DNA of 63,175 nucleotides, counting the filler, from Sphacelaria rigidula (taxonomy: Eukaryota): the NCBI GenBank assembly GCA_964200075.2. It is 11 parts of 11 records of this genome, joined end to end, with 100 filler letters (N's around TTAATTAATTAA, not from the genome) between each part and the next. Parts side by side here need not be neighbours in the genome. Positions count along the whole stretch, not along the records: positions 40,268 to 45,919 come from CAXNAA020025543.1; 10 more parts are not named here. The stretch is one strand, 5' to 3'. The position numbers and the translations under genes were made by a program. Positions 1 through 63,175 of this stretch are shown here, one piece after another; the stretch's first letter is position 1, and each line of letters opens with the position of its first letter. Below the pieces are notes generated by a model. It had not been told where the DNA came from, made no database searches, and was given only the letters and a program-made list of their open reading frames with translations.

Positions 1-2080
1 CTCCCGGGAGAACTTCCTGATGCACGCCCACGCTGCTCTGCTCCGATTGTTGATTCCTTGCTTGAGTTCGCCCTCTTCGTTGACGAGCCCGCCCAAGTAG
101 TGGAAACTACTTTTCTGGGCGTATTTCTGGCCCAATGCTTCGATGATCAGCGGTAAGGGAAATGGTGTTGGTGACTCCCCCTTCTTTGGTGCTTGCCTCG
201 GCATTCGCATCAAGAGAGTGTCCGTCTTCTTCTCCGATAAGGTCAGTCCAAGGCCCCAAACACGGCCACTATGATAGTCATCATCCCCGCCAGTCCGTCG
301 GGGGATCTCGAGAGGACGCCGACATCGTCGGCATACAGCATCCCCTACACCGCTCTCCGTACACGTTCCAGCGGTGTCTCCGCCCCCCTCCCCGTCTGCT
401 CATCGAGATATACCATATCCTTGATGATGATATCATCCTCGCTGAGTCGCACGAGGACTATCTCGAGCACTGCCACGAAGAAGACATAGGGGAGACAGCG
501 CACATCCTTGTCGCGGTCCGTGCGTGACTTCAAACCACTCCGAGAGCTCCCCGTCGTTCATGCGTACGCGGGCCTGCATACCGTCGTGGAATTGGCGGAT
601 AACTGCTATCATCTCGTCCGGGATACCAGCTCGGGCCAGTACCTGCCACAGAAGCTCTCGATCGACCGAGTCATATGCCTTCTGGACGTCGACGAAGCAC
701 ACGTACAGCGGTATTTTCCGCCGCCGTCCCAGCTCCTGGAGTCGGCGCCCTCCGAACAGCATGTCGACAGCGGATCGGTCAGGTCGGAAGCCGCACTGTA
801 CCTTCGGTAATACCCCGTGCGTTTCGCAGTAGTCGCTGAGGCGGTCGGCCACTATCTTCAGGAGCACTTTCCCTGCGTGCGATACCAGAGAGATCCCCCT
901 GTAGTTATTGCAGTTGGACCGGTCCGATTTCTTGTACAGCGCCTTGATGGTTGCATCTTTCCACTCCTGCGGGACCTCCCCTCCGTTCCAAACTTCGACA
1001 AGAATGGTATGGAAGCGTTCGAGGACGATGGGCTCGGCGCGGCCGTCGATCTTGAGTAGCTCCACAGGGAGGGAGTCGTGACCTGGCGCTTTCCAGTTGT
1101 GCATCCCCCGGACTGCTCGTCTGGTTTCCTCCAGTGTTGGTGCTACCCCGAGCGATACTGAATCCCCGGTGGTTGACGCTACCGGTCGCTGCTTCACCTC
1201 CTCGATGATGGCTGGGTTCAGCGTGGGCGATTTGGCGTTGAGCAGGGTGCGGAAGAATCTCGCCCACCGTTTAAGGATGGCAATCTTGTTCGTAGGACGC
1301 CGTTCTGGTCCTTTATGCACTTCTGCCCGCCGGATTGCCTTCCACCAAGACCCACCGATCTCTTGAGGTGTTTGTACAGGCCTCTCATGTCGCGATCCTT
1401 GTAGATAACTTCTCGCCTTACCACATACCCCTCCAGATGTGCATAGATGCCATCATCGATTGCTGTACGCACCTTCTTAAACGCGGCTCTGACTGCTTTC
1501 CACGATGCTGGGGTGCGGTGATGCTTCATCAGTTGGCGTGCCTCCCGTCGTTTGGCGAGCGCTGCTTTCACTGTTGCTCTCGTGCCGGGGTTTTCACACC
1601 ATTCCGGCATACGTGGTATCCGTGCCTCTTCCGGGAGTACTGTCTGCGCTGCTTCGAGGATAGCCTCGGTAAACTCCTTCGCGGCCGCCGGTGCAGTGGT
1701 GATTGGCTGGCATTTTTGCTCTGCGAGGTTATGTAGGAACCTCTCGGTCACGTGCCACCTTGCCATTTCGGTCTGCAGCTGCTGTCGACTGAATTGCCGC
1801 TGCTTCGACTTGGTGTGTACTTGGCGGTTGTGGGCAAGGCGGCCACCGAGGTCGACAGTGGCCACCACCATGTTGTGATCCGAGTCCGCTTCAGTCGGGG
1901 ATGCGGGTTGGGGGTGTACGACTACGTTGCGCACTCTACCTCGGTGCGCCTGCCGGGTAAGGATGTAGTCTATGCGCTTGAAGTCGCTCGTGCGACTCTC
2001 CACAACACCGTGGTATGTGTGCGAGATTCCGCCTTTGCGCGTGCTAGAGAAAGTGTTCGTGATGGCTAGCTTGTTCTCGG
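1..2080 (-). mobile_element. Decayed non-LTR retrotransposon (RTE-like LINE): endonuclease C-terminus plus reverse transcriptase; 5'-truncated, 3' end outside the window
   Basis: ORF 1218-2003 has the APE C-terminal motifs RIDYIL and SDHNMV. ORF 433-1320 has [47 protein letters not shown] and QGCALSP. The catalytic YADD is at 324-335, just after an in-frame stop at 345-347. The ORFs are joined by frameshifts. Confidence 0.95.
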
Positions 2081-2368
2081 TTTGACATGCGGATTCTGCT
2101 ATTTTTGGCCACTACGTTGTACTGTTGTCGGCCCTTGGTCCCAGACGTTCATGCAGGGGCAATGTATTCTAGATTGTAGTATGCAGCTGTTGTGAAAAAA
2201 TGCACATCATTTTCCCAAATTATGGAGGAGTTTAACGGCTTTTCCTCTTCCCCCTCGGTGGGTTTCGACTCTTCACTGCAGGTCTTGATCGACTCGTTGC
2301 CGGTCGCAATTGAAACAATTCGTACATTTTGAGGTATCGGGCTTCCGAAGAATACGCAAGCCACAGAC

Positions 2369-2484
2369 ACCGAATGGGGTCCGGCAGGTCCTGCTCATGA
2401 GCATATTTCGACGGAGAAACCTAGGAACCGAATGGGGTCTGGCAAGTCCTGCTCATGAGCATATTTTGATGGAGAAACCAAGGA
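2369..2484. repeat. Tandem duplication, 2 x 58 bp
   Basis: accgaatggggtc.ggca.gtcctgctcatgagcatattt.ga.ggagaaacc starts at 2369 and again at 2427. Confidence 0.85.
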
Positions 2485-4052
2485 CGGTCGTCAGAATCGG
2501 CATTTGCAAAAACATGGACGGTGCGGTACGGTACTTGACTCCCGCAGATCCACTGCGGCACACGGCGTTTGGTAAAGTGGCGAAAATTACCTCTGTTCTG
2601 GGAGATGCTCTTGTTTTATGTTCTTGTGGTGACACCCCACCCGCCGGAAGATACCCCAGGGAAAAATTATATCGTTGGCTACACACGACAGGCGTCACGT
2701 TCGCATTACGAGTTCTTTAGTCCGGACTGAGCAAGGGAGCAAGCGCACGCAGCCCCACCGGCGACTGCGACTACCAAAATATCAAGTAGTGGAGGTATGC
2801 AAGAAGTACAGAAGATCAAGGTGTAAGGTTCAAACGGGAACACAGTATACCGGTGAACATGACTTTGCTACGAAGAACACTAAACGTTGACATGGACTGC
2901 AGTCACTGACAACGGCAATCCACGCATTCCTCTTTCATATCGCTCTCTGTACATGAGTCAGTTTACATCCGAGACATCACAGCGGCAGGACCAAAGCGAA
3001 GAGAAAAACACAGATGGACAAGAGACGCAACATACACGCCACCGTACGACAAGATTGCCCCGCTCTCTAGTTACCGCGAACGTCAACTCCTTTACTCATC
3101 TGTGCCAGAACACCTTCGTTGCGTGCAATCCATCGCTTAAGCGGTAGGGCAGTCGAGGCGAACAGAATTGCGAAAAACAAGCATACAAGTACGCCTCCAA
3201 CCGAACTCCATGACGAATGACTGTATTTTCTATATTTCCCCGCGGTGTTTATTTGGCGTTTCATGTGCTTTCCTGGGGAACGTCTAGTCCACCCTTCTGT
3301 TTCCCCCTTTTCCCGTTTTTTTCCCCTTCCTTGAGTGTTTTCGGGTCAGAGGTGGTTCCATACACTGATCCTGAGGACGCGTTTGTTGTGATGACATAAG
3401 AACGGGTGCTTGAAAAAAACTGTTGGAGAACATCTTTTTGAAGAACGATTTTTTTTCGATGATTTTTTTTACACGACACGCACACCCACAACACCGCAGC
3501 TCACACGCGCACATACACAGACGAACAACCACCAGCTAGCGGTAAAAGCCAAGATATCATACAGAGAAAGACTAGACAGACGCACACAAGAGGAAAAATT
3601 ACCCAAATATTTACCTTGGAGGAACATCACTTCAAAACCCCATGACTCTGAACCCTTTTTTGACTGAAGCTCAGTAACAAGGGGTTCACCATGTATTCGT
3701 AAAATTATACAAGTAATAAACAAGTCTGGGAGCGACCTGCCCAATCAGGGCGAGGCGAAATCTATCGACCACATCCGAACGACCAGTGAGGGGCTGTCGC
3801 TGAGAGTGATAATGTCACTGCCAAGTTGGTGCATGTAGTACCCTGTCCCTGGCCCACAAAAAAAAAATCGAAGCAAAAGAAAGCCCAAGTGGTCGGGGCT
3901 CGGTTCCCCGATTTTTTCCGAGGATGTCAAGTACCCCAGATTAGACTAATAACTTAACGTAATTTCCTGAAATCAGCAATTTTAATAACTCGCCTCTACT
4001 TACCGCAAAATCGGGGATGATTCGTGGTGCATCCCCGGATTTCCACAGTTCT

Positions 4053-4139
4053 ACACTATCAGTATATAAACGCCAAGGGCACACTAACATCAGTATATTA
4101 ATGCCAAGAGTATACTAGAATCAGTATATTAACGCCAGA
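4053..4139. repeat. Minisatellite, 3 x ~30 bp
   Basis: atcagtatat(a/t)aa(c/t)gcca occurs three times at ~30-bp spacing. Confidence 0.75.
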
Positions 4140-4716
4140 GAGGAGGTTTGAACGCACTCTGCGCGTTTGTAATGCACTTCTCATGTATTTTTAGCAGAAC
4201 ACATGTACTCCGGTGTAGTGCTGAGTATGTATTATGTATATCAACATGTATCGATGCATGTGTTGATGCTTGTATCACGTATGTTGCATGTTTATATGTT
4301 CATTGTAGACTATTTCGCATCACTTGTTTCGCATAGATTGCGCATGTACTTGTACGCAAGGTACGAAGTACAAGTACTTCGAATACATTTTATTACGTCT
4401 CTTCGTCGTACCAATTATCTTTTTTGTAGTACCACACTTCCGCACCATCATTCCACTCCATCCTACCACTGCTATCATATTGTCGCCTTGTCGCCGCCGG
4501 TCTATTTTCAATTTGTGAATGCAAGTAAGTCCGATGAAGCGTGCTGTCACCCTGGTAAACTAAGCAATCGCGCACAAATTGCAAGACGCTCTCACTCTTC
4601 GTATAAACACGCACAAGATGAAACTATTCCGGCATGTAAGCAAGTATCTCCTGTATCATACTGCCCTCGCCATGCCGGTCACAGCTGTAGGGGTGTAGAT
4701 TTGCTGCTGTTTGATG

Positions 4717-4717
<1 letters not shown>

Positions 4718-4752
<35 letters not shown>

Positions 4753-4760
4753 CTGCTGCT
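4718..4760. repeat. (CTG)n microsatellite
   Basis: Direct run of ctg units. Confidence 0.9.
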
Positions 4761-5653
4761 TGTACAAGTAGAGGCTACGCGGAATGCAAAAGGGAGGCCC
4801 GTGGATGCGACCAAAACTTGGGACCCTTATTACCGCCAAAATATGTAATACCTACCCCCCATAGGTGTTACCGGTAATTATGGGTGCAAAGGTAATCGAC
4901 ATCCTAATTTTTTTCATCATTCCCTTGCATTTTATATAGGTCCAACCTCCACTCCCCCATTTTTTTTGGGATCACCATCCCATAGTGAAACCTCGTTGGT
5001 TACACTAACACATCGTGCTCGGGAGAAATTCGGGAATACTTGTACCCTACTATATATGTGGCCATGTTCACAAGGCTTCAGTAACCTGAATTTGGCAATG
5101 CTGTGGGACGAGGGAAGGACCTAGAGGCATGCCTTTTGCGTATCCCTCTGTCAAAGCGGTACAAGCAGCGGTGAGGTTGTATGTCATCGACGGTAACGAA
5201 CAAGCTGTGTATAGGCAGCTGATCCCCGTCGCGGAGAACTGCCCAGAACATGTGAGGGAGTATGCAGCGGCAGCTGCTGCTGCATTCGAAGAGGCGTACT
5301 GTACTGTATCTGCGGCGCAACGCCCATGCCTTTCGAAGAGAAATTGCCACTTTCGTTCATCTTTCGAGAAATCAGGCCACAGAAATAGTAGATTTGGTGG
5401 TCTGAACCAGCGATGATTCGTCAGACACTTGAAAACTTTGAACACTTCGACACCAGATAAGCAACAACACAGAGGCCTACCCGTCATCTGGAAATCAGGA
5501 TCCGCCCCCCTCTTTTCTTCAAAACTTCACGTGGGCTGAAGTGAAGTAAAGCCCAAATATGTGCATCGCCAGGAGTTGGGATTAAAAAAAAAGGGGGGGG
5601 GGGGGGGGGGGGGAAGGGGTGTCATGTAATAAAAGGGGGGGGGGGGGGGTTTC

Positions 5654-5753
5654 NNNNNNNNNNNNNNNNNNNNNNNNNNNNNNNNNNNNNNNNNNNNTTA
5701 ATTAATTAANNNNNNNNNNNNNNNNNNNNNNNNNNNNNNNNNNNNNNNNNNNN
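5654..5753. other. Artificial contig spacer N44-TTAATTAATTAA-N44. Identical spacers at 11407-11506, 17160-17259, 22912-23011, 28664-28763, 34416-34515, 40168-40267, 45920-46019, 51672-51771 and 57424-57523
   Basis: Ten identical 100-nt spacers carrying stops in all six frames; the intervening segments are 5653 bp (x3) and 5652 bp (x8). Confidence 0.98.
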
Positions 5754-8750
5754 AAGCCCTGGCTCCGACGACTCGAAGGTGTTTGAGATCCGGTTCTGTC
5801 CCCTTCAGCATCTTATGAGGCGACTGCATGTCAAGCGCCGAATGCGGTGATCTGTTTGCAAGATAGGCCGCTGTGAACATCAATTCCCCGCAGAGAAAAG
5901 TCGGCAAACCACTGTCAGCAAGCATGCACCGGACCGTGGCTGCAAGCGTCCTTTCTACGCGTTCTGACAGGCTGACTTGTTGTGGTGTATTGGTGCTTGC
6001 AAACTCTAGCAGTATGCCTGTCTGTCGGCAGTACGACTTGAACCCGTTGCCAATGAACTCACCGCCTTTGTCTGCCCTTAGTTGTTCGACCCGAACACCG
6101 CCAGGAATGACCATTGACTGTACGTGGGACTGGAATGCATCAAGAGGGCCGTACTTGGTTTTTTGGAGGTAAATCTCTGTCGATCTGGTATACTCTCATC
6201 GGAGATCTTGCAGACATACTTGAAGGCTCCCAGCGCCTCCGGCATGATCGGTCTAATCGATTATACTTACGCTCCAGAATCTGCCTGGATACAGGGGAGA
6301 TGGATATCAAGATTGGATCATTACATACAGGAAAAGTACGAATAGGAGACTAGCCTGTTATTTGAGGTATACCCGATGTGGCACTTGCAGTACAAATCTA
6401 CTGGGGGCACACGCCTTTTCGCGTGCCGAAAATATGGGATTATGACATGTCATGTTTGTATGAGCGTTTTCCCAAGGAATGACTACCCCACTTCGTTCAG
6501 TGGTTTTTCGGCCAGGTGTGTTTTCAGTGTGTGTGTGTGAGTGGGCAAATATGGGTGAATTAATTACATAAATTATACCTGGTCTCAACTGGCCATGGCA
6601 GACCTACAACTTCCCGCGACAATGCACCCGGTGCATGAGGCTTTCTATTACGGTCCCATCAAATCTGTCATGACTAGTTGAAAAGCGCGTTGCACTTTGT
6701 TGTTGGCTGTCTTCGGGTGGGCCAGTTGATGGCTTTTCCCAACAGCACAAATATCACAGTCCGGAACGGCTCCACCGAAATCCACCTCGTTGATTCCGAC
6801 GTTTTTGAGAAGATTCAAACGATTGCTGTGCGAGTGTCCCATCCTCCAATGCCACAGCGTGGCGGCGTCTGCAGCTTGCATAGCCGGCCCAGATGCGTCG
6901 TTGCCGCTGCTTAGTTCCAGAGAGAAGAAATACAGGTCGCTCTCCAGTTCCTGGAGTGGAACGGTGAAGTTGTTTGTCTCGAGTCTTGGGTTGTTCATTT
7001 CGAAAACTCCATTCCGTGTCGCTTATTTGACGGAGAACAAGTTCCGCCCCAAGCCAGGCACGATCAAACACGAAATCGGAACCAGGCGTTTGACCCCTTC
7101 GCCGTCTTGGATGTGCCCGCGGAGCAGTCCTTCACCAATGCCTGCCAGTTGGTGCCCCCCTGCGGTGGTGATCGTACGCGAGGCCGCCAGTTCTTGGTAG
7201 TTGTGGAGTTTATACCGTAGCCCCGGGATGAGGATATCGTCGAAGTAATGTCCCGACGCACTACTGTCTACCATGACACTGACATGGCTATTGCTACCCT
7301 CAGTCCACTTGTCAAGAGCGGATCCTGCCGCGAGAGCCGTCCCATCATCAACATCGGTGACTCCGTCAAAGGTTTCAGCGGTGTCGTCGAGGTTCGACGT
7401 AGCCCAGGGGTATAATGAGTTCCCGAACATCACCCAGACGTGGTGGACTACGGCTATTACGGCCAGCGCGCGCACTAGTGGGGAAAGTGTATCCCTGATT
7501 CCCCGCAGTAGGTTGCGAGCTCTGCGCCAGAACCCCGGACCCCCGGCCTCCCCTCCGCCGGTCCCTTCGAAGGCGCCGAAGAGGCCGCTGCTGTCAAAAG
7601 AAGCAACGGGTTTATTCGCTGGAGCGAAAGGCCAAAGGTTGTCCGCTTGGAGATGGTTCGCTTTGGGCGCTTCTAGGGCGTTAAAGGAGATGGCGGGAGG
7701 GTGCTCCCCCGTACCGGTGGCTGGTGGATACCTTGACCATTGTGCGAAATTGGCTGTCTGCCGGTTGCGCTGTTGCAAGGAACGGCACTCTTCTTCGCTG
7801 AGGGTTGTTGACCTGTGGAAAGAGCACCACTTGCCTACAATCCCATTGTTTCCACCGTCCTGACCGTCTCCCCCCGTCAGTGCTCGGGTCGCACTTCGGG
7901 TAGGGCAATTTCTCCTAACGTGACCTTGCTTTCCGTAGTGGTGGTATGTTACTTGATTTCTTTTGCTGCCATCATTCCGTCCACTAGCCTGCATAGCAAC
8001 CCCGCGGCCTGCGACCGAGTTGGTGGCGTCCGGTCGTGAAAGGTAGTCAGCTTACATGGTGCTGACCATGTATCTGAGGTCCGACAAATTAAAATCGCGC
8101 CTCTCACAGCTAGCAATACGACCCTATCGTACTCGGCAGGTAAGGCTCGAAGGATAAGGTCCTCATATCGTTCGTCAGGCACGGACTGCCCCATTTCCTC
8201 CAGGCAGTCACGGTAGCCATCCATGAGAAACAAAAAAAATCCGGATCATCCCCTGACTGCATCATCGTAGTGTGGAGTTTATCATGAATTCACTGCGTGC
8301 CTCTTTTGTGTTGCCGTCATATTTTTCTTGCAGCGCTGCCCACGCTGCTTGGCCATTGCCAACCCCGTCCTCCTGGGATTTCCCCATGAAGCGTCTCACG
8401 GTATTATTCGCTGATTTTTCGGTGGTGATAAATAAGATGCTGGACAGGTCATTGTTTGCGCGATTCCAAGCCAGTGAAGGTGCCGTAAAACAGGTTGACG
8501 GTTCATCACCAATTACGATGCGTGCGGGTCTCTGCCACCCCTGCAGAATTTCTGCGGCCGTACTATGGTGGAGGGAGAGGATCACCCGTAGTTTGTCTTG
8601 GTAGTCTCGGAAACTAGCCTTGTCTCTGCCATCAAATTTTGTACACAACTTAAGTACCGCGCGAATACTCTCATTGTCCGCCATGATAATCCTCCTCGTC
8701 GCTTTGCTCCAACGTAACGAGTATAGTATGACGTGTTCCGATACCTCCAC
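5754..8750 (-). mobile_element. Decayed Ty1/copia LTR retrotransposon (gag, Zn knuckle, protease, GAG-pre-integrase, integrase core), cut off by the contig end
   Basis: gag at 8262-8750 and 7949-8233; degenerate knuckle ...GKQGHVRRNC and protease-like VDSSASGHY...LGRNLFSVK in 7023-7994; LWHWRMGH...CDICAVGK...TDLMGP in 6648-6998; integrase RADKGGEF...NTPQQ..LSER...TAAYLANRSP in 5754-6114; multiple frameshifts. Confidence 0.93.
6254..6650. mobile_element. 397-bp insertion in the copia integrase (solo-LTR-like) with a 5-bp TSD
   Basis: CGGTC at 6249-6253 and 6651-6655; termini TAATCGA...TCTATTA; removing the insert and one TSD copy restores DLMGP-IMPEALGAFKYVCKISDE. Confidence 0.8.
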
Positions 8751-9041
8751 ACAATCCGGCCTTGATCATCGCCGCTTGACTTGTCGAGGGAGGTCGCGAA
8801 AAAGTAGAATGCAGATGGACCGAACCCAGATATGTCCCCCACCACGATAGCGCCCCCCCACAACGCCGCTAAACGTCGGCAGCTCGACAGGTGCAGAGAG
8901 AAACTCAGTGTACAAGATGTTACAAACACTGCGCACGGCTGTGCATTTCTGCAGTAGGCGCGGAGAAATATATTTCCGAAAAAAGGATCCGAGTCCTGAC
9001 TGTTACTGTTTCCGCAGGTCAGCCGTGGTGCAGCGCACGCT

Positions 9042-9289
9042 GACACTTTCTACGATAGCCCCCCCCAAAAACCACCTAAAAGTGTCACGAAAAAATGGCC
9101 ATACAGCGCCTTATGTAAGGGTTCAGGCTGTGCATGAAGCGGCTCATATTGGCGACATCGGCTAGAACGAACCCAAGCGTCGGAATTCCCAGCTTGTCGT
9201 TGTGCTCGGCTTTTCCCATTTCGATTCATGTGAAGACTTTGCCTCCCAAAACCATGCACATTTGGGGGGGGGCTATCGTAGAAAGTGTC
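9042..9289. mobile_element. MITE, 248 bp, ~27-bp TIR (GACACTTTCTACGATAGCCCCCCCCAAA), 4-bp TSD CGCT
   Basis: Inverted termini at 9042-9069 and 9261-9289; CGCT at 9038-9041 and 9290-9293; second copy at 51554-51671. Confidence 0.88.
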
Positions 9290-10108
9290 CGCTGTTGTCG
9301 TCTCCTCAAAGAATAGATCACACGCCCTGCTCGGTTCAGGTTGTGGTACCCTGCTGTAGCGCCAGTCGAGAGTAGATGCGTGTCGTCACAGTTGCAGAGC
9401 TACTCCTATTCACCTGCGGTTGTCCCGCTTTTGAAAAAGTTATCACTTCGTACAGCAGCGATATCTCCGTACTGCGATGATGCCAGGTGCGCACAAAGTA
9501 AGTGCCGTCCTCAATCGTAGCGCAACGCACTGTTGTAATGCCAGACACACACACTGTGCCGTCTTACTTTGACTCAACTCACGTTGTTTTCCAGCAAAGA
9601 TCTGTCATTTTGCTGCTGCCCTTCCTTCCTTCTAAGGTCCAACGTCCGCTCCGTCAGCACCAACACGAATCGAGGCTCAATAAACCTGTTGGAGGATTCA
9701 CTCGGAACCCCTTTGTTGTGGTCGCTAGAGTTGGCGCAATGGCGGTTACGCCAAGCAAGCAGACAGGCTGCTTCGGAGTGTAGATAAGAGGTCGTTTTCA
9801 AGGTGCCGCTTGTGGGCAAGACAATACAAACACCCACCGGGGTAAACGGTCAAAGAGAAGAGTACTTCATGTACAACAGCTGCTATCCCACATCATACGC
9901 CCCCACAACAGACCAAACCTTCGTGACCGGTACCTGCGATCCCGACACTACATATATATAGTCAATGCCATACGAAGCGTTGAAGAGTAAAGCTCCACAG
10001 CCTCATTTTCTGACACCAATAATTATACCTGGAATCGGGCAGAACAATAACCAATTTGCGAGCAGCTTCTTCTGCTGCTGTTCAACTCCCACATACTGTA
10101 CCGTATCA

Positions 10109-10394
10109 AACAACATTTTCGTGAGATTAGGAGTAGAGCGCTGATTGAGAGTGGCTTTGACCAGTTCCTTCAACTCTTCTAGTTTTTCATTCCGTGTGTG
10201 CTTTTCTTCACCTCTATTACTCGCGTGTGCTTGCGATACCTTACTCAGGGATATCAAAGGCCTCAGTGGCAAGCTATTACAGAAAGCATATTGAGCCTCG
10301 TGGTGGGGCATTTCGGAACTGAAACAATTCATTCACTTGACCGCTTTTCACTCCCAATCGTATTCTCTACTCTCAATCCCATGAAAACATTGGT
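10109..10394. mobile_element. MITE, AACA...TG(T/G)T termini, ~45-bp imperfect TIR, 4-bp TSD ATCA
   Basis: ATCA at 10105-10108 and 10395-10398; homologous full copy at 46350-46646; lone termini ending at 46152 and 51864 and starting at 55752 and 55894. Confidence 0.8.
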
Positions 10395-11247
10395 ATCAGC
10401 GAATGAGATTCGAGAGGCGGAAGAAATTGTTGAAGTCTCATCCTCTTGCCCCCCGATTCATAAATCCATTGGACAAAGAGATCAAATTCTTACAACCTCG
10501 GCTATTTACAAATCCCATACACTGATTGCGAATGTATGTCCACACGGTCGTGCTATGCAATGTAAAGCTCGAGCCGGTGGCTTTGTTATTGCGTCTTTGT
10601 GAACCTCACATCTCTATACATACAGGTTTTGAAAACGCCGTCGTCGCGAGTCTGTGATTTTTGTCTTCACATGAAAAACCTTTCCGATATCTGCGCGGTA
10701 CATTCGTACTGGGCATCTGATGCGGATGCCTTCCGTTGTCACAGGCTAGCTACCTAAAAAGAGAATGGGGAAATCAAACAAAACCAGAACAACAAAATGT
10801 GCCTAGATTACAACTCACAAAGCGCAATACAAGCAAAACAGGGATACATAATAAATAAGAAAGAGAATACATAATATGGCTGACCTCAGAAACTCCGGTG
10901 CCGCAGGTGGCCATTCGGACTTTAGGGCGTGGCACCCGGCTTTCCAACTCGACGCGCGAGGCCAAATAAAAATGCACGTAGGGTCCGACTATGGGCGAGA
11001 CTCAACGCCCTAAAGACCGCCAACCAAAGAACTAAGAATCGCAAGGTTCCATCTTTCGACCTGTCAAGGGACAGCCATACGTACAAGCATACCGGGTGTA
11101 TCGAGACAAGGAGTGCATGACATAACGACACCCCTCATCTGGGGGATTCACCCCCCACCCCCCCCTTCTCTGGACTGTCGTCATCGCTGTGCTATGTAGG
11201 CTTTGTTGGTCTCCCGTCTAATCGCACGCATGACCATCACCTCTAAC

Positions 11248-11406
11248 GGGCGGGGGGTGGGGGCGGCGGGGGCACTCAATATCGTGCATGCCATAGTCAT
11301 CAGAACATTGACCTCGCATCCCTACGAAGCTGGGACGGAGCACGCCGGGTTTTCGCCGGACCAGGCTCGCACTCCGTCATCAAGCATGAAGCGCCGTGGT
11401 GTGCTC
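11248..11406 (-). mobile_element. Poly(C)-ended SINE-like element (3' part), cut off by the contig end
   Basis: G-tract followed by cactcaatatcgtgcatgcc...attgacctcgcatccc...gggacggagcacgccgggttttc; matches 16490-16785 and 32196-32495. Confidence 0.8.
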
Positions 11407-13675
11407 NNNNNNNNNNNNNNNNNNNNNNNNNNNNNNNNNNNNNNNNNNNNTTAATTAATTAANNNNNNNNNNNNNNNNNNNNNNNNNNNNNNNNNNNNNN
11501 NNNNNNGGGAAAGCACGGCTTTTGAGTTGAACCTCATTTTGTTTTTCAACCCCATTTTCGAGGATCGGCTGTTCCTTGGTATTCAACTCCGTACACCCTT
11601 CAAGATATGTTTTCCTGTTCGGGGAACAGACGGGTTACAGGGTACGAGTTGAAAGGGAAAGCGAAACATGATGATCAACAGGTATCGGACCGACTGGGGG
11701 GCCTCCATCTGCGCCGCCATCGGTATCAATTTGCAGGGCATCGGTCTGTGGTGTCCAACCCTATCTCGTATGGGGGCCGGTTTGTTGCATACACGGGGTA
11801 TTCTTACAGATATTATCCCTATACGACAGTTCGGTGACTTCTGGAAAACTTTCATCCCCGTAACCGACAGTTCTGTAGCATCTCTTGGACTGTGGTTGGC
11901 CTAGCCGATTTTTCTAGTGGAATCTGTAAGGCTTTCGTTGCCCAACTTGATAGCCCCATGACTTCAGTGTCAGTTGCACACCCCTACTCGACAGATCTTT
12001 GACTTCAGTAACGCTTTCCTAATCCCTCGACAGTTCTGTGACTTGTCGAAGACTGTCCTACCGGGCCACGACAGTTGCGTGACTGTTGTGATCCACCATA
12101 CCCTTCCAAGATAGTTCTGTTCTTTCTGTACACACGGTTTAACCCTACACCCTTGTACACATATCCGGATGCGTGTTCTATTTTCTATGCAATCCCTTTT
12201 CATCACAAGACCACCAGTGGATCCTCTGTAAGCCTCCTATCCCTGCCCGACAAGTTCCGTGGCCTCCGAGCGATTTTTTGTCGGCACTCCCTACTTCTGT
12301 ATGATCCACGAAAACTCTCGTACCCTACCCAATGAACCTTAACGCTACAAAAACTCAAATTTATTCTCGGGGCTGTGAACAATCGGCTCTGTTCAGTTCC
12401 GTCGACACTTGCCGCGCCAGTTGCCACTCCATCCACGTTTCCCAGCTAATCACCCCTCCCGGCTGGTGGAGGGTCCCGCTCAGGAGCGTCGCCCAAGTCA
12501 GAAAATTTTCCCGTGCTTGACCTTTTTTTCCTGCGGTAACCGTAAATGGTTGTGAATAATGCAACCACTCACTGCGAGCTGATCCGAGCCTCGTACTGCT
12601 CTAACATGTTTTCGGTATGTAGTAGCGATTCGAACATTTCTCTACACCATCCAGCAGCAGACCCTCTTCTTGGGGACCTGGGGATCGGAACAAACATGCC
12701 ACACCCTGGCAGTACCTTGGGCAATTGAAGTAAACAGGTTCTCACCGCAGCTTATTCGATAGAACGCTTGTGTGTTTTGTGATCGCCCGTGACCGGACTT
12801 TTTCTTCTTCGGATGAGGTACATACCTGCTACATTACTTCGACGTATCGTGAGTATCTCCTGCTTCATGTTCACATCGATCTCCATGCAATTGTGAATTG
12901 GGGTATGGAGTTCGGCACTTGAGCACCAAGCGTCCCTCCTCAACTGAGACCCACCTCTTCATTTCTCCGTTTATCTCATTCGACTGACCGGCCTTCGTCC
13001 GACCCGATGTCGGCGATAAAACGAACTGCAGAACAACCGGGTACCACCGACGTGTTTGGGACCTGAACTGCTGTAGACTGCTGACTTCAACCTTACAGTC
13101 TAATCGTACACAGTGTTTCTTTCTTATAAACTCCCCATCATTGAACTACTATAAAAATTACTCGGTATAGACAAGCGGCGCAACACCTCCACATGAACTG
13201 GACAACTGGCGCTCTCGTACGCATTCCCAGTTGAACTCCAGTAATAGCAATGAAGATATAGAATTTTAAGTGGCTCACTCCCCAGCCCATTTCTTCGATG
13301 CTTTCGGTGTACTTTCCCACCGGAGTTGGCGCCGACCATTGCAAGCCCACGATTCGACACACATTAGGAACGGGACGCTAGAAGGGGACCTCCCACCTTC
13401 TTTGTAATAATACACTCCTACATGCTAGACTTGCTTCTACAGAATGCAACACTTACGTGGAGGCCGTGGTTTCCTCAGTGCAGGTTCATCGAGCAGTATC
13501 CTGATAACCGAAGGCAACTTCTTATCCCACTTCCTCCCTTTTCAGCCTACTTGACATCATTGCTTTCAACACCCGTTCGTCGCGCATTCACTCACAGTAC
13601 AACTATCTTTCCTTCCGTACTATTTTCTCGCTGAACTTTCCGCAACCGTCGCTTCGTCCTCCTCCCAACTCGTTC

Positions 13676-14271
13676 GGCATTGACAGGTGCTCCACCTGCA
13701 ATACCCACATCTCTGTCTCGCAGGATACAAAACCAGTCCCGAAGGGCTCCAGAAAACAGCTGCCCTTCCTCTGCTTAGCGTGTGACGGCGAGATCGGGGT
13801 CAGCACCCCGTATACCACCGCATGTCCGATCCTACCGGCGGTAAAGACAGGATATACGTCCACGCGGACGGCCGCGCGTGCGTGAAAACCCTCGTGAAAG
13901 CGGCCGAGGAGTGCACTCATCCGTGTTACGAGTGTACAGCAACCCTGTCCCAAAAAACACTCTATGATCTCTTGGCGGGGGATGGCAAACCAGCTTTCAT
14001 AAGGTGCGACCTCTGTTTCTACGACACGCGTGCCACGCTCCTATCTGATTTCCAACGGCACTTGTTGAAGGAGAAAGCGTCATATGCGTCAAGAAACGAC
14101 GATTCGACACCGCGCAAAGCACCGCGGGTCAGTGATAACTCCATGTTCCCTCCCGGAAACCAACCCGTCACGCCACCAACTAATATCTCCCCTCCCCTCA
14201 AAAAGAAGAGTAACAGTACGACCCGACAAGGTAGCCGACCCACGGCCACTAGGAGCGGAGCTGGAAGCTAA
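13676..14271 (+). pseudogene. Frameshifted Cys/His-rich putative Zn-binding ORF of unknown origin
   Basis: One frame gives CSTC...CLAC; ORF 13822-14271 gives YVHADGRAC, CYEC and CDLC. No family recognised. Confidence 0.3.
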
Positions 14272-14802
14272 ACCGCCGCTGACGGTAAGTACCACAAGTG
14301 GTAATTCCTTGTCCCTGTTCAACTCCCTCTCAACTATGTGTACTCTTATTTTCATCCTGCCCTCTCACACCTTCAATGATTGCTCTCGTCGGTTCCAGAC
14401 TTTTCTTTATTTATTTCTTGCAACATGCTTCAGTGCAATCTTCAGCCTGCACGCTTGTTCGCGTCTCTTCGTTCCTTTACCTTCCCCTTGTCTACCTTCT
14501 TGATACCGTGCTGCGTTCCAAAACCAGATGTCTACACTCGTGACGTGACGAACTTCGTCAGATCCGACATCATCCACGTCAGCTTCCGTCAGTCTCTGTG
14601 ACTTTTTAGCGGCGTCGTTTCTCCTCGTTTTGGGCTCCGGTTCTTTCGGCGTTGTGTATTCTTACAGTAACGTCGTCAAACCAACTTATTTTTCCCAGTA
14701 CTTTTCGGGGGTCAGGATTGGGGGGCATTGGGTGTGTCCTCAGTTTTATATTGCCTTCGTTCTAAACCGCTCCCGACACATCACGGAAATATCTGCCTCT
14801 AG

Positions 14803-14878
14803 CGCCCCGGTAGTGTATTGATCCGACTGTTGACATTGGGGCGGAGAGAACGGGGGTTCGATTCCCGATCGGTTGGGT
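14803..14878 (+). other. Degenerate tRNA-like Pol III head (possible SINE remnant)
   Basis: A-box-like GGTAGTGTATTG and B-box GGTTCGATTCCC at tRNA-like spacing; no intact cloverleaf. Confidence 0.35.
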
Positions 14879-16196
14879 TTTTTCTTCGTTATGTACGATT
14901 TCCACCGTGGAAAACGTGAGTACGTGGGTAAATAATATTAGTCGACTGGGTTTGTGTGACGTGGGTTGACGCGGTGCGAAAGTGCTGACCCAATCCGCAA
15001 GAGCGAAACGAAAGGCGCGTACCGGGGGAGAGGTGGGTTGATCCCTCGAGACCACGGACTCATTCCGAGGAGGGGGGGGGGTTGAAAGTGTGAGGGGGAA
15101 AACGAAAGGACAGGTAGACTTGAGGTTCTCGAACTTGGATTTGCTCTGGGTAATTAGACCGAACTAATATTAGGGTGATCAACTCACTTGATATTGATGC
15201 TGAGCCAAGTCAGTTGATGTTTCGTCGATGAAGCCATCACCTAATTTCCTTGAACCTGGAATATTTTTCAATATTATCCATTCTTTTTCGGGGTGGTTCT
15301 CGCTGCCTGCAACATGTCGATTCCTGCGTTTGCTGTTCCTACATGTACATGCAGCAGGGGGTGGTAATTTGGTCGTCTAGATCGCATGCCGGTAATTTGC
15401 TGGCTTGCAGTGTGTTCCTCGTTGCTCGATCGGTTTTGACGGGGTGATTGTTTTCGTGTACAATTTTTTGTGCAAAGACATCCCCTGTCGACTCTTGATT
15501 TTATGGTCATCGGTGGTGAGTTCCTTGCACCCCGTGACCACGGGTCGGAGATAAAAACTCATGAAGTGAAAGAATTGAACTAATGTGACGTGAGCTGTGA
15601 ACATCGATCATGACAGAATCCCGCCGGTGGGAGTTGAGATGAAACGTGCCCGTGCCATGTTTTTTGCGCACGAATTACACCCGTGCCGTGCCTTTCCCGA
15701 CTCCCCGTAAAAAAAAAAGAATCCTCAAAGGACGAGCACGGCGCCTGAACTAGTCGCGGTGCTATCAACAATGACAGGAAAATACGTTCAAGAATAGCAC
15801 GCCAATATCCTTCATTGGCGCTGCATGACAGTACTGAAATATCCGAAGCCACAGAGTGGACGAAATACTGTTGCTGGTATCTATACAGTGGCCGTTGGTA
15901 CACGCCATATTGCTGGAGCCGTCTGTATGGGGGGATGAATCAGAAGTGATGCACGGTATTGCGAAACCCGATGTTCTCTCCGAAGTTATATCTGCAGTAG
16001 GGGGGGTGCTTGTGGTAAATATTCGAGATTGTGTTGTGTTGTGTTGGACGTGATGTTTCGTCCGCTGTTGAGTATGCGTTCACCGCTATCTCGGTTCCGA
16101 CACAGCGGTATGAAGGCGCTGCAGTGCACGTTGTAGTATGCAGGAGAACCTCGAAGAAATTTCATTACGTGGTATTTCGAAAATAATGAGGAGGTT

Positions 16197-16785
16197 GGGC
16201 GGGGGGGGGCGTACTGATTTGTTGAATGCGTTGATCGTTTAACCGTTCACCACGCATCTCTTTCGAGACGTACCAGAGTCTCTCGACCATTAACCTCGCG
16301 TCCCTGCTACGCCGCGACGGAGCACGCCGGGTTTTCGCCGAACCAGACTCGCAATCACCAAGCAGAGAGCGCCATGACGTGTTTGGCGAGTCTCATGAAG
16401 GGTGAGCTGCATCCTGCCAATATTGTTCGGCATGAAGCGTACTAATTATCCTGCACATGGATGACAACAGAAGAGGGTGTAAAGGGGGGTGTACTCATGA
16501 TATTGCATGCCGTAGCCGTAAGACCATTGACCTTGCATGTCCCCAATGCCGGGATGGAGCACGCCGGGTTTTTGCCGGACTAACTCGCAGTCACCAAGCG
16601 CGAAGCATCATGACGTGTTCGGCGCATCGCATGAGGGGTGACCTGCATTCTGCTCAGATTGTTCGGCCCGAAACCCACTAACTATCCTGCATATGGATGA
16701 TAGCCTCGAATGAAGTGCTTCTTTTTCTGGTATCGCCACTTCCAGGGACAGCCACGGGTTACACAGCCTTATGGGCGTCTCACCA
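16197..16785 (-). mobile_element. Cluster of three same-orientation poly(C)-family insertions: LINE-type tail ~16197-16275, partial SINE ~16285-16470, near full-length SINE 16484-16785
   Basis: The first and third begin with a G-tract plus gtact(c/g)a; the two SINE copies are homologous to each other and to 32196-32495. Confidence 0.8.
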
Positions 16786-17003
16786 AATGGAGTGGGGGAG
16801 GCTACAAGTAACACACAAGCATTATTGGGCTAGTCGGAGAAGAACTCCCGAAACGTCGTACTTACATCACCCGCGGTGGTGCTTGGTTGTCCGACTCTCC
16901 CGTGTCCGTTGGGAACGACAATAACGAAGAGACGATGAAAATTACGGTCGTCCTCGTTTGGGATCATCAAGCATGCGCGGCCGCATAGATCCCCCCCCCC
17001 CCC

Positions 17004-17120
17004 TACATCTAATATTAGGAGTAAGAACGGTGCTCCGTCTCGTAAGGGATGCGTGGTCAATGGTCAAACGACTAAGGCAAGCAACAAATGAGTACACCCC
17101 CCCCCCCCCCCCCCCCCCCC
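17004..17120 (+). mobile_element. 5'-truncated LINE 3' end with poly(C), flanked by poly(C) on both sides
   Basis: C13 at 16991-17003, then ...gggatgcgtggtcaatggtcaaacgactaaggcaagcaacaaaTGAgtaca, then C24 at 17097-17120; nearly identical to 52280-52363. Confidence 0.85.
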
Positions 17121-17659
17121 ACCCAACACCCCCCCACCGCCCCCCCCGCACCCCCTCTCNNNNNNNNNNNNNNNNNNNNNNNNNNNNNNNNNNNNNNNNN
17201 NNNTTAATTAATTAANNNNNNNNNNNNNNNNNNNNNNNNNNNNNNNNNNNNNNNNNNNNTCCTTCCAGTAGCACTTGAACGCTGCCCGACCAGCGCCTTT
17301 CTAGACGGAGCACCGCGACCCAGGGAGAGGGGGGGGGGGGGGCAGAGCGGGTGCAAAAGAGGGAATACAGGTTGAACATATTTGAAATGCTCAAGTATGC
17401 TTGCAGGGCTACCAGGCATCAACATCAATGCGGAGTCAAGAGCAGTACTTGTGAACACTTGAAAATGAAACATTTCAACGCACTTCCACGAAAAATTCTG
17501 CCAAAGCTAGTTTGCATAAATATGCACAAGCGCCGCGAGTTGTCTCTCTACCGTATCCTGTTAATAGTCATGTTCAAAGACATGAGACGCTTCAACAAAA
17601 ACACCAGGTACACCACACAGAAAAAAAAAAAACATGCACGAGAAGTCCGTCTTCCTCAC

Positions 17660-17741
17660 CGTCTCTGGAACTGGCGGCGCTCGAAGGGTTCTCCAAGTAC
17701 TTCATCTGCTTCTGCAAGTCGGCCGTCAGCTTTCGACGTTT
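17660..17741 (-). CDS. Sds3/BRMS1-like gene, visible exon 6: KRRKLTADLQKQMKYLENPSSAASSRD
   Basis: Acceptor ttcacag, donor gtgagg; phase-0 start is compatible with the previous exon. Confidence 0.72.
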
Positions 17742-17910
17742 CTGTGAAGCCAAGGAACGGAACAAAACAAAACAAAACAAGACAAAACAAGACAAAAAAT
17801 AAAATAAAATGTCATCACTCGAAAAAGGACGGGAAGCAAGAAAACCCGCGACGCAGAAAACAAACAAGAAACAAGAAACGTTGCATTGATTGAATAAAAT
17901 ATGCTATAGA

Positions 17911-17946
<36 letters not shown>

Positions 17947-18255
17947 TCACCAAGGGAAACCAACCACGGGATCTGTCCATTCCTAATCTGGCCCTCGGGC
18001 TTGCTTTCGAATGGCGGTGTTTGTTTTTGTTGGCGGAATCCGCTGTTGCTGTTGCTGATGCTGTTGTCACGCTATGCACCACCGAGTCCCCCACCTTTCG
18101 ACCGTTGCACAACTCTTTTTCCATTCCATTGACACTTTCATTTTTAGATTTGGAACGAGGGCACCGGCACCGCCTGCCCCCGCCCCCTCCCACCCAGATA
18201 TGAGAAAAATTCATCGTCACTATTGCGTGTTTCGTACAACAGTAGACAACGTCAC

Positions 18256-18330
18256 CTGTTCCATCGCCTCTTCGTGGGCTTTCTCCGCCTCCTTGATTGC
18301 CTCATCCATCAGCATATTCGCCATGTCGCG
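18256..18330 (-). CDS. Sds3/BRMS1-like gene, visible exon 5: RDMANMLMDEAIKEAEKAHEEAMEQ
   Basis: Acceptor tttcag, donor gtgacg; 75 nt, phase 0-0; coiled-coil composition. Confidence 0.75.
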
Positions 18331-18852
18331 CTGAAACACCAAACACAACACACGGCAAAATACGAGAGAACACACACGTCACCATTCCGAAAGCAACGCA
18401 GAACGTACAAACGACAGGAGGGAAGGGGGCAACGTCAGCATACAACATACTAGTCCTCCATATCCTCGACAGTACACGGCCAATAGTTGCAACAGACAAG
18501 AAATGTACCTCATCAAGTATAGCCCTACTGCAACGACTACAGTTGCAGTAGACTTAAATATATCTAGTACATTGTTGTCTGCAGCAACCTTTCATCGTAC
18601 TTTGTCCAGGGTGTTTGACCCTCATATCGACACGACACCCAGCGGCTATCTGTCGAAACGGCAGCATCCTTACTCCGTGGAGCAATCGCCACACACGCAC
18701 AGTCGTGTGCATAATTCAACCCTCGACCGCGGATTACCTCGTCTTCTCCCGCTACATCTTTAGTATATACTCGAATATTCGCAAAGCAAAACGCCTCAAA
18801 TCCATGGGCAGCCAACGAATGAGTTGGGAGAGATGGGGGGACGCGGGGGGGG

Positions 18853-18997
18853 TGTACTCATGATCATGCATGCCATAGTCATAAGACCATTGACCTCGCA
18901 TCCCTGCAATGCCGGGACGGAGTACGCCGGGTTTTCATTTGTTGCTTGCCTTAGTCGTTCGACCGATGACCACGCATCCCTTTCGAATCGGAGCACC
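18853..18997 (-). mobile_element. Chimeric poly(C)-family retroposon (LINE tail fused to SINE 3' part) with a 20-bp TSD, intronic
   Basis: TSD gagttggg(a/t)gagatgggggg at 18821-18840 and 18998-19017; G8 tail at 18845-18852; junction at 18935-18936. Confidence 0.85.
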
Positions 18998-19401
18998 GAG
19001 TTGGGTGAGATGGGGGGGAAGGTGAACTGAACGACTCCTCGAGATTTCTAGACCTGCCAAGTCTACATGAGGACTACCATCCAGCATCATCAGCCTGGCA
19101 CTGCCCCCACGAGCAGCCGTCACAACAGACTGCACGAGCGCCAGTGCATATACCCTAGGGTGGCGATTCCTTTTCTATTGTGGACAAAAACACAGCCCAA
19201 ATGCACTACAGAGAATAACAACACAAAGTGACCCGTGTGAAAACCCCACCCCGCGCAGCGAGTTCCCGTCAAAAATACGGATTTTGGAGCTATAACTCTT
19301 TAGTGAGCTCAATCTATGAGCTCCTGCGTTTCAACACCAACTGATACCACCAATGAAAGCAGACGCCCCAGAGAATCACAAAAAAATAAAATAAAACTCG
19401 C

Positions 19402-19498
19402 CTTGTGCTGATGACAACGTTCGATATCGCTCACGCGCAGCTCATGTTCCCGCTGCGCCACTGTCAAACTTGCGACCATCCACGGGTGGGTTCCCGCC
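19402..19498 (-). CDS. Sds3/BRMS1-like gene, visible exon 4: (R)AGTHPWMVASLTVAQREHELRVSDIERCHQHK
   Basis: Polypyrimidine tract plus gaacag acceptor; GC donor (AAG/gcgagt); 97 nt, phase 2-0; GTHP motif typical of Sds3-like proteins. Confidence 0.7.
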
Positions 19499-19969
19499 CT
19501 GTTCACAAGCGAATGCGCGCACAGAAAAAAAAAAAGACGCATGATCACCGAGTATTCCATAGTCAACGGTTCAACACAAGTTGTTCTCATAAACATTTTC
19601 AACATCTGTGGTTTCTCCCGCTTTTCCTGCAAGATTGCAGAGGTTGAATTTCCTGGGCAAAAAAGAGACACTGACGAAAGTTTAGATGAAATGGACATGG
19701 GGGGGGCGGTTGGTTAGCAGGAGCGATGGCGAAAATCAAAGATTTATTCAGTCAATGGGCGTGGATCACCACTTTTCCGACTTGTTCGGTCGAGGGAGAA
19801 CGGTGCCCTACCATCATGCACTCTTCTGCTTTGCGTGCCCGCGTGTGTCTATCGTATATGTGATTTTCATGCCACGGTACATGAATGTATACAGTACCCG
19901 CATGCATAGTCACAATTTTACCGTTGAAGCGAATCACCCCCTACATGTACACTGTTTCGCAATATTGCA

Positions 19970-20135
19970 CACCTTGGACAATATATGGTCAATAGATGCA
20001 ATAGACGAGAAACGTACTACATGAAGTATAGGCCTATTGCGCCTATTGTGGGCCGGCAATAGTTGCAATAGGCCTATACTTTATGCAGTACACTTTTCGT
20101 CTATTGCATCTTTTGACCATATATTGTCCAGGGTG
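19970..20135. mobile_element. Hairpin (foldback) MITE with ~70-bp arms; degenerate relative at ~18460-18614
   Basis: caccttggacaatatatggtcaa.agatgcaatagacga...tataggcctattgc is mirrored by gcaataggcctata...tcgtctattgcatct.ttgaccatatattgtccagggtg. Confidence 0.8.
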
Positions 20136-20169
20136 TGCAATGTTGCAACGGCAACAATGATGGCATCCA

Positions 20170-20399
20170 GGGCCGAAGCTCACAAGAGTAGCGGCGCGTG
20201 CACTGCGTCAATGTGACGGCAGATTCTCGCGGGGACACCCCCCACACTGCCTTGAGCAAAACTTTCTCAGCGCTCGAGTCGCCTACCCCACATGACTGCA
20301 GTGAGGCGGTCTAGCCGCGCCTCCGGGTAATCGGGACACGAACCCGCTCGCGGGGTGACTTTTGGCTCAGGTTTCTCCCTTCCTTCAAGGAAAAAAAAA
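20170..20399 (+). mobile_element. tRNA-derived SINE family 2 (~230 bp, poly(A) tail)
   Basis: Homologous to 31198-31432 (-) and 34010-34242 (+); all three share a start and end in ccttccttcaa plus an A-tract. Confidence 0.75.
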
Positions 20400-20623
20400 C
20401 GCAAACAAGGTTACATGTATACTGCTACTGGTCGTAGCTTTCATACACGAAGAACGCATGACGCGTGATATATGCGTGGCAATGATCTTCTTGGATGTAG
20501 TGTTCTCTCTTTACCTACAATGACGACTACCCCCTCCGCCCCCCCCCCCCCCCCCGCCCAAAGCCTCGCTGTTAAGCCTACAACTTGGGGGTACGCGCGG
20601 CAAAATGGTTCAAAATACTTTAC

Positions 20624-20688
20624 CTGATGGTACCCGCCTCGGCGTGGAGGTCTCTGATCCAGCGGCCAGCAGCAGCCTTTCGGATTTC
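20624..20688 (-). CDS. Sds3/BRMS1-like gene, visible exon 3: EIRKAAAGRWIRDLHAEAGTI(R)
   Basis: Acceptor ctgcag, donor gtaaag; 65 nt, phase 0-2. Confidence 0.72.
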
Positions 20689-21276
20689 CTGCAGCGAGGA
20701 ACCACCAGAGAATAAAATAAAGGAACCAAACACGGGACAGAAACGAAACGAAGCGAAGCGAAACGTGTTACATGTATCAAACATATAAACACGGTACTTT
20801 ATTTTTTACTAGCATCCGAGAAGCACCCATGAGCAATAAAAAAAACAGGCACACGCGCATATTGACTATCTACGTGCGATACTGCGCTGAACTGTACCGT
20901 ACCGTAGGCGATATAACGCCCCACAGGCACAACCGTGGCAGCCTACTCATCAATGTGCCGAATCAATTATCCATGTACTGCCGGACCACTTCCGAAGGAC
21001 TTCATGTTGCTCTCACTGCGGTTTTCGGCCATTCGATAAAACGTGTTTACATGGCCGAACAGGGCAGAGGGAGTGAAGGCTGTTACACAAAGTATAATAT
21101 AGTTCAGTATCGTAGATAACAACAACAACCATTTCGTAGGTGTAAACATACATACAACATGATGCAATCATGCCGGACACCAGAGGGTGGCAAACCCCCC
21201 ACCCACCCACCCACCCAGCCAAAAACAAAACCGTTGCGCACCACAAGAACACATGACGCAGACAACAGTAACGCAC

Positions 21277-21561
21277 CTCATTGAGCACGCGCGACACATC
21301 AACCCCGCTCTCATCGCGGCCCTCCCCGATTCCATCTACCTCCGCCAATACCGTCGGATCCTTCAAGCGCGGATCTTCTCGCGGAGTCGGTCGGTATTCG
21401 TCCCCGTAGAGCAGATCAAACTCATCCCACTCCTTCTCCTCTTCAGGTGCCGATTGCTTCGGCCAGGTCAACGAAAACTGGGCGCGGATGTTGCTGCTGT
21501 TGTTGCTGCCTCGGCCACTGTCCGCCCCGCCAAAGTCGCTACCGCCGCCGCCCTTAGCGTT
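21277..21561 (-). CDS. Sds3/BRMS1-like gene, visible exon 2: NAKGGGG...VSRVLNE
   Basis: Lies within ORF 21013-21588; acceptor ggcag, donor gtgcgt; 285 nt, phase 0-0. Confidence 0.72.
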
Positions 21562-22373
21562 CTGCCATGATCGAGCCAGCAAAAACAACGCGCGGGGGAA
21601 TCAATTTAGTATAGTTCAGTGCAGCGCGTGCAGTGCAGTAGTGCAGTACACGGCACAACAGCAAAAATAATACCACAACGTAAGACGAGAGACAGTCAAC
21701 GTGAGGCGAGAAGGAGGGCGGGAGGGAGTAAACGCTGATTCAAATCCGCGACGATAGCAGCATGTCAGACAGGCACCCCACGCACAGGCGGGAGAAAGAG
21801 GTAAATGGATGGGTGAATTAATCCCTCACCTCAAGACCAACCAAGTACGAACTCGTGCTAGGAAGAACGATCAAGGGTATTGTTTCAATTCAAGTATGAC
21901 GAAACTAAACAATCACATGTAAAAAAAAATGGCGATTGATCGTTGTCTCAGGAACGATAGTCCAGCACAAATGCTGGGGGTCTTACGTGTGCATGAGTGC
22001 ATCTACTCGACGAAACCTTTGACTGCCAACTGTCGATAGATTTGTGCCCACGGTGTGCACACGTGCATACTCTAGCAACCCACAACGCACTGTCTTCTTT
22101 TATGGCGTGTGGTCGTCTTGCATATTACGCTGGCGACAAATTTCTCCAGCATTCAAACATCTGTTCCGAAAGAATAACTGGTTTTGCATGTTGTGTTCGG
22201 TCTTCCATATGTCGTCAGGAAATGCTAAGAAGTGTTCCAAAAAACACCCTGAAATTAATTTTGGAGGAAGAATTAGAGCAAGAAGAGTTTCATCATTTTA
22301 AACTTGAGCACTCTTATATTTTATTTCTCATGTGACGGTGGTGAGCACTTGCCGAATCGATATTTTGACATAC

Positions 22374-22700
22374 CTCGTAGCTTCCGTCATCATATTCTTC
22401 GTCTGCAACTAGGTAGTCCTCAAGGTTCTCCATAACTTCGCTTTTGCGATCGCCACCATGATCAGCAGGACCAACCGCCCCATCTCCATCTCCACCTCCA
22501 CCATCCCGATGTCCATCATGTTCGAACGGGGCCACGTCTCTGGTGATGCCTTTCCGGGGTCCGCCTTCCGCAATGACTGCTGGCTTGCGTCGTCGTAGTT
22601 CGTAGTCTACATCCATGGGGTCATCGTTCTTGTGGAGAGATCCGTTGACTTCATCAGAGCCGTTGGTGTCGACAGACTCGGAGACAGATCCGTTGGAAAT
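22374..22700 (-). CDS. Sds3/BRMS1-like gene, visible exon 1 (acidic, low complexity; upstream exons probably missing)
   Basis: Extends ORF 22314-22616; acceptor gacag, donor gtatgt; 327 nt, phase 0-0. Confidence 0.62.
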
Positions 22701-23501
22701 CTGTCACATGGCCGCATTTTAAGGGTCATCATTGTTGTTGGTCTAGTGTTACGTTGATCTAGAGCCCATTTTTGAGAGAGATAGATGAGGAGGTGCGGAT
22801 GTGCTTGTACCTCGATGCCCGGTGGGGGGGGGGGGGGGGGGGGGAGGGCCAGTTTTCATTTGAGACTTCCGACAAAAAAAAAGAAGAGGTGGGAAGGGCG
22901 TCGGGGAGGGANNNNNNNNNNNNNNNNNNNNNNNNNNNNNNNNNNNNNNNNNNNNTTAATTAATTAANNNNNNNNNNNNNNNNNNNNNNNNNNNNNNNNN
23001 NNNNNNNNNNNCGACTACCATCATGGTTACCGGGAAAAACAACGCAAGCGCGCAAAAAAACCCCGGTAACCTGATTGCCTAGCTTACGCAGTGAGTGGCG
23101 TGTTTCACAGCGTCATCGCCAACCGACGGCAACGGGGGGGGGGAGGGGGGGGGCTCAGACATGAAACATACCAGCATCTCCCGAAGACTGGCGACGAAAG
23201 ATCTGTATCATTAGAGGTATAATATCTCAAACTCGAGGGTTCCCGCTACATTTGATAGTAATTCACAGTCAAGTACATACTGGGAACATCGAGGTTGAGA
23301 CACCTCGAATAAAAGGGGCGTTTTTGTTGTTGAGGAAATGTGTGAGGGATCTCCAGCTCGTCCGTTGCTTGCTTCGTCTATTTTTGTATGGGTTTCGAAG
23401 GGGCTACATTTCCGGTTACGATGTTTTCCGTACACGTGCTGCTGTGCTGTACCGTACGATACGTGCTCCTGCTAAGTGTTGTGCACGTACGCGGACACAC
23501 A

Positions 23502-23864
23502 GTGTGTTGTGTTGTGTATGTTGTCGTCCCATCTATTCTGGACGCCGGTGTACACCTTTCGGTAGATGATGTGGGCGCACCAGCTGGGATCACACAGGAG
23601 GATGGTCAGCATAGGAGTTATTTGTTTTTTTGGGGGGGTCAGTACTCCACCTTCCTCCTGCGGTGGTTGCCTTTGTTTTTTTTATCGCGAAAGGGGTCCA
23701 ACAAATCCTTTCCCCCGTCGACCTTTGGGTCGAATTTGTGTACCCACGACATAGTCGCTCTCCACTGTTGCTAGGCATGGTGTGAGAAAAAATCCCAGAT
23801 CGCTCCGAGATTTGAACCCACGATCCAACCGTCAGGAGATTCCGAGGTTACCTACGGAACCACC
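23502..23864 (-). mobile_element. tRNA-derived SINE family 1 with a (CACAA)n tail
   Basis: B box GGTTCAAATCTC; tail ccagaatagatgggacgacaacatacacaacacaacacac; other copies at 25749-26012, 46153-46754, 48781-49142 and 54275-54351. Confidence 0.85.
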
Positions 23865-24579
23865 ACAGTACAGTCACGAGATTGCGGTATCACCTCTGTT
23901 GAAATTGTCAACCTGCGTACATGCTCTGATGTACTGTATGGATGAGATACACCAGTTTCGAGGACATCTGACTTCTCCATCTCCGAAAGAAAGGTGGTCA
24001 TTTTCTGTGGATCGACAGCACTTGCACCTTTGATCATCCTCTTTGCCTTTTGACACATTTAACCCTTTGAGCCCAGTCCAAGTCGAGGGTGCTTTGAGCT
24101 TGGGGAGAAAATCCAGATCTGGACCCTTCGCACAGACAGGCTTTGATTTTGTTTTCCAATCCATTGCATCCATTTTACAAGATTTGAAGGGGGCAATTCT
24201 GTGATACGGCGCACGCTGTGCAAAACCAACGCACACTTCACCTTGAGGACTTCGTTGGACCTTGTTTGCGAGGGGGCTCACGCTTCACCTTTGTTGGGCT
24301 TGTTTGATGTTTGGGTTGGAACCTTGAGGATGTTGTCGCCGGGTTATTAGAGGTATCTCAAACTCGACTCCCGGTATCCTGGTTTGTTATGTTGTATTTT
24401 TTCAAGTGAAAGTGATGCCGATTCATCAGATGATGAGACCGTGTGACTGCCAGGTCAGGTCCTCTCATGAATCGCGATCAATTTCACTTGGAAAAACAGT
24501 ACACAACTCAGAGCCAGCGAATAAACCAGGATATCGGGAACCGACTTCGAGATACCTCTGTTCAGCAGAGGCGACCTGA

Positions 24580-24881
24580 GGATTTGTACGTAAACAATGG
24601 TTGGTACTATGGAGATGCCGCCAACCCTAACGCTAACCCTAACCCTAACCCCGACCAAGGCATGCCGAGAACCCTCGGGCAAGGGTGTGCAGAGTGTTCC
24701 ACAGGCCAAGTGTGCGTTGCCAGAGCTCAAATCGACGCCTTTCAGCCGATTTTGGACCAAAACACGTTCTGGACGAGCTGGGTCCACTGCTCACCTGCCC
24801 CAGACCATGAACTTTCTCAGAACTTTGTTCACTCTGAAATCAAGTAAAATCGAGTACCAACCATTGTTTACGTACAAATCC
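24580..24881. mobile_element. MITE with ~29-bp TIR (GGATTTGTACGTAAACAATGGTTGGTACT) carrying internal telomere-type repeats
   Basis: Perfect inverted termini; flanks TGA and TTA (possible PIF/Harbinger TWA-type TSD with one mismatch); aaccctaacgctaaccctaaccctaaccc at 24623-24652. Confidence 0.8.
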
Positions 24882-25027
24882 TTAGGTCTACTGGTTCAGA
24901 AGCATTCATCATTATTTCATCAATACAAAATGTACCAACCATCGTCGGAGTGCTGGGGTGAAAACCTTCCTCTTCCGCATCATTCAGTGTGTATGAAGAA
25001 GGCGGGTTTGTTTCACCATATACTCCC

Positions 25028-26423
25028 GTACGCGAGGGGGCCCATATCGGGAAATCCATGAGCCACCCCCTCTTTCGCCGCACCAACCTCATTCTGGGGT
25101 TGGAAGAGGGGGGGCGGGTACCCAGTTTAATGAGGGGGGGTACCTCCCTGATCGCTGGATGATGGCGATAGTAGTTGCTGTACTGCACCGCACGTGTTTG
25201 CCGGTAACGCCGGCCTGCGCCGGGTGTACCGAAACGGTAGGTGGTACTGTAGGGGTAAGTCGAAGCAAGTAGAGAAAAACATGTCCGCAGAAGCAGGGAG
25301 TGAAGGTCAAAGCGCTGAGGGTACCGGCGCTGGAATTGTGCCGTAGATTCCAGAAGTCTTGCAAGGGGTGAACGTGAAGAGAGCACGCACGCCTGGCACC
25401 CGGGAGTTTGCATGGATCTGCCGTTGCGGGGATAACAATATCACGTTAATGACAATTCATGACTGCCGCTATCTCGATGTTGGATATTCTTTTTCGCAAC
25501 GCTACGGCCATACCATTCCCCTTCGCAACCTCTCCCTCTCTTGTGTCGCAGTGCAGTATCAATTGCGACATGTAAATATAGGCGTTGTACGAACACGGCT
25601 GTCTGCCCAAACGCGGGCCAAGTACGTGATTCTCTGCAATTCACTCATTGTGCACGTCTATAATATCAGAACATTTTCGTACGGGCTGGTAACACCACAC
25701 AGTCAACTTACGAGTACTGCATGTACGTTTCAGTTATTCAGTAGAGCTTTTTTCTTACACCATGCCCAACAGTGGAAAGCGACTATGTCGTGGGTACACA
25801 AAATTCGAGGGGAAGGGACTGCTAAAGCTCTCGCGATAAAAAAGGAAGGCATGCACCGCAGAAGGACGGGGGGGTACCAAACACAAATGAAAGAGAAAAA
25901 ACTCCTATGTTGACCGTCCTCCTGTGTGACCCCGGCTGGTGCGCCCACATATACCGAAAGGTGTTGACCGGCGCCCAGAATAGATGAGGTGACAACACAC
26001 ACAACACAACACAGTGGCAGTACAGAACTGTTCGTCGTACACCGCCCTCGTTAACATGGCGGCCGTATCACTGCAATAGTCCCAGGTCGGTAATAGCAAC
26101 CGGTCTTGCAAAAGCCAGCGGGACTCGGCATTCATTATCCAGTGATCACCGCGACACAAAAATCATTTTCCAGCCGGCAAAATTGCTCCCCGATCGCCAC
26201 AAGAACAACTGACACACCGAAACTCCTCGGCTTTGGGCTGCTCACGTTGGGGCAAACCTGGAGATATCTAAATGATCGTTCAATTCCGTATACTAGTGGA
26301 GGAATAGGAAGAACAGGGTTTTCCCGAAATTGATTTGGCATTTTCCTCATTCTCGACCGCGGGTAGGGGGGGGGGGGGAGGGGGTGGCTCATGGATTTCC
26401 CGATATGGGGCCCCTCGCCGTAC
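25028..26423. mobile_element. Putative 1.4-kb non-autonomous DNA transposon (~45-bp inverted termini) containing a SINE
   Basis: gtacg.cgagggg.cccatatcgggaaatccatgagccaccccct at 25028-25071 is mirrored at 26379-26423; TSD not clear. Confidence 0.5.
25749..26012 (+). mobile_element. SINE family 1, 5'-truncated
   Basis: Homologous to the body and tail of 48781-49142. Confidence 0.8.
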
Positions 26424-26860
26424 GCCCGAAGTGGGCAGGTATTGCCCCTGAAATGTTGGTGTTGTTGCAGAGTGCGATGGGAAAAATTGGCCGTTCCCCC
26501 TCCCCCCCCCTTCAATACACCGACAACCGCGCGTTTACACGTAAATAATACCCCAGTAAATATTGTCATCCTTGCTATGACATGGTTGATTCGCTCATCA
26601 AAAGCGCTCCCATGAATGAAGACAAACCTGACCTAAGTCTCTATCCCGAGAAGCGGCGGGCAACGAAAGCGCACATTGTGGTGCTGCTCCAGGCGAATCT
26701 GTGCATTGACATGCACCTTATTTCAGCTCAAGTGCGTGTTGCGCACGCACGCCGCTGACCATCACCTGGAGCGGCCGTCAGCCCCTCGAAACTACTGTAT
26801 CATACAGTATCAAGATCATAATGTGCCTTTTTATGATCAAGCCAGGTATACGTGAACCAA

Positions 26861-27175
26861 TCCTTCTGACGCGGTGAGGGTAGTCCATCTGGACAGCGAG
26901 AAGAGTAGGTCATGTGTGGAATCGGCATCAATTCAACTTGAAAAAAGTATGCGTGGTCCAGGAAGACTACCCTCGCGGTCTAAGGGTTAAGATTGATTTC
27001 AGTTGAAATTGATGATGCCGATTCCACGAATGACGTACTCTCGCCGTCGAAGGGTCAATTAAAATTAACCCTTGATCCGCGAGGGTAGGTCATTCAATTC
27101 GTGGAGTCGGGATGAATTTCACTTGAAAAAATTGTATGATGACGATGGACTACCCGCATCGCGATGTAAAGATTT
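26861..27175. mobile_element. Cluster of short piggyBac-like MITEs; related pieces at ~24400-24490, 27845-27990, 38915-38965 and 61870-61941
   Basis: TTAA|CCCTT...CCGCGAGGGTAG and CTACCCTCGCGGTCTAAGGG|TTAA termini; shared internal gaatcggcatca.tt..acttgaaaaa. Confidence 0.7.
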
Positions 27176-28193
27176 CCCTTGATATTCGGCGATGGGCTCG
27201 GATAGAATCTGGTGGGCATGATGGTGGGCACAACGCACAGGCACGACATAAAAGATGAAAAGAAGGGAGAGAGATGCACAGCCTTTTGCAAGGCCGTGCT
27301 TGGAGGAGGCAAGGAACGTGAGAACGCGCGCTGTGCGTGAGAGAATTATTCTCTCTCTTTTTTTTGTCTGTCTAAGTGATTGTGATGTTGTTGTGGACAA
27401 TCAATTCGAAGGACGAGATCGACTAAATGTCACGGGGCCTTGCATCTTTTCTTCCCTCGACATTAAAACAGGCCCTGAACCCCTCAAGTGGCTTGACACG
27501 CTGCGAGGCGTTGTGGGGTCTTATTGACAGCAGGAGCAACCGTCCAATCTGCAACTCCGTACTCTTTTCATGAACAAAGTCGCGCACATTTTGCGTCATT
27601 TGCTTACCCTACCTCCGAATAGGCCGCGCCGTGCATTTCTCATACAGAGAGTACTTGTCATGTCGGCTCAAATGTACGGCACCACCACAGCACCCAGTGG
27701 AACTTGAAACTCAGAACTTGGGTGGTCTACTCTTCAATTTCTGACTGTTGATCATGTTGTTATATCTCCGGGCTGCTGTTTCTCCTGTGAGACCGAACCG
27801 ACTCTAGTAGCTCCGATAGGGGTACCGTATGATGTGCTGATTTTTGTTTTTGTGAATCGGCATCATTTTCATCATTTTTCAAGTCAAAATGATTGATGCC
27901 AAGTAAAAATGATGCCGATTCAGGAATATTCACAAAACAAAGAGTAGCACTTGAGTTCCCAAAAGGTTACCCCTTCGACCGCGAGGTTTGGTCACGGCCG
28001 GCGTATATCTGCCTGTATAGGTGGATTCGCAGAACATGCCAGTACCCTAGAACCAATTCCACAACACGTTTGAGCAGACCCGCCAGTCTAAGAACGAACA
28101 CATTTTTGAATTCGCCCGCCACCCTAAGTAGAGACTAAGCATCATACAAACAGACCACCACATGTACACGCACAGTACTACAAGCCACGAACA

Positions 28194-28195
<2 letters not shown>

Positions 28196-28250
<55 letters not shown>
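28196..28250. repeat. (GA)n microsatellite
   Basis: Direct run. Confidence 0.95.
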
Positions 28251-28252
<2 letters not shown>

Positions 28253-28763
28253 GAACCTCACCAGCAGCCTTTCAACTCATCGTACACGCTTGGCAGGCAG
28301 GCAATCCACCTGCTTTTGTGTGTACAGATGGGTTGTTGTTGATGAATACTCCTCAGACAGCCAGTACAGCAGCACTATTATACTACCGCAAACATTGTTC
28401 GCAATACAGACCAAAACGCATACATACGGTGGATACTGACTGTAATGTATTGCGATGACTCCAGCGTGTATTGTTCATGAAGCCCTGCACAAATCAAATT
28501 TCACTGTCTGCGCGTATTACGATAAAATAACTCGCACTGCTCTTCTTTTTGTTATTATTATATTCTTATTATTATATTATTATTATATCCATCACATTCG
28601 CTCGATCTCTCGAACCCGTGGACCCAGAGTGCACGGAGCTTACCACCAATATACCCATAACCCNNNNNNNNNNNNNNNNNNNNNNNNNNNNNNNNNNNNN
28701 NNNNNNNTTAATTAATTAANNNNNNNNNNNNNNNNNNNNNNNNNNNNNNNNNNNNNNNNNNNN

Positions 28764-28836
28764 TGGATGAGATAAGGGGCTCCTAACAATTCTAATCTCA
28801 GAAATTATTTCTGCACCCCTACCGTAGCATCACTCC
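28764..28836. mobile_element. Right end of the Sola-like MITE family seen at 45389-45646
   Basis: ggat.agataa.ggg.tcctaacaattcta...ccta.cg.agcatcactc matches 45575-45646. Confidence 0.65.
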
Positions 28837-31197
28837 TGAGTTGTCCTCAAAAAGAGTTGAAAAAAACAAACGACCTACCGTATGGGAATCGGGCCACGAC
28901 GAAACGAATGAACGGAAGGCGGTACAACCAAGAACACGTTTTCCCCGACGTTCCTGGGGTTGCATAATCACGGTCCCCAGACAACATCCGCCAAATATCA
29001 TGTCCCACGATCAGATCCTGTTCCTGTGGAGGGGTGTTAGGCGGTACTATAAGTGAACGGCAATGTTATTCCATTTGACACCCGTCAGATCTAACCCAAA
29101 CACGGACCTGAACACAGTCAAGGTAGCCCATAAGCACTGCCCTGTAGTCAGGAATACGCCGTGACCGCTCACGTGTGGAGCTCAAAGACGCTACACGCGT
29201 GATGACACACTAGTTTCAATTTGTATCCGTCCGCACGCATAACGGTCGCTTTCGGAACCAATAGAGCTAGGAACCGTTGTTTGGCCACACCAGAGAACAG
29301 CAACCAGACAACAAGTGGATCGTTCCAGCAAGAAAGGAGTTCTTGATCGAACCTCAAGACAACGGTTGAGGAGGCATAAAATTTGACTTGCCAAGCACGA
29401 AGTCTTTACGAGTACACAACAACACGCGACCATCCGCTCGGTAGCAAGCGGATGGAAAAAAAATGAGAAAAAAAAGGGGAGAGGAGGGGATATCACCTTC
29501 GACCGCTTGGTATGGCCACAGGGAGGCACAAAGCACAAAAAGAGACAGAAAAAGCGCAACACGCCACGATCACTTCGCCGAGACAAGACGCCGAACGGCT
29601 AAGCTGGCAACGCGGTATAGTTTGAAAGACGAACACACCACAACCCCGTCAATCTTGCGGCGTGACAAAGCATCGATTCTCCGCACACGTACAAGGCAGT
29701 CATAATCCAGCAGATTCCAGTAAAACGAACACATGGCTGTAAATAGACACAGCACCACCTTGCTACACACTTAAGCCGAAACACAAAACAAGAATACCCG
29801 ACCGGATTCCCTCATTTGGTCGCAAAGAAGCACATGCCATCTAAACACTCGGTCGCCGCCAGTTGAAGCTCCTCCGCATCTCTCTCGTCGAACCCTGCGA
29901 AACCACACACCCCGCCACCGACAAAGACACCCCGCGACGACAGTAAACACCCCGCAGCAGAAGCCAACAGCCCGTCCAGCCGCGCACGCCGCATCCCACC
30001 CCGCCCCACAAGTGATTCATAGATAACGACGCAAAAAACATTTAGCGCATGACCGTATCGTCACAGGAACGACGAAGGACGCGAGACGTGACATAGCAGA
30101 GGTCACGACAAAGAAGAACGAGAGAACAAGATTTGGGGAGAGGGTAGGGGAAGAATATGGAGACGTCAGCAGTGCAGTATAGTTTTTGTTGTACAACAAA
30201 GAGAATGTATGTCGAGGAAACGTGTAGGAGGGAAAAAAAAAAAAAACGAGAAAAATAGATATTCTTCGTCCGCAGTCTGCCTGTCTCAAGTCCTCCGTGG
30301 AATTACTTCGACACATGTTGTAGCTTTGGAAAAAGTCTCTTCCACGAGATTGTCATCACCATCAGCTGTATGTTTTTTTTCTTGTTGTCAAATGATCGAG
30401 AAGAAAACGAACGACAACAACAAAAAACACCGGAAAACATTGGGCAAGCCCGCGTGCGGCGTGATGGTATAACGACCATAGACATCGGCAGCAGAGCATC
30501 AAAGGTACAGTACGCCTGGGCAAACTAGACTTGCACCCTGCCTCATTTGGTCCCCACGCCGTGTTAGTGCTGCATCAACGCAGTGTTGGCGCTGTCTTCT
30601 TTTATTTTACGGTGGTGCCAAATCAATCACATCAGCAAAAGGGGGAGCCATCAGGCAGAGCCAGCGACCAAAAACTGGCGGTTGTCTTTTATTTTATTTT
30701 TCATTCCTTTTTACAGGAAACGCGTGGCGAGGAGAGAACATGCACCTGGACAAGAACTATCCAAGCAAATTCCACAGGGAGAGGCAAAAAAAAAACACGG
30801 ATGTAACGGCGTCGTAATGTTCGAACGACCTGGGTTCTTCCGGGGGGTAAAAAAACTACTCGGTTCTCTGCTGCACAAAAACTCTGCAGACATTGGCGTG
30901 TTCATTCATCATCCTTTAGCTTCCGAGTTCGGTAAACACTGCCAAACCCCCGAGGGCGGCTGACGCCTCCGCAGACACAACCCGTCCAACTTACCCACAC
31001 CAACAAACAGCTGGGGGGTCAGGTGAACTGAGAGTACTCGACGAATGCAAATACACGGCCATGGCGGAGGCCTCCACTCCTACCCATCACTTCTATCCAC
31101 GGCCAGCCGCAGCGTTCTCGTAGGCACAAGCCGCCAGCAACTACTGCACACAAACTGGAACGAACATGGGTTCCGTTGGTACATCTCTCCGGCATAC

Positions 31198-31432
31198 TTT
31201 TTTTTTCCCCCTTGAAGGAAGGAGGGAACCTCGCCCAACACTTACCCCGCGAGCGTGTTCGTGTGCCGATTACTCTGAGGCTCGGCTAGACCACCTCGCG
31301 GCAGTCATGTGGGGTAGGAGCCTCGAACGTTCGGAAAGCTTTGCCCAAGGCAATGTCGGAGTTCAACCCACTAAAACCCCTTCTCAACTTGGCGCAGTGC
31401 ACGCGCTGCCCTACTCTTCTGAGCTCCCGTCC
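31198..31432 (-). mobile_element. tRNA-derived SINE family 2
   Basis: Reverse-complement homology to 20170-20399 and 34010-34242. Confidence 0.75.
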
Positions 31433-32133
31433 TAGCTCTCCGGTATACTGTACTCTACTGCACTCTTCGCTGCTGTATGACGATCAAGCCCCATGTTAAG
31501 GTATTGCTGCCCTGGCTTCGACTTTGCAGTGGCGTTTGCAGGTGACATCGTTATCTACAGGTAGGCATATCTGTAATTACTCTCCTGTGCGATACGGTGC
31601 GTGGGGGTGCTGTACTGTGCTTCACCACTGTACTGTGCTGTTGTAGTACTCACAGTGAGCATTCGGGTACCTGTGGTATCAACTTTTCAAGACTCATTTG
31701 AGTGTGCGTGGTTGATTTTGATCACGTACGTCACCCTCTACATACACACTAACGACCAGCCAGCAGAGCACGCCTTTGGTCGTTGATGACGGTGGAATCC
31801 GAAAGGGCTCATGAACTGACGATGCGCAATTCCCAATTTCCATCCGTCAGGCCCAAGCCCAATCGTGTTCGAATTATGTACTTCCATGTTCAAAATTCTA
31901 GCGGATTGGAAAAAAGATGAACCTTGGAAGGAACGCACTGCAGCACCTCCCTCGCAGCATAGTTGACGCTCCCCTTACTTCTACTCATCAATCAGTGCGA
32001 ACAATGTATTCGAGGTACATACGTATGTTCGTTACCTCAGGCGGCACGGCTTGTTCATCGGAGGGGACGGGTGGGGGGGGGGGGGGGGGGCGACTCCTGA
32101 CTCAGGATGGCGTCGGGCGAAGATGNNNNNNNN

Positions 32134-32495
32134 GTGGGGGGGGGCGGGGGGGGGGGGGGGGGGGGGGGGGGGGGTGGGGGGGGGGGGGGGGGGGGCACTC
32201 ATCATCATGCATGCCGTCGTCGTAAGACCATTGACCTCGCATTCCTACAATGCCGGGACGGAGCACGCCGGGTTTCGTCGGACCAGGCTCACAATCAATC
32301 ACCAAGGGCGAAGCGCCGTGATGTGCTCGGCGAGTCGCATGAAGGGTGAGCTGCATCCTGCGAAGATTGTTTGACCAGAAGCATACTGTCTAGCTTGAAT
32401 ATGGATGACAGCCTCGAATGAGTTGCTTTATGCTCTGGATTCGCCACTTCCAGAGACAGCCACGGGTTACACACTACCTCATGGGTGTCTCACCA
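32134..32495 (-). mobile_element. Poly(C)-ended SINE-like element, near full length (~300 bp) plus a long poly(C) tract
   Basis: G-tract 32134-32195, then a body collinear with 16490-16785; both copies end at gtctcacca. Confidence 0.85.
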
Positions 32496-33033
32496 TTGAA
32501 AAATAGTGGGGGTGGCGATGACTTCGGGATAGTGGTTTCCTGCGTTCGGACAATACCAACCAAGGACACGCCAATGCCACGCATATGCCGCATGCCATGA
32601 TCCTCCGCTCATAAGCCACGGCCAATACAGCACATCGGCCCTCACAGAACGGCAAAAGCAGTAGTAGTTATCGCGTCGGCATAACACGGTAGCTACGCAT
32701 GTACCGTATGCATGGAATAAAATAAAGGAGGAAATAATCAACTTCTCTCCTGGATCAACCATGACAATAAAAGGCCGCTCCGTGCCTCCTGGCCAAGCTT
32801 CCTAGGTTCGTGCAGCTCGTCGTAAAAACCGCATGTACAGGTCATATTCCAAATACCCACGGGACTGTCATACCCCACAAAACTCGCGGGGCTGCCAGCG
32901 GACGAAACAAAACTCGGTGACATACGTGCGAGGCGTTCGAATTTTCACAATGGCGAGCCCGAGAAAATTAATCGACGTGCTACTAATCATGGGAACAACA
33001 CTCTCACGCTTGCCGCACTATCGGCAAGAGTCG

Positions 33034-33067
<34 letters not shown>

Positions 33068-33630
33068 TCTAGGGCGCAGTCCGACCTACGTTGCCTATCA
33101 AACGGTAAGCATGCGGAACGTTGGCGTCAACATCAAGTTTAAAAATATCAGAACGTGTTTCCTGTGTTCCATCTCTGGAGAGCACGTTCTTCACGTTCCC
33201 AGAGTTTCGTATTTCCCATCCCCTAGATTACATGAACAAGGATTATTTTCTACGACCAGCGACTTGCTAGCTGTCCTGGCCCCCGACGAAAGACTCTCTC
33301 TCTCTAGGACTGCAGTATGCAGTATCGACCTGTGTGTACGCCACATACATCCACGAACCTAGATGCCAATTGTTGAGAAATGCTAAAAAAAAAACACACA
33401 CACACACACACTCGAAAAAAAAGGCGATGATTTTTTTGGTATAATTCAATAATAGTTTTGGGTAAGAACAATAAAGACGCAAGAACGCCTGCCTTCGTCC
33501 ACATATGACAAAACAGGAACAAAAAAAGCAAAAAACAAAAGTGGTCCGATGCACGCCCTTTTCAGCCAAAACGGGGTCGTGGCTAAACACAGGTACAAGC
33601 TCTGCCCCCGCCCCCCCAAAAAAGACTCAC

Positions 33631-33814
33631 CCTGCGTTCGCTTCCTCTTCGAGCCGGCCATATGCGATCCGCGTTCTTCGTTCTTGGTTACCCAAAAGTC
33701 CTCGGTCTTCTTCGCTGCCAGCGCGAGCAACCTTGACATGGAGCCTTGACACACCACCGCCATCAGAGTGCCCTCCTCGAGGCTGTCGTACAGACGAGAC
33801 AGAGCACTGTCCAC
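33631..33814 (-). CDS. Host exon resembling the C-terminal region of REXO/Rnh70/SDN-type RNA exonucleases
   Basis: Acceptor ctaaaccag, donor gtgagt; VDSALSRLYDSLEEGTLMAVVCQGSMSRL resembles the L..LY..LP..T..IV..G.G motif, recalled from memory and not searched. Confidence 0.5.
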
Positions 33815-34009
33815 CTGGTTTAGTTGGGTGTTTGTTGGGGTGTACAGTAGTGCGTTTGTTTCGGTATCAGGACCGGAGGGGGGGAAGGACGGCATTCAAA
33901 AAAGGATCACAGACTCTTTGTTGGATTGATGTTATATGGGAAAATTTTCGTGGGGTGAGTTTGTTGACACGGGCTTGGATATTCTCTAATGCATGTGTTC
34001 ATTGTCCTA

Positions 34010-34242
34010 GGGCTGAGGCTCATGATAGTAGGGCGGCGAGTGCACTGCGCCAAGTTGACGGAGGGCTTTGATGGGTTCAACTCCCACAGTGCCTTGGGCA
34101 AAGCTTTCCGAGCGCTCGAGGTATCTACCCCACATGACTGCCGCGAGGTGGTCAAACCGAGACTCCGGATAATCGTCACACGAACCCGTTCGCGGGGTAA
34201 GTGTTGGGTGAGGTTTCTTCCTTCCTTCAAAGTAAAAAAAAA
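34010..34242 (+). mobile_element. tRNA-derived SINE family 2
   Basis: tRNA-like start GGGCTGAGGCTCA; B box GGGTTCAACTCCC at 34073-34085; A-tail. Confidence 0.75.
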
Positions 34243-37200
34243 GGTGTCGTTGGCGTTTCACTTCTGTACAAAAAAAAGTGAGCGTCTAGTCTAGAGAAGG
34301 GTATACTTCCTCACTTTTGCCTTGAACCGGTACATATTTCAATTCTTGTGTACATTTCACGGTTAGGACTAATCATCACGACTCAAAATCACCAAATTCA
34401 CGATTTCTTCGGCCTNNNNNNNNNNNNNNNNNNNNNNNNNNNNNNNNNNNNNNNNNNNNTTAATTAATTAANNNNNNNNNNNNNNNNNNNNNNNNNNNNN
34501 NNNNNNNNNNNNNNNCAACCCCTCGAACTCTAAATTCATAGCCCCCTCCCAAAGGTCAGCATGTGCAGAGGCGCGGGCTTCGGCAATCGTTGTGGGCTCT
34601 GGCTCTTTGGCATGTTCGGCAGGTATCTCGTTCGGCTTCTTCTTCAATGCTCTCTGCTCAGCAATCAGCGCACGCAAGGTTTGGTCCCCGGTGATGGGCC
34701 CAAGCGAAGTTAGCAAACCGATCCCTTCTTGCTGGTTCAGCGCCCGCGTTTGTGCTCGCGTCCTGCCCTCCCTGCATTCTTCATCGTCATGTGGACCCAC
34801 GTTGTACGCCTCGAGCTGTATCAGCGCGTTGCGTGTTTGCACTGGCACATCATTTCCGTCAGGAATGGCGTCGCTACTGTTGCTGGAGGACGATGCAGGT
34901 GTTGATGATGTGCTGCTGCGAGATGATGGTGACGTAGACGCTGATCGGTCGTCGAGAGATGGCGAGGGCGATGTCGATGACGAATCGCCGCTGGATGCTG
35001 ATGCTGATGCTAATGGAGCGTCCAGCGGTAGTGGATATTCCGCCGCCTCCGCTGGTTATTGACTGTCCTCCACCCCCTGGGCCGGTAGCCGCACGTGGGG
35101 AATCCCTCTTCCTGTCAGCGGCCACACTTCTGCCAACTCATTTTTGCAGGGTTCATCCCCCCCTCCCGATTCCGCTGCCGTCAGTGTTTGCGGGGGCGGG
35201 AGAGACTGCGGCGATGCTTCCGACGTGATGTCTCGGGTCTCGACAACTTGCCCTCCCCGCGTTAGCACACGGTAAGAGTCGCGCGGATACTCGCGCGAAG
35301 GCCCGAGATAGAAGCAACTCTGCCCCTTAGGAAGCAGCTTGGATGGCCGCTTCCATCGGCAGTAGGCTGACCTGAGAAAGGGATGTGGACTGGCCGGCAT
35401 AGCCGTCCCGAACCACATTTCGTTCGGTGATTTGTTGTCCGGGTTGGAGGTCGAAGCAGTGTAGTTGAGCTGTTCACATGCCGAATGCATTGCCTCGGCC
35501 CACAGCATTTCGGTCTTCGGCAGCTGAACATGACCGAACAATGTCTTCGCCTGAATCCTTGCCACCATTCCCGTCGCTTCAATGATTCCGAAAGCGCGCT
35601 CTGCAACGCCGTTGAACTGGGGACTATTGGCGGGGGTAAATTCCTGCTTAATCAACAGATTATCACATACTGTTCTGAAATTATCCCCGAAAAACTCTCC
35701 TCCGTTGTCAGATCTTACTATCTGTACTATTGAAGGAAATCCGTCCGCTCGCACATCTGCGAGGAAACGGTTGAAAGCCTGATCAGAATCAGCCTTACGT
35801 TTCAAGAAATACAGCCAGGATTCTCTGCTGGAATCGTCCTTGATGATCATTGGGTAGTGTTTTCCCCCGTACAGATGCAATTTCTTTTCTGCCTCCTAGG
35901 TCTACGAAAACGCTACCGAGCTTGGTTTGAGCTCTATTTTTAGTCTGATGAGGTATACCTTTTCTGTATCCCTTTACCATCGAGCACGCAGTACATGCAT
36001 GCATTTCCCCTTCAAGTGTAGTATCTAAATGTCTAGCAGTATGCCTCAGCAGCTGCTCATGAGCATAACCATAGATACAGGGAAACAGGTTAATATCCAT
36101 CATTTTTACAGGGGAGGGCTCGAGGGCATCATTGCTGGTAATGCGGAAGCATCAAATTGCTCCCCAACTCGATATGCTGTGGCCACCAACATACCGTCCT
36201 GGTTCGCAAACGTTACACGTCCGTTGAATGCAGGCATTATACCATCTGGACCTTCCAACCGGTCCCAACTTTCCCCATCAAATTCCGCACGGGGTGACAA
36301 CAGGTTGTGTCCTAGATTAGGAGCATAAAGTACGTTTTTCAACTCTGCTACATGCTCGTTCTCCTCTGTCATAAACACTACTGTCACATTACCCTTCAGC
36401 GAAACGTCACACGTCACGCCGCCTATGCCACCAACACTAGAAGATACTTGTGTAAGATCTCTCATGTATCGCAATGAATCTGTCAGATGATAGGGAGCAT
36501 CAGTAACACCGTACCACTCTTCACAGAAGGGCCTAGAAACAGCAGCAGCCAACGATTTCAAGCGTGAAAGCTCACCACTGTCTTTCTTCGACTCTGCTTC
36601 GCCTTCCTGATCCGGAGCCCTAATTACGCGAGCTTTGCAGTCCCGTATCCTGTGTGGAAGACCACACCGAAAGCACTCCAGTGGCTTCTTGCCTACGTTT
36701 TCAGCTTTCGCGGAACTACTCCTATCAGTATCAGGTTTTGGCTTCCTAGCTTTACCCTTATTTCCACCCCCCCTGGCTTTCGCAACTAGATCTTGCCCTG
36801 TCGATTTGGCAATTTTGCCCTGAACAGAGAAGCTTAGGTGGGCATTTCGCACGTGGCGTTCTATCGCTTCTCGATCACGCATTACAACGCGGAAAATGAA
36901 TGCTCATAACACTTCTGACCATTTCGTATTCACTCGTTAGTCCACGCAACATGAGGGAACAAACAGTTCTCTCGTCCTTCTCTACCCCTAGCATAAGTAG
37001 AACGCTCAAAACTTCCGCGAGCTGTGAAAAAAATACGTGCGGATCTTCCCCTTGTTGCATCTTCAACCCGTTGAGCTTGTGCTCATAGGGGTTGATATCT
37101 GCGTCGGTAAGGGGCAAAAAGTGATCATTTATTACACGCCACGCTTTACTGGGGGATTTCGCGTTGCTGATCATTGCTCTTACACTTTTGCATGTTATAC

Positions 37201-37554
37201 AATCGTCCAGATGCCACCAAGCAGCCTGTGCTCGCTTGATTTGGCTTACCGTAAAGCCTTGCTCAACCAAGGGTGCTAAACCTATTCCAATACCAGCAAC
37301 TGAAATATCGTCGGTAGTGATGTACGCTTCATGCAATCCACATTGCCTGGCATATATAGAAAGACGCTCTTTCCATTATGGGAATTCAGTCGCAGTCCCA
37401 TCGAATTTCAAACCAGCAGGTAATCGAATACCTCTAATTCCGAAAGACGACACGCCACCTGTGCTTGCATTATCACCACCACCGAAACCCGATCCAAACA
37501 CCTCTACATTTTTCCACCATTCGGCAGTACCTACCGCTGGCGGGCGTGAAAAGT

Positions 37555-37660
37555 CCAAGCCTGGAATACCTGCTGACCTCTCCGGAAGACCCAGGCCTGG
37601 AATACCTGCTGCTGATCTCCCCGGAAGACCCAGGCCTTGAATACCTGCTGATCTCCCTTG
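37555..37660. repeat. Coding tandem repeat in copia gag (3 x ~36-39 bp, AGIPGLGLPGRS)
   Basis: cc(a/t)ggaatacctgctg..ctcc repeated three times. Confidence 0.8.
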
Positions 37661-38056
37661 AAGAGCTGGGGCTGCGGTTTGCAACGCCGCTGCTGCTCTT
37701 CTGTCGGTGACACTTTCATGTCGTCCGACGTACTCCGTACTGGATGCTCCCGGCGCGCCATCTCCGACAGAGGACTCCCCGCGGCCTGCATCCAGGCCGC
37801 TGTTCCCCCCTGGACCCACCAGGCTGCGTTCAAGTAGGCTCCCCAGCTTTTGTATCTCCGTCTTCAGGTCTTGGTTGTGACGGACAATTTCGTCGTTCTC
37901 TCTACGAACGTGAGCCAGGCCTCGTTCTTGTGTAGCGGGAGAGCTACTCCCATCTGCTTCGCTCCCGGGCAGAGACATCTTTTCTACAGTCGATCAATCT
38001 GTAGCATCAGCTGGTAGCGCTAGCCTGTCCAGAGATCGCTGCCTGCCCCGGTAGCT

Positions 38057-38247
38057 TGTTCACAATGAATGAAGAAGAAATAATTTATTGTCGGGAAACA
38101 AAAGAGAGTGACCCTCGAGGGGATCAACAGCTCCCACCTACAATGCCGAGAACCACACATCAAGCCAATCTCCCGCGGGTCATATAAATGTCCCGCGGGA
38201 TCAGTCTACAGTATCTCCCGCGGGCCATATAAATGTCCCGTGTTACA
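38057..38247 (-). repeat. Putative 5' LTR (191 bp, TGTAAC...GAACA) with an internal 46-bp duplication
   Basis: TG...CA ends; cgggacatttatatg.cccgcgggagat occurs twice; AATAAA near the 3' end; lies just upstream of gag; no second LTR in the contig to confirm. Confidence 0.65.
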
Positions 38248-39708
38248 TTCTCACTCTTGTTCTGGATAACATTCCTTTCTACGGAGACTTCCAAATAAAA
38301 TATCTTACACTACCCCGAAAGATATCTGCGGATGCAGAATTGACCAATATACGAACATGATACACTGCTGCAGTGGTGGGGTGTGCTTTGTTTTATTTTA
38401 TGTTGGCGAAAACTTGCGCATCTTCTCTCATGGTAGGGATCAGGAACGGAACTGCGTGGTACGGTTGCCAATCGAGTTGTGTGCACGCTCATGGACAGTG
38501 CAGGCAGTATGAAGCCGCACGTTGCTGAAATCCTTTTCACGTTGCATTTGAAGCAGAGAGAACTGACAGTTCTTGGGTGTCTGCACTGCACGCTGCTCGC
38601 TTCTCCTTTACATCCTCCTGCACGAATCACGTACACACGCACCCAAGACACCCTGCTTGCATGCAGTGCATGCAGTACAGACTGTCTGTACTATACACGA
38701 GTGACCATATACCGTTTCACAAATTTCACTGATGTAGTACAGCCGAAGAGGAGTTTGTGGTGTTGCCAAATAATGTCGCCTAGCTAGCTAGCTACCTAGC
38801 CGTATATTCCGCCCGGGCGCGGTAGTCGTCAGTGCACGTACATGTAATTGTTCTTGTGTTCGGGGGAAACCTTCCGCGGTACTCCATCTCAATCACGCGA
38901 GCTCGCTCTCTTCAAGTGAATATTGATGCCGATTCAGCAGGTGACCTGCCCTCGCGGTCGAAGGATGAATACCGATATCCTTCTTTCAATTTTTTCTCAT
39001 TAATGTTCTTAAAGATGCTTTTGTGGACTGTTGAGTTCGCACAACGGGGACCCACATGACCTAGATATGACGGTCTCGGACGCTTCATGTCAAAACTAAC
39101 GAGTGAGGGATCTCAGATGTTCCAACTTGGGTTTGTGGTGACGAAATGCCCCGCCATGAACACGCTGCTTTGGTTCGGTTGCTTGTTTAGAGTTTTTCAC
39201 GATCTTGAGGAGGCGTTTGTGGTTCGGGATCGATACCCCGCGAAAAAGAGCCAGGGTGGGCGACTTTCGTTGGCCAGAACACGCGCCGCAGGTATCAGAT
39301 GACACTCACACGTGAACTGTAATGTACCGCTGCGCCTCCTCCGTGCACTTCAAAAGAAAGCGCGGGCTAAGATGCCTTGCAGCAAGAGATCATGAGGCAA
39401 AAGTGGGGGAAAATGCGAAAGATACATGTATATATCATTTGTCGAAATAAGTGTGGATATTTTGCTGTTGAGACTACTTGTTGTTCCTAGCATATGCTGT
39501 GGTTCATACCACTCTCCCCTTCTCAAGGTAATATGACACATTTTCCTGGTGTATGGCTCGGCAACTTGCAGCGTTCCCCCGCCGCACACAGCATGGCTTT
39601 CCAGCTCACGTTTGCTGCTGTGTTACTGACTATTGCTCTGCTCTAGTCGCTAAATTGTCCGCTTTAATGCCCAGTCTGCACAAAGTCGGGCGCCAGATTT
39701 TATACCGA

Positions 39709-39925
39709 TGTAATGCGTGAGAGGACCGCGTGCTTAGAGGACCGCATCGGAATTTGAACATCCCTATGGTTAGGGTTAAGGTTAGGGTTAGTGTCAGTGT
39801 TGGGGTAAGGGTCAGGTGCGTGGTACCTGCAGGGACTGGCCCGACTGGTTTCGCAAAACGTCGATCCTGGGGTGTTTCGGACTACCGCTCGGTCCTCTAA
39901 GCACGCGGTCCTCTCACGCATTACA
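39709..39925. mobile_element. Ginger-like MITE (TGT...ACA, ~35-bp TIR, 4-bp TSD CCGA) with internal (TTAGGG)-like repeats
   Basis: CCGA at 39705-39708 and 39926-39929; TIR tgtaatgcgtgagaggaccgcgtgcttagaggaccg; inverted second copy at 40102-40167, cut off by the gap. Confidence 0.85.
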
Positions 39926-40267
39926 CCGAACCGGCATGCAGGTTGAAAAAACAAACTGAGCCAGCACGGATCTGTTGTATTCTCGTTCATTGACGGTAGC
40001 AGCTGTGTGCCTCGCGGCGGTGCAATGTGTGGGCCATGTTAGGGACAGACTTTGGCATAGACTATCTAGGCAATGCTCAGTAATACAGCGCAGGTAGCAT
40101 GTGTAATGCGCGAGAGGACCGCGTGCTTAGAGGACCGCGCCGTAGTTCAAAACACCTCAGGATCGACNNNNNNNNNNNNNNNNNNNNNNNNNNNNNNNNN
40201 NNNNNNNNNNNTTAATTAATTAANNNNNNNNNNNNNNNNNNNNNNNNNNNNNNNNNNNNNNNNNNNN

Positions 40268-43200
40268 CTGCTCTCTATTGCTTTGCCACAGGGGCAATTC
40301 TGTCGATCTACTTCCTCCTTTCGACGACCGATGGTGGAAGGGAGGAAGAAGACGACGAGCACGAAGAGTCGTCCTCTGTCAGCAACGGCGACAAATGAGG
40401 GGGCGCCCCAGGTATTTTCAACCTGGCAAACCTGCTAGAGAAGGAGTTGGCAGCCATCGAGCGCCACCTCGGAGACCAACTGTGGGCGACTGGAGAAATC
40501 TGGCACCGGAACCGCGCTCGGAGGTCGTGGTCACTCGAGGTACTGTTGGACACCGGGGCAGATGGGGGCAATTACATGTCTGGGTTTCTGTGGCGTTGCC
40601 TCATAAAAGCAGAAACAGTACAGGCCAAGCTAGACACGAACAACGCTGGCGCTCTTCACGCCGCCGATCCCTCGCAGAGCAAGGTACCTCCGATTTCTAT
40701 AGTTGGATCAGTCGTGATACACCTCTCGTTCGCTCAAGATGATCGCGTTCGTAAAGTGGCAGTCGTGGTGGTAGAGGGCCTACCTTACTGGCTCATTTTG
40801 GGGGCCGAGGGTTTTAGGGCAAATCGCAGCAGTATGAAATTCAAAGCAACAGGAGGGTTTCGCCCTACCCCGTCCGCACCGCGGATTCAGGTTTTGACCA
40901 ATGATAGCCCCCGATATACCGCCGAGTATATACTGTTCGCCCTGGACCCGCTCACGAAAGCCCGTTCGTTAGTCACGCCTTCCCCCGCGCCCTGTGAGTT
41001 CCCCACTTACGGTGACGTTGCTTAGGAAGACGACGGCACGAGGGAGTGGAACAGAGCCTGGCCGAGCGTTCCGTCTCCATCGATGGGTTTGTGAGTATGG
41101 CGGGGGAAACGGTGACTATGGGACCCCAATCACAGGACAGGCAGCTTGTTCTGATTCTGCCCTTGGCTAAATACGATCTGGACGGTGAAGCGTTGGTAGG
41201 GATAGCCAAACGAGTATTGTGATAGGACCAGGATTTCCGGTTTACTGAAAGTTGATAAACCGAGGTAAAGATATGGCCGAAGTGGAAACCTCCGGGACAA
41301 TCGCGCGCATGATACCCCTCAACGTGCGCAATCCCGCTCGCTTTCACTCACTTTTCGACGACACGGCGTCCAAAGTAGACCAACCTACCTTGCCCACACC
41401 CCCTTCGTGCCCAGAAAGTGACCAACTACCCTCAGGACCCCACGAGGTCCGAGTATCGGACGTAAACATGGGACAACTTGGGGAAGCAGAGAAAGTGGAA
41501 CTTGTGCGCCTCATAATGGATTTCGTGGAAGCAGGGTGCCAGCCTGCATCAATCGTACGCTAGAATTGTCATTGATTGACGAGGCTAGCACACCCTTTGC
41601 CGCGAAACAACGCCGTTTCTCGTCGGAAGAACGCCGAATAATGCGACCCTCGACCTTCCCCTGGGCCGTGCAATGTCTTCTTGTCAAAAACAAAGATTGT
41701 ACCTTGCGCTTGTGCATCGACTGGCGTGCTCTGAACAAGTTTTTAGCGCCTGATAGCGGTGGACTGAGTGACATGCAGTCAATATTTGATGGTCTCAGAT
41801 GCAAGAAATATTTCACGCAACTAGACCTAGCCTCAGGATTCCACCAAATTGAGATTGCTGAGAAAGACCGCCACAGAACGGCATTCAGAGATGCAGACGG
41901 CCTATTCTTCGAGTTCACCAGGGCGGGTCTCGGACTGACAATACTCCCGGCGGCGTTCACTCGTGGAGTGAAATCAACGATAGGCAACCTGAGTGGCGTA
42001 CATAGCTAGACATCCTCATAGCCAGCCCCTCGTGGGACGAGCACTTGGCTCTACTTACCATTATCTTGCAACGTATGTCGACTGCAGGATTCTCGGTGAC
42101 CTTCGCCAAGTGCAGCTTTGCAGCACCGTCCCAGGCGTTCCTTGGCATGTTGATCGATAGTACAGGCATACAACTGACCCCGTTCAGACTCACCTCAGTG
42201 GCTAAGATGCCACGTCCACGCACTGTTGAGGAACTACGACGTTTCTCGGACTCACCGGGTACCTCAGACAGTTAGTCGAGAAGTACAGCATAATAGCCGC
42301 CCGTTGACCAACATTCTTCGCCACAAAGAATTTGCCTTACGTCGTGCACGAGAGTTGACCATTCCGTGGGGTGATGACCAGGAAGCAGCGTCCCGGACAC
42401 TCGAGTCTTCTCTCGCACCACCAACGATACTCGCTCTCCCCGACTTTAACAGCACGTTCGAATTGCAGACGAATGCTAGCACAGTGGGTGCGGGAGTCAC
42501 TCTCTTACAGCCAGTGAGGAACGAGTCTCGTTTCATCGCATTTGCGAGTCATAGGTTTTCACGTACAGACTCGCGCCGAGTACACACGGAGAGGGAACGT
42601 ATAGCCGTAATATGGGGGGTCCAGCACTTCAGACCGTACCTAGCGGGAAGGGAGTTTAGATTAGTCAACGACTGTTCCGCGCTGACATAGTTGTTTCGTA
42701 GTCGTGATCTGTATCCCAAGCTACACAGGTGGGCGCTCCGACTCATGGAGTACGACATGGAACTTCGATGGCGTCAGTGAACCCGACACGTGTTACCTGA
42801 CGCTATGTCCCGTCTCCCGCATCAACAGGAACCAGGAGACGATGTAGACGACTCATTTCCCGACGATTTCACCTTTGGCACACCCTCGGAAGCCGCAAGG
42901 TCCCACGGATCACAACTGGACGAGGAATGGTTGTCGGAATTCTCAGCCAATGGTTTCAAGAGAGAGCACATAGATGTAGCTCAGACGAGATATCCAGGCA
43001 CCTCGCGAACACTCTCTTTCACTGAATGCGCGTCAATAATAGACAAACCACCCCGTAGTTCCCCCAGAATTCGCCGGCCATCCGTGCATTCGCAGTTCCC
43101 TGGCTCTGCTCGCATACGTACCGTGCCCACAGATGCTCAGATGAATCTTTAGCCGCCGGTAGCTTTCACGCCTATTGATATTCCAACGATGGAACCTACC

Positions 43201-45771
43201 CCCATCACTCCTGCCCCAATCAGCAAGCGGCTGGAAGTGGAAGAAGTTATCACTGCCGGGGGGGATAGTCCTTTGACTCCAGCGAAAACCGCGGTGGATA
43301 CGTCGGCAGTCCAGAACGCGACACAGGTGTTGACGACCGCACCCGCACTGAAACGTCAACAGGAGGAGCACGCCTTCTTGGGGCAGGTTAGATCGATACT
43401 GGGGGGAGGGAAGGCGCACAGTACGAGTGATAAAGATGGCGAGAGTACGGTAGGTGCCGACGAGGTGCAGGAGGGAGAAGAGGCGCCCGATAGGAGTGAT
43501 TCAAACTGCGAGAGTGTGGTGAGTGCCGACGAGGTGCAATGTGAGGAGGAGGTGCCCAGTACGAAAAATAACGTGAAGAGTAGGGTGAGTGACGACGTTG
43601 CACACAAAAACAGTCTGGACGATCAAGCTGTGGCGGGATTTACGAAAGACATTCAGAAACCGTTGCTAGCCATCCCATCTGCTATGGTACCCGACGTCTT
43701 GGCGTTGATACACACCTTACACGGCCATGCTGGAGTAGGCGCCACGCTGTCTTTGATGCGCGAGCGTTTTTTCTGGCCGTCGATGATCAAGGATACCAGG
43801 CAACACGTGTTACCCTTGCAGCTGTAGGAGGAGAAAGAGGGCTGGTAGCCGCAGGGTTGCAATGACTCCGGGGCGAGCAGTAGACCCATGGGAAGTGTCG
43901 GGGGTGGAGTTGCTGAGCGCAGATCCTGTGCATCACTAACGAAGAATAAATCCATCCTCTTGATCGTAGATCGAGCCTCCAAGTTCCCTTTCGGCTTCCC
44001 ACTCCAGACAAAGCAGGCTGAAAGTGTAGCCCGCATCCTTGCAGACTTATGCTTGACATTCGGCATGCCTCAGAAAATCCGCAGTGGCGGAGGAAATGAA
44101 TTTATAGCCGAGGTGGTGACGTCCCTGTGCAGGTGGTTGAAAGCAGACATTGCTTTCGGACCCTCCGATCCCCCCAGAGGACAAGAAACAGTCGAGAGGT
44201 TGGGGGGATGGCTACTAGACATGCTGGCGGAGCTGTGTAAGTTGTGGCCCCAGAGATGGGACGAGTATGTCTCCCCAGCACTCTGGATTCAGCGTATCTT
44301 GCCTGACGTTTCATTACATGCTCCCGTTCGAGCTCTTGTTCGGTCGTAAACCCCGCACGTCTGTAGATTCGCTTACTCCCCTATATCATAAGGTGGAATC
44401 GAGTAAAGGACTGGTTGCCTTCGTGGAGCAGCGCGGACAGAACCTCAAGGAGGTACGTCTAGCTCTTGAGAAAAGGCACGCCGCGAAGGAATCGACTTGT
44501 TCGAAAATGAACGCCTTTACCATGAGAGCTGCCGCCGGAGTGTCTGCTAGAGAGGAGATCTGGTCATGGTACGCGAATCAGACAGCACGATATATCGGGA
44601 CGGTAACGGTGGGCAACTGCAGCACGAAAGGTATACGAGGCCCTGGAGAGTGAAGGACGTACTGATGACAGGCCTTAGTGTTGAAGCAGTCATGCAAGGT
44701 TGTAAACGTCGTACACGTAGGCTAGCTGTCTCGGAGGTAAAACCCTTTCATGTTCGTCCACCACACCTTAGACCCTGAATAGCTGACGAGTTTGCTCAAC
44801 ACGTATGGGGTACAGATTGGAAGGCCAATACCACTCCTCACCACGCCTTATCAATATCACGAAGTCGTCACCTTCGTGGATCGCCGTGATATCTACTCCA
44901 CGGCAGGCACGAAGCAGTGGGAATACAAGGCGAGAACTCCAGGGGGGAAAGATGTCAGACTGGTTGCCTAAGAGACAGCTTCGAGGCAACTTTTCTTCTT
45001 TGGAACAAGACGCTTTCCACGCACTCTGGCACCTGCACCACCCCGCAGTTGAGCCCAATCCGCCCTAGCACTCGAAGAAGCGCCCCGCTCCTCTGTCGCG
45101 CAGTGATGCCTTGAAGCTTTTCCCCATAGGTGTTACCTTTGGGGAAGACTTCGGAGGTGTTACGGTCAAAGGCCAGGTGTAATACTACGGGAGCCGCTTT
45201 TGGCGAGTACAATACGAAGGCGAAGATTGGGAAGAGCTTTCCCGCCAGGAACTAGAACGCTTAACGAGGATACCGACCTGAGACAGCAGCGGGAACGTTA
45301 TGAAGAGTGGCCATTGTACGAGAAAGTACAGGATATCATTGAGCAGGAAAGGTGGTTGTAAAAGACAACAGCGAATACCTATATATTGGAGTGATGCTGC
45401 GATAGGGTCTGCACTTTTGGGGCCAAAACCTGCCTGATTCAGGGGTTCCTAAAAATAGGAACTGCACAAGAATATGGGTCAGGATATCCCCGTTTGCAAA
45501 TTTATTCGGGATATCCCTAGCAAATTGGGAGAAAAACCCTGGCGTACTCTCACCTGTTTAAAAAGTCGTCTTTTGGATAAGATAAAGGGTTCCTAACAAT
45601 TCTACTTTCAGGCCGTAAAAGTGCTGACCCTATCGCAGCATCACTCATTGCTGGTACCATACATTCAGTGATGAATTGCGAATATCCTGTTTTTGTGGCT
45701 TGCGAGTGTTCCTGTTTCTTCTTCTTTTTCTTTTGGGTGTTTTGGCATTGTCTGGTTCCTATTTTGTAACA
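40268..45771 (+). mobile_element. Decayed Ty3/gypsy LTR retrotransposon: protease, RT, RNase H, integrase, chromo-like and Tudor-like modules, putative 3' LTR 45315-45771
   Basis: LLDTGA (40447-41025); LRLCIDWRALN and LDLASGFHQI...TAF (41536-42009); LQTNAS..GAG and ERERIAVIWGVQHFRPYL (42226-42690); HGHAG...FFWPSM (43189-43827); IVDRASKF, GNEF and ETVER (43888-44349). PR-RT-RH-IN order; many stops and frameshifts. Confidence 0.95.
45389..45646. mobile_element. Sola-like MITE (GAG...CTC, ~30-bp TIR, 4-bp TSD ATTG) inserted in the putative gypsy 3' LTR
   Basis: ATTG at 45385-45388 and 45647-45650; TIR gagtgatgctgcgatagggtc(t/a)gcactttt. Confidence 0.85.
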
Positions 45772-46152
45772 TACAAGCACTCGTATTCCTCTCTTCTCAT
45801 TCTGCCAACTTGGTGATACGTTTTTTTTCCATTTTTAGTGACATACCACACGTCGGACGAGTCATTACTCGTCGAAACAAGTGCACTCGTGGATGATTTT
45901 TGAAAACACAACGAGCATGNNNNNNNNNNNNNNNNNNNNNNNNNNNNNNNNNNNNNNNNNNNNTTAATTAATTAANNNNNNNNNNNNNNNNNNNNNNNNN
46001 NNNNNNNNNNNNNNNNNNNGTGTAGCTGTAAGCACATGGCAGTGATGAGACGACGAAAAATACACACGGAATGAAATATTGGCCAAGTTGAAGCGAATGA
46101 TCAAAGTCACTCTCAATCCGCACCAAACTCTCAATCTCACGAAAACCTTGTT

Positions 46153-46754
46153 ACATGTGAGCGCACCAGCCAGGGTCACACGGGTGGAAGGTCAACACAG
46201 AAGTTTTTTTATCGTTTATAGTACGACACCTTCCTTCTGCGGTGCTTGTTCTTCTTTTTTATATCGCGAGAGGGGTTCAGCAATCCCTTTCCCTCGTCGA
46301 CCGTCAGGTCGAATTTTGTGTACCCACGACATAGTCACTCTCCACTGTCAACAATGTTTTCGTGAGAAAGAGTAGAGCGTTGATTGAGAGTTGGTTAGAT
46401 CATTCGCTTCAACTCGACCAATTTCTCATTCCGTGTGTGCTCTTCTTTGCCTGGAACACTGACGTGTGCTTACAGCTACACATCGATATCCTACTCAGGG
46501 ATATGAAGGGCGTTAGTGGTAAGACACTGCAGAAAACATATCGGACCTCGTGGGGGACATTTCGGAACTGAAACTGTTCATGCCGTAATTGACCGCTTTT
46601 CACTCTTAACTGTGTCCTCTACTCTCAATCTCACGAAAACCCTGTTTGTTGGGCATGTTGTGAGAAAAAATCCCAGATCGCGCCGAGATTTGAACCCACC
46701 ACCCAACCGTCAGAAGGTTTCGAGGTTACCAACTGAGCCACCGGGGCGACCGGC
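46153..46754 (-). mobile_element. SINE family 1, interrupted by a MITE
   Basis: A box TGGCTCAGTTGG, B box GGTTCAAATCTC; body is collinear with 23502-23864 once 46350-46646 is removed. Confidence 0.85.
46350..46646. mobile_element. MITE, AACA...TGTT, 4-bp TSD TGT(C/T)
   Basis: The empty site ccac-tgtt-gggcat is visible in the SINE copy at ~25762-25775 (reverse strand); flanks are TGTC 46346-46349 and TGTT 46647-46650. Confidence 0.85.
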
Positions 46755-46853
46755 TCCGGGGAGGGGGGAGGGGGGATTTTTATTGAAAATGCCATCAATT
46801 TGGCCAAAAACAAAACTGTCACCTACGGAGAAACCCAAAGGTGCCCTGGAACG

Positions 46854-47482
46854 AACAGCTGATCATCAAAATCGAAGATGGAGCTTTTCGTTGAGGATGA
46901 GGAAGCCCCGGAACGGCGCACGGAAAGTGCGCATAGATTTATTTCCCGAAATACTTCGGTAGTTCTTGGATAAAAATGCAAGTTTGGCAAAAATAGACTG
47001 CGGCCACCGGAAACCCAAAGGTGTCCTGAAGCCGTCTCGAGGTTATTTTTATCCGACGGAGCGCCCAAAACTCGAAAGTCGGCGTGAGCCTTCTTCACCG
47101 TTGTTCATAATCCAACTCGCCGCTGATTATAACTGTTCTCATCATTTCGTATTGAAATCGCCCGCTGAAAAGCAATGTTGCTGTTGTACTGGGTCAAACC
47201 TGAACTCCAAGTTTGTTGAGGCGCTTTTGTTCGTTTGAAATTCAAATTCAGCTCGTGACCTGCATTCATGAAAAACAATCCCGACCACCAGGTATGGGTG
47301 ACACAACCATTTGAGCGATCCGGTGGGACCCTAAGAATTCGAATCTCACTCTTCTGCTCCTTTATGATGACCTTGAACCGGACTCTTGGGCGAAAAAATC
47401 TATGGGCACTTTCCGCGCGCCGTTCCGGGGCTTCCTCATCCTCAATGAAAAGCTCCATCCTCCATTTTGATGATCGGCTGTT
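46854..47482. mobile_element. Non-autonomous DNA transposon, 629 bp, ~90-100-bp TIR, AACAG...CTGTT, 4-bp TSD AACG
   Basis: AACG at 46850-46853 and 47483-47486; long inverted arms. Confidence 0.88.
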
Positions 47483-47617
47483 AACGATTTCCACGAGTAG
47501 AGCAAGTCATTTCAAGGTGCCAGCATCCGCCTCACCCCCATTTCGGGAGAAGAGCGATGGAACTTTCCGACGAGATTTTTTCTTGACACATCAATCATCA
47601 AAATAGAGGATGACACT

Positions 47618-47895
47618 GAGAACCCGGAGGATTCAAATTTTCGTATCCACACCAAATATTCGAAATATGATTCCATTCCTTCACCTCCTGGTAGCTATTG
47701 ACAACTGCTACACACCCTACAAATTTGGATATCCACACCAAATCTTCAAATATGATTTCATTCCTCCACCTCCTGGTAGCTATTGACAACTGCTACATAC
47801 CCTACAAATTTGGATTTCGATAACCGAAATGTTGGGGTCCTAAATGAAAAAAACAAATTGGGGAATTTAGGTGATCCGATCGGATCCGTCTGTTC
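47618..47895 (+). mobile_element. Partial copy of the foldback element 54704-55147, with an internal ~86-bp tandem duplication
   Basis: tatccacaccaaat.ttc.aaatatg...tagctattgacaactgctaca occurs twice; matches 54748-54910. Confidence 0.75.
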
Positions 47896-48780
47896 CGAAG
47901 GTGCGTATGCCTCTAGCCATCTCTTCATCCCACCGCCCTGTTCGCTCAGCTAGCTTTTCTTGGGTACTGAGACTACAAGACGTTACCCAACATTTTCGGC
48001 GTTCTCCCGAGCTCAAGAATGTGCAGTCGTTATACTGTACTCCGGCTCAGCCGTCCCCCTTGATTGTGCCATTGAGTCCATTGCCGACGCTGCGACGTTG
48101 ATATCCCATTATATCCGGCTCACGAGTTGTCCCATCAATAGCCCGTTTTGGCCCTGAGATCAGGTTGCAAGTCTGCTACAACAGTGTGCCCTAAGCGTTT
48201 CCGGCTCACTTGTATCTTCCATTGCCTACTGTCGGGGGCAAGTCTGCTGCCGCGTACGCCCGAGGGCAAAAACTCCGGCGCAGGGGAAGTATTACCCACC
48301 TCGCTGTTTCTGTTGACCTCACTACCGTTGCTGCTGTCGTTCTCCGGGCTAGATGACTCGCCGGACAAAGATGAGCGGTCATGTTCCTCCCAACTTGACC
48401 ACCCGTAAGGTTTTGGACAGCCAAATTTTGTTGTTTTTCCTGCGGAGACAGTGCAGCTCACGTAGTCTCAGCAGCCGCAGGTGCGATCGTTACTTCTCGA
48501 TGAATGGGTTGTCGCTAACATCGTTCAAGCGTCATCACCCGTGTCTATACGATGAAGTGTGCCTCCACCTCGACGTGGCTCGTGGGAGAGGAAGTGCTAC
48601 AACTGCAGTCAGTGGGAATACGAATCAATGAAACACAGACATATCAGTGCTGTTCGACACTGCACAATACCGGACACTGTGCGGTGTTCTAGATAGCACA
48701 ATTATCAGCCATGTGTAAGTGTGCTGTGCAGGAGCACTATATGTATGTATATATATATATATATATGGGTTCCACAAGAC

Positions 48781-49142
48781 GCCGGTCGCCCGAGTGGTTC
48801 AGTTGGTAACCTCGAAACCTGACGGTTTGGCCGTGGGTTTGAGTCTCGGTGCAGTCACACGATCTTGGATTTTTTCTCACACAATGCCCAACACAGTGGA
48901 GAGCAACTACGTCGTGGGTACACAAAACTCGACTTCACGGTGGACGAGGGGAAGGAACCGCTGAACCCCTCTCGCGATGAAAAATAAGGCAAACACCGCA
49001 GAAGGAAGGTGGAGGATCAAACCGAAAGAAAAAATGAAAAACATCCTGTGCTGGCCTTCCTCCTGCGTTACCCCGGCTGAAGCGCCCATGTGTATCGAAA
49101 GTGAAGACTAGCGTTTAGAATAGATGGGGTGATAACACACAC
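48781..49142 (+). mobile_element. SINE family 1, full length
   Basis: Starts gccggtcgccc; A box TGGTTCAGTTGG; degenerate B box; tail agaatagatggggtgataacacacac. Confidence 0.85.
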
Positions 49143-49759
49143 GGGGTTCTTTGATATGGCTGGTTGTGCTGGAAAACAACAGCGAAGGACAGCGTCCCGA
49201 GAACCTGCGCTGTATTCCATGGCCCACGGCGAAGGATAGATAGCTTAATCTTTTGTATTTTTGGAGAGTGCCTTGTCAGAGCCGAACCTCGGAATGAGGG
49301 ATCAGACGAAGAGGGAGGGCTAGCAGCGGCGACGCTGCTGGCCCGAGCATGGTACTGCAGTGACACATACTCGACTACCTGTACCCGTGCGTCAGCATAT
49401 ACCTATCCGCACATGTACATTTTCACTCAGTGTGCCTGCTCACATGAACACCCCTTCTGACGTGGCACATCAGTCGTCATGACTATCTTTCTTTCAAGTA
49501 GTAAAGGAGGAAAATCGACCATCCGAGCAAAAAGATCCTTCCCTCAACGGCTTGTGCTTCATCTAGATAATCCATAGACGCCGGTCAAGGCAGATACATG
49601 TCACGTCAGGAAACTCCCAACCAAAACCCATGCCCCTCGAAGTAGCGTGTGTGGCTCAATCCAACATGCGTATAAATACATTACAAAGACCTGAAAATGC
49701 CCGGAGTTAGCACAACAAGGGGACACACAAAAACGTGTCTACCTGTCACCTTCCAAATT

Positions 49760-51300
49760 CATCAAACCCGTCTGTGCCTCGCAAACAAGTTGATCGAGCT
49801 AGGCTTCGTCAAAATATCGGCATGCTGCCATTTTGAATCTACACGCGCGACTCTGATCTCAAATGAAGTGATACTTCATATCGATGTGCTTACTCCTTTC
49901 AAAAGTGAAGGGGTTTTCGGCCAAAGCCTTGACTCCCTCGTTGTCCTCGTACAAGACTATACCGTGGTCCTCCCCACATCCCGACACAGTCTGAGGTCGC
50001 AAAAACGTCAACACTAACTTGACAAATAGTCCCTATTTTTCCCCCTCGGTCATTACGACATACTTCGCCTTCGTGGTTGATGGAGCCACACAGTGTTGTG
50101 TGCGACCCGTTGCCGAAACTACCACACCACCATACATCACAGCTACCCCCGAGATTGAACACCTGTATGGTTCCTCCTTAGCGTAGTTGACGTCATAGTA
50201 AACTGAAATCCTGTCGTGATCTCTCTTGAAAGTGGGTCCAAATTTCTTCGTCCAATTTAGATACTGCATTACCTTTACTACTACTTCCTAGTGCCTCTCG
50301 CACGGGTCATGTGGCTGACAAGCGAGGGCTCGTACTGTATTTGCTACGTCTGGTCTAGTGACTGTAGCCAGCCACATCAGCCCCCCCACTACATTACGGT
50401 ATGAACGATTCACTACTGAATGATGTCTTTGCCCGTTGTCGGTCCCAACTTGAAAGGAACAGAGAGAGGGATTTCTGAGTATCCCCTCACCTCAAAACGC
50501 TTTAGGAGCGTGTCCTTGAACGTAGTTTGCGTCACCGATAGCGTGCCTCTATCCCAATCTCTGTCCACCGCACATCCCATGTACCATGTGACCTCTTCGA
50601 GATTGGTAGTGGGAAACTTGTCAGTCAGAACTTTGACCACCTTTCGCACATTTCCCTCAGCGCCACTGATCAGAATGTCATCCACGTGGACGACAAAAAT
50701 TACACGCACGTCTCCTGCATCCTCCATCTTAAAAACACAAGGGTCAGCCTCACACTGCACCATCCCGACACCCTCCAATAAAGTTTGACACAGAAGACGT
50801 GACCACTGCCTGCCTGTTTGCTTGATCCCATAAATGATTTTTTCGAGCTTAGCGGTCATGTCTGTCAAACCGTAGCAACCTTCAGGCAGCCTCATGTACA
50901 CGTCAGTATCCATCTTCGCATGAACCAAAGCCTGTGTTACGTCGAAATGGTACAACGACCACTCTTCCTGAACTGCCACCGCCATGACCAGCTTAATGGA
51001 GGCCATGGGGGGCGTGGCCGCGAAAGTCTCGAGTTAGTCGACCGCGGAACGTTGTCCGAATCCTCGCGCTACCCGCCTAGCCTTTGCCTTCGTTACGGTA
51101 CCATCCGCGTCGTTTTCCAATTGAAAACCCATTTTGCTGAGAGAACATTCTTCTGGTATTGTACCACTCGGAAATGCTCTAACCTTTTAGTCCCCCAATT
51201 CTGCCTGTATCGCGCCAAGCCATGCCTTGTGGAACTCTGATGTCGCTACGCCATCCATATTGGTGGGTGCTGCCTCTACTTCGCTTACATGCCACCCGAT
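49760..51300 (-). mobile_element. Decayed Ty1/copia RT and RNase H fragment
   Basis: ORF 50413-51006 has HFDVTQA, IYGIKQTGRQW, CEADPCVF and VVHVDDIL; RNase H remnants (APSTTKAKY, and HADILTK near 49800-49825); KARLVARG and FGQ upstream. Confidence 0.9.
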
Positions 51301-51553
51301 GAACGCAAACTAAATCCGGGCTGTCCTACTGTGTCTTCCTCAGCAACAAAACCGAAAAACTCGTTCTAGATCGAGACGATTGCGTCTTGTCCTACCACCT
51401 GTCCTGCTGCCGCGGTGATCATCTCCACGGCTGAGAATTTGTCTTCGGCCATCCCCACCAGCGCCACCTCTGCTTCCTTTCTGCTCTTCTCCCCTTCGCT
51501 AGCCACCAGCGTCCCGCCGTGTGTGTGCGCGCCGACCCCGTGGCTTCACGTGT

Positions 51554-51671
51554 GACACTTTTTACGATAGCCCCCCCCCTCAAGCCAGGTCTGATGACTA
51601 TGGCATGCATGATCATGAGTACACCCCCCCCCCCCCCCAACCACCCCCAAAGTGTTACGAAAAAAAACGCC
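51554..51671 (+). mobile_element. Left end of the GACAC-MITE (family of 9042-9289), with a poly(C)-family retroposon tail (51580-51623) inside its C-tract
   Basis: gacactttttacgatagC9-[insert]-C15aaccacccccaaagtgttacgaaaaaa versus gacactttctacgatagC8aaaaaccacctaaaagtgtcacgaaaaaa at 9042. Confidence 0.82.
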
Positions 51672-52030
51672 NNNNNNNNNNNNNNNNNNNNNNNNNNNNN
51701 NNNNNNNNNNNNNNNTTAATTAATTAANNNNNNNNNNNNNNNNNNNNNNNNNNNNNNNNNNNNNNNNNNNNCACACGTGGAATAAAAGAATGACTCACTT
51801 AAAGGGAATGGTCAAAGCCACTCTCAATCGTATCAAATGCTCTAAATCTCACGAAAACACTGTTATACGCAAACGCTCGCTAAAAACAAAGAACATTGAG
51901 AAAAAATAGAAATATAACACAAACATGATAAACTGAAGAACAAAAAAAAGCAGCAGAAGGAAAGCCAAGGAACGGAGAAGAGCTGGCCAAAATAATATGA
52001 TCGTGACAAAAACAATGTGATCCTCGACGG

Positions 52031-52363
52031 CTATTTTGCAGAATGTGAACTATACAAGGAGGAACGGAACGTGCTAGAGGGGGAAGTGCGGGACGTGAAC
52101 GAAGGTGGCATGAAATCATTCGATGCATTAGACAGCAACGATAAGACAATGGCTATACTAGGAGATGATTGGGGCCACAGACGGCAAAACACGACGGGGA
52201 TAAGATATATATGTAAAATGTTTTTATACAATGTATGGAAGGAACGTAATGGACGCCGCAATGTTGGAAGTGTCTCTAATAAGAGTAGGAACGACGCTCG
52301 GTCTCGAAAGGGATGCGTGGTCAATGGTCAAACGACTAAGGCAAGCAACAAATGAGTACGCCC
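52031..52363 (+). mobile_element. 3' end of a LINE ORF2 (post-RT region), putative autonomous partner of the poly(C) family
   Basis: FAECELYKEERN...ILGD.W...KMFLYNVWKERN...ASNK*; the stop TGA at 52353-52355 is followed directly by gtacgccc. Confidence 0.72.
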
Positions 52364-53131
52364 GGTTTGGTAGCCCTCTGGTGTTATCACCAACGCCTGA
52401 GATGGTGCCTCCAGCTCCTCCACCACATTCCGCTCTTCTCCTGTACCGCTCATGATACAGCCTTATCTAACGTGATTACTCTACTCTTTGTTCCAAGGAA
52501 CGCGCTAGCGTGTTCGGTAGAGTCTAGAGTTATGGTCTGAGCACCCACTGCTCAACCAAAAACGTAGAAGACAATCTCGCACAGCGTCCGCTGTCGAAAC
52601 TGGAGTCACAGCAGCAGAACCGTATAGTTGTCTCTTATTATCTCGTTTACATCAAACCGCTCATGGGTAGGAAGGCACACGCACACAAACAACACTGAAC
52701 ACGGTGGGGCGGGAGATGCGCAGGCGCATCTCCGTCGAGAATCCTTCTCGAGCTACGGCAAATATCTCCTGTTTCATCCCGCAGAAACATACCGTATATC
52801 ACAATATAACTCCCCGTCGTTTCTGGATCATTCGAGAACAAAAGTGAGAATAACCAACACTTTCCAGAACATTCCGATAATCGATCCGAACCGTCGTCTC
52901 AGTACCATTTCTGGAAATCACCAGTACCGTTTCCCATCGATTAATCCGCCACATTTTCCTCCGATAGTCTCGAGATAGTATCCTGGATCTTACATTTACC
53001 ATGATGAGTGAAATCACGCGATTAACACGCCCCTCTCCCCCCCCCCGCCTCTTGCGAGCTTCTGTCGTTTTTCCACCGAGGAGAGACTTGTAGGAGTAGG
53101 CATTTCGCCGGCTAGCGGTGAGGGTGTACAC

Positions 53132-53371
53132 TTTTTTTTTTTCACATACCCTGTACGTGTGTTAGGTCCCCAAGCCAACAATTTCCACTGAAGATTCTCC
53201 CAGTGAACCTTTGAACTCTGCTACGACGTCATCGACCAGTTGTTTCGCCCCCCACTATTTTCACGACTTTTTTGTCCCGACTTTACCTGAAGTCGCTCTT
53301 TGGTGGGAGCCGGGATTCGAACCTGGAACCCTCTGCTCATGAAGCGCACTTCATTTATCATCGTGTCGCCA
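53132..53371 (-). mobile_element. Putative tRNA-derived SINE family 3 (Met-like head, poly(A) tail)
   Basis: Minus strand reads ...ttCATga...ccaGGTTCGAATCCcggctcccacca, then ~160 nt of body and an A-tract; single copy in the window. Confidence 0.5.
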
Positions 53372-54274
53372 ATGGGGAAATGATATTCCTCAACGAACAC
53401 TTGTGGGAATTTCTCTTTCTATGTGGTGGCTCCCTCACCAAACTAAAGAATATTGCCCCATGGAGCATGAGTTCCGGTGAGAAGATCGGGCGCGAAAACA
53501 GATTCAAACACCGAGGCCCATGCACTCATGCACATCATGCATATCCGTTTCTGAACTGGTACAATATACTATTTGGTACGGCACGGAGCATGCGGCAGTA
53601 TTAAATCGTAAAAAAACTGGTTCACCACACCTCCAAGTGCAACAATGATGGAATCGCTGGTATCTCTTCTGCGTGTTTTCGAATAAAACATGATGAAACA
53701 TGACGAGTAATACCGTGACGGGCTGCCACAGGGGAGTACAACGCTGTAGTGCACAAGCGCGCTGGCATGTAGGCAACACGGAAAATCGCGAACGCGCTAG
53801 CGCCCGTGCTGCTAAAAAATAACGCGCTTCACGCATTTAATTTAACTCAATGCGTTTATTGAAATCAATGCAGAGGATACCCTATGGGTCTGGAGCCGAC
53901 TCTGCGTACCAACCGCAGCGTGACGCCTGCGGCGGTACTACCTGCGCACTGCACAGTGCGGCAGGGTGCAGGGTGACAAAGTACATTATAGGACGTGACA
54001 TCCTTAGCCTATCCCTGTCCTGTATGGATTTTGCGTTGTCCTATGCAGGTCGCCACATCATGAATGCAGCCGCTTGTATCGCGGCCAACGTGTACGCAGG
54101 ATACCACCCCTCGCTACGCGCTACAATATCTCGCTACGTCACATTTTGTGAAGCTGTCCGTGTTGCAGCTACAGCGTGCGTTTGCTCCAGGTGGCGCACG
54201 CAGGAGTAAAAGGCCGCCTCCGCCGCTGTAATGGTTGCCTGTATCTTGGGCGAAGCTTTATGGGAACACAGCCG

Positions 54275-54351
54275 CGGCTGGTGTGCCCACCTATACCGAA
54301 AGGTGGAGATCGGGGTCCAGAATAGACGGGGCGACAACACACACAACACAC
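54275..54351 (+). mobile_element. SINE family 1 tail fragment
   Basis: ggctggtg.gcccac.tataccgaaagg...ccagaatagacggggcgacaacacacacaacacac. Confidence 0.7.
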
Positions 54352-54703
54352 TGACTCTGCGCAATACACTTTCAACAACGTGTTCGTACTTGACTGTAGA
54401 AATCTTCTGTCCACGGTTGGACACATTTACATATATCATGCAGGGTCTGGTACATCTCCACTTATAATTCAACGGAGGGTCTGGTCCATTTCCCTATGTA
54501 AATATCATGTTACTCAGCGATATAGTAAAAAAACTCCGCCACATCTGGGCGAACTGCAAGTGAGGCAATCGCCGAAATATTCATATTCACCTGCAAGCTC
54601 TGCTCCAGTGCACTGTAGGTTTATATCGCTAGAACGACACTACCATAACCGTGTTGCCAGCTGCCAGACTGTCAGAACGTACGATCCGCTAGCATTGCTA
54701 CTG

Positions 54704-55147
54704 AACACGGGATCTTACAAATTGGGGATGGATCTTTTATTGGGCATGAGAAACCCGGAGAATTAAAATCTTCGTATCCCCACCAAATCTTCAGAATATG
54801 GTTCCACTTCTTCACGTACTGATAGCTATTGACAACTGCTACACGCCGTAGAAACTTGAATTTCGATCACCGACATGTTGGTGTCCTAGGTGAAGAAACA
54901 ATTTCGGAACCATTTTGGCGTCCGTTCGGACATCCGAAATCCCCCCAAACTGCTTCTTCACCTAGGAACCCAACATCTCGGTGATTAAAATCCACATTTC
55001 TATGGCGTGTAGCAGTTGTTAATAGCTATCAATAAGTGAAGAAATGGGACCATTTTCCGAAGATTTGGTGTGGATACAAAGATTTTAATTCTCCGGTTTT
55101 CTCATCCCCAATAAAAAATCCCTCCCCAATTCGTAAGATCGCGTGTT
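54704..55147. mobile_element. Foldback element, 444 bp, ~200-bp inverted arms, AACAC...GTGTT, 4-bp TSD ACTG
   Basis: ACTG at 54700-54703 and 55148-55151; near-complete palindrome. Confidence 0.9.
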
Positions 55148-58100
55148 ACTGTCTGTACGGGGATGTTGCCCTTTTTAGGGTACGTTTTGGAGCATTATTG
55201 TAGATGTAGATCATCCTTGTACATGGGCACCAAACGCTGGGCTTCTCACTCAAGACTTAGATTCGGAGGATGATGCTAGATGGGCAGCAGCAACTGCTGA
55301 GTGTCCAGGTGCCCCTTGGAGCAAGATACGTTTAGAACTTGTTTGACAAAGTTATCCCCGAAACAACGAAATCAATAGGGGTTTCAGAGTGCAAAAATCT
55401 AGCAAAACAAATATCGCAAGAATTGAGTCGCAGGAATGAAGCAGCAGAAATCAGGTCGCAAAAACGGAGTCGCAAAAAAACGGTTAGTCGATTTTTTACC
55501 TACAGCAGAAACCAACTTCACTTTGTGAAAATGGAATTGTTCTTCATCGGGTACAAGCGCGTTCGGACAAACATTTCTGCTTTTGACGACGATTTGAGGT
55601 GACGTTTGGGTGCGGAAATGGCCGAAATATCTTTCTTTCCCCCCCCACCCCTGTCGCCCCCCCTCACCTCTAGACTCTTGGGTTGGCGTCGAGAGGCAAC
55701 GGCACCCTAAAACAAACCATCAAAACCTAGACAAATGTACAGACTGCCACCAACAATGTTTTCGTGAGATTGAGAATCTACGATACGATTGAGAGCAGGC
55801 ACTTTCATGGCTTTCAGCGGCCGCGTGTGTCTGCACCATTAATGGACAAAACGCTTACCTCGCACATTGGTGCCAAATCCTGCCGGCAAACCTAACAATG
55901 TTTCCGTGAAATCGAGCGTTGAAAGTACGATTGAGAGTGAGGTTTTATTCGTAACATGTCTCGCTGCGCCGGTTCCGATAATGAGACGAAAAGTTTACAT
56001 GTGTAGCATGTTGGAACATTCCTGCCACCCGTTGCCTGAAAGGAATGGCAGAATAATGTTTTAAAATGTTGCGCGCTGGCCCACAGGTGGCATTTGTGGA
56101 AAAATGCACCGTTCAAGGTGTGAGTCGTGCAGTTCGGGTAAAAGATCCGATTTAGCCAGGTTGTGCCCGAATTCATTCGCAAATGCAGTTGATGCCACCA
56201 TTTGTCGTATGGACTTGGGACTCGTGGATATCTTGAAATCACTTTTCTGTTCAACAATTTCGCCGCGGTTTCCGTCGTTGTTTTTGAAAGCGCAAGTCAT
56301 CGCGTGTGATATGACTGCTGATATCCCGCCTTACACACTTACACATCGGGGATTTTCAATTATCATTTGCAAGCCTTGGCATCGATAATGATAACATGGC
56401 GCCGGTGGGGTCTAATATTTCTTCGATTGACCAGGAGGGGACTGTTCCGCGTGTCATTTTCCAACGAGCCAAATTTCGCCGATGTGCTCTAGACTCGTGC
56501 ACCCCATCTCCATTCCAGCCGCCCAGTCTCCATCTGCGAAGCATCTTTCAAAACATTTGGTGAGTTGTCATCTTTCGGAGAAATGAAGGTAGCTCACAGA
56601 GACGAAGTTTGTGCGGCGCTGTCGTTGGAGCGTTACTCCGTTGATTGACGGGTCAAGGTCGTTTCATTTGCAAAACACGGAGGGAAGAGCAAATCATGCT
56701 GTTCCTGCGTGCGAAGTGGTCCGTTCGCCAAACCCACGAGCACCTATCTGCACGGTATTGTGTCGTGTTGGCTCGCCGCCGGTTGGATAATGAGCACGAA
56801 ATGCAGGAGGTCTCGAGAGACTGCGGACGATGAGACGGTCTCTGGTACAGCGGCCAGTCACCACTTCATCGATAAGTGATGTGTGGAGATGAGCGAGATA
56901 ACCCACTGGATACAAACATCACCTCTACCTCGACCGGTCAACTAGTAACATACATCGTACTGTCCGCATCTGCAACGATATCCTCTATTGTTTTACCGCA
57001 GGTGACGCAAGCACGAGACGTGATGTTTTCCACACGGGGAAGGCAAGGCCTCAGCGATCGCGCGTGCGGACCGCTTATGGGCATCGTGCATTCCACAGGT
57101 GTGAGACACCTCTACTGTTGTAGTACACCGATGCAGACGGAGTGATTTCTCGTCGCACGTTTTGACGGCGTCTTGATATGACGCACATGTCACCCCACAT
57201 GCCTGAAGTGTGCTGCAGTATGCGATTTGAGCTGCGTGGGGGATTGCCTCGTGTCCCAAACGCGTTCTTGTTGGAAGGGGTCCACGAAGGGAGGGTCTAC
57301 CACTCTAGGTACTGTATATAGGATGGTTGCCCCCTTCGGCGCATGTACGATTTCCGATACGTCGCAACCCCTCGTGATCATACAAACACGCACCGCGTGC
57401 AACTGAGCTCTGAAGGTCATGACNNNNNNNNNNNNNNNNNNNNNNNNNNNNNNNNNNNNNNNNNNNNTTAATTAATTAANNNNNNNNNNNNNNNNNNNNN
57501 NNNNNNNNNNNNNNNNNNNNNNNTAACCAAACACAAAAATGCCCCCTAAATCGCACCAGAATTCACTAACCCGTCGAAAAAGGCTTTTTTTTTTTTTTTT
57601 GGCCAGTTGTCGGGGTTCGAAGGGTTCTGTTTTTTTTTGGGGGGGGGAAATCACATGGTCATCTAGGACCGCCGATAACTGGCAAATAAGTATATGTTCA
57701 AAAACGCCATCCTCCGCAAGTTTCCTCTTGCACCGTAAAGTATGTGTGCAATTTTTCGGAGAGTCTAGTTCCAAGAATCGGCGTGACTAGTTTCGCCCTT
57801 GTGTGATGAAGTGAGCTCGAAAGGTGCAAACTCCCTGCTACCGTCATGGGTTTCATTAAAAAAAACGCATTTTGGGGTACGGTTAGCGTTTACACTACCC
57901 CATTGCAAGACTTTTCTAGTGACGACACAAAACTTCGCACAATTTTCCCCTGGAACACCCCAGGATGCGTACGCATTTATTTTATTTCGAGGAATTATTT
58001 ACCGGCTTCCTAGGAGTCCCGGCGGGAAGAACTCTGGAGGCCGGTAACGAGGGAAGATTGTTCGAAATATTTTTGAAAATGTATAGATTTTCCATTCGGG

Positions 58101-59454
58101 GTACCAATCCCTACCGGAATACAGATCTGAGGGCGGTCGGAGCTTTCCACGACATATATAGGAGAAACCACCATGAGACTCTATGGGTCTTTGTGGCACA
58201 TAATCAGTGTAAACCCGACGACGCCAAAACCCCGCGTCACCGAGATACCACGATTTGCGGTACAATTCGATCGCATGGTGATCGTTTTTCATTTTTTTCC
58301 CATTCCCGAGCTGACGGCAATTACTAAGAGTGAACGCATGTGGAGATTCGGTAGAAATTGTGTTCGAAATTCGTATTTTACAAACCAGAGCAATTTGAAG
58401 GGTGCTGCTTGGTCGAGATACCCTGTCGCCCTCATCGCCACCGCTGTGGCCTTGAACAAAAATCTGGCAATGCCACCATCTTCAGTGTCCATGGCGGTCA
58501 GTATGATATCGCGTGCGCGATTATTGAACAGGTATTGCGAAAGGTATTTTCTGACTGGCGAGTTCAGGGTCAAAACCGTGAACAGCCTGCAATGTGTCAC
58601 TGATGGTGTATTGATTTTATTTTTTATCGAGTCTAACACTTTTAATGATTTATATTTATATATATATCGAACTTGGTGTAAGTTCCCCGGTGTGTTTAGT
58701 GAAAAATGATCAGAAAAGATAGGTACGCAAATCGTACTGAATTTACAAACTCGTGTGGGTATTATGTGATCAGGCTTTCCCCCTCACGTTCTCCTATTGA
58801 TCCGCACCCTCGTTCCTGCGATCGGTTAACCGGTTTGGTCTGTAGAACATAACTCTTTCCGTCCCGGTCGATATGTGACGCTTCCACGCCCCTTACTCCT
58901 CCCGCTTGCCTTGCACCACCTCTCCGATTCGAACCTGGAACTCAGTGGGATCTGCACCAGCAGCGGTGTACCGTACGTTGAGGTATATGCCACGGGAAGG
59001 TGGGAAGGGCTCTGCCCCGAAACGTCATCATTCAGGCGTGCTTTTGAGGGGTCAGCTGGTATCTGACGTACACTGGTACAGTACTGTCGTAACTATCGAC
59101 TTGATACAGAATATAGCCGAGAGCACATTACTCGAGAGTGCTGTTAAAGGGAGGTAGGGTGCAACGTACTGGTAGTATATATGTACACCGTGATCTGTGG
59201 TCGTATTTGCTTTTGCTACTTCGCCACCCGGTGCGAGCTCTGGTGGGTATTCACGGTGTATAGTGTACAGTACGAAAACCGCCACGCTCCGCTCATTTTG
59301 CTTTGTGTTTTGCAGTCTCAGAAGAGAGCGCTCAATGAGTGCTTCCATCTCATGGGAGGAGTGTTAGTGACGATACGTGGAAGGCGAGCCTAGGTCTTTG
59401 ACCACGGGTTCGAGAGATCGGTGCGGGAAAAGTAGAAACAATAAAAACAACTGC

Positions 59455-59665
59455 ACTAAAATAATAGTAGTAATCGTAATAATAGTAACAATAATGGCAA
59501 TAATGGCAATAACGATAATAGTTAATAACGACAATAACAATAATAGTAACAAAAATAATTATAGTGACAACAACAACAACAATAATGACAACAATAATAA
59601 CAATAACGATAACAACAGCAAAAATGAGAATAACAACATTAATAGCAACATCAACAACTATAACC
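59455..59665. repeat. Degenerate (AAT/AAC)n low-complexity tract
   Basis: Direct observation; explains the overlapping poly-N/T/I/V ORFs. Confidence 0.9.
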
Positions 59666-60639
59666 ATCAAACCCCAGTGGGCGAACTGGAACATCTCAAA
59701 GCCGGTTCGATCGAAGTTCACCATTTCAACGCCAACAGACGAGCTCCTTTTGCGAGGATCGTATGACATCCGTTGTTGGGAACGCGACGAGGTGTGTACT
59801 GGAGCAAAAAGAAAATATATTCGACGAGAGTCGACGCAGGTGCGGGAGTACTGATCCAACCCGGGACACCAGAATGTCAGGCATGCACCGCGGGAGAGAT
59901 GGGTTGATCCCTTGACACTACGGATTTGTATCAAGGAACGGAACGCTTGGAAACGAATGTTTCGGTAAAAAGAAAATGGAATCATCTGCTGGACCCCAGC
60001 GGTCAAACTTGTCCATCATTGGCTGCGGGAAGACCCCGTAAGTTCAGATCCCGGCATATGTTATGGTATTTGGATGGACTGGTCTCGACGAGGTACAGTA
60101 ATCGCTTTGGCGTACATGACTTCAGGAGGCGCTCGGAATAAACGCGGCGTTTTGGTATGAATTGTTGATGATTGAGCCGTTGAGGGATGCGAGTTCATTG
60201 GAAAGAATGAGATTTTGGTGTTCCGAATCGTGTACAACGATTGATCAAGGGATCCATGCTGTATGGTTGAATGGGCCCGTCGGCATATTGCATGTTCATT
60301 TGCACAACGGACAGTATTCCCGGAATGTTCCTCGGACTGGGATTGAAGGTACGATGCACGGGGTAATAGCTGGTACAGACGGACTGTTGGGTTTATGGGC
60401 CAGCAATGTTCCTGGTTGTTGTACCTGCCGTTGGCTTTTGGATCTTGTATCATGACTATGTGTGAATTATAATTCTTGGCGTAAAGTTGTATCGAGAAAA
60501 CCCACACCCCTCTGCCTTCACTCGCTCTGGTTGCGTCGGACATGATCGACATTGGTCTTCCCTTGCTCTGAGTGCCAAGTGAGTCCTGCTGGTGAGCCGT
60601 GGTCGGAGAACTATTGACTTGTGGTCAGTAACGGTATAA

Positions 60640-60915
60640 TGATTGATTGATTGATTGATTGATTGTCGTACTTTAACTGACCACCAATGGGTCCAGCCGT
60701 GGTCGCATGATATACGTGCCCAAGAAAACCAAAACCGAAACACTCGCTCAAGTAAAGAAGGAACAGAAGAAAAAAAAAAGTCGAACAGAACGACGTAGTA
60801 GACTAAGATGTGGAAAAAATAAAGGGAAAACAAATCAACAAAAGCGAAGCATGGAAAGAGATGGCCGACATAAAAAACAAAAGGAGCACAAAAAGAAAAA
60901 AAAAGAAAAAAAATA
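60640..60915 (-). mobile_element. Probable LINE/SINE 3' UTR ending in (CAAT)n; diverged relative at ~62400-62620
   Basis: (GATT)n at 60640-60665 on +; acgt.cccaag.aaac.aaa.cgaaac.ct.gct is shared with 62480-62520. Confidence 0.5.
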
Positions 60916-63175
60916 GTTGAGAAGGGAGAAGCCCATGGATTCAGGGCAGCAGAGTAGATACAGACAGACACACACCAGTGGGCACCGCAGAGCCACCGAC
61001 TAAGGACATCATCAACAACCGATATGAGCAGACAGGGTTCTTCGATTGGCGGCCCTCGACGCAGTAGCCTCTCGCTTGTGACGGCGGTCTGGTTCTCGTT
61101 TGTCCGCACATCGCCACGTGTCCTATAACTCTTCCGCTCCTTTTTCGGCTCCAATATGCCATTTGCCTTCAAGTTCTTATACAAGTGGATATTCTTTCTT
61201 GTGAACGCCTTAGACTGATTCGCTTCATCCTTTGGGGTGGGCTGTTTGTTACACAGCATTGTAAGTGCGGTGAATCAGCACAGCTTGAGCCTCTGTTCGT
61301 TTAAAACACCAGGACGGAGGTTTAGTGTGACTTCCTCCTGTCTCGGAGTGTACTGCACCTAATCTCATCAGACAGATATGGTCATAGTGATTTCTTTGTC
61401 GATCAAGCATCTGACTGCCTTCAGTGAAAGCGTGAAGATGGGATATGTGAGCGGTAAAGTGGAAGAACACAACCGATGAAAGTGAACGGGCCGCGAGGGC
61501 GATGATAGTCATGATCCAATGCCCGTTACTAAATCGCCAGACAGTAAAGTGCCGAGGGAGAGATGAGTTTGTTTTTGGAAACAATGAACTTGTCCCAAAG
61601 ACGGGGGAGAAGATATCTTCCTTTGGAACAGCAATCTTTTCAACTGTGGCACGACCACTCGGATTGAATCGATTATTTGGAAGGGGGTGTATGCTATATT
61701 GTGTACTCAATTTTGTGACTAAGACCTCGCAGGTAGACCTTTTGCTCTCGCTGCAAGGTGGCACATCGTAGAGGGTGTACAGCAAGTTCACGACAGGCAG
61801 TTTTGGACCCTTGAAGGGTCGCCAGACAGGCTCACTTTTGGAAGGTGTCGCAAACTGTCTACTTCTGTTGAATCGGCATTAATTTCACTTGAAAAAGGCA
61901 TTCATGGTCCAGACGGACTATCCTCGCGGTCTATGGGTTAACCGTCTCTTGACAACATGAAGGCGGCCCCTTGAAGAGGGTGTGTAGAGGGGGGTTTGGG
62001 ACTTTTAATGGGTCGCCAGAGGGTCTCACCTTCGGAAGATGTTCCGAGGGTGTAGCAAAGTATCCACCTGTGCTCGACAACGCAAATATGTCAAATCTCG
62101 AGGAACATGACAAAGGAGACCCGATCGGAGCATCTACTGAATATTCATCGTAACATACGAATATTTCAGTTTTCAGTTAGCTTGTTTGTTTCCAAAGCTC
62201 ACCTCGCGTGCTCCTCTACGACATCGTCGATGAACATGGTGTCCACCGGTACGGAGAAGATTTCGGTCCGCTTGGAGGCCTGAGTAGGGTCGGCACTTAT
62301 GCTGGGCCGGGCCTTTGGACCGGTGTTTACCACCTTGGGATCCGGACCTTCTACCCTGTTGTTTTTATTTTAGAGTTATGTGATAGGACCGTTACACATT
62401 AATTTATTGATTTTGATTGTTTATTTGCACATGACCTGATCCCCGAGGGGCCAAGCCGTGATCATTGTCGACACTATAGACGTACCCAAGGCAAACAAAA
62501 GCGGAAACGCTAGCTAGAGAGAAAAAAAAAGTCAAGAAGGCAGGAAAAAAAACAGGCAGAGCTGAAAAAAACAAAAACAAACGAAACAACGACAAGACCG
62601 AACCACGCAGGAAAAGAGAAAAAGTGGCTGGCCTCTGCAACATGACTTGGAGTGAAAAAAGGTCTTGCGCAAGGTGCACATAGACCCATACCTAAAAGAG
62701 AATAGAAAAGCCTTAGGAACAGATGGTGATTCAGTGTTGGAGAACCAATACATTGGTTCAATCAAGTGTTAGCGCCATCATCACCATCATATACATTGTT
62801 TTTTCGAGAGCATTTTTTTGCTCATCGTATGCTGTTTACACGTGTCTATTGGTGACTGTATTTTCGCAGAGGAGAATAAAAAAACATTGTGTGTGTTGGC
62901 TTCGGAAAATCTTCAAACATTCTTCCTTTTGAAAAATGTGCTCAACAGCATAAATCCTGTACCAGTTGCGTTGTATTGAGAGACAGTTTGACTGTGATTC
63001 TTAATAGCTGGGGATTTCGGAGAATGACCTATTTTTTTCACGCTAGTGCATTGGCATGTAAGGCAGCCAAGAATAAATTTACGGTAGTCGAGAAATGACC
63101 ATTCCCCCCCCTCCCCCCCCCCCCCCCCCCCCAACACCCCACCACAAAAACAATACAAAAAACCGCCAAAAACTC

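Follow-up and report, generated by a model that had tools for sequence, protein, structure and literature searches.

Poly(C)-ended copies of a LINE and its short partner in the C/G runs of Sphacelaria rigidula DNA

The LINE end at 17004-17096 and other copies in the window

The window, by which we mean the whole stretch of DNA analysed here (63,175 nt from Sphacelaria rigidula, assembly GCA_964200075.2), consists of 11 pieces of ~5.65 kb each, joined via N/linker spacers. On its plus strand, a C13 run (16991-17003) leads directly into a 93-nt, 5'-truncated LINE 3' end (17004-17096), which was recognised through alignment with five external LINE ends and which holds the last ORF codons (…ASNK, TGA) followed by GTACA. 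C24 and then interrupted C-rich sequence follow up to the end of the piece (17097-17159). This is the arrangement that an earlier note on this DNA had described, with C13 to the left of a 5'-truncated copy and C24 to its right. Judged from the sequence, the C13 run forms the 5' junction of the fragment and is a candidate copy of a target-site duplication (TSD), and the C-rich sequence on the other side comprises the tail and a possible TSD; the two are inseparable here because the piece ends 63 nt after the element. The fragment is 90% identical to 52275-52363. A single-copy-depth contig from a public sequencing run spans 16736-17041 with 0 differences, and in another public run the C13 run is 2 C's shorter; this latter run may be the source sample of the window assembly, in which case its support would not be fully independent. 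Of the public runs that contain DNA of the window, one is labelled an algae metagenome. The public-run contigs appear to be cut at 17088-17159, and among the joints listed from them there is none across 16991-17120 of the kind expected from an allelic empty site.

All eight 3' ends listed in the earlier note are present, at 11274(-), 16211(-), 16490(-), 17096(+), 18853(-), 32197(-), 51623(+) and 52360(+). They are spread over six pieces and not, as had been stated, over five. We defined the family through alignments of 40-310 nt and not through the 9-mer ATGAGTACA, which alone is not significant (17 matches with at most 1 mismatch vs 11.7 expected). The element end reads ATGAGTAC[A/G], with GAGTG in two copies, so the proposed consensus end in TACA applies to some copies and is not constant.

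Two kinds of sequence carry these ends. Type B is the 3' end of the LINE ORF (17004-17096, 51996-52360, 18935-18997 and the tail of the 16211 copy), and type A is a non-autonomous element of ~300-310 nt, without coding capacity, represented by 16490-16793, 32197-32507 and truncated copies. The tails of the two align over ~60 nt, that is, the last ~60 nt of the short element resemble the LINE end. The short element was not found to be a SINE in the strict sense, with a 5' head derived from a Pol III gene (tRNA, 5S, 7SL or snRNA): no tRNA came up in the search for such a head, and Rfam yielded nothing at the gathering score or with an E value of 1 or below.

The copy at 16490-16793 (-) is a full-length or near full-length short element of ~300 nt, with a C6 tail at 16484-16489 and C5 just 5' of it (16794-16798), and is 80% identical over ~310 nt to 32188-32495. 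Directly behind its C6 tail, in head-to-tail arrangement, lies a hybrid (16211-16470, -) in which a 5'-truncated short-element body is joined to a LINE-type tail, its own tail being G and then C9 (16201-16210). Contigs of other genomic copies carry, as loose ends, further G's at 16484 on the plus strand. The second long short-element copy (32197-32507, -; ~311 nt) likewise has C5 just 5' of it, and its tail of C20-A-C29-G-C9 (32136-32196) stands beside an 8-N scaffold gap. A further short element (11274-11406, -) is cut by the piece end and has an interrupted C-rich tail at 11248-11273 (C5-G-CC-G-C5-A-C6). At 18853-18934 (-), an 82-nt 5'-truncated short element with a C8 tail (18845-18852) is joined directly to a 63-nt LINE 3' fragment (18935-18997, -) that lacks the last 5 nt and the C-run. 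This composite is flanked by a TSD, with the 3' copy at 18821-18840 and the 5' copy at 18998-19018; 20 of 21 positions match, with 1 mismatch and one extra G, and in element orientation the TSD opens with C6-7. Between the 3' copy of the TSD and the C8 tail there are 4 nt, which simple pairing of tail and target does not predict.

On the plus strand, a 44-nt 5'-truncated tail of the short element (51580-51623) sits within a C-run, with C9 (51571-51579) on one side and C15 (51624-51638) on the other; the same short repeat that surrounds it occurs at 9042-9100 (+) as a paralogous 'empty site', with an uninterrupted C8 at 9059-9066. Also on the plus strand, 51996-52360 is a decayed LINE 3' end with a 119-codon frame (…ASNK), TGA at 52353-52355 and GTACG. 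It is followed by CCC, in agreement with the three C's noted earlier for this copy; a TSD was looked for here and none was found. Finally, a fragment of the LINE ORF from just before the CCHC motif lies at the edge of piece 8 (40270-40335, -; tblastn against residues 228-249 of the LINE protein fragment P0001 introduced below, 73% identity, E 1e-5). Summed word depths are very high over the repeats as compared to unique bins, these being depths and not copy numbers.

The remainder of the window is also rich in mobile elements. A Pfam scan of 86 window ORFs returned transposon domains only and no host genes, and no Rfam families or tRNAs were found in the window. Parts of copia-type (gag, integrase, RVT_2) and gypsy-type (RT, RNase H, integrase) elements lie at 34516-45919 and 50413-51033 and take up much of pieces 7, 8 and 9, and piece 3 is mostly repetitive by summed depth. 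A second LINE at 433-2111 (-), with APE and RT parts, frameshifts or stops and a 3' end that runs off piece 1, was considered as a member of the same family and set aside as different (34% identical in RT). A short repeat with C8-9 between short inverted arms occurs at 9042-9100, 9261-9289 (inverted) and 51555-51671, with two copies face to face in piece 2 at ~190 nt from each other; this repeat may form one end of a further mobile element whose termini are C-rich. Run X6 contigs skip 14001->14526 and 14283->14527 (+) with GT..AG ends, and therefore represent spliced RNA from a region (14001-14527) without a Pfam-recognisable ORF.

The LINE protein and copies outside the window

A word search with the 119-codon frame found P0001, a C-terminal LINE fragment with a C..C….H….C motif, to which the frame at 51996-52360 is 61% identical. 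Searching with P0001 led to the full-length proteins P0002 (1,360 aa) and P0004 (1,328 aa), both of which end in …KASNK; P0002 has Exo_endo_phos at 170-392 and RVT_1 at 740-989, and P0004 is alike. The full-length relatives have one endonuclease and reverse-transcriptase ORF of about 1,330-1,380 aa, the LINE ORF having its CCHC motif at the C-terminal side, and the proposal of a LINE family is borne out by the intact APE and RT ORF in these relatives.

When metagenome contigs were scanned for the pattern, three of the 25 matches proved to belong to the family (L006, L015 and L021), and we rejected the other 22 as chance. In all three the ORF runs to …ASNK and TGA and is followed by GTACG and then by C8, C10 or CCT-C7, and in two of them the frame is fully open across 440 nt. 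The same pattern in the genome_contigs scan gave two family members among 20 matches, both on contigs binned into bacterial MAGs, the other 18 being chance. C-runs were present at five of the five external LINE ends (L006, L015, L021, L036 and L037/L046, with C8, C10, CCT-C7, C9-T-C9 and C13). The most complete view is given by L046 (5,259 nt), where TGA, GTACG and C13 come after an uninterrupted frame of 1,382 codons that is 88% identical to P0002 (residues 1-1360); a single intact copy thus shows, without a break, the ORF, its stop 5 nt from the end and the C-run. As an observation apart, the brown-alga-like LINE contigs found inside two public bacterial MAGs (L046, which is contig C43 of G001, and several of G002) are bin contamination. 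The second of these MAGs, G002, also contains diverged SINE-like ends, of which three can be judged: one is C-rich, one is ambiguous, with C5 only after a duplicated 9-nt end, and one (L057) is without a C-run. Two further short-element tails of G002 fall at contig ends.

The stop (…ASNK, TGA) stands 5 nt before the C-run, as had been claimed for the LINE-type copies, and because of this there is essentially no 3' UTR. The end does not have the L1-type form of a poly(A) tail after a polyadenylation signal; instead, GTAC[A/G] makes up the 5 nt after the stop and (C)n follows, and polyadenylation cannot produce such a tail. Cellular addition of poly(C) is not known, and the parent copy must for this reason serve as the template of the (C)n tail. 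Within the ORF, the last 25 residues are the most conserved (0.82 vs 0.70 and 0.66), which, in the comparison of sequences, fits modestly with a double constraint on protein and RNA signal. In the tail shared by the LINE and the short element, a consensus hairpin of 11 pairs (5+3+3; -7.8 kcal/mol) can be drawn, with loops that differ between the two. We present this hairpin as a suggestion only, because only one of its 11 pairs shows a compensatory change and the folds of single tails are no more stable than those of shuffled sequences (z -0.3 to -0.8).

C-runs at the element ends and the case for targeting

At least five C's lie within 8 nt of the 3' end in seven of the eight window copies. 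The background for this event is 925 of 124,264 positions on the two strands (0.74%); the association, with a post-hoc binomial P of ~1e-14, is therefore far beyond chance. The (C)n end that had been proposed for the family was recovered at these seven window ends and at all five external LINE ends, and we confirm poly(C)-tailed 3' ends sitting in C/G runs as a real observation.

That the copies sit in C-runs, as was also suggested earlier, is supported by four kinds of evidence: a filled and empty pair of paralogues, the TSD that starts with C6-7, the C's found where truncated copies have their 5' junction, and the head-to-tail pair. In the pair of paralogues, the filled site C9-[44 nt]-C15 (51571-51638) stands against the empty C8 site (9042-9100) with recognisable homology on both sides, the two sites being paralogous and not allelic. 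The truncated 5' junctions are C13 for the 17004 copy and C9 for the 51580 copy. In the head-to-tail pair, the position of the 16211 copy behind the C6 tail of the 16490 copy is what would be predicted had the older tail been the target. Just one TSD that extends beyond its C-run could be defined.

C/G runs of at least 8 nt are in large excess in the window (30 vs ~1.4 expected), and at a length of at least 13 nt there are 13 C/G runs vs 2 A/T runs. Eight of the 30 touch a recognised element end and another 3 are part of these interrupted tails; the other 19 touch no recognised element end (5593-5649, 20539-20555, 22824-22844, 26366-26378, 32073-32090, 63104-63132 and others). Possible origins of these 19 are other (C)n-tailed families, extreme 5' truncations and expansion of the tracts. 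A search with a tail profile beside the other long C/G runs gave no further copies. At 17260-17342 (-), C14 is followed by a weak resemblance to the LINE tail (nhmmer E 3.2 at 17296-17316, not counted), which may be a third, diverged, 5'-truncated variant cut by the piece start.

The first question that these data raise is whether there is any target preference at all. If there were none, all of the C's would derive from the element, through the templated tail and through non-templated or slipped C's at the 5' junction, and the 'C-rich TSDs' would have been misread. Extra nucleotides at 5' junctions are known from other LINEs, and the C-runs that flank 17004-17096 and 51580-51623 are not by themselves splittable into TSD and tail. 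This reading seems unlikely to us: C8 is already in place in the 9042-9100 paralogue at the exact site of the 51580 copy, both copies of the 20/21-nt TSD of the 18853 composite open with the C-run (6-7 nt), and the curators of the Ectocarpus elements independently scored TSDs as C-rich in the supplementary entries (PMC12477816). The same TSD, which is regular, as is typical of staggered nicking, also bears on the possibility that insertion is endonuclease-independent, with cDNA patching breaks at fragile C/G homopolymers. Such capture would suit a window in which C/G runs of at least 8 nt are in such excess, most of them without an element, but the APE domain is intact in the full-length LINE copies and the tail is complete at seven of the eight window ends, and we hold break capture to be quite improbable.

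An origin of the homopolymer tracts in sequencing or assembly, from poly-G read ends or collapsed low-complexity sequence, also has to be weighed, as C/G runs lie at or close to the ends of several pieces, the 8-N gap (32126-32133) borders one tail and the run contigs appear cut at 17088-17159. We give this hardly any credence, since a single-copy-depth contig crosses the C13 junction without differences, five contigs from unrelated public assemblies show the same end with its C-run, and the curated Ectocarpus library, which was built from a different assembly, lists such an end as well (PMC12477816).

The best explanation, which we consider probable, is that these are 3' ends of an APE-type LINE and of a ~300-nt partner that shares ~60 nt with it, and that both are targeted to C-runs. 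By the published classification of its Ectocarpus relatives, the LINE most probably belongs to the RTE-X clade. In the mechanism that we propose, the LINE endonuclease would nick the G-rich strand of a C/G homopolymer, and the freed 3' end of the G-run would pair with the templated (C)n in which the element RNA terminates, with reverse transcription beginning there. That an RNA ending in C's could prime on a G-run that has been nicked, as the earlier note suggested, would be plausible. Slippage along the homopolymer could then give tails of variable length. The protein would recognise the specific ~60 nt before the tail, inside the coding region, and this recognition would explain why the short partner can borrow the LINE machinery. 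Furthermore, every insertion would leave a new C-run usable as a target, and seeding of this kind would account for copies in head-to-tail order and, in part, for the surplus of long C/G runs in the genome. The fullest form of this proposal, a homopolymer-specific system that combines nicking of G-runs, slippage priming by (C)n, targets that it builds itself, a signal in the last ~20 codons and a role as a main cause of the ~20-fold C/G-run excess, is one that we put forward tentatively, as a possibility that falls a little short of an even chance.

Relation to described LINEs and meaning of the (C)n end

The earlier note knew of no described poly(C)-tailed LINE. This does not hold, as RTEX-1/2 of Ectocarpus and their partners were already recorded with such ends in 2025 (PMC12477816, Supplementary Material 3). 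There, RTEX-1_Ec32 is entered as 'single EN-RT ORF; (C)n 3'' and RTEX-2_Ec32 with '(C)n termini/TSD', the TSD is given as 'C-rich' in all of the RTE-X entries, and the families have RTEX-4_NV / RTEX-1_BF as best blastp matches (PMC12477816). The entries for other Ectocarpus LINEs give different ends, (CAA)n for RTE and (CA)n for CRE (PMC12477816). Among the partners, RTEX-N1 is ~600 nt long (607/604), has >6,000 copies, 'can be present in tandem' and shares '60 bp 3' end 83%', the origin of the 5' region of RTEX-N1_Ec32 was not found by the curators, and RTEX-N2 is 188 nt long (PMC12477816). A prior description with the same specificity, which the earlier note had named as counting against its proposal, therefore exists in part, through these supplementary entries (PMC12477816).

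Set beside this published description, the family in the window matches RTEX-1/2_Ec32 in each feature: it shares the single EN-RT ORF, the (C)n 3' end and the C-rich TSD, and, as with RTEX-N1/N2_Ec32, there is a short partner that shares 60-100 nt of the 3' end and occurs in tandem copies (PMC12477816). The short element described here differs from the Ectocarpus partners (607/604 and 188 nt) in its length of ~300 nt (PMC12477816). The closest named proteins are from Ectocarpus sp. and end in the same …ASNK; P0001 has 48-64% protein identity to the Ectocarpus entries, so that the LINE described here represents another family or species. The trait is thus not new, being recorded for Ectocarpus RTE-X, in a supplementary table only; C tails are absent from the main-text discussion of PMC12477816 as far as its accessible sections go. 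A literature search of imperfect coverage, the bracketed form 'poly(C)' being unsearchable, returned no other poly(C)-tailed or G/C-run-targeting LINE beyond the Ectocarpus supplement and no mechanistic study of (C)n-tailed LINEs. The 'poly-C' of PMC5381506 refers to tracts inside L1 3' UTRs and not to LINE tails, and we set it aside. A Saccharina paper names an RTEX-1 element without a word on its tail.

The (C)n system had been viewed as a mirror image of L1. The likeness to L1 and Alu holds for the homopolymer tail, the TSD that starts with the tail nucleotide, the 5' truncation, the non-autonomous passenger and the presumed pairing of the tail with a nicked complementary tract. It fails for the origin of the tail and for recognition. 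L1 and Alu have nothing but poly(A) in common, which is relaxed recognition, unlike the passenger described here, which shares ~60 nt of specific 3' sequence, as in the stringent type (PMC3747384). The LINE also differs from L1 in that its tail is C and not A, its ORF is single and it is without a 3' UTR. The closer analogy is, in our view, to a LINE with a short-repeat tail whose repeat unit would here be 1 nt. In stringent LINEs the terminal repeat is thought to allow slippage and to set the register at initiation, and UnaL2, with (TGTAA)n, and the I element, with (TAA)n, resemble our elements as stringent pairs in which the tail of the SINE derives from the LINE 3' end (PMC3747384). The elements in the window differ from UnaL2 and the I element in having a single-nucleotide repeat unit, a putative recognition region in coding sequence and an apparent target in the matching homopolymer. 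Microsatellite-targeting LINEs of other clades, with di- to penta-nucleotide repeats as targets, were reportedly described by Kojima and Fujiwara in 2004, and they would have in common with the family studied here that the simple repeat used as target corresponds to the repeat at the end of the element itself.

What is new here are the independent copies, the pair of empty and filled sites, the TSD that starts with a C-run, the hybrid and the tandem copy, together with an intact public full-length copy (L046) that has the ORF stop 5 nt before the C-run. A (C)n-tailed family may account for the high frequency of long C/G runs in this genome and for the breaks of assemblies at them. If the proposed system is real, nested and tandem arrays would be expected, and the last ~20 codons would be under joint constraint as protein sequence and as RNA signal. 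Almost everything known about how homopolymer-tailed LINEs work derives from poly(A) elements, whose tail is added by the cell. A (C)n LINE must carry or regenerate its own tail, and seems to choose a matching homopolymer as its target; it would thereby offer a natural test of whether the pairing of tail and target, or endonuclease specificity alone, sites the start of target-primed reverse transcription.

Follow-up and report, generated by a model that had tools for sequence, protein, structure and literature searches.

A 157-base insert in Sphacelaria rigidula joins the last bases of a C-tailed LINE to the last bases of a short partner element that depends on it, and one 20-bp target-site duplication, which in element orientation starts with a run of C, encloses both parts. 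We tentatively read the insert as the product of one target-primed reverse transcription event with a template switch, carried out by the machinery of the C-tailed LINE, a reading that we place somewhat below an even chance. The insert is real, but as a by-product of a kind of retrotransposon that is on record from brown algae it is rather ordinary, and on present evidence it is one ambiguous locus and not a new mechanism.

The window, i.e., the whole stretch of DNA analysed here, has 63,175 bases and consists of 11 separate pieces of ~5,652 nt. The pieces are joined by N44-TTAATTAATTAA-N44 spacers, at 5654-5753 and at nine more places about every 5,752 nt, and distances or neighbourhoods across spacers are meaningless within the stretch. 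The insert sits in the piece at 17260-22911. Evidence from beyond the window came from contigs of public runs, protein searches and papers. The features discussed below are collected in Table 1.

Table 1. Coordinates of the insert, its parts and related copies, counted along the whole window
Feature	Position	Strand	Remark
Target-site duplication, tail-side copy (3′ in element orientation)	18821..18840	-	G6 end on the plus strand, C6 start in element orientation
4-nt interruption, ACGC on the plus strand (GCGT in element orientation)	18841..18844	-	between the G-run of the duplication and the tail
C8 tail (G8 on the plus strand)	18845..18852	-	direct reading
Partner-element 3′ end, last 84 nt of ~330, ending ...GAGTACA	18853..18936	-	86-90% identity to copies
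2-nt overlap, TC on the plus strand (GA in element orientation), common to both parents	18935..18936	-	alignment with canonical copies
LINE 3′ end, 61 nt (61-63 with the overlap), coding for the last 20 residues and the stop	18937..18997	-	
Target-site duplication, copy at the 5′ end of the insert	18998..19017	-	G7 on the plus strand, then AAGG
Second two-module copy, reverse order: partner body short of its final 17 nt, terminal 61 nt of a LINE-type module, C9	16211..16466	-	
5′-truncated LINE 3′ end (to 17096), C13 ahead, long impure C tail after, cut by the piece end	17004..17159	+	
Full-length ~330-nt partner copy; C tail of >60 nt (32134-32195)	32196..32516	-	same 5′ end as 16491-16802
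Decayed LINE 3′ end, CCHC-knuckle neighbourhood, stop 5 nt before the end, C3 tail (52355-52363)	51996..52360	+	

A clean duplication that starts with a C-run

The two copies of the 20-mer have the coordinates and letters given in a preliminary description of this DNA and agree at 19 of 20 positions, the mismatch being A at 18829 versus T at 19006. A possible 21st duplicated base, the G at 19018, is ambiguous. In element orientation, which is the minus strand, the 5′ copy reads as C7 and 14 specific bases, and the 3′ copy as C6 and the same 14, so that both start with a C-run as had been claimed. The first-strand nick, proposed earlier to lie in a G-run, falls at the 3′ edge of that run (G6-7^AAGG on the plus strand).

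With up to 3 mismatches allowed, the 20-mer occurs only at these 2 places in the 63,175 bases, where 0.01 would be expected (100 dinucleotide shuffles). The plus strand holds 74 runs of at least 6 G or C. When the 14 bases upstream of G-runs of at least 6 were compared on both strands, 2 of 2,485 pairs agreed at 13 or more of the 14 positions; one was the 20-mer pair of the insert, and the other was pure G. The duplication is no by-product of G-richness, since both the shuffles and the comparison of upstream bases single out this pair.

The insert consists of two element ends joined directly

On the plus strand, the left copy of the duplication, ending in G6, is followed by ACGC, G8, 84 nt of the partner, 61 nt of the LINE and the right copy. 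These lengths are close to the ~60 nt of LINE and ~85 nt of SINE proposed beforehand, and the 4-nt interruption that had been noted between C-tail and duplication is the ACGC. It could belong to the tail, which would then be impure, or consist of the bases that were polymerised first; other copies, too, have tails broken by one or a few bases other than C.

The partner part is 86-90% identical to the copies at 32196-32275, 16491-16572 and 11268-11354, and 97.7% identical over 44 nt to 51588-51631. The LINE part is 90% identical to 17029-17091 and 52296-52355, and its translation, GAPIRKGCVVIGRTTKASNK*, matches the C-termini of the proteins P0002, P0003 and P0004. Whereas the normal LINE end is GTAC(A/G)-Cn, the LINE part stops after ...AAATGA, without the terminal 5 nt (GTACR) and without a tail of its own. 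The partner part begins with (G)AAAACCCGG, 84 nt from the partner end. The alleged 2-nt microhomology between the parts was confirmed against canonical copies; after these two bases, GA in element orientation, the partner adds 82 further nt. Neither a GTACR remnant nor a second C-run lies between the LINE and partner parts.

The locus had also been placed in an intron of an Sds3-like gene. We found nothing to uphold this: none of the 103 ORF pieces of at least 35 aa in 17260-22911 matches the Sds3 family at E ≤ 0.1.

The LINE ends in its own coding sequence

The copies of the first family, at 17004-17096 and 52277-52360, were identified as LINE ends. The ORF at 51996-52352 matches P0001 (340 aa) with 61% identity, and by way of P0001 we reached full-length relatives (1,328-1,360 aa), which have a CPCG...H....C knuckle in addition to the Exo_endo_phos and RVT_1 domains. 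In P0002 (1360 aa) and P0004 (1328 aa), both domains lie in a single ORF that ends with the module-encoded residues. The protein end of the relatives is ...GAPSRKGCVVNGQMTKASNK; the module in the window encodes the same 20 residues, of which one is changed in the copy at 17029 and three in the insert, and then TGA. Only 5 nt separate this stop codon from the C tail, so that the LINE is practically without a 3′ UTR, and its 3′ module is coding. In view of these similarities, the label LINE is sound for this family. The nearest named relatives of the protein are Ectocarpus proteins (64% identity), and the window itself holds only C-terminal pieces of the LINE ORF, at 51996-52352 and 40270-40335. 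The latter piece, on the minus strand, contains a CPCGK knuckle, is 72.7% identical to P0001 over 22 aa and is cut by the start of its piece of the window. A 35-nt string of the LINE module had no matches in viral_contigs or genome_contigs.

At 17261-17342, on the minus strand, C14 and 14 bases are followed by a 19-nt match to the LINE module starting from GGTGCTCC and then by unrelated sequence to the piece end. This may be another truncated or fused fragment; its match and the 5′ end of the insert start at the same GGTGCTCC.

The partner shares the 3′ module

Copies of the second family lie at 32196-32516, 16491-16802 and 11268-11406. The two complete copies have their 5′ end in common, ~330 nt ahead of the tail, and the ~330-nt element has no coding potential. 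Over the last ~70 nt, down to the terminal GAGTAC(A/G), it can be aligned with the end of the LINE. The element had been called a SINE. That label holds for the 3′ end, which is common to the partner LINE over ~70 nt, but not for the head: a search for a pol III head returned no Rfam family and no tRNA (ARAGORN) in the window or in the ~330-nt element. We therefore name it a LINE-dependent non-autonomous element and not a SINE. An Rfam match to NEAT1_2 (E = 0.79) was too weak and was disregarded.

The shared ~70-nt module and the C tails support, independently of the fusion, the earlier proposal of a common machinery, and the inference that both families use one machinery is sound. Probably, the LINE reverse transcriptase also recognises the specific 3′ module, as in a "stringent" LINE/SINE pair. 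The consensus of the shared module folds into a putative hairpin that is conserved, with 15 predicted pairs, none of which shows a compensatory change.

C tails and their use as targets

A profile search (nhmmer) found 10 modules at 8 loci in the window. All 7 module loci with a 3′ end carry C runs (C3, C6, C8, C9, C15, C24+ and C60+), and the tail of the eighth (11268-11406) is an impure C run; over the 8 loci, tail lengths range from 3 to >60, and the tails are often impure, with A, G, AC or GCA interruptions. As for C-rich duplications, the 8 loci gave 1 clean case, the insert (19/20), and 2 imperfect candidates, at the 51588 and 16211 loci. The 16491 locus had no candidate, and the other 4 loci, which run into a piece end or an N gap or have an undefined 5′ end, fell outside the assessment. 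A candidate at the 32196 copy was rejected as unreliable, being a gapped alignment with a score of 11 across the N gap (8 N at 32126-32133).

One of the imperfect candidates frames a 36-nt partner fragment (51588-51623) with TGG(C)TTG(A)G-run, a 15/17 match with one gap; this fragment immediately follows a C9 tail that belongs to another retroposon family. The other is an imperfect 20-mer ending in a G-run (15/20 match) around the copy at 16211-16466, which is ~78% identical to other partner copies. The priming site of that copy is G6^TGTAC, the exact boundary between tail and 3′ end of the neighbouring copy (16467-16490), which indicates that resident tails serve as targets. The base after the nick varies among three loci (A or G, T, C). 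The rule that the nick falls after a G-run, that the duplication starts with a C-run and that tails become targets is reasonably supported, with a clean case only at the insert locus.

A retroposon-like family ending in ...ACACTTTYTACGATAG and C9 was seen at 51545-51579 (plus strand) and 9273-9300 (minus strand), so that a third sequence family seems to carry C tails. At 51571, the tail of this ACACTTTYTACGATAG family is the target of the 36-nt partner fragment.

Module copies and the junction in public runs

The locus is present in 5 of the 7 listed public runs, from 2 studies. We compared contigs from four runs (X1, X2, X3 and X5); X4 was left out as it comes from the same sample as X2. On a 1.3-kb stretch, the four runs gave 9,293-63,665 contigs each, nearly all of them on 18828-19003. 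Summed depth there was 10^6-10^7 versus 5-81 in the flanks; summed depth is not true copy number, and the contrast suggests module copies of the order of 10^5.

Most copies turn canonical at the junction, so that the fused form is not the standard element. Left of 18935, 523, 578, 377 and 153 contigs (X1, X2, X3 and X5, respectively) go on as a G-run and CGTAC, the canonical LINE end and tail; right of 18936, 330, 334, 268 and 108 contigs go on as canonical partner body. Contigs with loose ends at 18845-18848 continue as G-runs of variable length, from hundreds of other copies, and tails of very different lengths occur among the contigs. One 5′ end recurs: in 217 (X1) and 220 (X2) contigs it lies near GGTGCTCC and a G-run follows.

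The junction between insert and unique flank is covered on the left in 4 of 4 runs and on the right in 3 of 4. Over 571 nt of flank, X1 and the window disagree at 4 positions; therefore, the insert predates some divergence among the samples. None of the 15 best-supported of 116 joints skips 18841-19017 or 18841-18936, as an empty or intermediate allele would, and X5 has no cover at 19048-19399; this does not argue that such alleles are absent. Among the contigs listed, none spans 18936|18937 in the exact arrangement of the window, and their ends fall at 18865-18870 on one side and, on the other, at 18937 or 18967; the junction thus rests on the window's own assembly. Head-to-tail joints are many, for example from 18995 to 18845 in 7, 21, 16 and 2 contigs. 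One X3 contig is perfect on 18937-19600 and then has 388 further letters that do not match the window left of 18937. The contig would count against a single event, but since X3 also contains the left junction, at equal depth, we take it for a path that a repeat induced in the assembly graph.

A joint from 18994 to 18935 with 13 letters between, i.e., two LINE modules head-to-tail, had a summed depth of 424 in X1 versus ~36 for unique sequence, so that some module tandems are themselves multicopy. The 20-mer across the junction of the insert had 2 exact matches in metagenome contigs (L001 and L002). They were set aside as chance matches, with prokaryote-looking flanks and no similarity to the insert.

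Origin of the fusion

A single event with a template switch would run as follows. The machinery would be that of the C-tailed LINE, which combines an endonuclease of the apurinic type with a reverse transcriptase and is of the sort annotated as RTE-X in brown algae. It would nick the plus strand, which is the cDNA strand, at the 3′ edge of the G-run; the end of the run in the primer ...GAGATGGGGGG-3′ would pair with the C tail of a partner RNA and prime the cDNA. After 84 nt, the reverse transcriptase would leave the partner RNA and, through the 2-nt overlap, resume on a LINE RNA (or LINE 3′-module RNA) 5 nt from its 3′ end, extending the cDNA by 61 nt and stopping near the 5′ end that recurs at GGTGCTCC. 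A cut of the second strand 20 nt away would then produce the 20-bp duplication that starts with the C-run.

In favour of this course, one typical duplication encloses both parts, and the two families share the ~70-nt 3′ module and the ...GAGTAC(A/G)-Cn end, and we infer that both parts were copied in a single event. The identification of the LINE and the canonical course of most genomic copies at the junction point the same way. The insert is not a plain nesting into a tail, because the LINE part ends 5 nt short, with neither GTACR nor a C-run. The reverse-order copy at 16211-16466 bears on the same point: tail-targeted nesting fails to explain its fusion (16211-16336), as the two modules meet away from any C-run, 17 nt within the partner. 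That copy may have arisen long ago by a template switch, or it may represent a partner lineage of its own. Chimeras from template switching that are bounded by direct repeats are documented for other LINEs (PMC2104539). Against a switch, nicks at the boundary between a resident tail and 3′ end do occur, as G6^TGTAC at the 16211-16466 copy illustrates, and a second insertion is therefore a natural rival at this locus.

The same sequence would also result from two insertions, which leaves the single-event switch unproven. A LINE fragment (~66 nt and a C tail) would have come first and made the duplication, and a partner would later have entered at its G-run^YGTAC, its 84-nt cDNA being rejoined through the TC/GA overlap with a 5-nt deletion and no second duplication. 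Such a history fits only a little less well than the template switch, and we rate it somewhat less likely. The use of resident C tails as targets, seen at the 16211-16466 copy and at the fragment after C9 (51588-51623), speaks for it, as do the abundant head-to-tail joints in the public-run contigs and the statement in PMC12477816 that the Ectocarpus partner "can be present in tandem". Moreover, a nick of this kind would fall at the LINE terminus, and the junction is no more than 5 nt from there. However, two insertions would need an atypical second-strand step, in which the cut falls ~5 nt upstream and not 15-20 nt downstream. In the window's other cases of tail targeting, the resident tail was kept and a duplication made, and here no remnant of GTACR or of a second C-run separates the parts.

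Divergence between the parts gives a further comparison. Departures from the majority sequence number 5 in the 61 positions of the LINE part and 1 in the 84 of the partner part (Fisher test, one-sided p = 0.048, two-sided p = 0.083), which hints that the LINE part may be the older one, as a nested origin predicts. The gap is weak and owes something to subfamily variants: at least one LINE-part variant, the CCG at 18964-18966, recurs in the copy at 16211-16271, and the LINE-part variants may mark a subfamily and not age.

A source that was already fused, either a fused subfamily or a LINE with a nested partner read through, would make the locus an ordinary 5′-truncated copy. Minor fused variants could hide among the ~10^5 module copies, and the reverse-order copy at 16211-16466 (~78% identity) may itself be a propagating variant. 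A 114-nt X2 contig does cross the junction (18887-18986), with 11 mismatches and 9 gap letters; yet it is the only one to do so among the longest contigs listed, its 9 extra letters fit a short tail between two elements, and the main loose ends at 18935/18936 are canonical forms. Missing junction contigs are weak evidence, since contigs break in repeats. On balance, we consider a pre-fused source quite improbable.

That the junction is an assembly artefact of a repeat-rich region is very improbable: among the contigs listed none spans 18870-18967 in the window arrangement, but an overlap of 2 nt between the parents is too short to cause a k-mer mis-join, the two modules do not meet at homologous positions, unique sequence is joined to the insert on either side (left in 4/4 runs, right in 3/4), and the duplication frames the whole insert.

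A broader form of the template-switch reading is that the reverse transcriptase often hops between LINE 3′-module RNA and partner RNAs, in which case fusions would be the routine way for new dependent elements to gain or swap tails. We think this unlikely; the basis offered for it is two fusions, in opposite orders, among eight loci in 63 kb (two-module loci thus making up 2 of the 8 module-bearing loci in the window). If true, this genome would be a natural system for watching SINE tails being born.

Relation to known retrotransposons

In supplementary file 1 of PMC12477816 (Ectocarpus, 2025), entries for RTEX-1_Ec32 read "single EN-RT ORF; (C)n 3′" with "C-rich" TSD, and the entry for RTEX-2_Ec32 reads "(C)n termini/TSD". 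The same table lists RTEX-N1_Ec32 and RTEX-N2_Ec32 as non-autonomous, with unknown heads, the last 60-100 bp common with LINEs, and "C-rich" TSDs. In the main text of that paper, the 600-bp partner is given as the most abundant family, and its SINE status is left open. Like Ectocarpus RTE-X, the Sphacelaria LINE has a single endonuclease-reverse transcriptase ORF, a (C)n terminus, a C-rich duplication and short non-coding partners that share its 3′ end. The Sphacelaria pair matches every feature listed for the Ectocarpus pair, and its putative assignment to RTE-X rests on these matching features and on the Ectocarpus relatives of the protein. The partners differ in length, ~330 nt here versus 607 and 188 bp in the Ectocarpus entries. 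The Ectocarpus text and table entries on these families mention neither a C-tail mechanism nor LINE/partner chimeras (PMC12477816). Our text searches of the literature found no paper describing a poly-C-tailed LINE, the only description being that in the supplementary table of PMC12477816; within the literature searched, the insert is a candidate template switch in a LINE clade for which none is described.

The clean 20-bp duplication fixes the position of the nick and the pairing of primer and tail for a C-tailed LINE. The insert had been described as having the geometry of L1 with C in place of A; this can be followed base by base at the locus, and its novelty falls away, as the arrangement is already recorded for Ectocarpus RTE-X. 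That record is so far only a curator's note ("(C)n", "C-rich TSD"); the geometry seen here mirrors L1 with G:C for T:A.

In L1, the nick falls at TTTT^AA, the poly(A) tail anneals there, and the duplication begins with A's. As in L1, the nick at the insert lies at the edge of a homopolymer complementary to the tail, the duplication starts with the tail base, and 5′ truncation is combined with microhomology at the junction. Unlike in L1, the tail is C and not A, and the base after the nick varies. As polyadenylation cannot make a C tail, the tail must be templated or come from slippage of the reverse transcriptase, and a C-tail system separates the annealing of tail and target from polyadenylation.

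Chimeric retrocopies made by LINE reverse transcriptases are said to include the U6/L1 type in mammals and the WEIRD, Mg-SINE and MGL type in Magnaporthe. The insert resembles such bipartite or tripartite template-switch retrocopies in that two transcripts are fused directly within the frame of one short direct repeat, the 3′ part having the element end at which reverse transcription starts and the 5′ part being joined at or near its own 3′ end. It departs from them in that reverse transcription would start on the dependent element and pass to the 3′ end of the LINE itself, and in that the parents are homologous over the last ~70 nt. A nested origin is also a serious alternative here, unlike for those retrocopies, as the machinery targets tails.

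Other repeats in the window

Most pieces are repeat-rich, with LINE and LTR material, and recognisable host genes are few. Another LINE-like reverse transcriptase ORF lies at 436-2111 on the minus strand (RVT_1, E = 2.7e-18); the part covered by its piece showed no similarity to the C-terminal region of the C-tailed LINE. Fragments of LTR retrotransposons of the Copia type lie at 6651-8051, 35059-37375 and 50416-51033, and a Gypsy-type fragment at 41422-44346; across these fragments, gag, integrase, RVT_2, RT-RNase H and integrase zinc domains were found.

Follow-up and report, generated by a model that had tools for sequence, protein, structure and literature searches.

A decayed Ty3/gypsy retrotransposon of a brown alga with a Tudor module and a predicted chromodomain fold at the end of Pol

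The window, the whole stretch of Sphacelaria rigidula DNA that was analysed (63,175 nt, filler included), holds the remains of a brown-alga Ty3/gypsy retrotransposon, a dead copy that ends in two small domains of the histone-mark-reader type: a module with a predicted chromodomain fold and a Tudor module. The conservation of both modules is about that of reverse transcriptase (RT) and RNase H, while the linker between them is much less conserved. By analogy with chromoviruses, we give a probability of roughly 0.6 to the reading that the two modules of functional relatives tether the integrase to marked chromatin and so bias insertion.

Results

Organisation of the decayed element

The tblastn search with the intact relatives P0003, P0005 and P0013 covered positions 40447-45281 in frames 1, 3, 2, 1, 3, 2, 1 and 3. 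The Pfam domains on the plus strand follow the Ty3/gypsy pol order RVT_1, RT_RNaseH(_2), Integrase_H2C2 and rve, identical to the order in P0003, and the RT of the window copy shares 69% identity with the P0003 RT over 171 aa. The following features were assigned.

40447-45281, plus strand: decayed Ty3/gypsy pol with protease region, RT, RNase H, integrase, chromodomain-fold module and Tudor (tblastn of P0003/P0005/P0013 and Pfam)
41686-42149, plus strand: reverse transcriptase (RVT_1) in two ORFs (Pfam PF00078, E 4.4e-6 and 5.5e-5)
42367-42687, plus strand: RNase H (Pfam PF17919, E 2.8e-24; PF17917, E 2.2e-19)
43672-43809, plus strand: integrase zinc-binding H2C2 domain (Pfam PF17921, E 1.5e-10)
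43948-44157, plus strand: integrase catalytic core, rve (Pfam PF00665, E 4.5e-6, 27.3 bits; the cut-off of 32.6 is not reached in this decayed copy)
44551-44775, plus strand: integrase C-terminal SH3/GPY-F-like region, ending in ...VKPFHVRPPHLRP (ORF translation aligned to relatives)
44776-44778, plus strand: in-frame TGA stop (translation; relatives have a sense codon at this site, LRHS...)
44779-44823, plus strand: conserved motif IADEFAQHVWGTDWK between the integrase C-terminal domain (CTD) and the chromodomain-fold module (translation)
44864-45041, plus strand: chromodomain-fold module, frameshifted in or beside the G run 44942-44947 (family HMM in two frames, AlphaFold models, VIA-align)
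45042-45089, plus strand: Pro-rich linker with in-frame TAG 45066-45068 (translation)
45090-45281, plus strand: PTM/DIR17-type Tudor module (45090-45260) with in-frame TAA 45180-45182, and the natural pol end, TGA 45279-45281 (Pfam PF21743, family HMM, model)

The catalytic core scores 33.6 bits in the intact P0003, and the SH3/GPY-F-like region of the relatives P0090 and P0125 is matched by Pfam SH3_Tf2-1 under its cut-off. The motif IADEFAQHVWGTDWK has a mean identity of 0.57 in relatives, level with the integrase, and its region is modelled as a helix by AlphaFold at lower confidence (pLDDT 57-77).

The window copy is a fragment that cannot make protein, and the locus itself is an ordinary dead piece of a repeat family. 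A domesticated host gene is ruled out by at least seven frameshifts and several stops. A direct repeat pair (LTRs) flanking 40.4-45.3 kb was sought in the window, which is partly N-masked, and none was found; a very high-copy repeat begins about 80 nt 3' of the pol stop codon. Rfam and ARAGORN runs on the window gave no matches, and a chromodomain scan of the 141 other window ORFs found none, only other transposon fragments.

Breaks in the 3' end and their support in public runs

Both peptides of the original prediction, chromodomain-like at 44866-45030 and Tudor-like at 45099-45281, were reproduced from the sequence and its translations. The single frameshift and single stop given with them are present, and a second frameshift (about 44823-44864), the TGA at 44776-44778 and the TAG at 45066-45068 had been missed, so that the last ~500 nt of pol hold two frameshifts and three in-frame stops. 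The N-terminal half of the first module (VVTFVDRRDIYSTAGTKQWEYKARTPGG) is read in the same frame as ORF 44783-44971 and the C-terminal half (KMSDWLPKRQL...FHALWHLHH) in the frame of 44787-45068, with the switch in or beside the G run 44942-44947; the Tudor-like peptide 45090-45260 shares the frame of the C-terminal half. Family profile HMMs built from relatives scored 27.3 bits on the N-half and 36.7 bits on the C-half of the window copy.

Contigs from three public runs, one of which may be the source sample of the window's assembly, recover 44799-45047 and 45097-45412, with zero differences in run X1 and one or two in the pieces from X3 and X4. Because the contigs of three runs show the same sequence, the frameshift and the TAA are not artefacts of one assembly alone. 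At positions 45066/45067 most of the depth in the public runs is C,C; therefore most other copies are without the TAG stop there. Run X6, which we guess to be RNA, gave three low-depth pieces, within 44496-44631 and 44960-45110, from which no statement on expression follows.

Intact relatives carry both modules in one ORF

In intact relatives (1.4-2.0 k aa, some of them named from Ectocarpus, Nemacystus and Cladosiphon) the integrase, the first module, a Pro/Arg-rich linker and the Tudor form one ORF. This arrangement, proposed as a check of the original prediction, is found in every full-length relative with its C-terminus present. No outcome that the original prediction listed as refuting it was seen. 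Both modules lie in a single ORF in 11 of the 12 relatives of the first search and in 7 of 21 further proteins (P0165-P0185), and all ten outgroup gypsy pols (P0176-P0185) lack both. Between P0003 (1521 aa, RT-RH-IN) and the window tail the match has E 5.5e-23, and 130 aligned aa are 45% identical. A scan of metagenome contigs for the tail found a single short locus and nothing else; on this independent DNA contig (L001) both modules are unbroken in a single frame.

The mean pairwise identity in relatives is 0.49 for the chromodomain-fold module and 0.52 for the Tudor, compared with 0.55 for RT and 0.63 for the integrase core; the poorly conserved parts are the RH-IN spacer (0.30) and the linker (0.22). 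The linker has a median length of 18 aa (range 11-30) and is 18% P and 14% R.

The first module is a chromodomain by predicted fold

The chromodomain-like pattern that had been proposed for the first module agrees with the AlphaFold fold and with a structural search topped by chromo and chromoshadow chains; it found no counterpart in Pfam Chromo, the PDB profile search or hhalign. Pfam Chromo (PF00385) matched none of the 12 window pieces, 11 tails and 30 fragments, and is absent among the 25 families listed for the best 150 representatives. Sequence-profile searches of the PDB (A1, A2) returned no chromodomain or other informative match, the rows being WD-repeat noise with E of 2 or more, while a genuine retroelement chromodomain gave 79 chromodomain matches. 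The hhalign score of the module against three genuine chromodomains (13.7) was equalled in 9 of 100 column shuffles and is not significant. Foldseek searches of the PDB (tail and module models) and of BFVD (module model) gave nothing at E <= 0.001, the BFVD rows being unnamed phage proteins.

The AlphaFold models were made from relatives; that of the tail has a mean pLDDT of 83, with both modules at about 88-96 and the chromodomain-fold module at 88-93; the module-only model has a pLDDT of 91.3 and a pTM of 0.75. In the latter, a three-stranded antiparallel sheet (E9-20, E23-33 and a short third strand) is predicted to pack on a C-terminal helix (H54-68). VIA-align of this model against 48,161 PDB representatives placed chromodomain or chromoshadow proteins in rows 1-38 of the best 50, with near-full coverage and Z 6.7-3.5, and unrelated chains appear from Z 3.5 down. 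The top rows are Oxpecker (Z 6.7, rmsd 2.5, 59/61), SUV39H1 (Z 6.4), Chp1 (Z 6.2, rmsd 1.9, 53/55) and HP1 (Z 6.0, rmsd 1.9, 51/53). Within rows 1-38 the identity is given by the entry title in 33 cases; the remaining five (ZMET2, eEF3, New1 and two GEN1 entries) we take to be chromo or chromoshadow proteins. With the whole tail, ten rows among the best 50 span residues 22-101, and all ten belong to chromodomain proteins, nine of them according to their titles and the tenth, eEF3, presumably so. All structural Z values, here and for the Tudor, are below 8, and the tool warns that such values can mean merely a common arrangement. Taken with the model, these matches support the assignment of the first module to a highly diverged chromodomain fold.

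Aromatic columns of the module in 106 sequences are W22 (96%), Y24 (92%), W36 (85%), Y5 (65%) and Y28 (57%). The three putative cage positions, with the register taken from sequence pattern and strand positions rather than residue-level superposition, are aromatic in 65%, 92% and 57% of these sequences. The window copy has V, Y and T there, two of the three non-aromatic, and its subclade has V/L/D at the first and T/S/R at the third.

The Tudor module

The PTM/DIR17-type Tudor call was borne out by Pfam PTM_DIR17_Tudor (PF21743), which recognises the module in the window copy and in 11 of 11 relatives. With X in place of the stop codon, the window piece gives E 5.2e-6 and 26.6 bits, just below the gathering cut-off of 27.2; all 11 relatives' tails match at E <= 1 (best 3.9e-8), and the tail of P0005 exceeds the cut-off with 29.2 bits. 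Many Tudor fragments score under the PF21743 cut-off. The domain was found in 67 of the best 150 representatives, and the family HMM covers the window piece in full length with 68.0 bits.

In the AlphaFold tail model the Tudor (residues 118-175, pLDDT ~91-96, about 95) is predicted as four strands and helices. The closest solved folds are the Tudors of SETDB1 (Z 5.8, rmsd 1.9, 49 aa), BAHCC1, Spindlin, PHF1/MTF2 and RDM15 (Z 5.1, 23% identity), and the rows of the whole-tail search over residues 109-175 are Tudor or other SH3-like barrels. Conserved alignment columns are Y/F37 (88%), Y41 (85%), W42 (97%), Y46 (88%), D48 (88%) and W51 (90%), given as sequence columns and not as cage geometry. 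A tandem duplicated pair, as in a tandem Tudor, was rejected, since the two modules do not align by hhalign and their folds differ.

Discussion

Proposed function of the tail

In functional relatives the integrase extends past its SH3-like CTD through the helical motif, the diverged chromodomain-fold module and the Pro/Arg linker to the Tudor at the polyprotein end. Chromatin-tethered integration is the most likely function that we infer for this tail: the reader modules would tether the integrase-cDNA complex to nucleosomes with particular methyl marks, and tethering would bias the sites of new copies, a role that the chromodomain has in chromoviruses. A targeting role in integration is ascribed to integrase chromodomains (PMC11541908, PMC5348765, with Gao et al. 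2008 cited there), and the Tudor of Gypsy-10_Ec32 is likewise interpreted as a targeting module in the available text of PMC12477816. Counting against the targeting view, the usual chromodomain ligands are reportedly scarce in brown algae, with H3K9me and H3K27me3 absent or nearly absent (PMC12477816, PMC13076208), and some of the good structural matches are chromoshadow domains. As brown algae are reported without 5mC and H3K27me3 and with H3K9me mostly missing, our best guess for the ligand is a lineage-typical mark, H4K20me or H3K79me2, or else H3K36me or H3K4me, each single mark having low odds.

Chromoshadow domains dimerise instead of reading marks. The Tudor alone might read chromatin, with the chromodomain-fold module serving in chromoshadow-like dimerisation or protein docking, or as an intasome spacer, a reading that we judge unlikely. 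It would fit the good matches to the chromoshadow domains of Chp2 (Z 5.3) and HP1alpha (Z 4.9) in VIA-align, the Swi6 and Rhino chromoshadow domains among the Foldseek rows, the failure of every sequence model to recognise the module as a chromodomain, and the putative cage, two of whose positions are aromatic in just 65% and 57% of sequences and non-aromatic in the window subclade. However, the four best structural matches are all chromodomains that bind marks, and three of these were solved with H3K9me3 or trimethyl-lysine H3 peptide; most family members also have an aromatic residue at each of the three putative cage positions. The module is also conserved like the catalytic domains; conservation fits any function and therefore does not separate this reading from that of two readers.

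It is quite improbable that the tail serves no targeting at all and binds nucleic acid or non-histone proteins that carry methyl groups, such as RNA-silencing or Sm-type proteins with methyl-arginine, thereby aiding the assembly of particles, import into the nucleus or escape from small-RNA silencing. Among the structural neighbours of the Tudor are indeed SMN and TDRD3, which read methyl-arginine, and SH3-like barrels that bind nucleic acid (KOW, CarD and the UvrD/PcrA Tudor), and small RNAs are reported as associated with brown-alga transposons (PMC12477816), but its nearest matches are the histone methyl-lysine readers SETDB1, BAHCC1, Spindlin1, KDM4, PHF1/MTF2 and RDM15. Moreover, PF21743 also occurs with a bromodomain in one cellular protein, and the modules sit at the integrase C-terminus, the site of known LTR-element targeting domains. 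That both peptides are chance patterns in decayed non-coding DNA or an assembly artefact, as the stops, the frameshifts and the lack of a long ORF might suggest, is refuted by family HMM scores of 27-68 bits, the Pfam E of 5e-6 for the Tudor piece, a tail profile that matches 593 database representatives at E <= 1e-3, and recovery of the sequence in contigs from three runs.

Relation to known systems

The second reader on an LTR integrase had been called unusual in the original prediction; a Tudor on this gypsy lineage was already published in 2025. Gypsy-10_Ec32 of Ectocarpus, which has a homologue in Tribonema minus, was presented as the first report of a Tudor in a transposon (PMC12477816, Genome Biol 2025); like the window family, it is a Ty3/gypsy element of brown algae with a Tudor at the end of Pol. 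The family of the window tail also contains P0004, P0014 and P0171, which are named from Ectocarpus, and since proteins named from Ectocarpus sp. CCAP 1310/34 are among the relatives, the window element very probably belongs to the Gypsy-10_Ec32 lineage, a link made via these protein sequences and not via the consensus. The available text of PMC12477816 describes the Tudor alone for this lineage and keeps the term chromodomain for three others, whereas all intact members of the window family have a chromodomain-fold module ahead of the Tudor; that text makes no mention of this cryptic chromodomain.

Chromoviruses, Chronos of oomycetes, CoDi of diatoms and ECR-1 of Ectocarpus likewise have a chromodomain fold after the integrase CTD and presumably direct integration to chromatin, as described in PMC5348765 and PMC11541908. 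Their chromodomains are recognised by Pfam (60.7 bits in P0179), unlike that of the window family, which in turn has the Tudor as a second reader. In an RT tree of 23 rows, none of them a reference chromovirus, the tail-bearing elements group together with support 91/89, and three Pfam-Chromo elements fall outside this group; the Ectocarpus lineages are placed outside chromoviruses according to PMC12477816.

The Tudor family is the same as in cellular PTM/DIR17-type proteins (PF21743), such as P0154 of the diatom Corethron pennatum, which the element profile finds at E about 1e-16. The cellular proteins retrieved contain PF21743 three or four times, in one protein alongside a bromodomain, and differ in having no retroelement domains. 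A cellular homologue of the chromodomain-fold module was not found among the 150 matches listed. A tentative and rather doubtful scenario is that the tail is a bivalent reader, in which an ancestral ordinary integrase chromodomain, of the kind present in the other gypsy lineages of brown algae, was joined later by a captured cellular PTM/DIR17 Tudor and then diverged past sequence recognition. The pair would recognise combined marks that are characteristic of stramenopiles without H3K9/H3K27 methylation and 5mC, for example H4K20me with H3K79me2 or H3K36me, and the element would then be the first transposon whose integration code uses two readers.

Readers fused to integrases are the clearest natural cases of transposons that pick insertion sites by chromatin state. 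The target of the chromodomain-Tudor pair would point to marks of 'safe' or repeat-rich chromatin in brown algae, which are reported to be without the usual heterochromatin marks, and the pair would also serve as a compact natural tool to detect or target such marks. A conserved chromodomain was missed by Pfam, by profile searches and apparently also by the InterProScan/HHpred-based curation of the published family; since it escaped these sequence methods, reader domains of transposons may be under-counted.

The best structural neighbours of the tail, the SETDB1 triple Tudor, the CHD1 double chromodomain, Spindlin and the BAHCC1 tandem Tudor, have at least two small methyl-reader barrels in tandem as well. 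Their modules are of a single type, whereas the window family joins a predicted chromodomain and a Tudor by a flexible, poorly conserved linker (pLDDT ~59), and thus no fixed two-domain unit is predicted. Integration is also steered via histone-mark reading by HIV integrase with the LEDGF/p75 PWWP and by MLV integrase with BET; in these systems the integrase binds a host protein that does the reading, while in the window family the candidate readers are inside the integrase polypeptide.

Decay of the pol copy

Re-translation of the window sequence confirmed both peptides, chromodomain-like and Tudor-like, which the original prediction placed at 44866..45281. Together they make up the C-terminus of a decayed Ty3/gypsy pol (+ strand), in which the Pfam order is RVT_1, RNase H, Integrase_H2C2, rve. 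The first module is split across two frames: the N-half, ...VVTFVDRRDIYSTAGTKQWEYKARTPGG, reads in the frame of the ORF 44783-44971, and the C-half, KMSDWLPKRQLRGNFSSLEQDAFHALWHLHH, shares the frame of 44787-45068 with the Tudor-like peptide. The frame switch lies inside or adjoining the G run 44942-44947. The frameshift and TAA stop originally described are present, but three further breaks had been overlooked (the first, second and third of the following + strand features, all from translation, the frameshift also from tblastn).

TGA 44776-44778, +, in-frame stop
between ~44823 and 44864, +, additional frameshift
TAG 45066-45068, +, in-frame stop in the linker
TAA 45180-45182, +, stop inside the Tudor-like peptide
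TGA 45279-45281, +, end of the Tudor-like peptide

The tblastn matches of intact relatives covered 40447-45281 in frames 1,3,2,1,3,2,1,3, indicating at least seven frameshifts in the window pol. No LTR pair was found flanking the window pol, and this copy is a dead fragment without any activity. The pieces 44799-45047 and 45097-45412 were recovered in contigs of three public sequencing runs, with sources including 'algae metagenome', at 0 differences in X1 and 1-2 differences in X3 and X4, so the breaks are not specific to the window's assembly; one of these runs may be the window's own source sample. At 45066-45067 most of the depth in the three runs is C,C instead of the TA with which the window's TAG stop begins, and many contigs are 90-95% alike; together these show numerous further family copies in the same genome, some of them possibly intact.

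Extreme-copy repeats were observed at 45362-45645 and 45859-45900, with summed contig depth of 1e5-8e5, versus ~70-90 in run X1 for pieces present in single copy. The 45362-45645 repeat starts ~80 nt past the pol stop codon, and the 3' end of the element is therefore probably interrupted or truncated there.

Intact relatives and domain order

The tail search detected P0003, a 1521-aa RT-RH-IN polyprotein, as the sole match among 128 candidates (E 5.5e-23; 45% identity to the window tail over 130 aa). The P0003 cluster has 57 near-identical members, among those listed mostly 1519-1572 aa on contigs of ~8-10 kb, which fits a recently active element. The P0003 tail retrieved 12 proteins, 11 of which have the entire tail within one ORF, while P0014 stops directly upstream of it. 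The integrase search added 21 proteins (P0165-P0185): both modules are present in seven, including a deeper subclade (~41-49% integrase identity), P0167 is truncated within the first module, P0166, P0168 and P0169 stop upstream of the tail, and the tail is absent from all 10 outgroup gypsy pols. Integrase, chromodomain-like and Tudor-like modules thus form a single ORF in 11/12 and 7/21 relatives, and metagenome contig DNA encodes both modules without interruption. In the RT tree the window copy falls within the tail-bearing group (support 91/89), closest to the rows P0009, P0007, P0010 and P0003. Named sources of the relatives are Ectocarpus sp. CCAP 1310/34, Nemacystus decipiens and Cladosiphon okamuranus, all brown algae of the order Ectocarpales.

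When a profile of the 11 tails was run against 1.84 billion representatives, the matches numbered 593 at E <= 1e-3, of which 262 reached E <= 1e-10 and 37 reached E <= 1e-30; they are for the most part fragments. Among 162 proteins, both modules were found in 111, the first only in 35, the Tudor only in 15 and neither in 1. The order in intact relatives supports the proposed architecture, gypsy pol followed by chromodomain-like and Tudor-like modules, with the following parts after the integrase core.

1, SH3/GPY-F-like C-terminal domain (Pfam SH3_Tf2-1, weak, two relatives)
2, conserved motif ...LRHSLADEFAQxAWGxDF
3, chromodomain-fold module
4, linker, median 18 aa (range 11-30), 18% P, 14% R
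5, Tudor, ending a median 13 aa upstream of the stop codon

Mean pairwise identity of pol regions in 13 full-length members
integrase core, 0.63
RT, 0.55
RNase H, 0.55
Tudor, 0.52
chromodomain-fold module, 0.49
RH-IN spacer, 0.30
linker, 0.22

These values (n=13) indicate that the chromodomain-fold module and the Tudor are constrained comparably to the enzymes.

Three other proteins differ in architecture. P0184 (2313 aa) is a gypsy pol with the methyl-CpG-binding domain PF01429; in the RT tree its long branch lies close to the Tudor-bearing clade. In the gypsy pol P0183 (2378 aa) two stretches match Pfam Chromo, both between RNase H and integrase rather than C-terminal; its long C-terminal extension, by an LDLCAG-type motif, might be a methyltransferase. 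In P0134 (974 aa) a copia-type RVT_2 precedes a strong match (88 bits) to the family's Tudor module, and the first module is missing; this gene model probably runs across nested transposons, and the protein may otherwise be a copia element bearing a Tudor.

Fold of the two modules

The chromodomain-like call held for the fold, by AlphaFold and structural search, but not for Pfam, profile or hhalign recognition. Pfam Chromo was not detected at E <= 5 in 12 window pieces, 11 tails and 30 fragments, is absent among the 25 families listed for 150 representatives, and PDB profile searches with family sequences returned no chromodomain; the control, the genuine chromodomain of the gypsy element P0179, retrieved 79 PDB chromodomain sequences (best E 5e-13). 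In hhalign, 106 family modules aligned with three genuine retroelement chromodomains with motifs in the expected register, at a score of only 13.7, which was matched by 9/100 column shuffles.

The AlphaFold tail model gave pLDDT 88-93 for the first module. The module-only prediction (55-row alignment, a deeper-subclade member as target; pLDDT 91.3, pTM 0.75) has a long beta hairpin followed by a short third strand, with a helix at the C-terminus. An unbiased structural alignment against 48,161 PDB representatives placed chromodomain/chromoshadow proteins in rows 1-38, 33 of them by entry title, the other five (ZMET2, eEF3, New1, two GEN1 entries) being ones we take to be such proteins; unrelated chains appeared from Z 3.5 on. 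The matches included Oxpecker (Z 6.7, 59/61 residues), SUV39H1 (Z 6.4), Chp1 (Z 6.2, rmsd 1.9, 53/55) and HP1 (Z 6.0, rmsd 1.9, 51/53). Among the best 50 rows of the whole-tail search, 10 cover the first module, and every one of these is a chromodomain protein (nine according to title, eEF3 presumably). Foldseek with the first module returned nothing at E <= 0.001; its high-probability rows were the CHD6 and CHD4 chromodomains. Despite the failed sequence methods, model confidence and structural matches lead us to conclude that the first module has a predicted chromodomain fold, diverged past sequence-model detection.

The Tudor-like call is substantiated by Pfam PF21743 (PTM/DIR17-like Tudor), a predicted small barrel and histone-Tudor structural neighbours. 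The window piece, its stop entered as X, matched PF21743 at E 5.2e-6 and 26.6 bits, just under the cut-off of 27.2. PF21743 was found in 11/11 tails at E <= 1 (best 3.9e-8; one tail at 29.2 bits) and in 67/150 top representatives. Cellular proteins carrying three or four copies of PF21743 were also matched by the element's profile, among them one of the diatom Corethron pennatum that additionally has a bromodomain. For Tudor residues 118-175 the AlphaFold model shows a small barrel flanked by helices, at pLDDT ~91-96; its structural neighbours are for the most part histone methyl-lysine Tudors: SETDB1 (Z 5.8, rmsd 1.9, 49 aa), Arabidopsis RDM15 (Z 5.1, 23% identity), BAHCC1, Spindlin1, KDM4, PHF1/MTF2 and PHF20. 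Every Z is below 8, values that support the modelled fold, not a ligand.

Possible role and published context

Integrase chromodomains, to which the text of PMC5348765 and PMC11541908 ascribes a targeting role, citing Gao et al. 2008, offer the analogy for the most likely role of the tail, which would be to anchor the integration complex on marked nucleosomes. Candidate cage positions are aromatic in 65%, 92% and 57% of 106 first-module sequences, and in the window's subclade the middle one alone is aromatic; the first module may instead have a chromoshadow-like docking role. The tail may also bind non-histone methyl-proteins or nucleic acid. In brown algae, according to the text of PMC12477816 and PMC13076208, 5mC and H3K27me3 are absent, H3K9me is little or none, and H3K79me2 and H4K20me3 are tied to repression and repeats.

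PMC12477816 (Genome Biol 2025) describes in its text four Ectocarpus gypsy lineages, three with putative C-terminal chromodomains, and by this account the Tudor fusion is already published. The text ascribes no chromodomain to the Tudor lineage (Gypsy-10_Ec32), on which Fig. 1C and the supplementary figures of that paper may add detail, whereas the window relatives have the chromodomain-fold module. Full-text literature searches turned up no further paper on an integrase with a Tudor or with chromodomain plus Tudor. The Tudor part is thus already known; the cryptic chromodomain upstream of it appears to add a new detail to a system of a known kind. Independent chromodomain captures are described for the stramenopile LTR elements Chronos, CoDi and ECR-1 in the text of PMC5348765 and PMC11541908.

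Other features of the window

Apart from this pol, the window is a patchwork of fragments from other transposons.

436-1452, -, RVT_1 reverse transcriptase fragment
6651-7022, -, copia gag_pre-integrase piece
35059-37375, -, copia element with rve, Pol_BBD and gag
50416-51033, -, copia RVT_2 fragment

No tRNA (ARAGORN) or Rfam family was detected in the window. A 97-nt repeat with a SINE-like look, 88% identical, is present at 23768-23864 and 46646-46742. Pairs of 44-N blocks, 12 bases between the blocks, recur at a strict 5752-base spacing (for instance, 40168-40211/40224-40267 and 45920-45963/45976-46019) and are masks, not assembly gaps.
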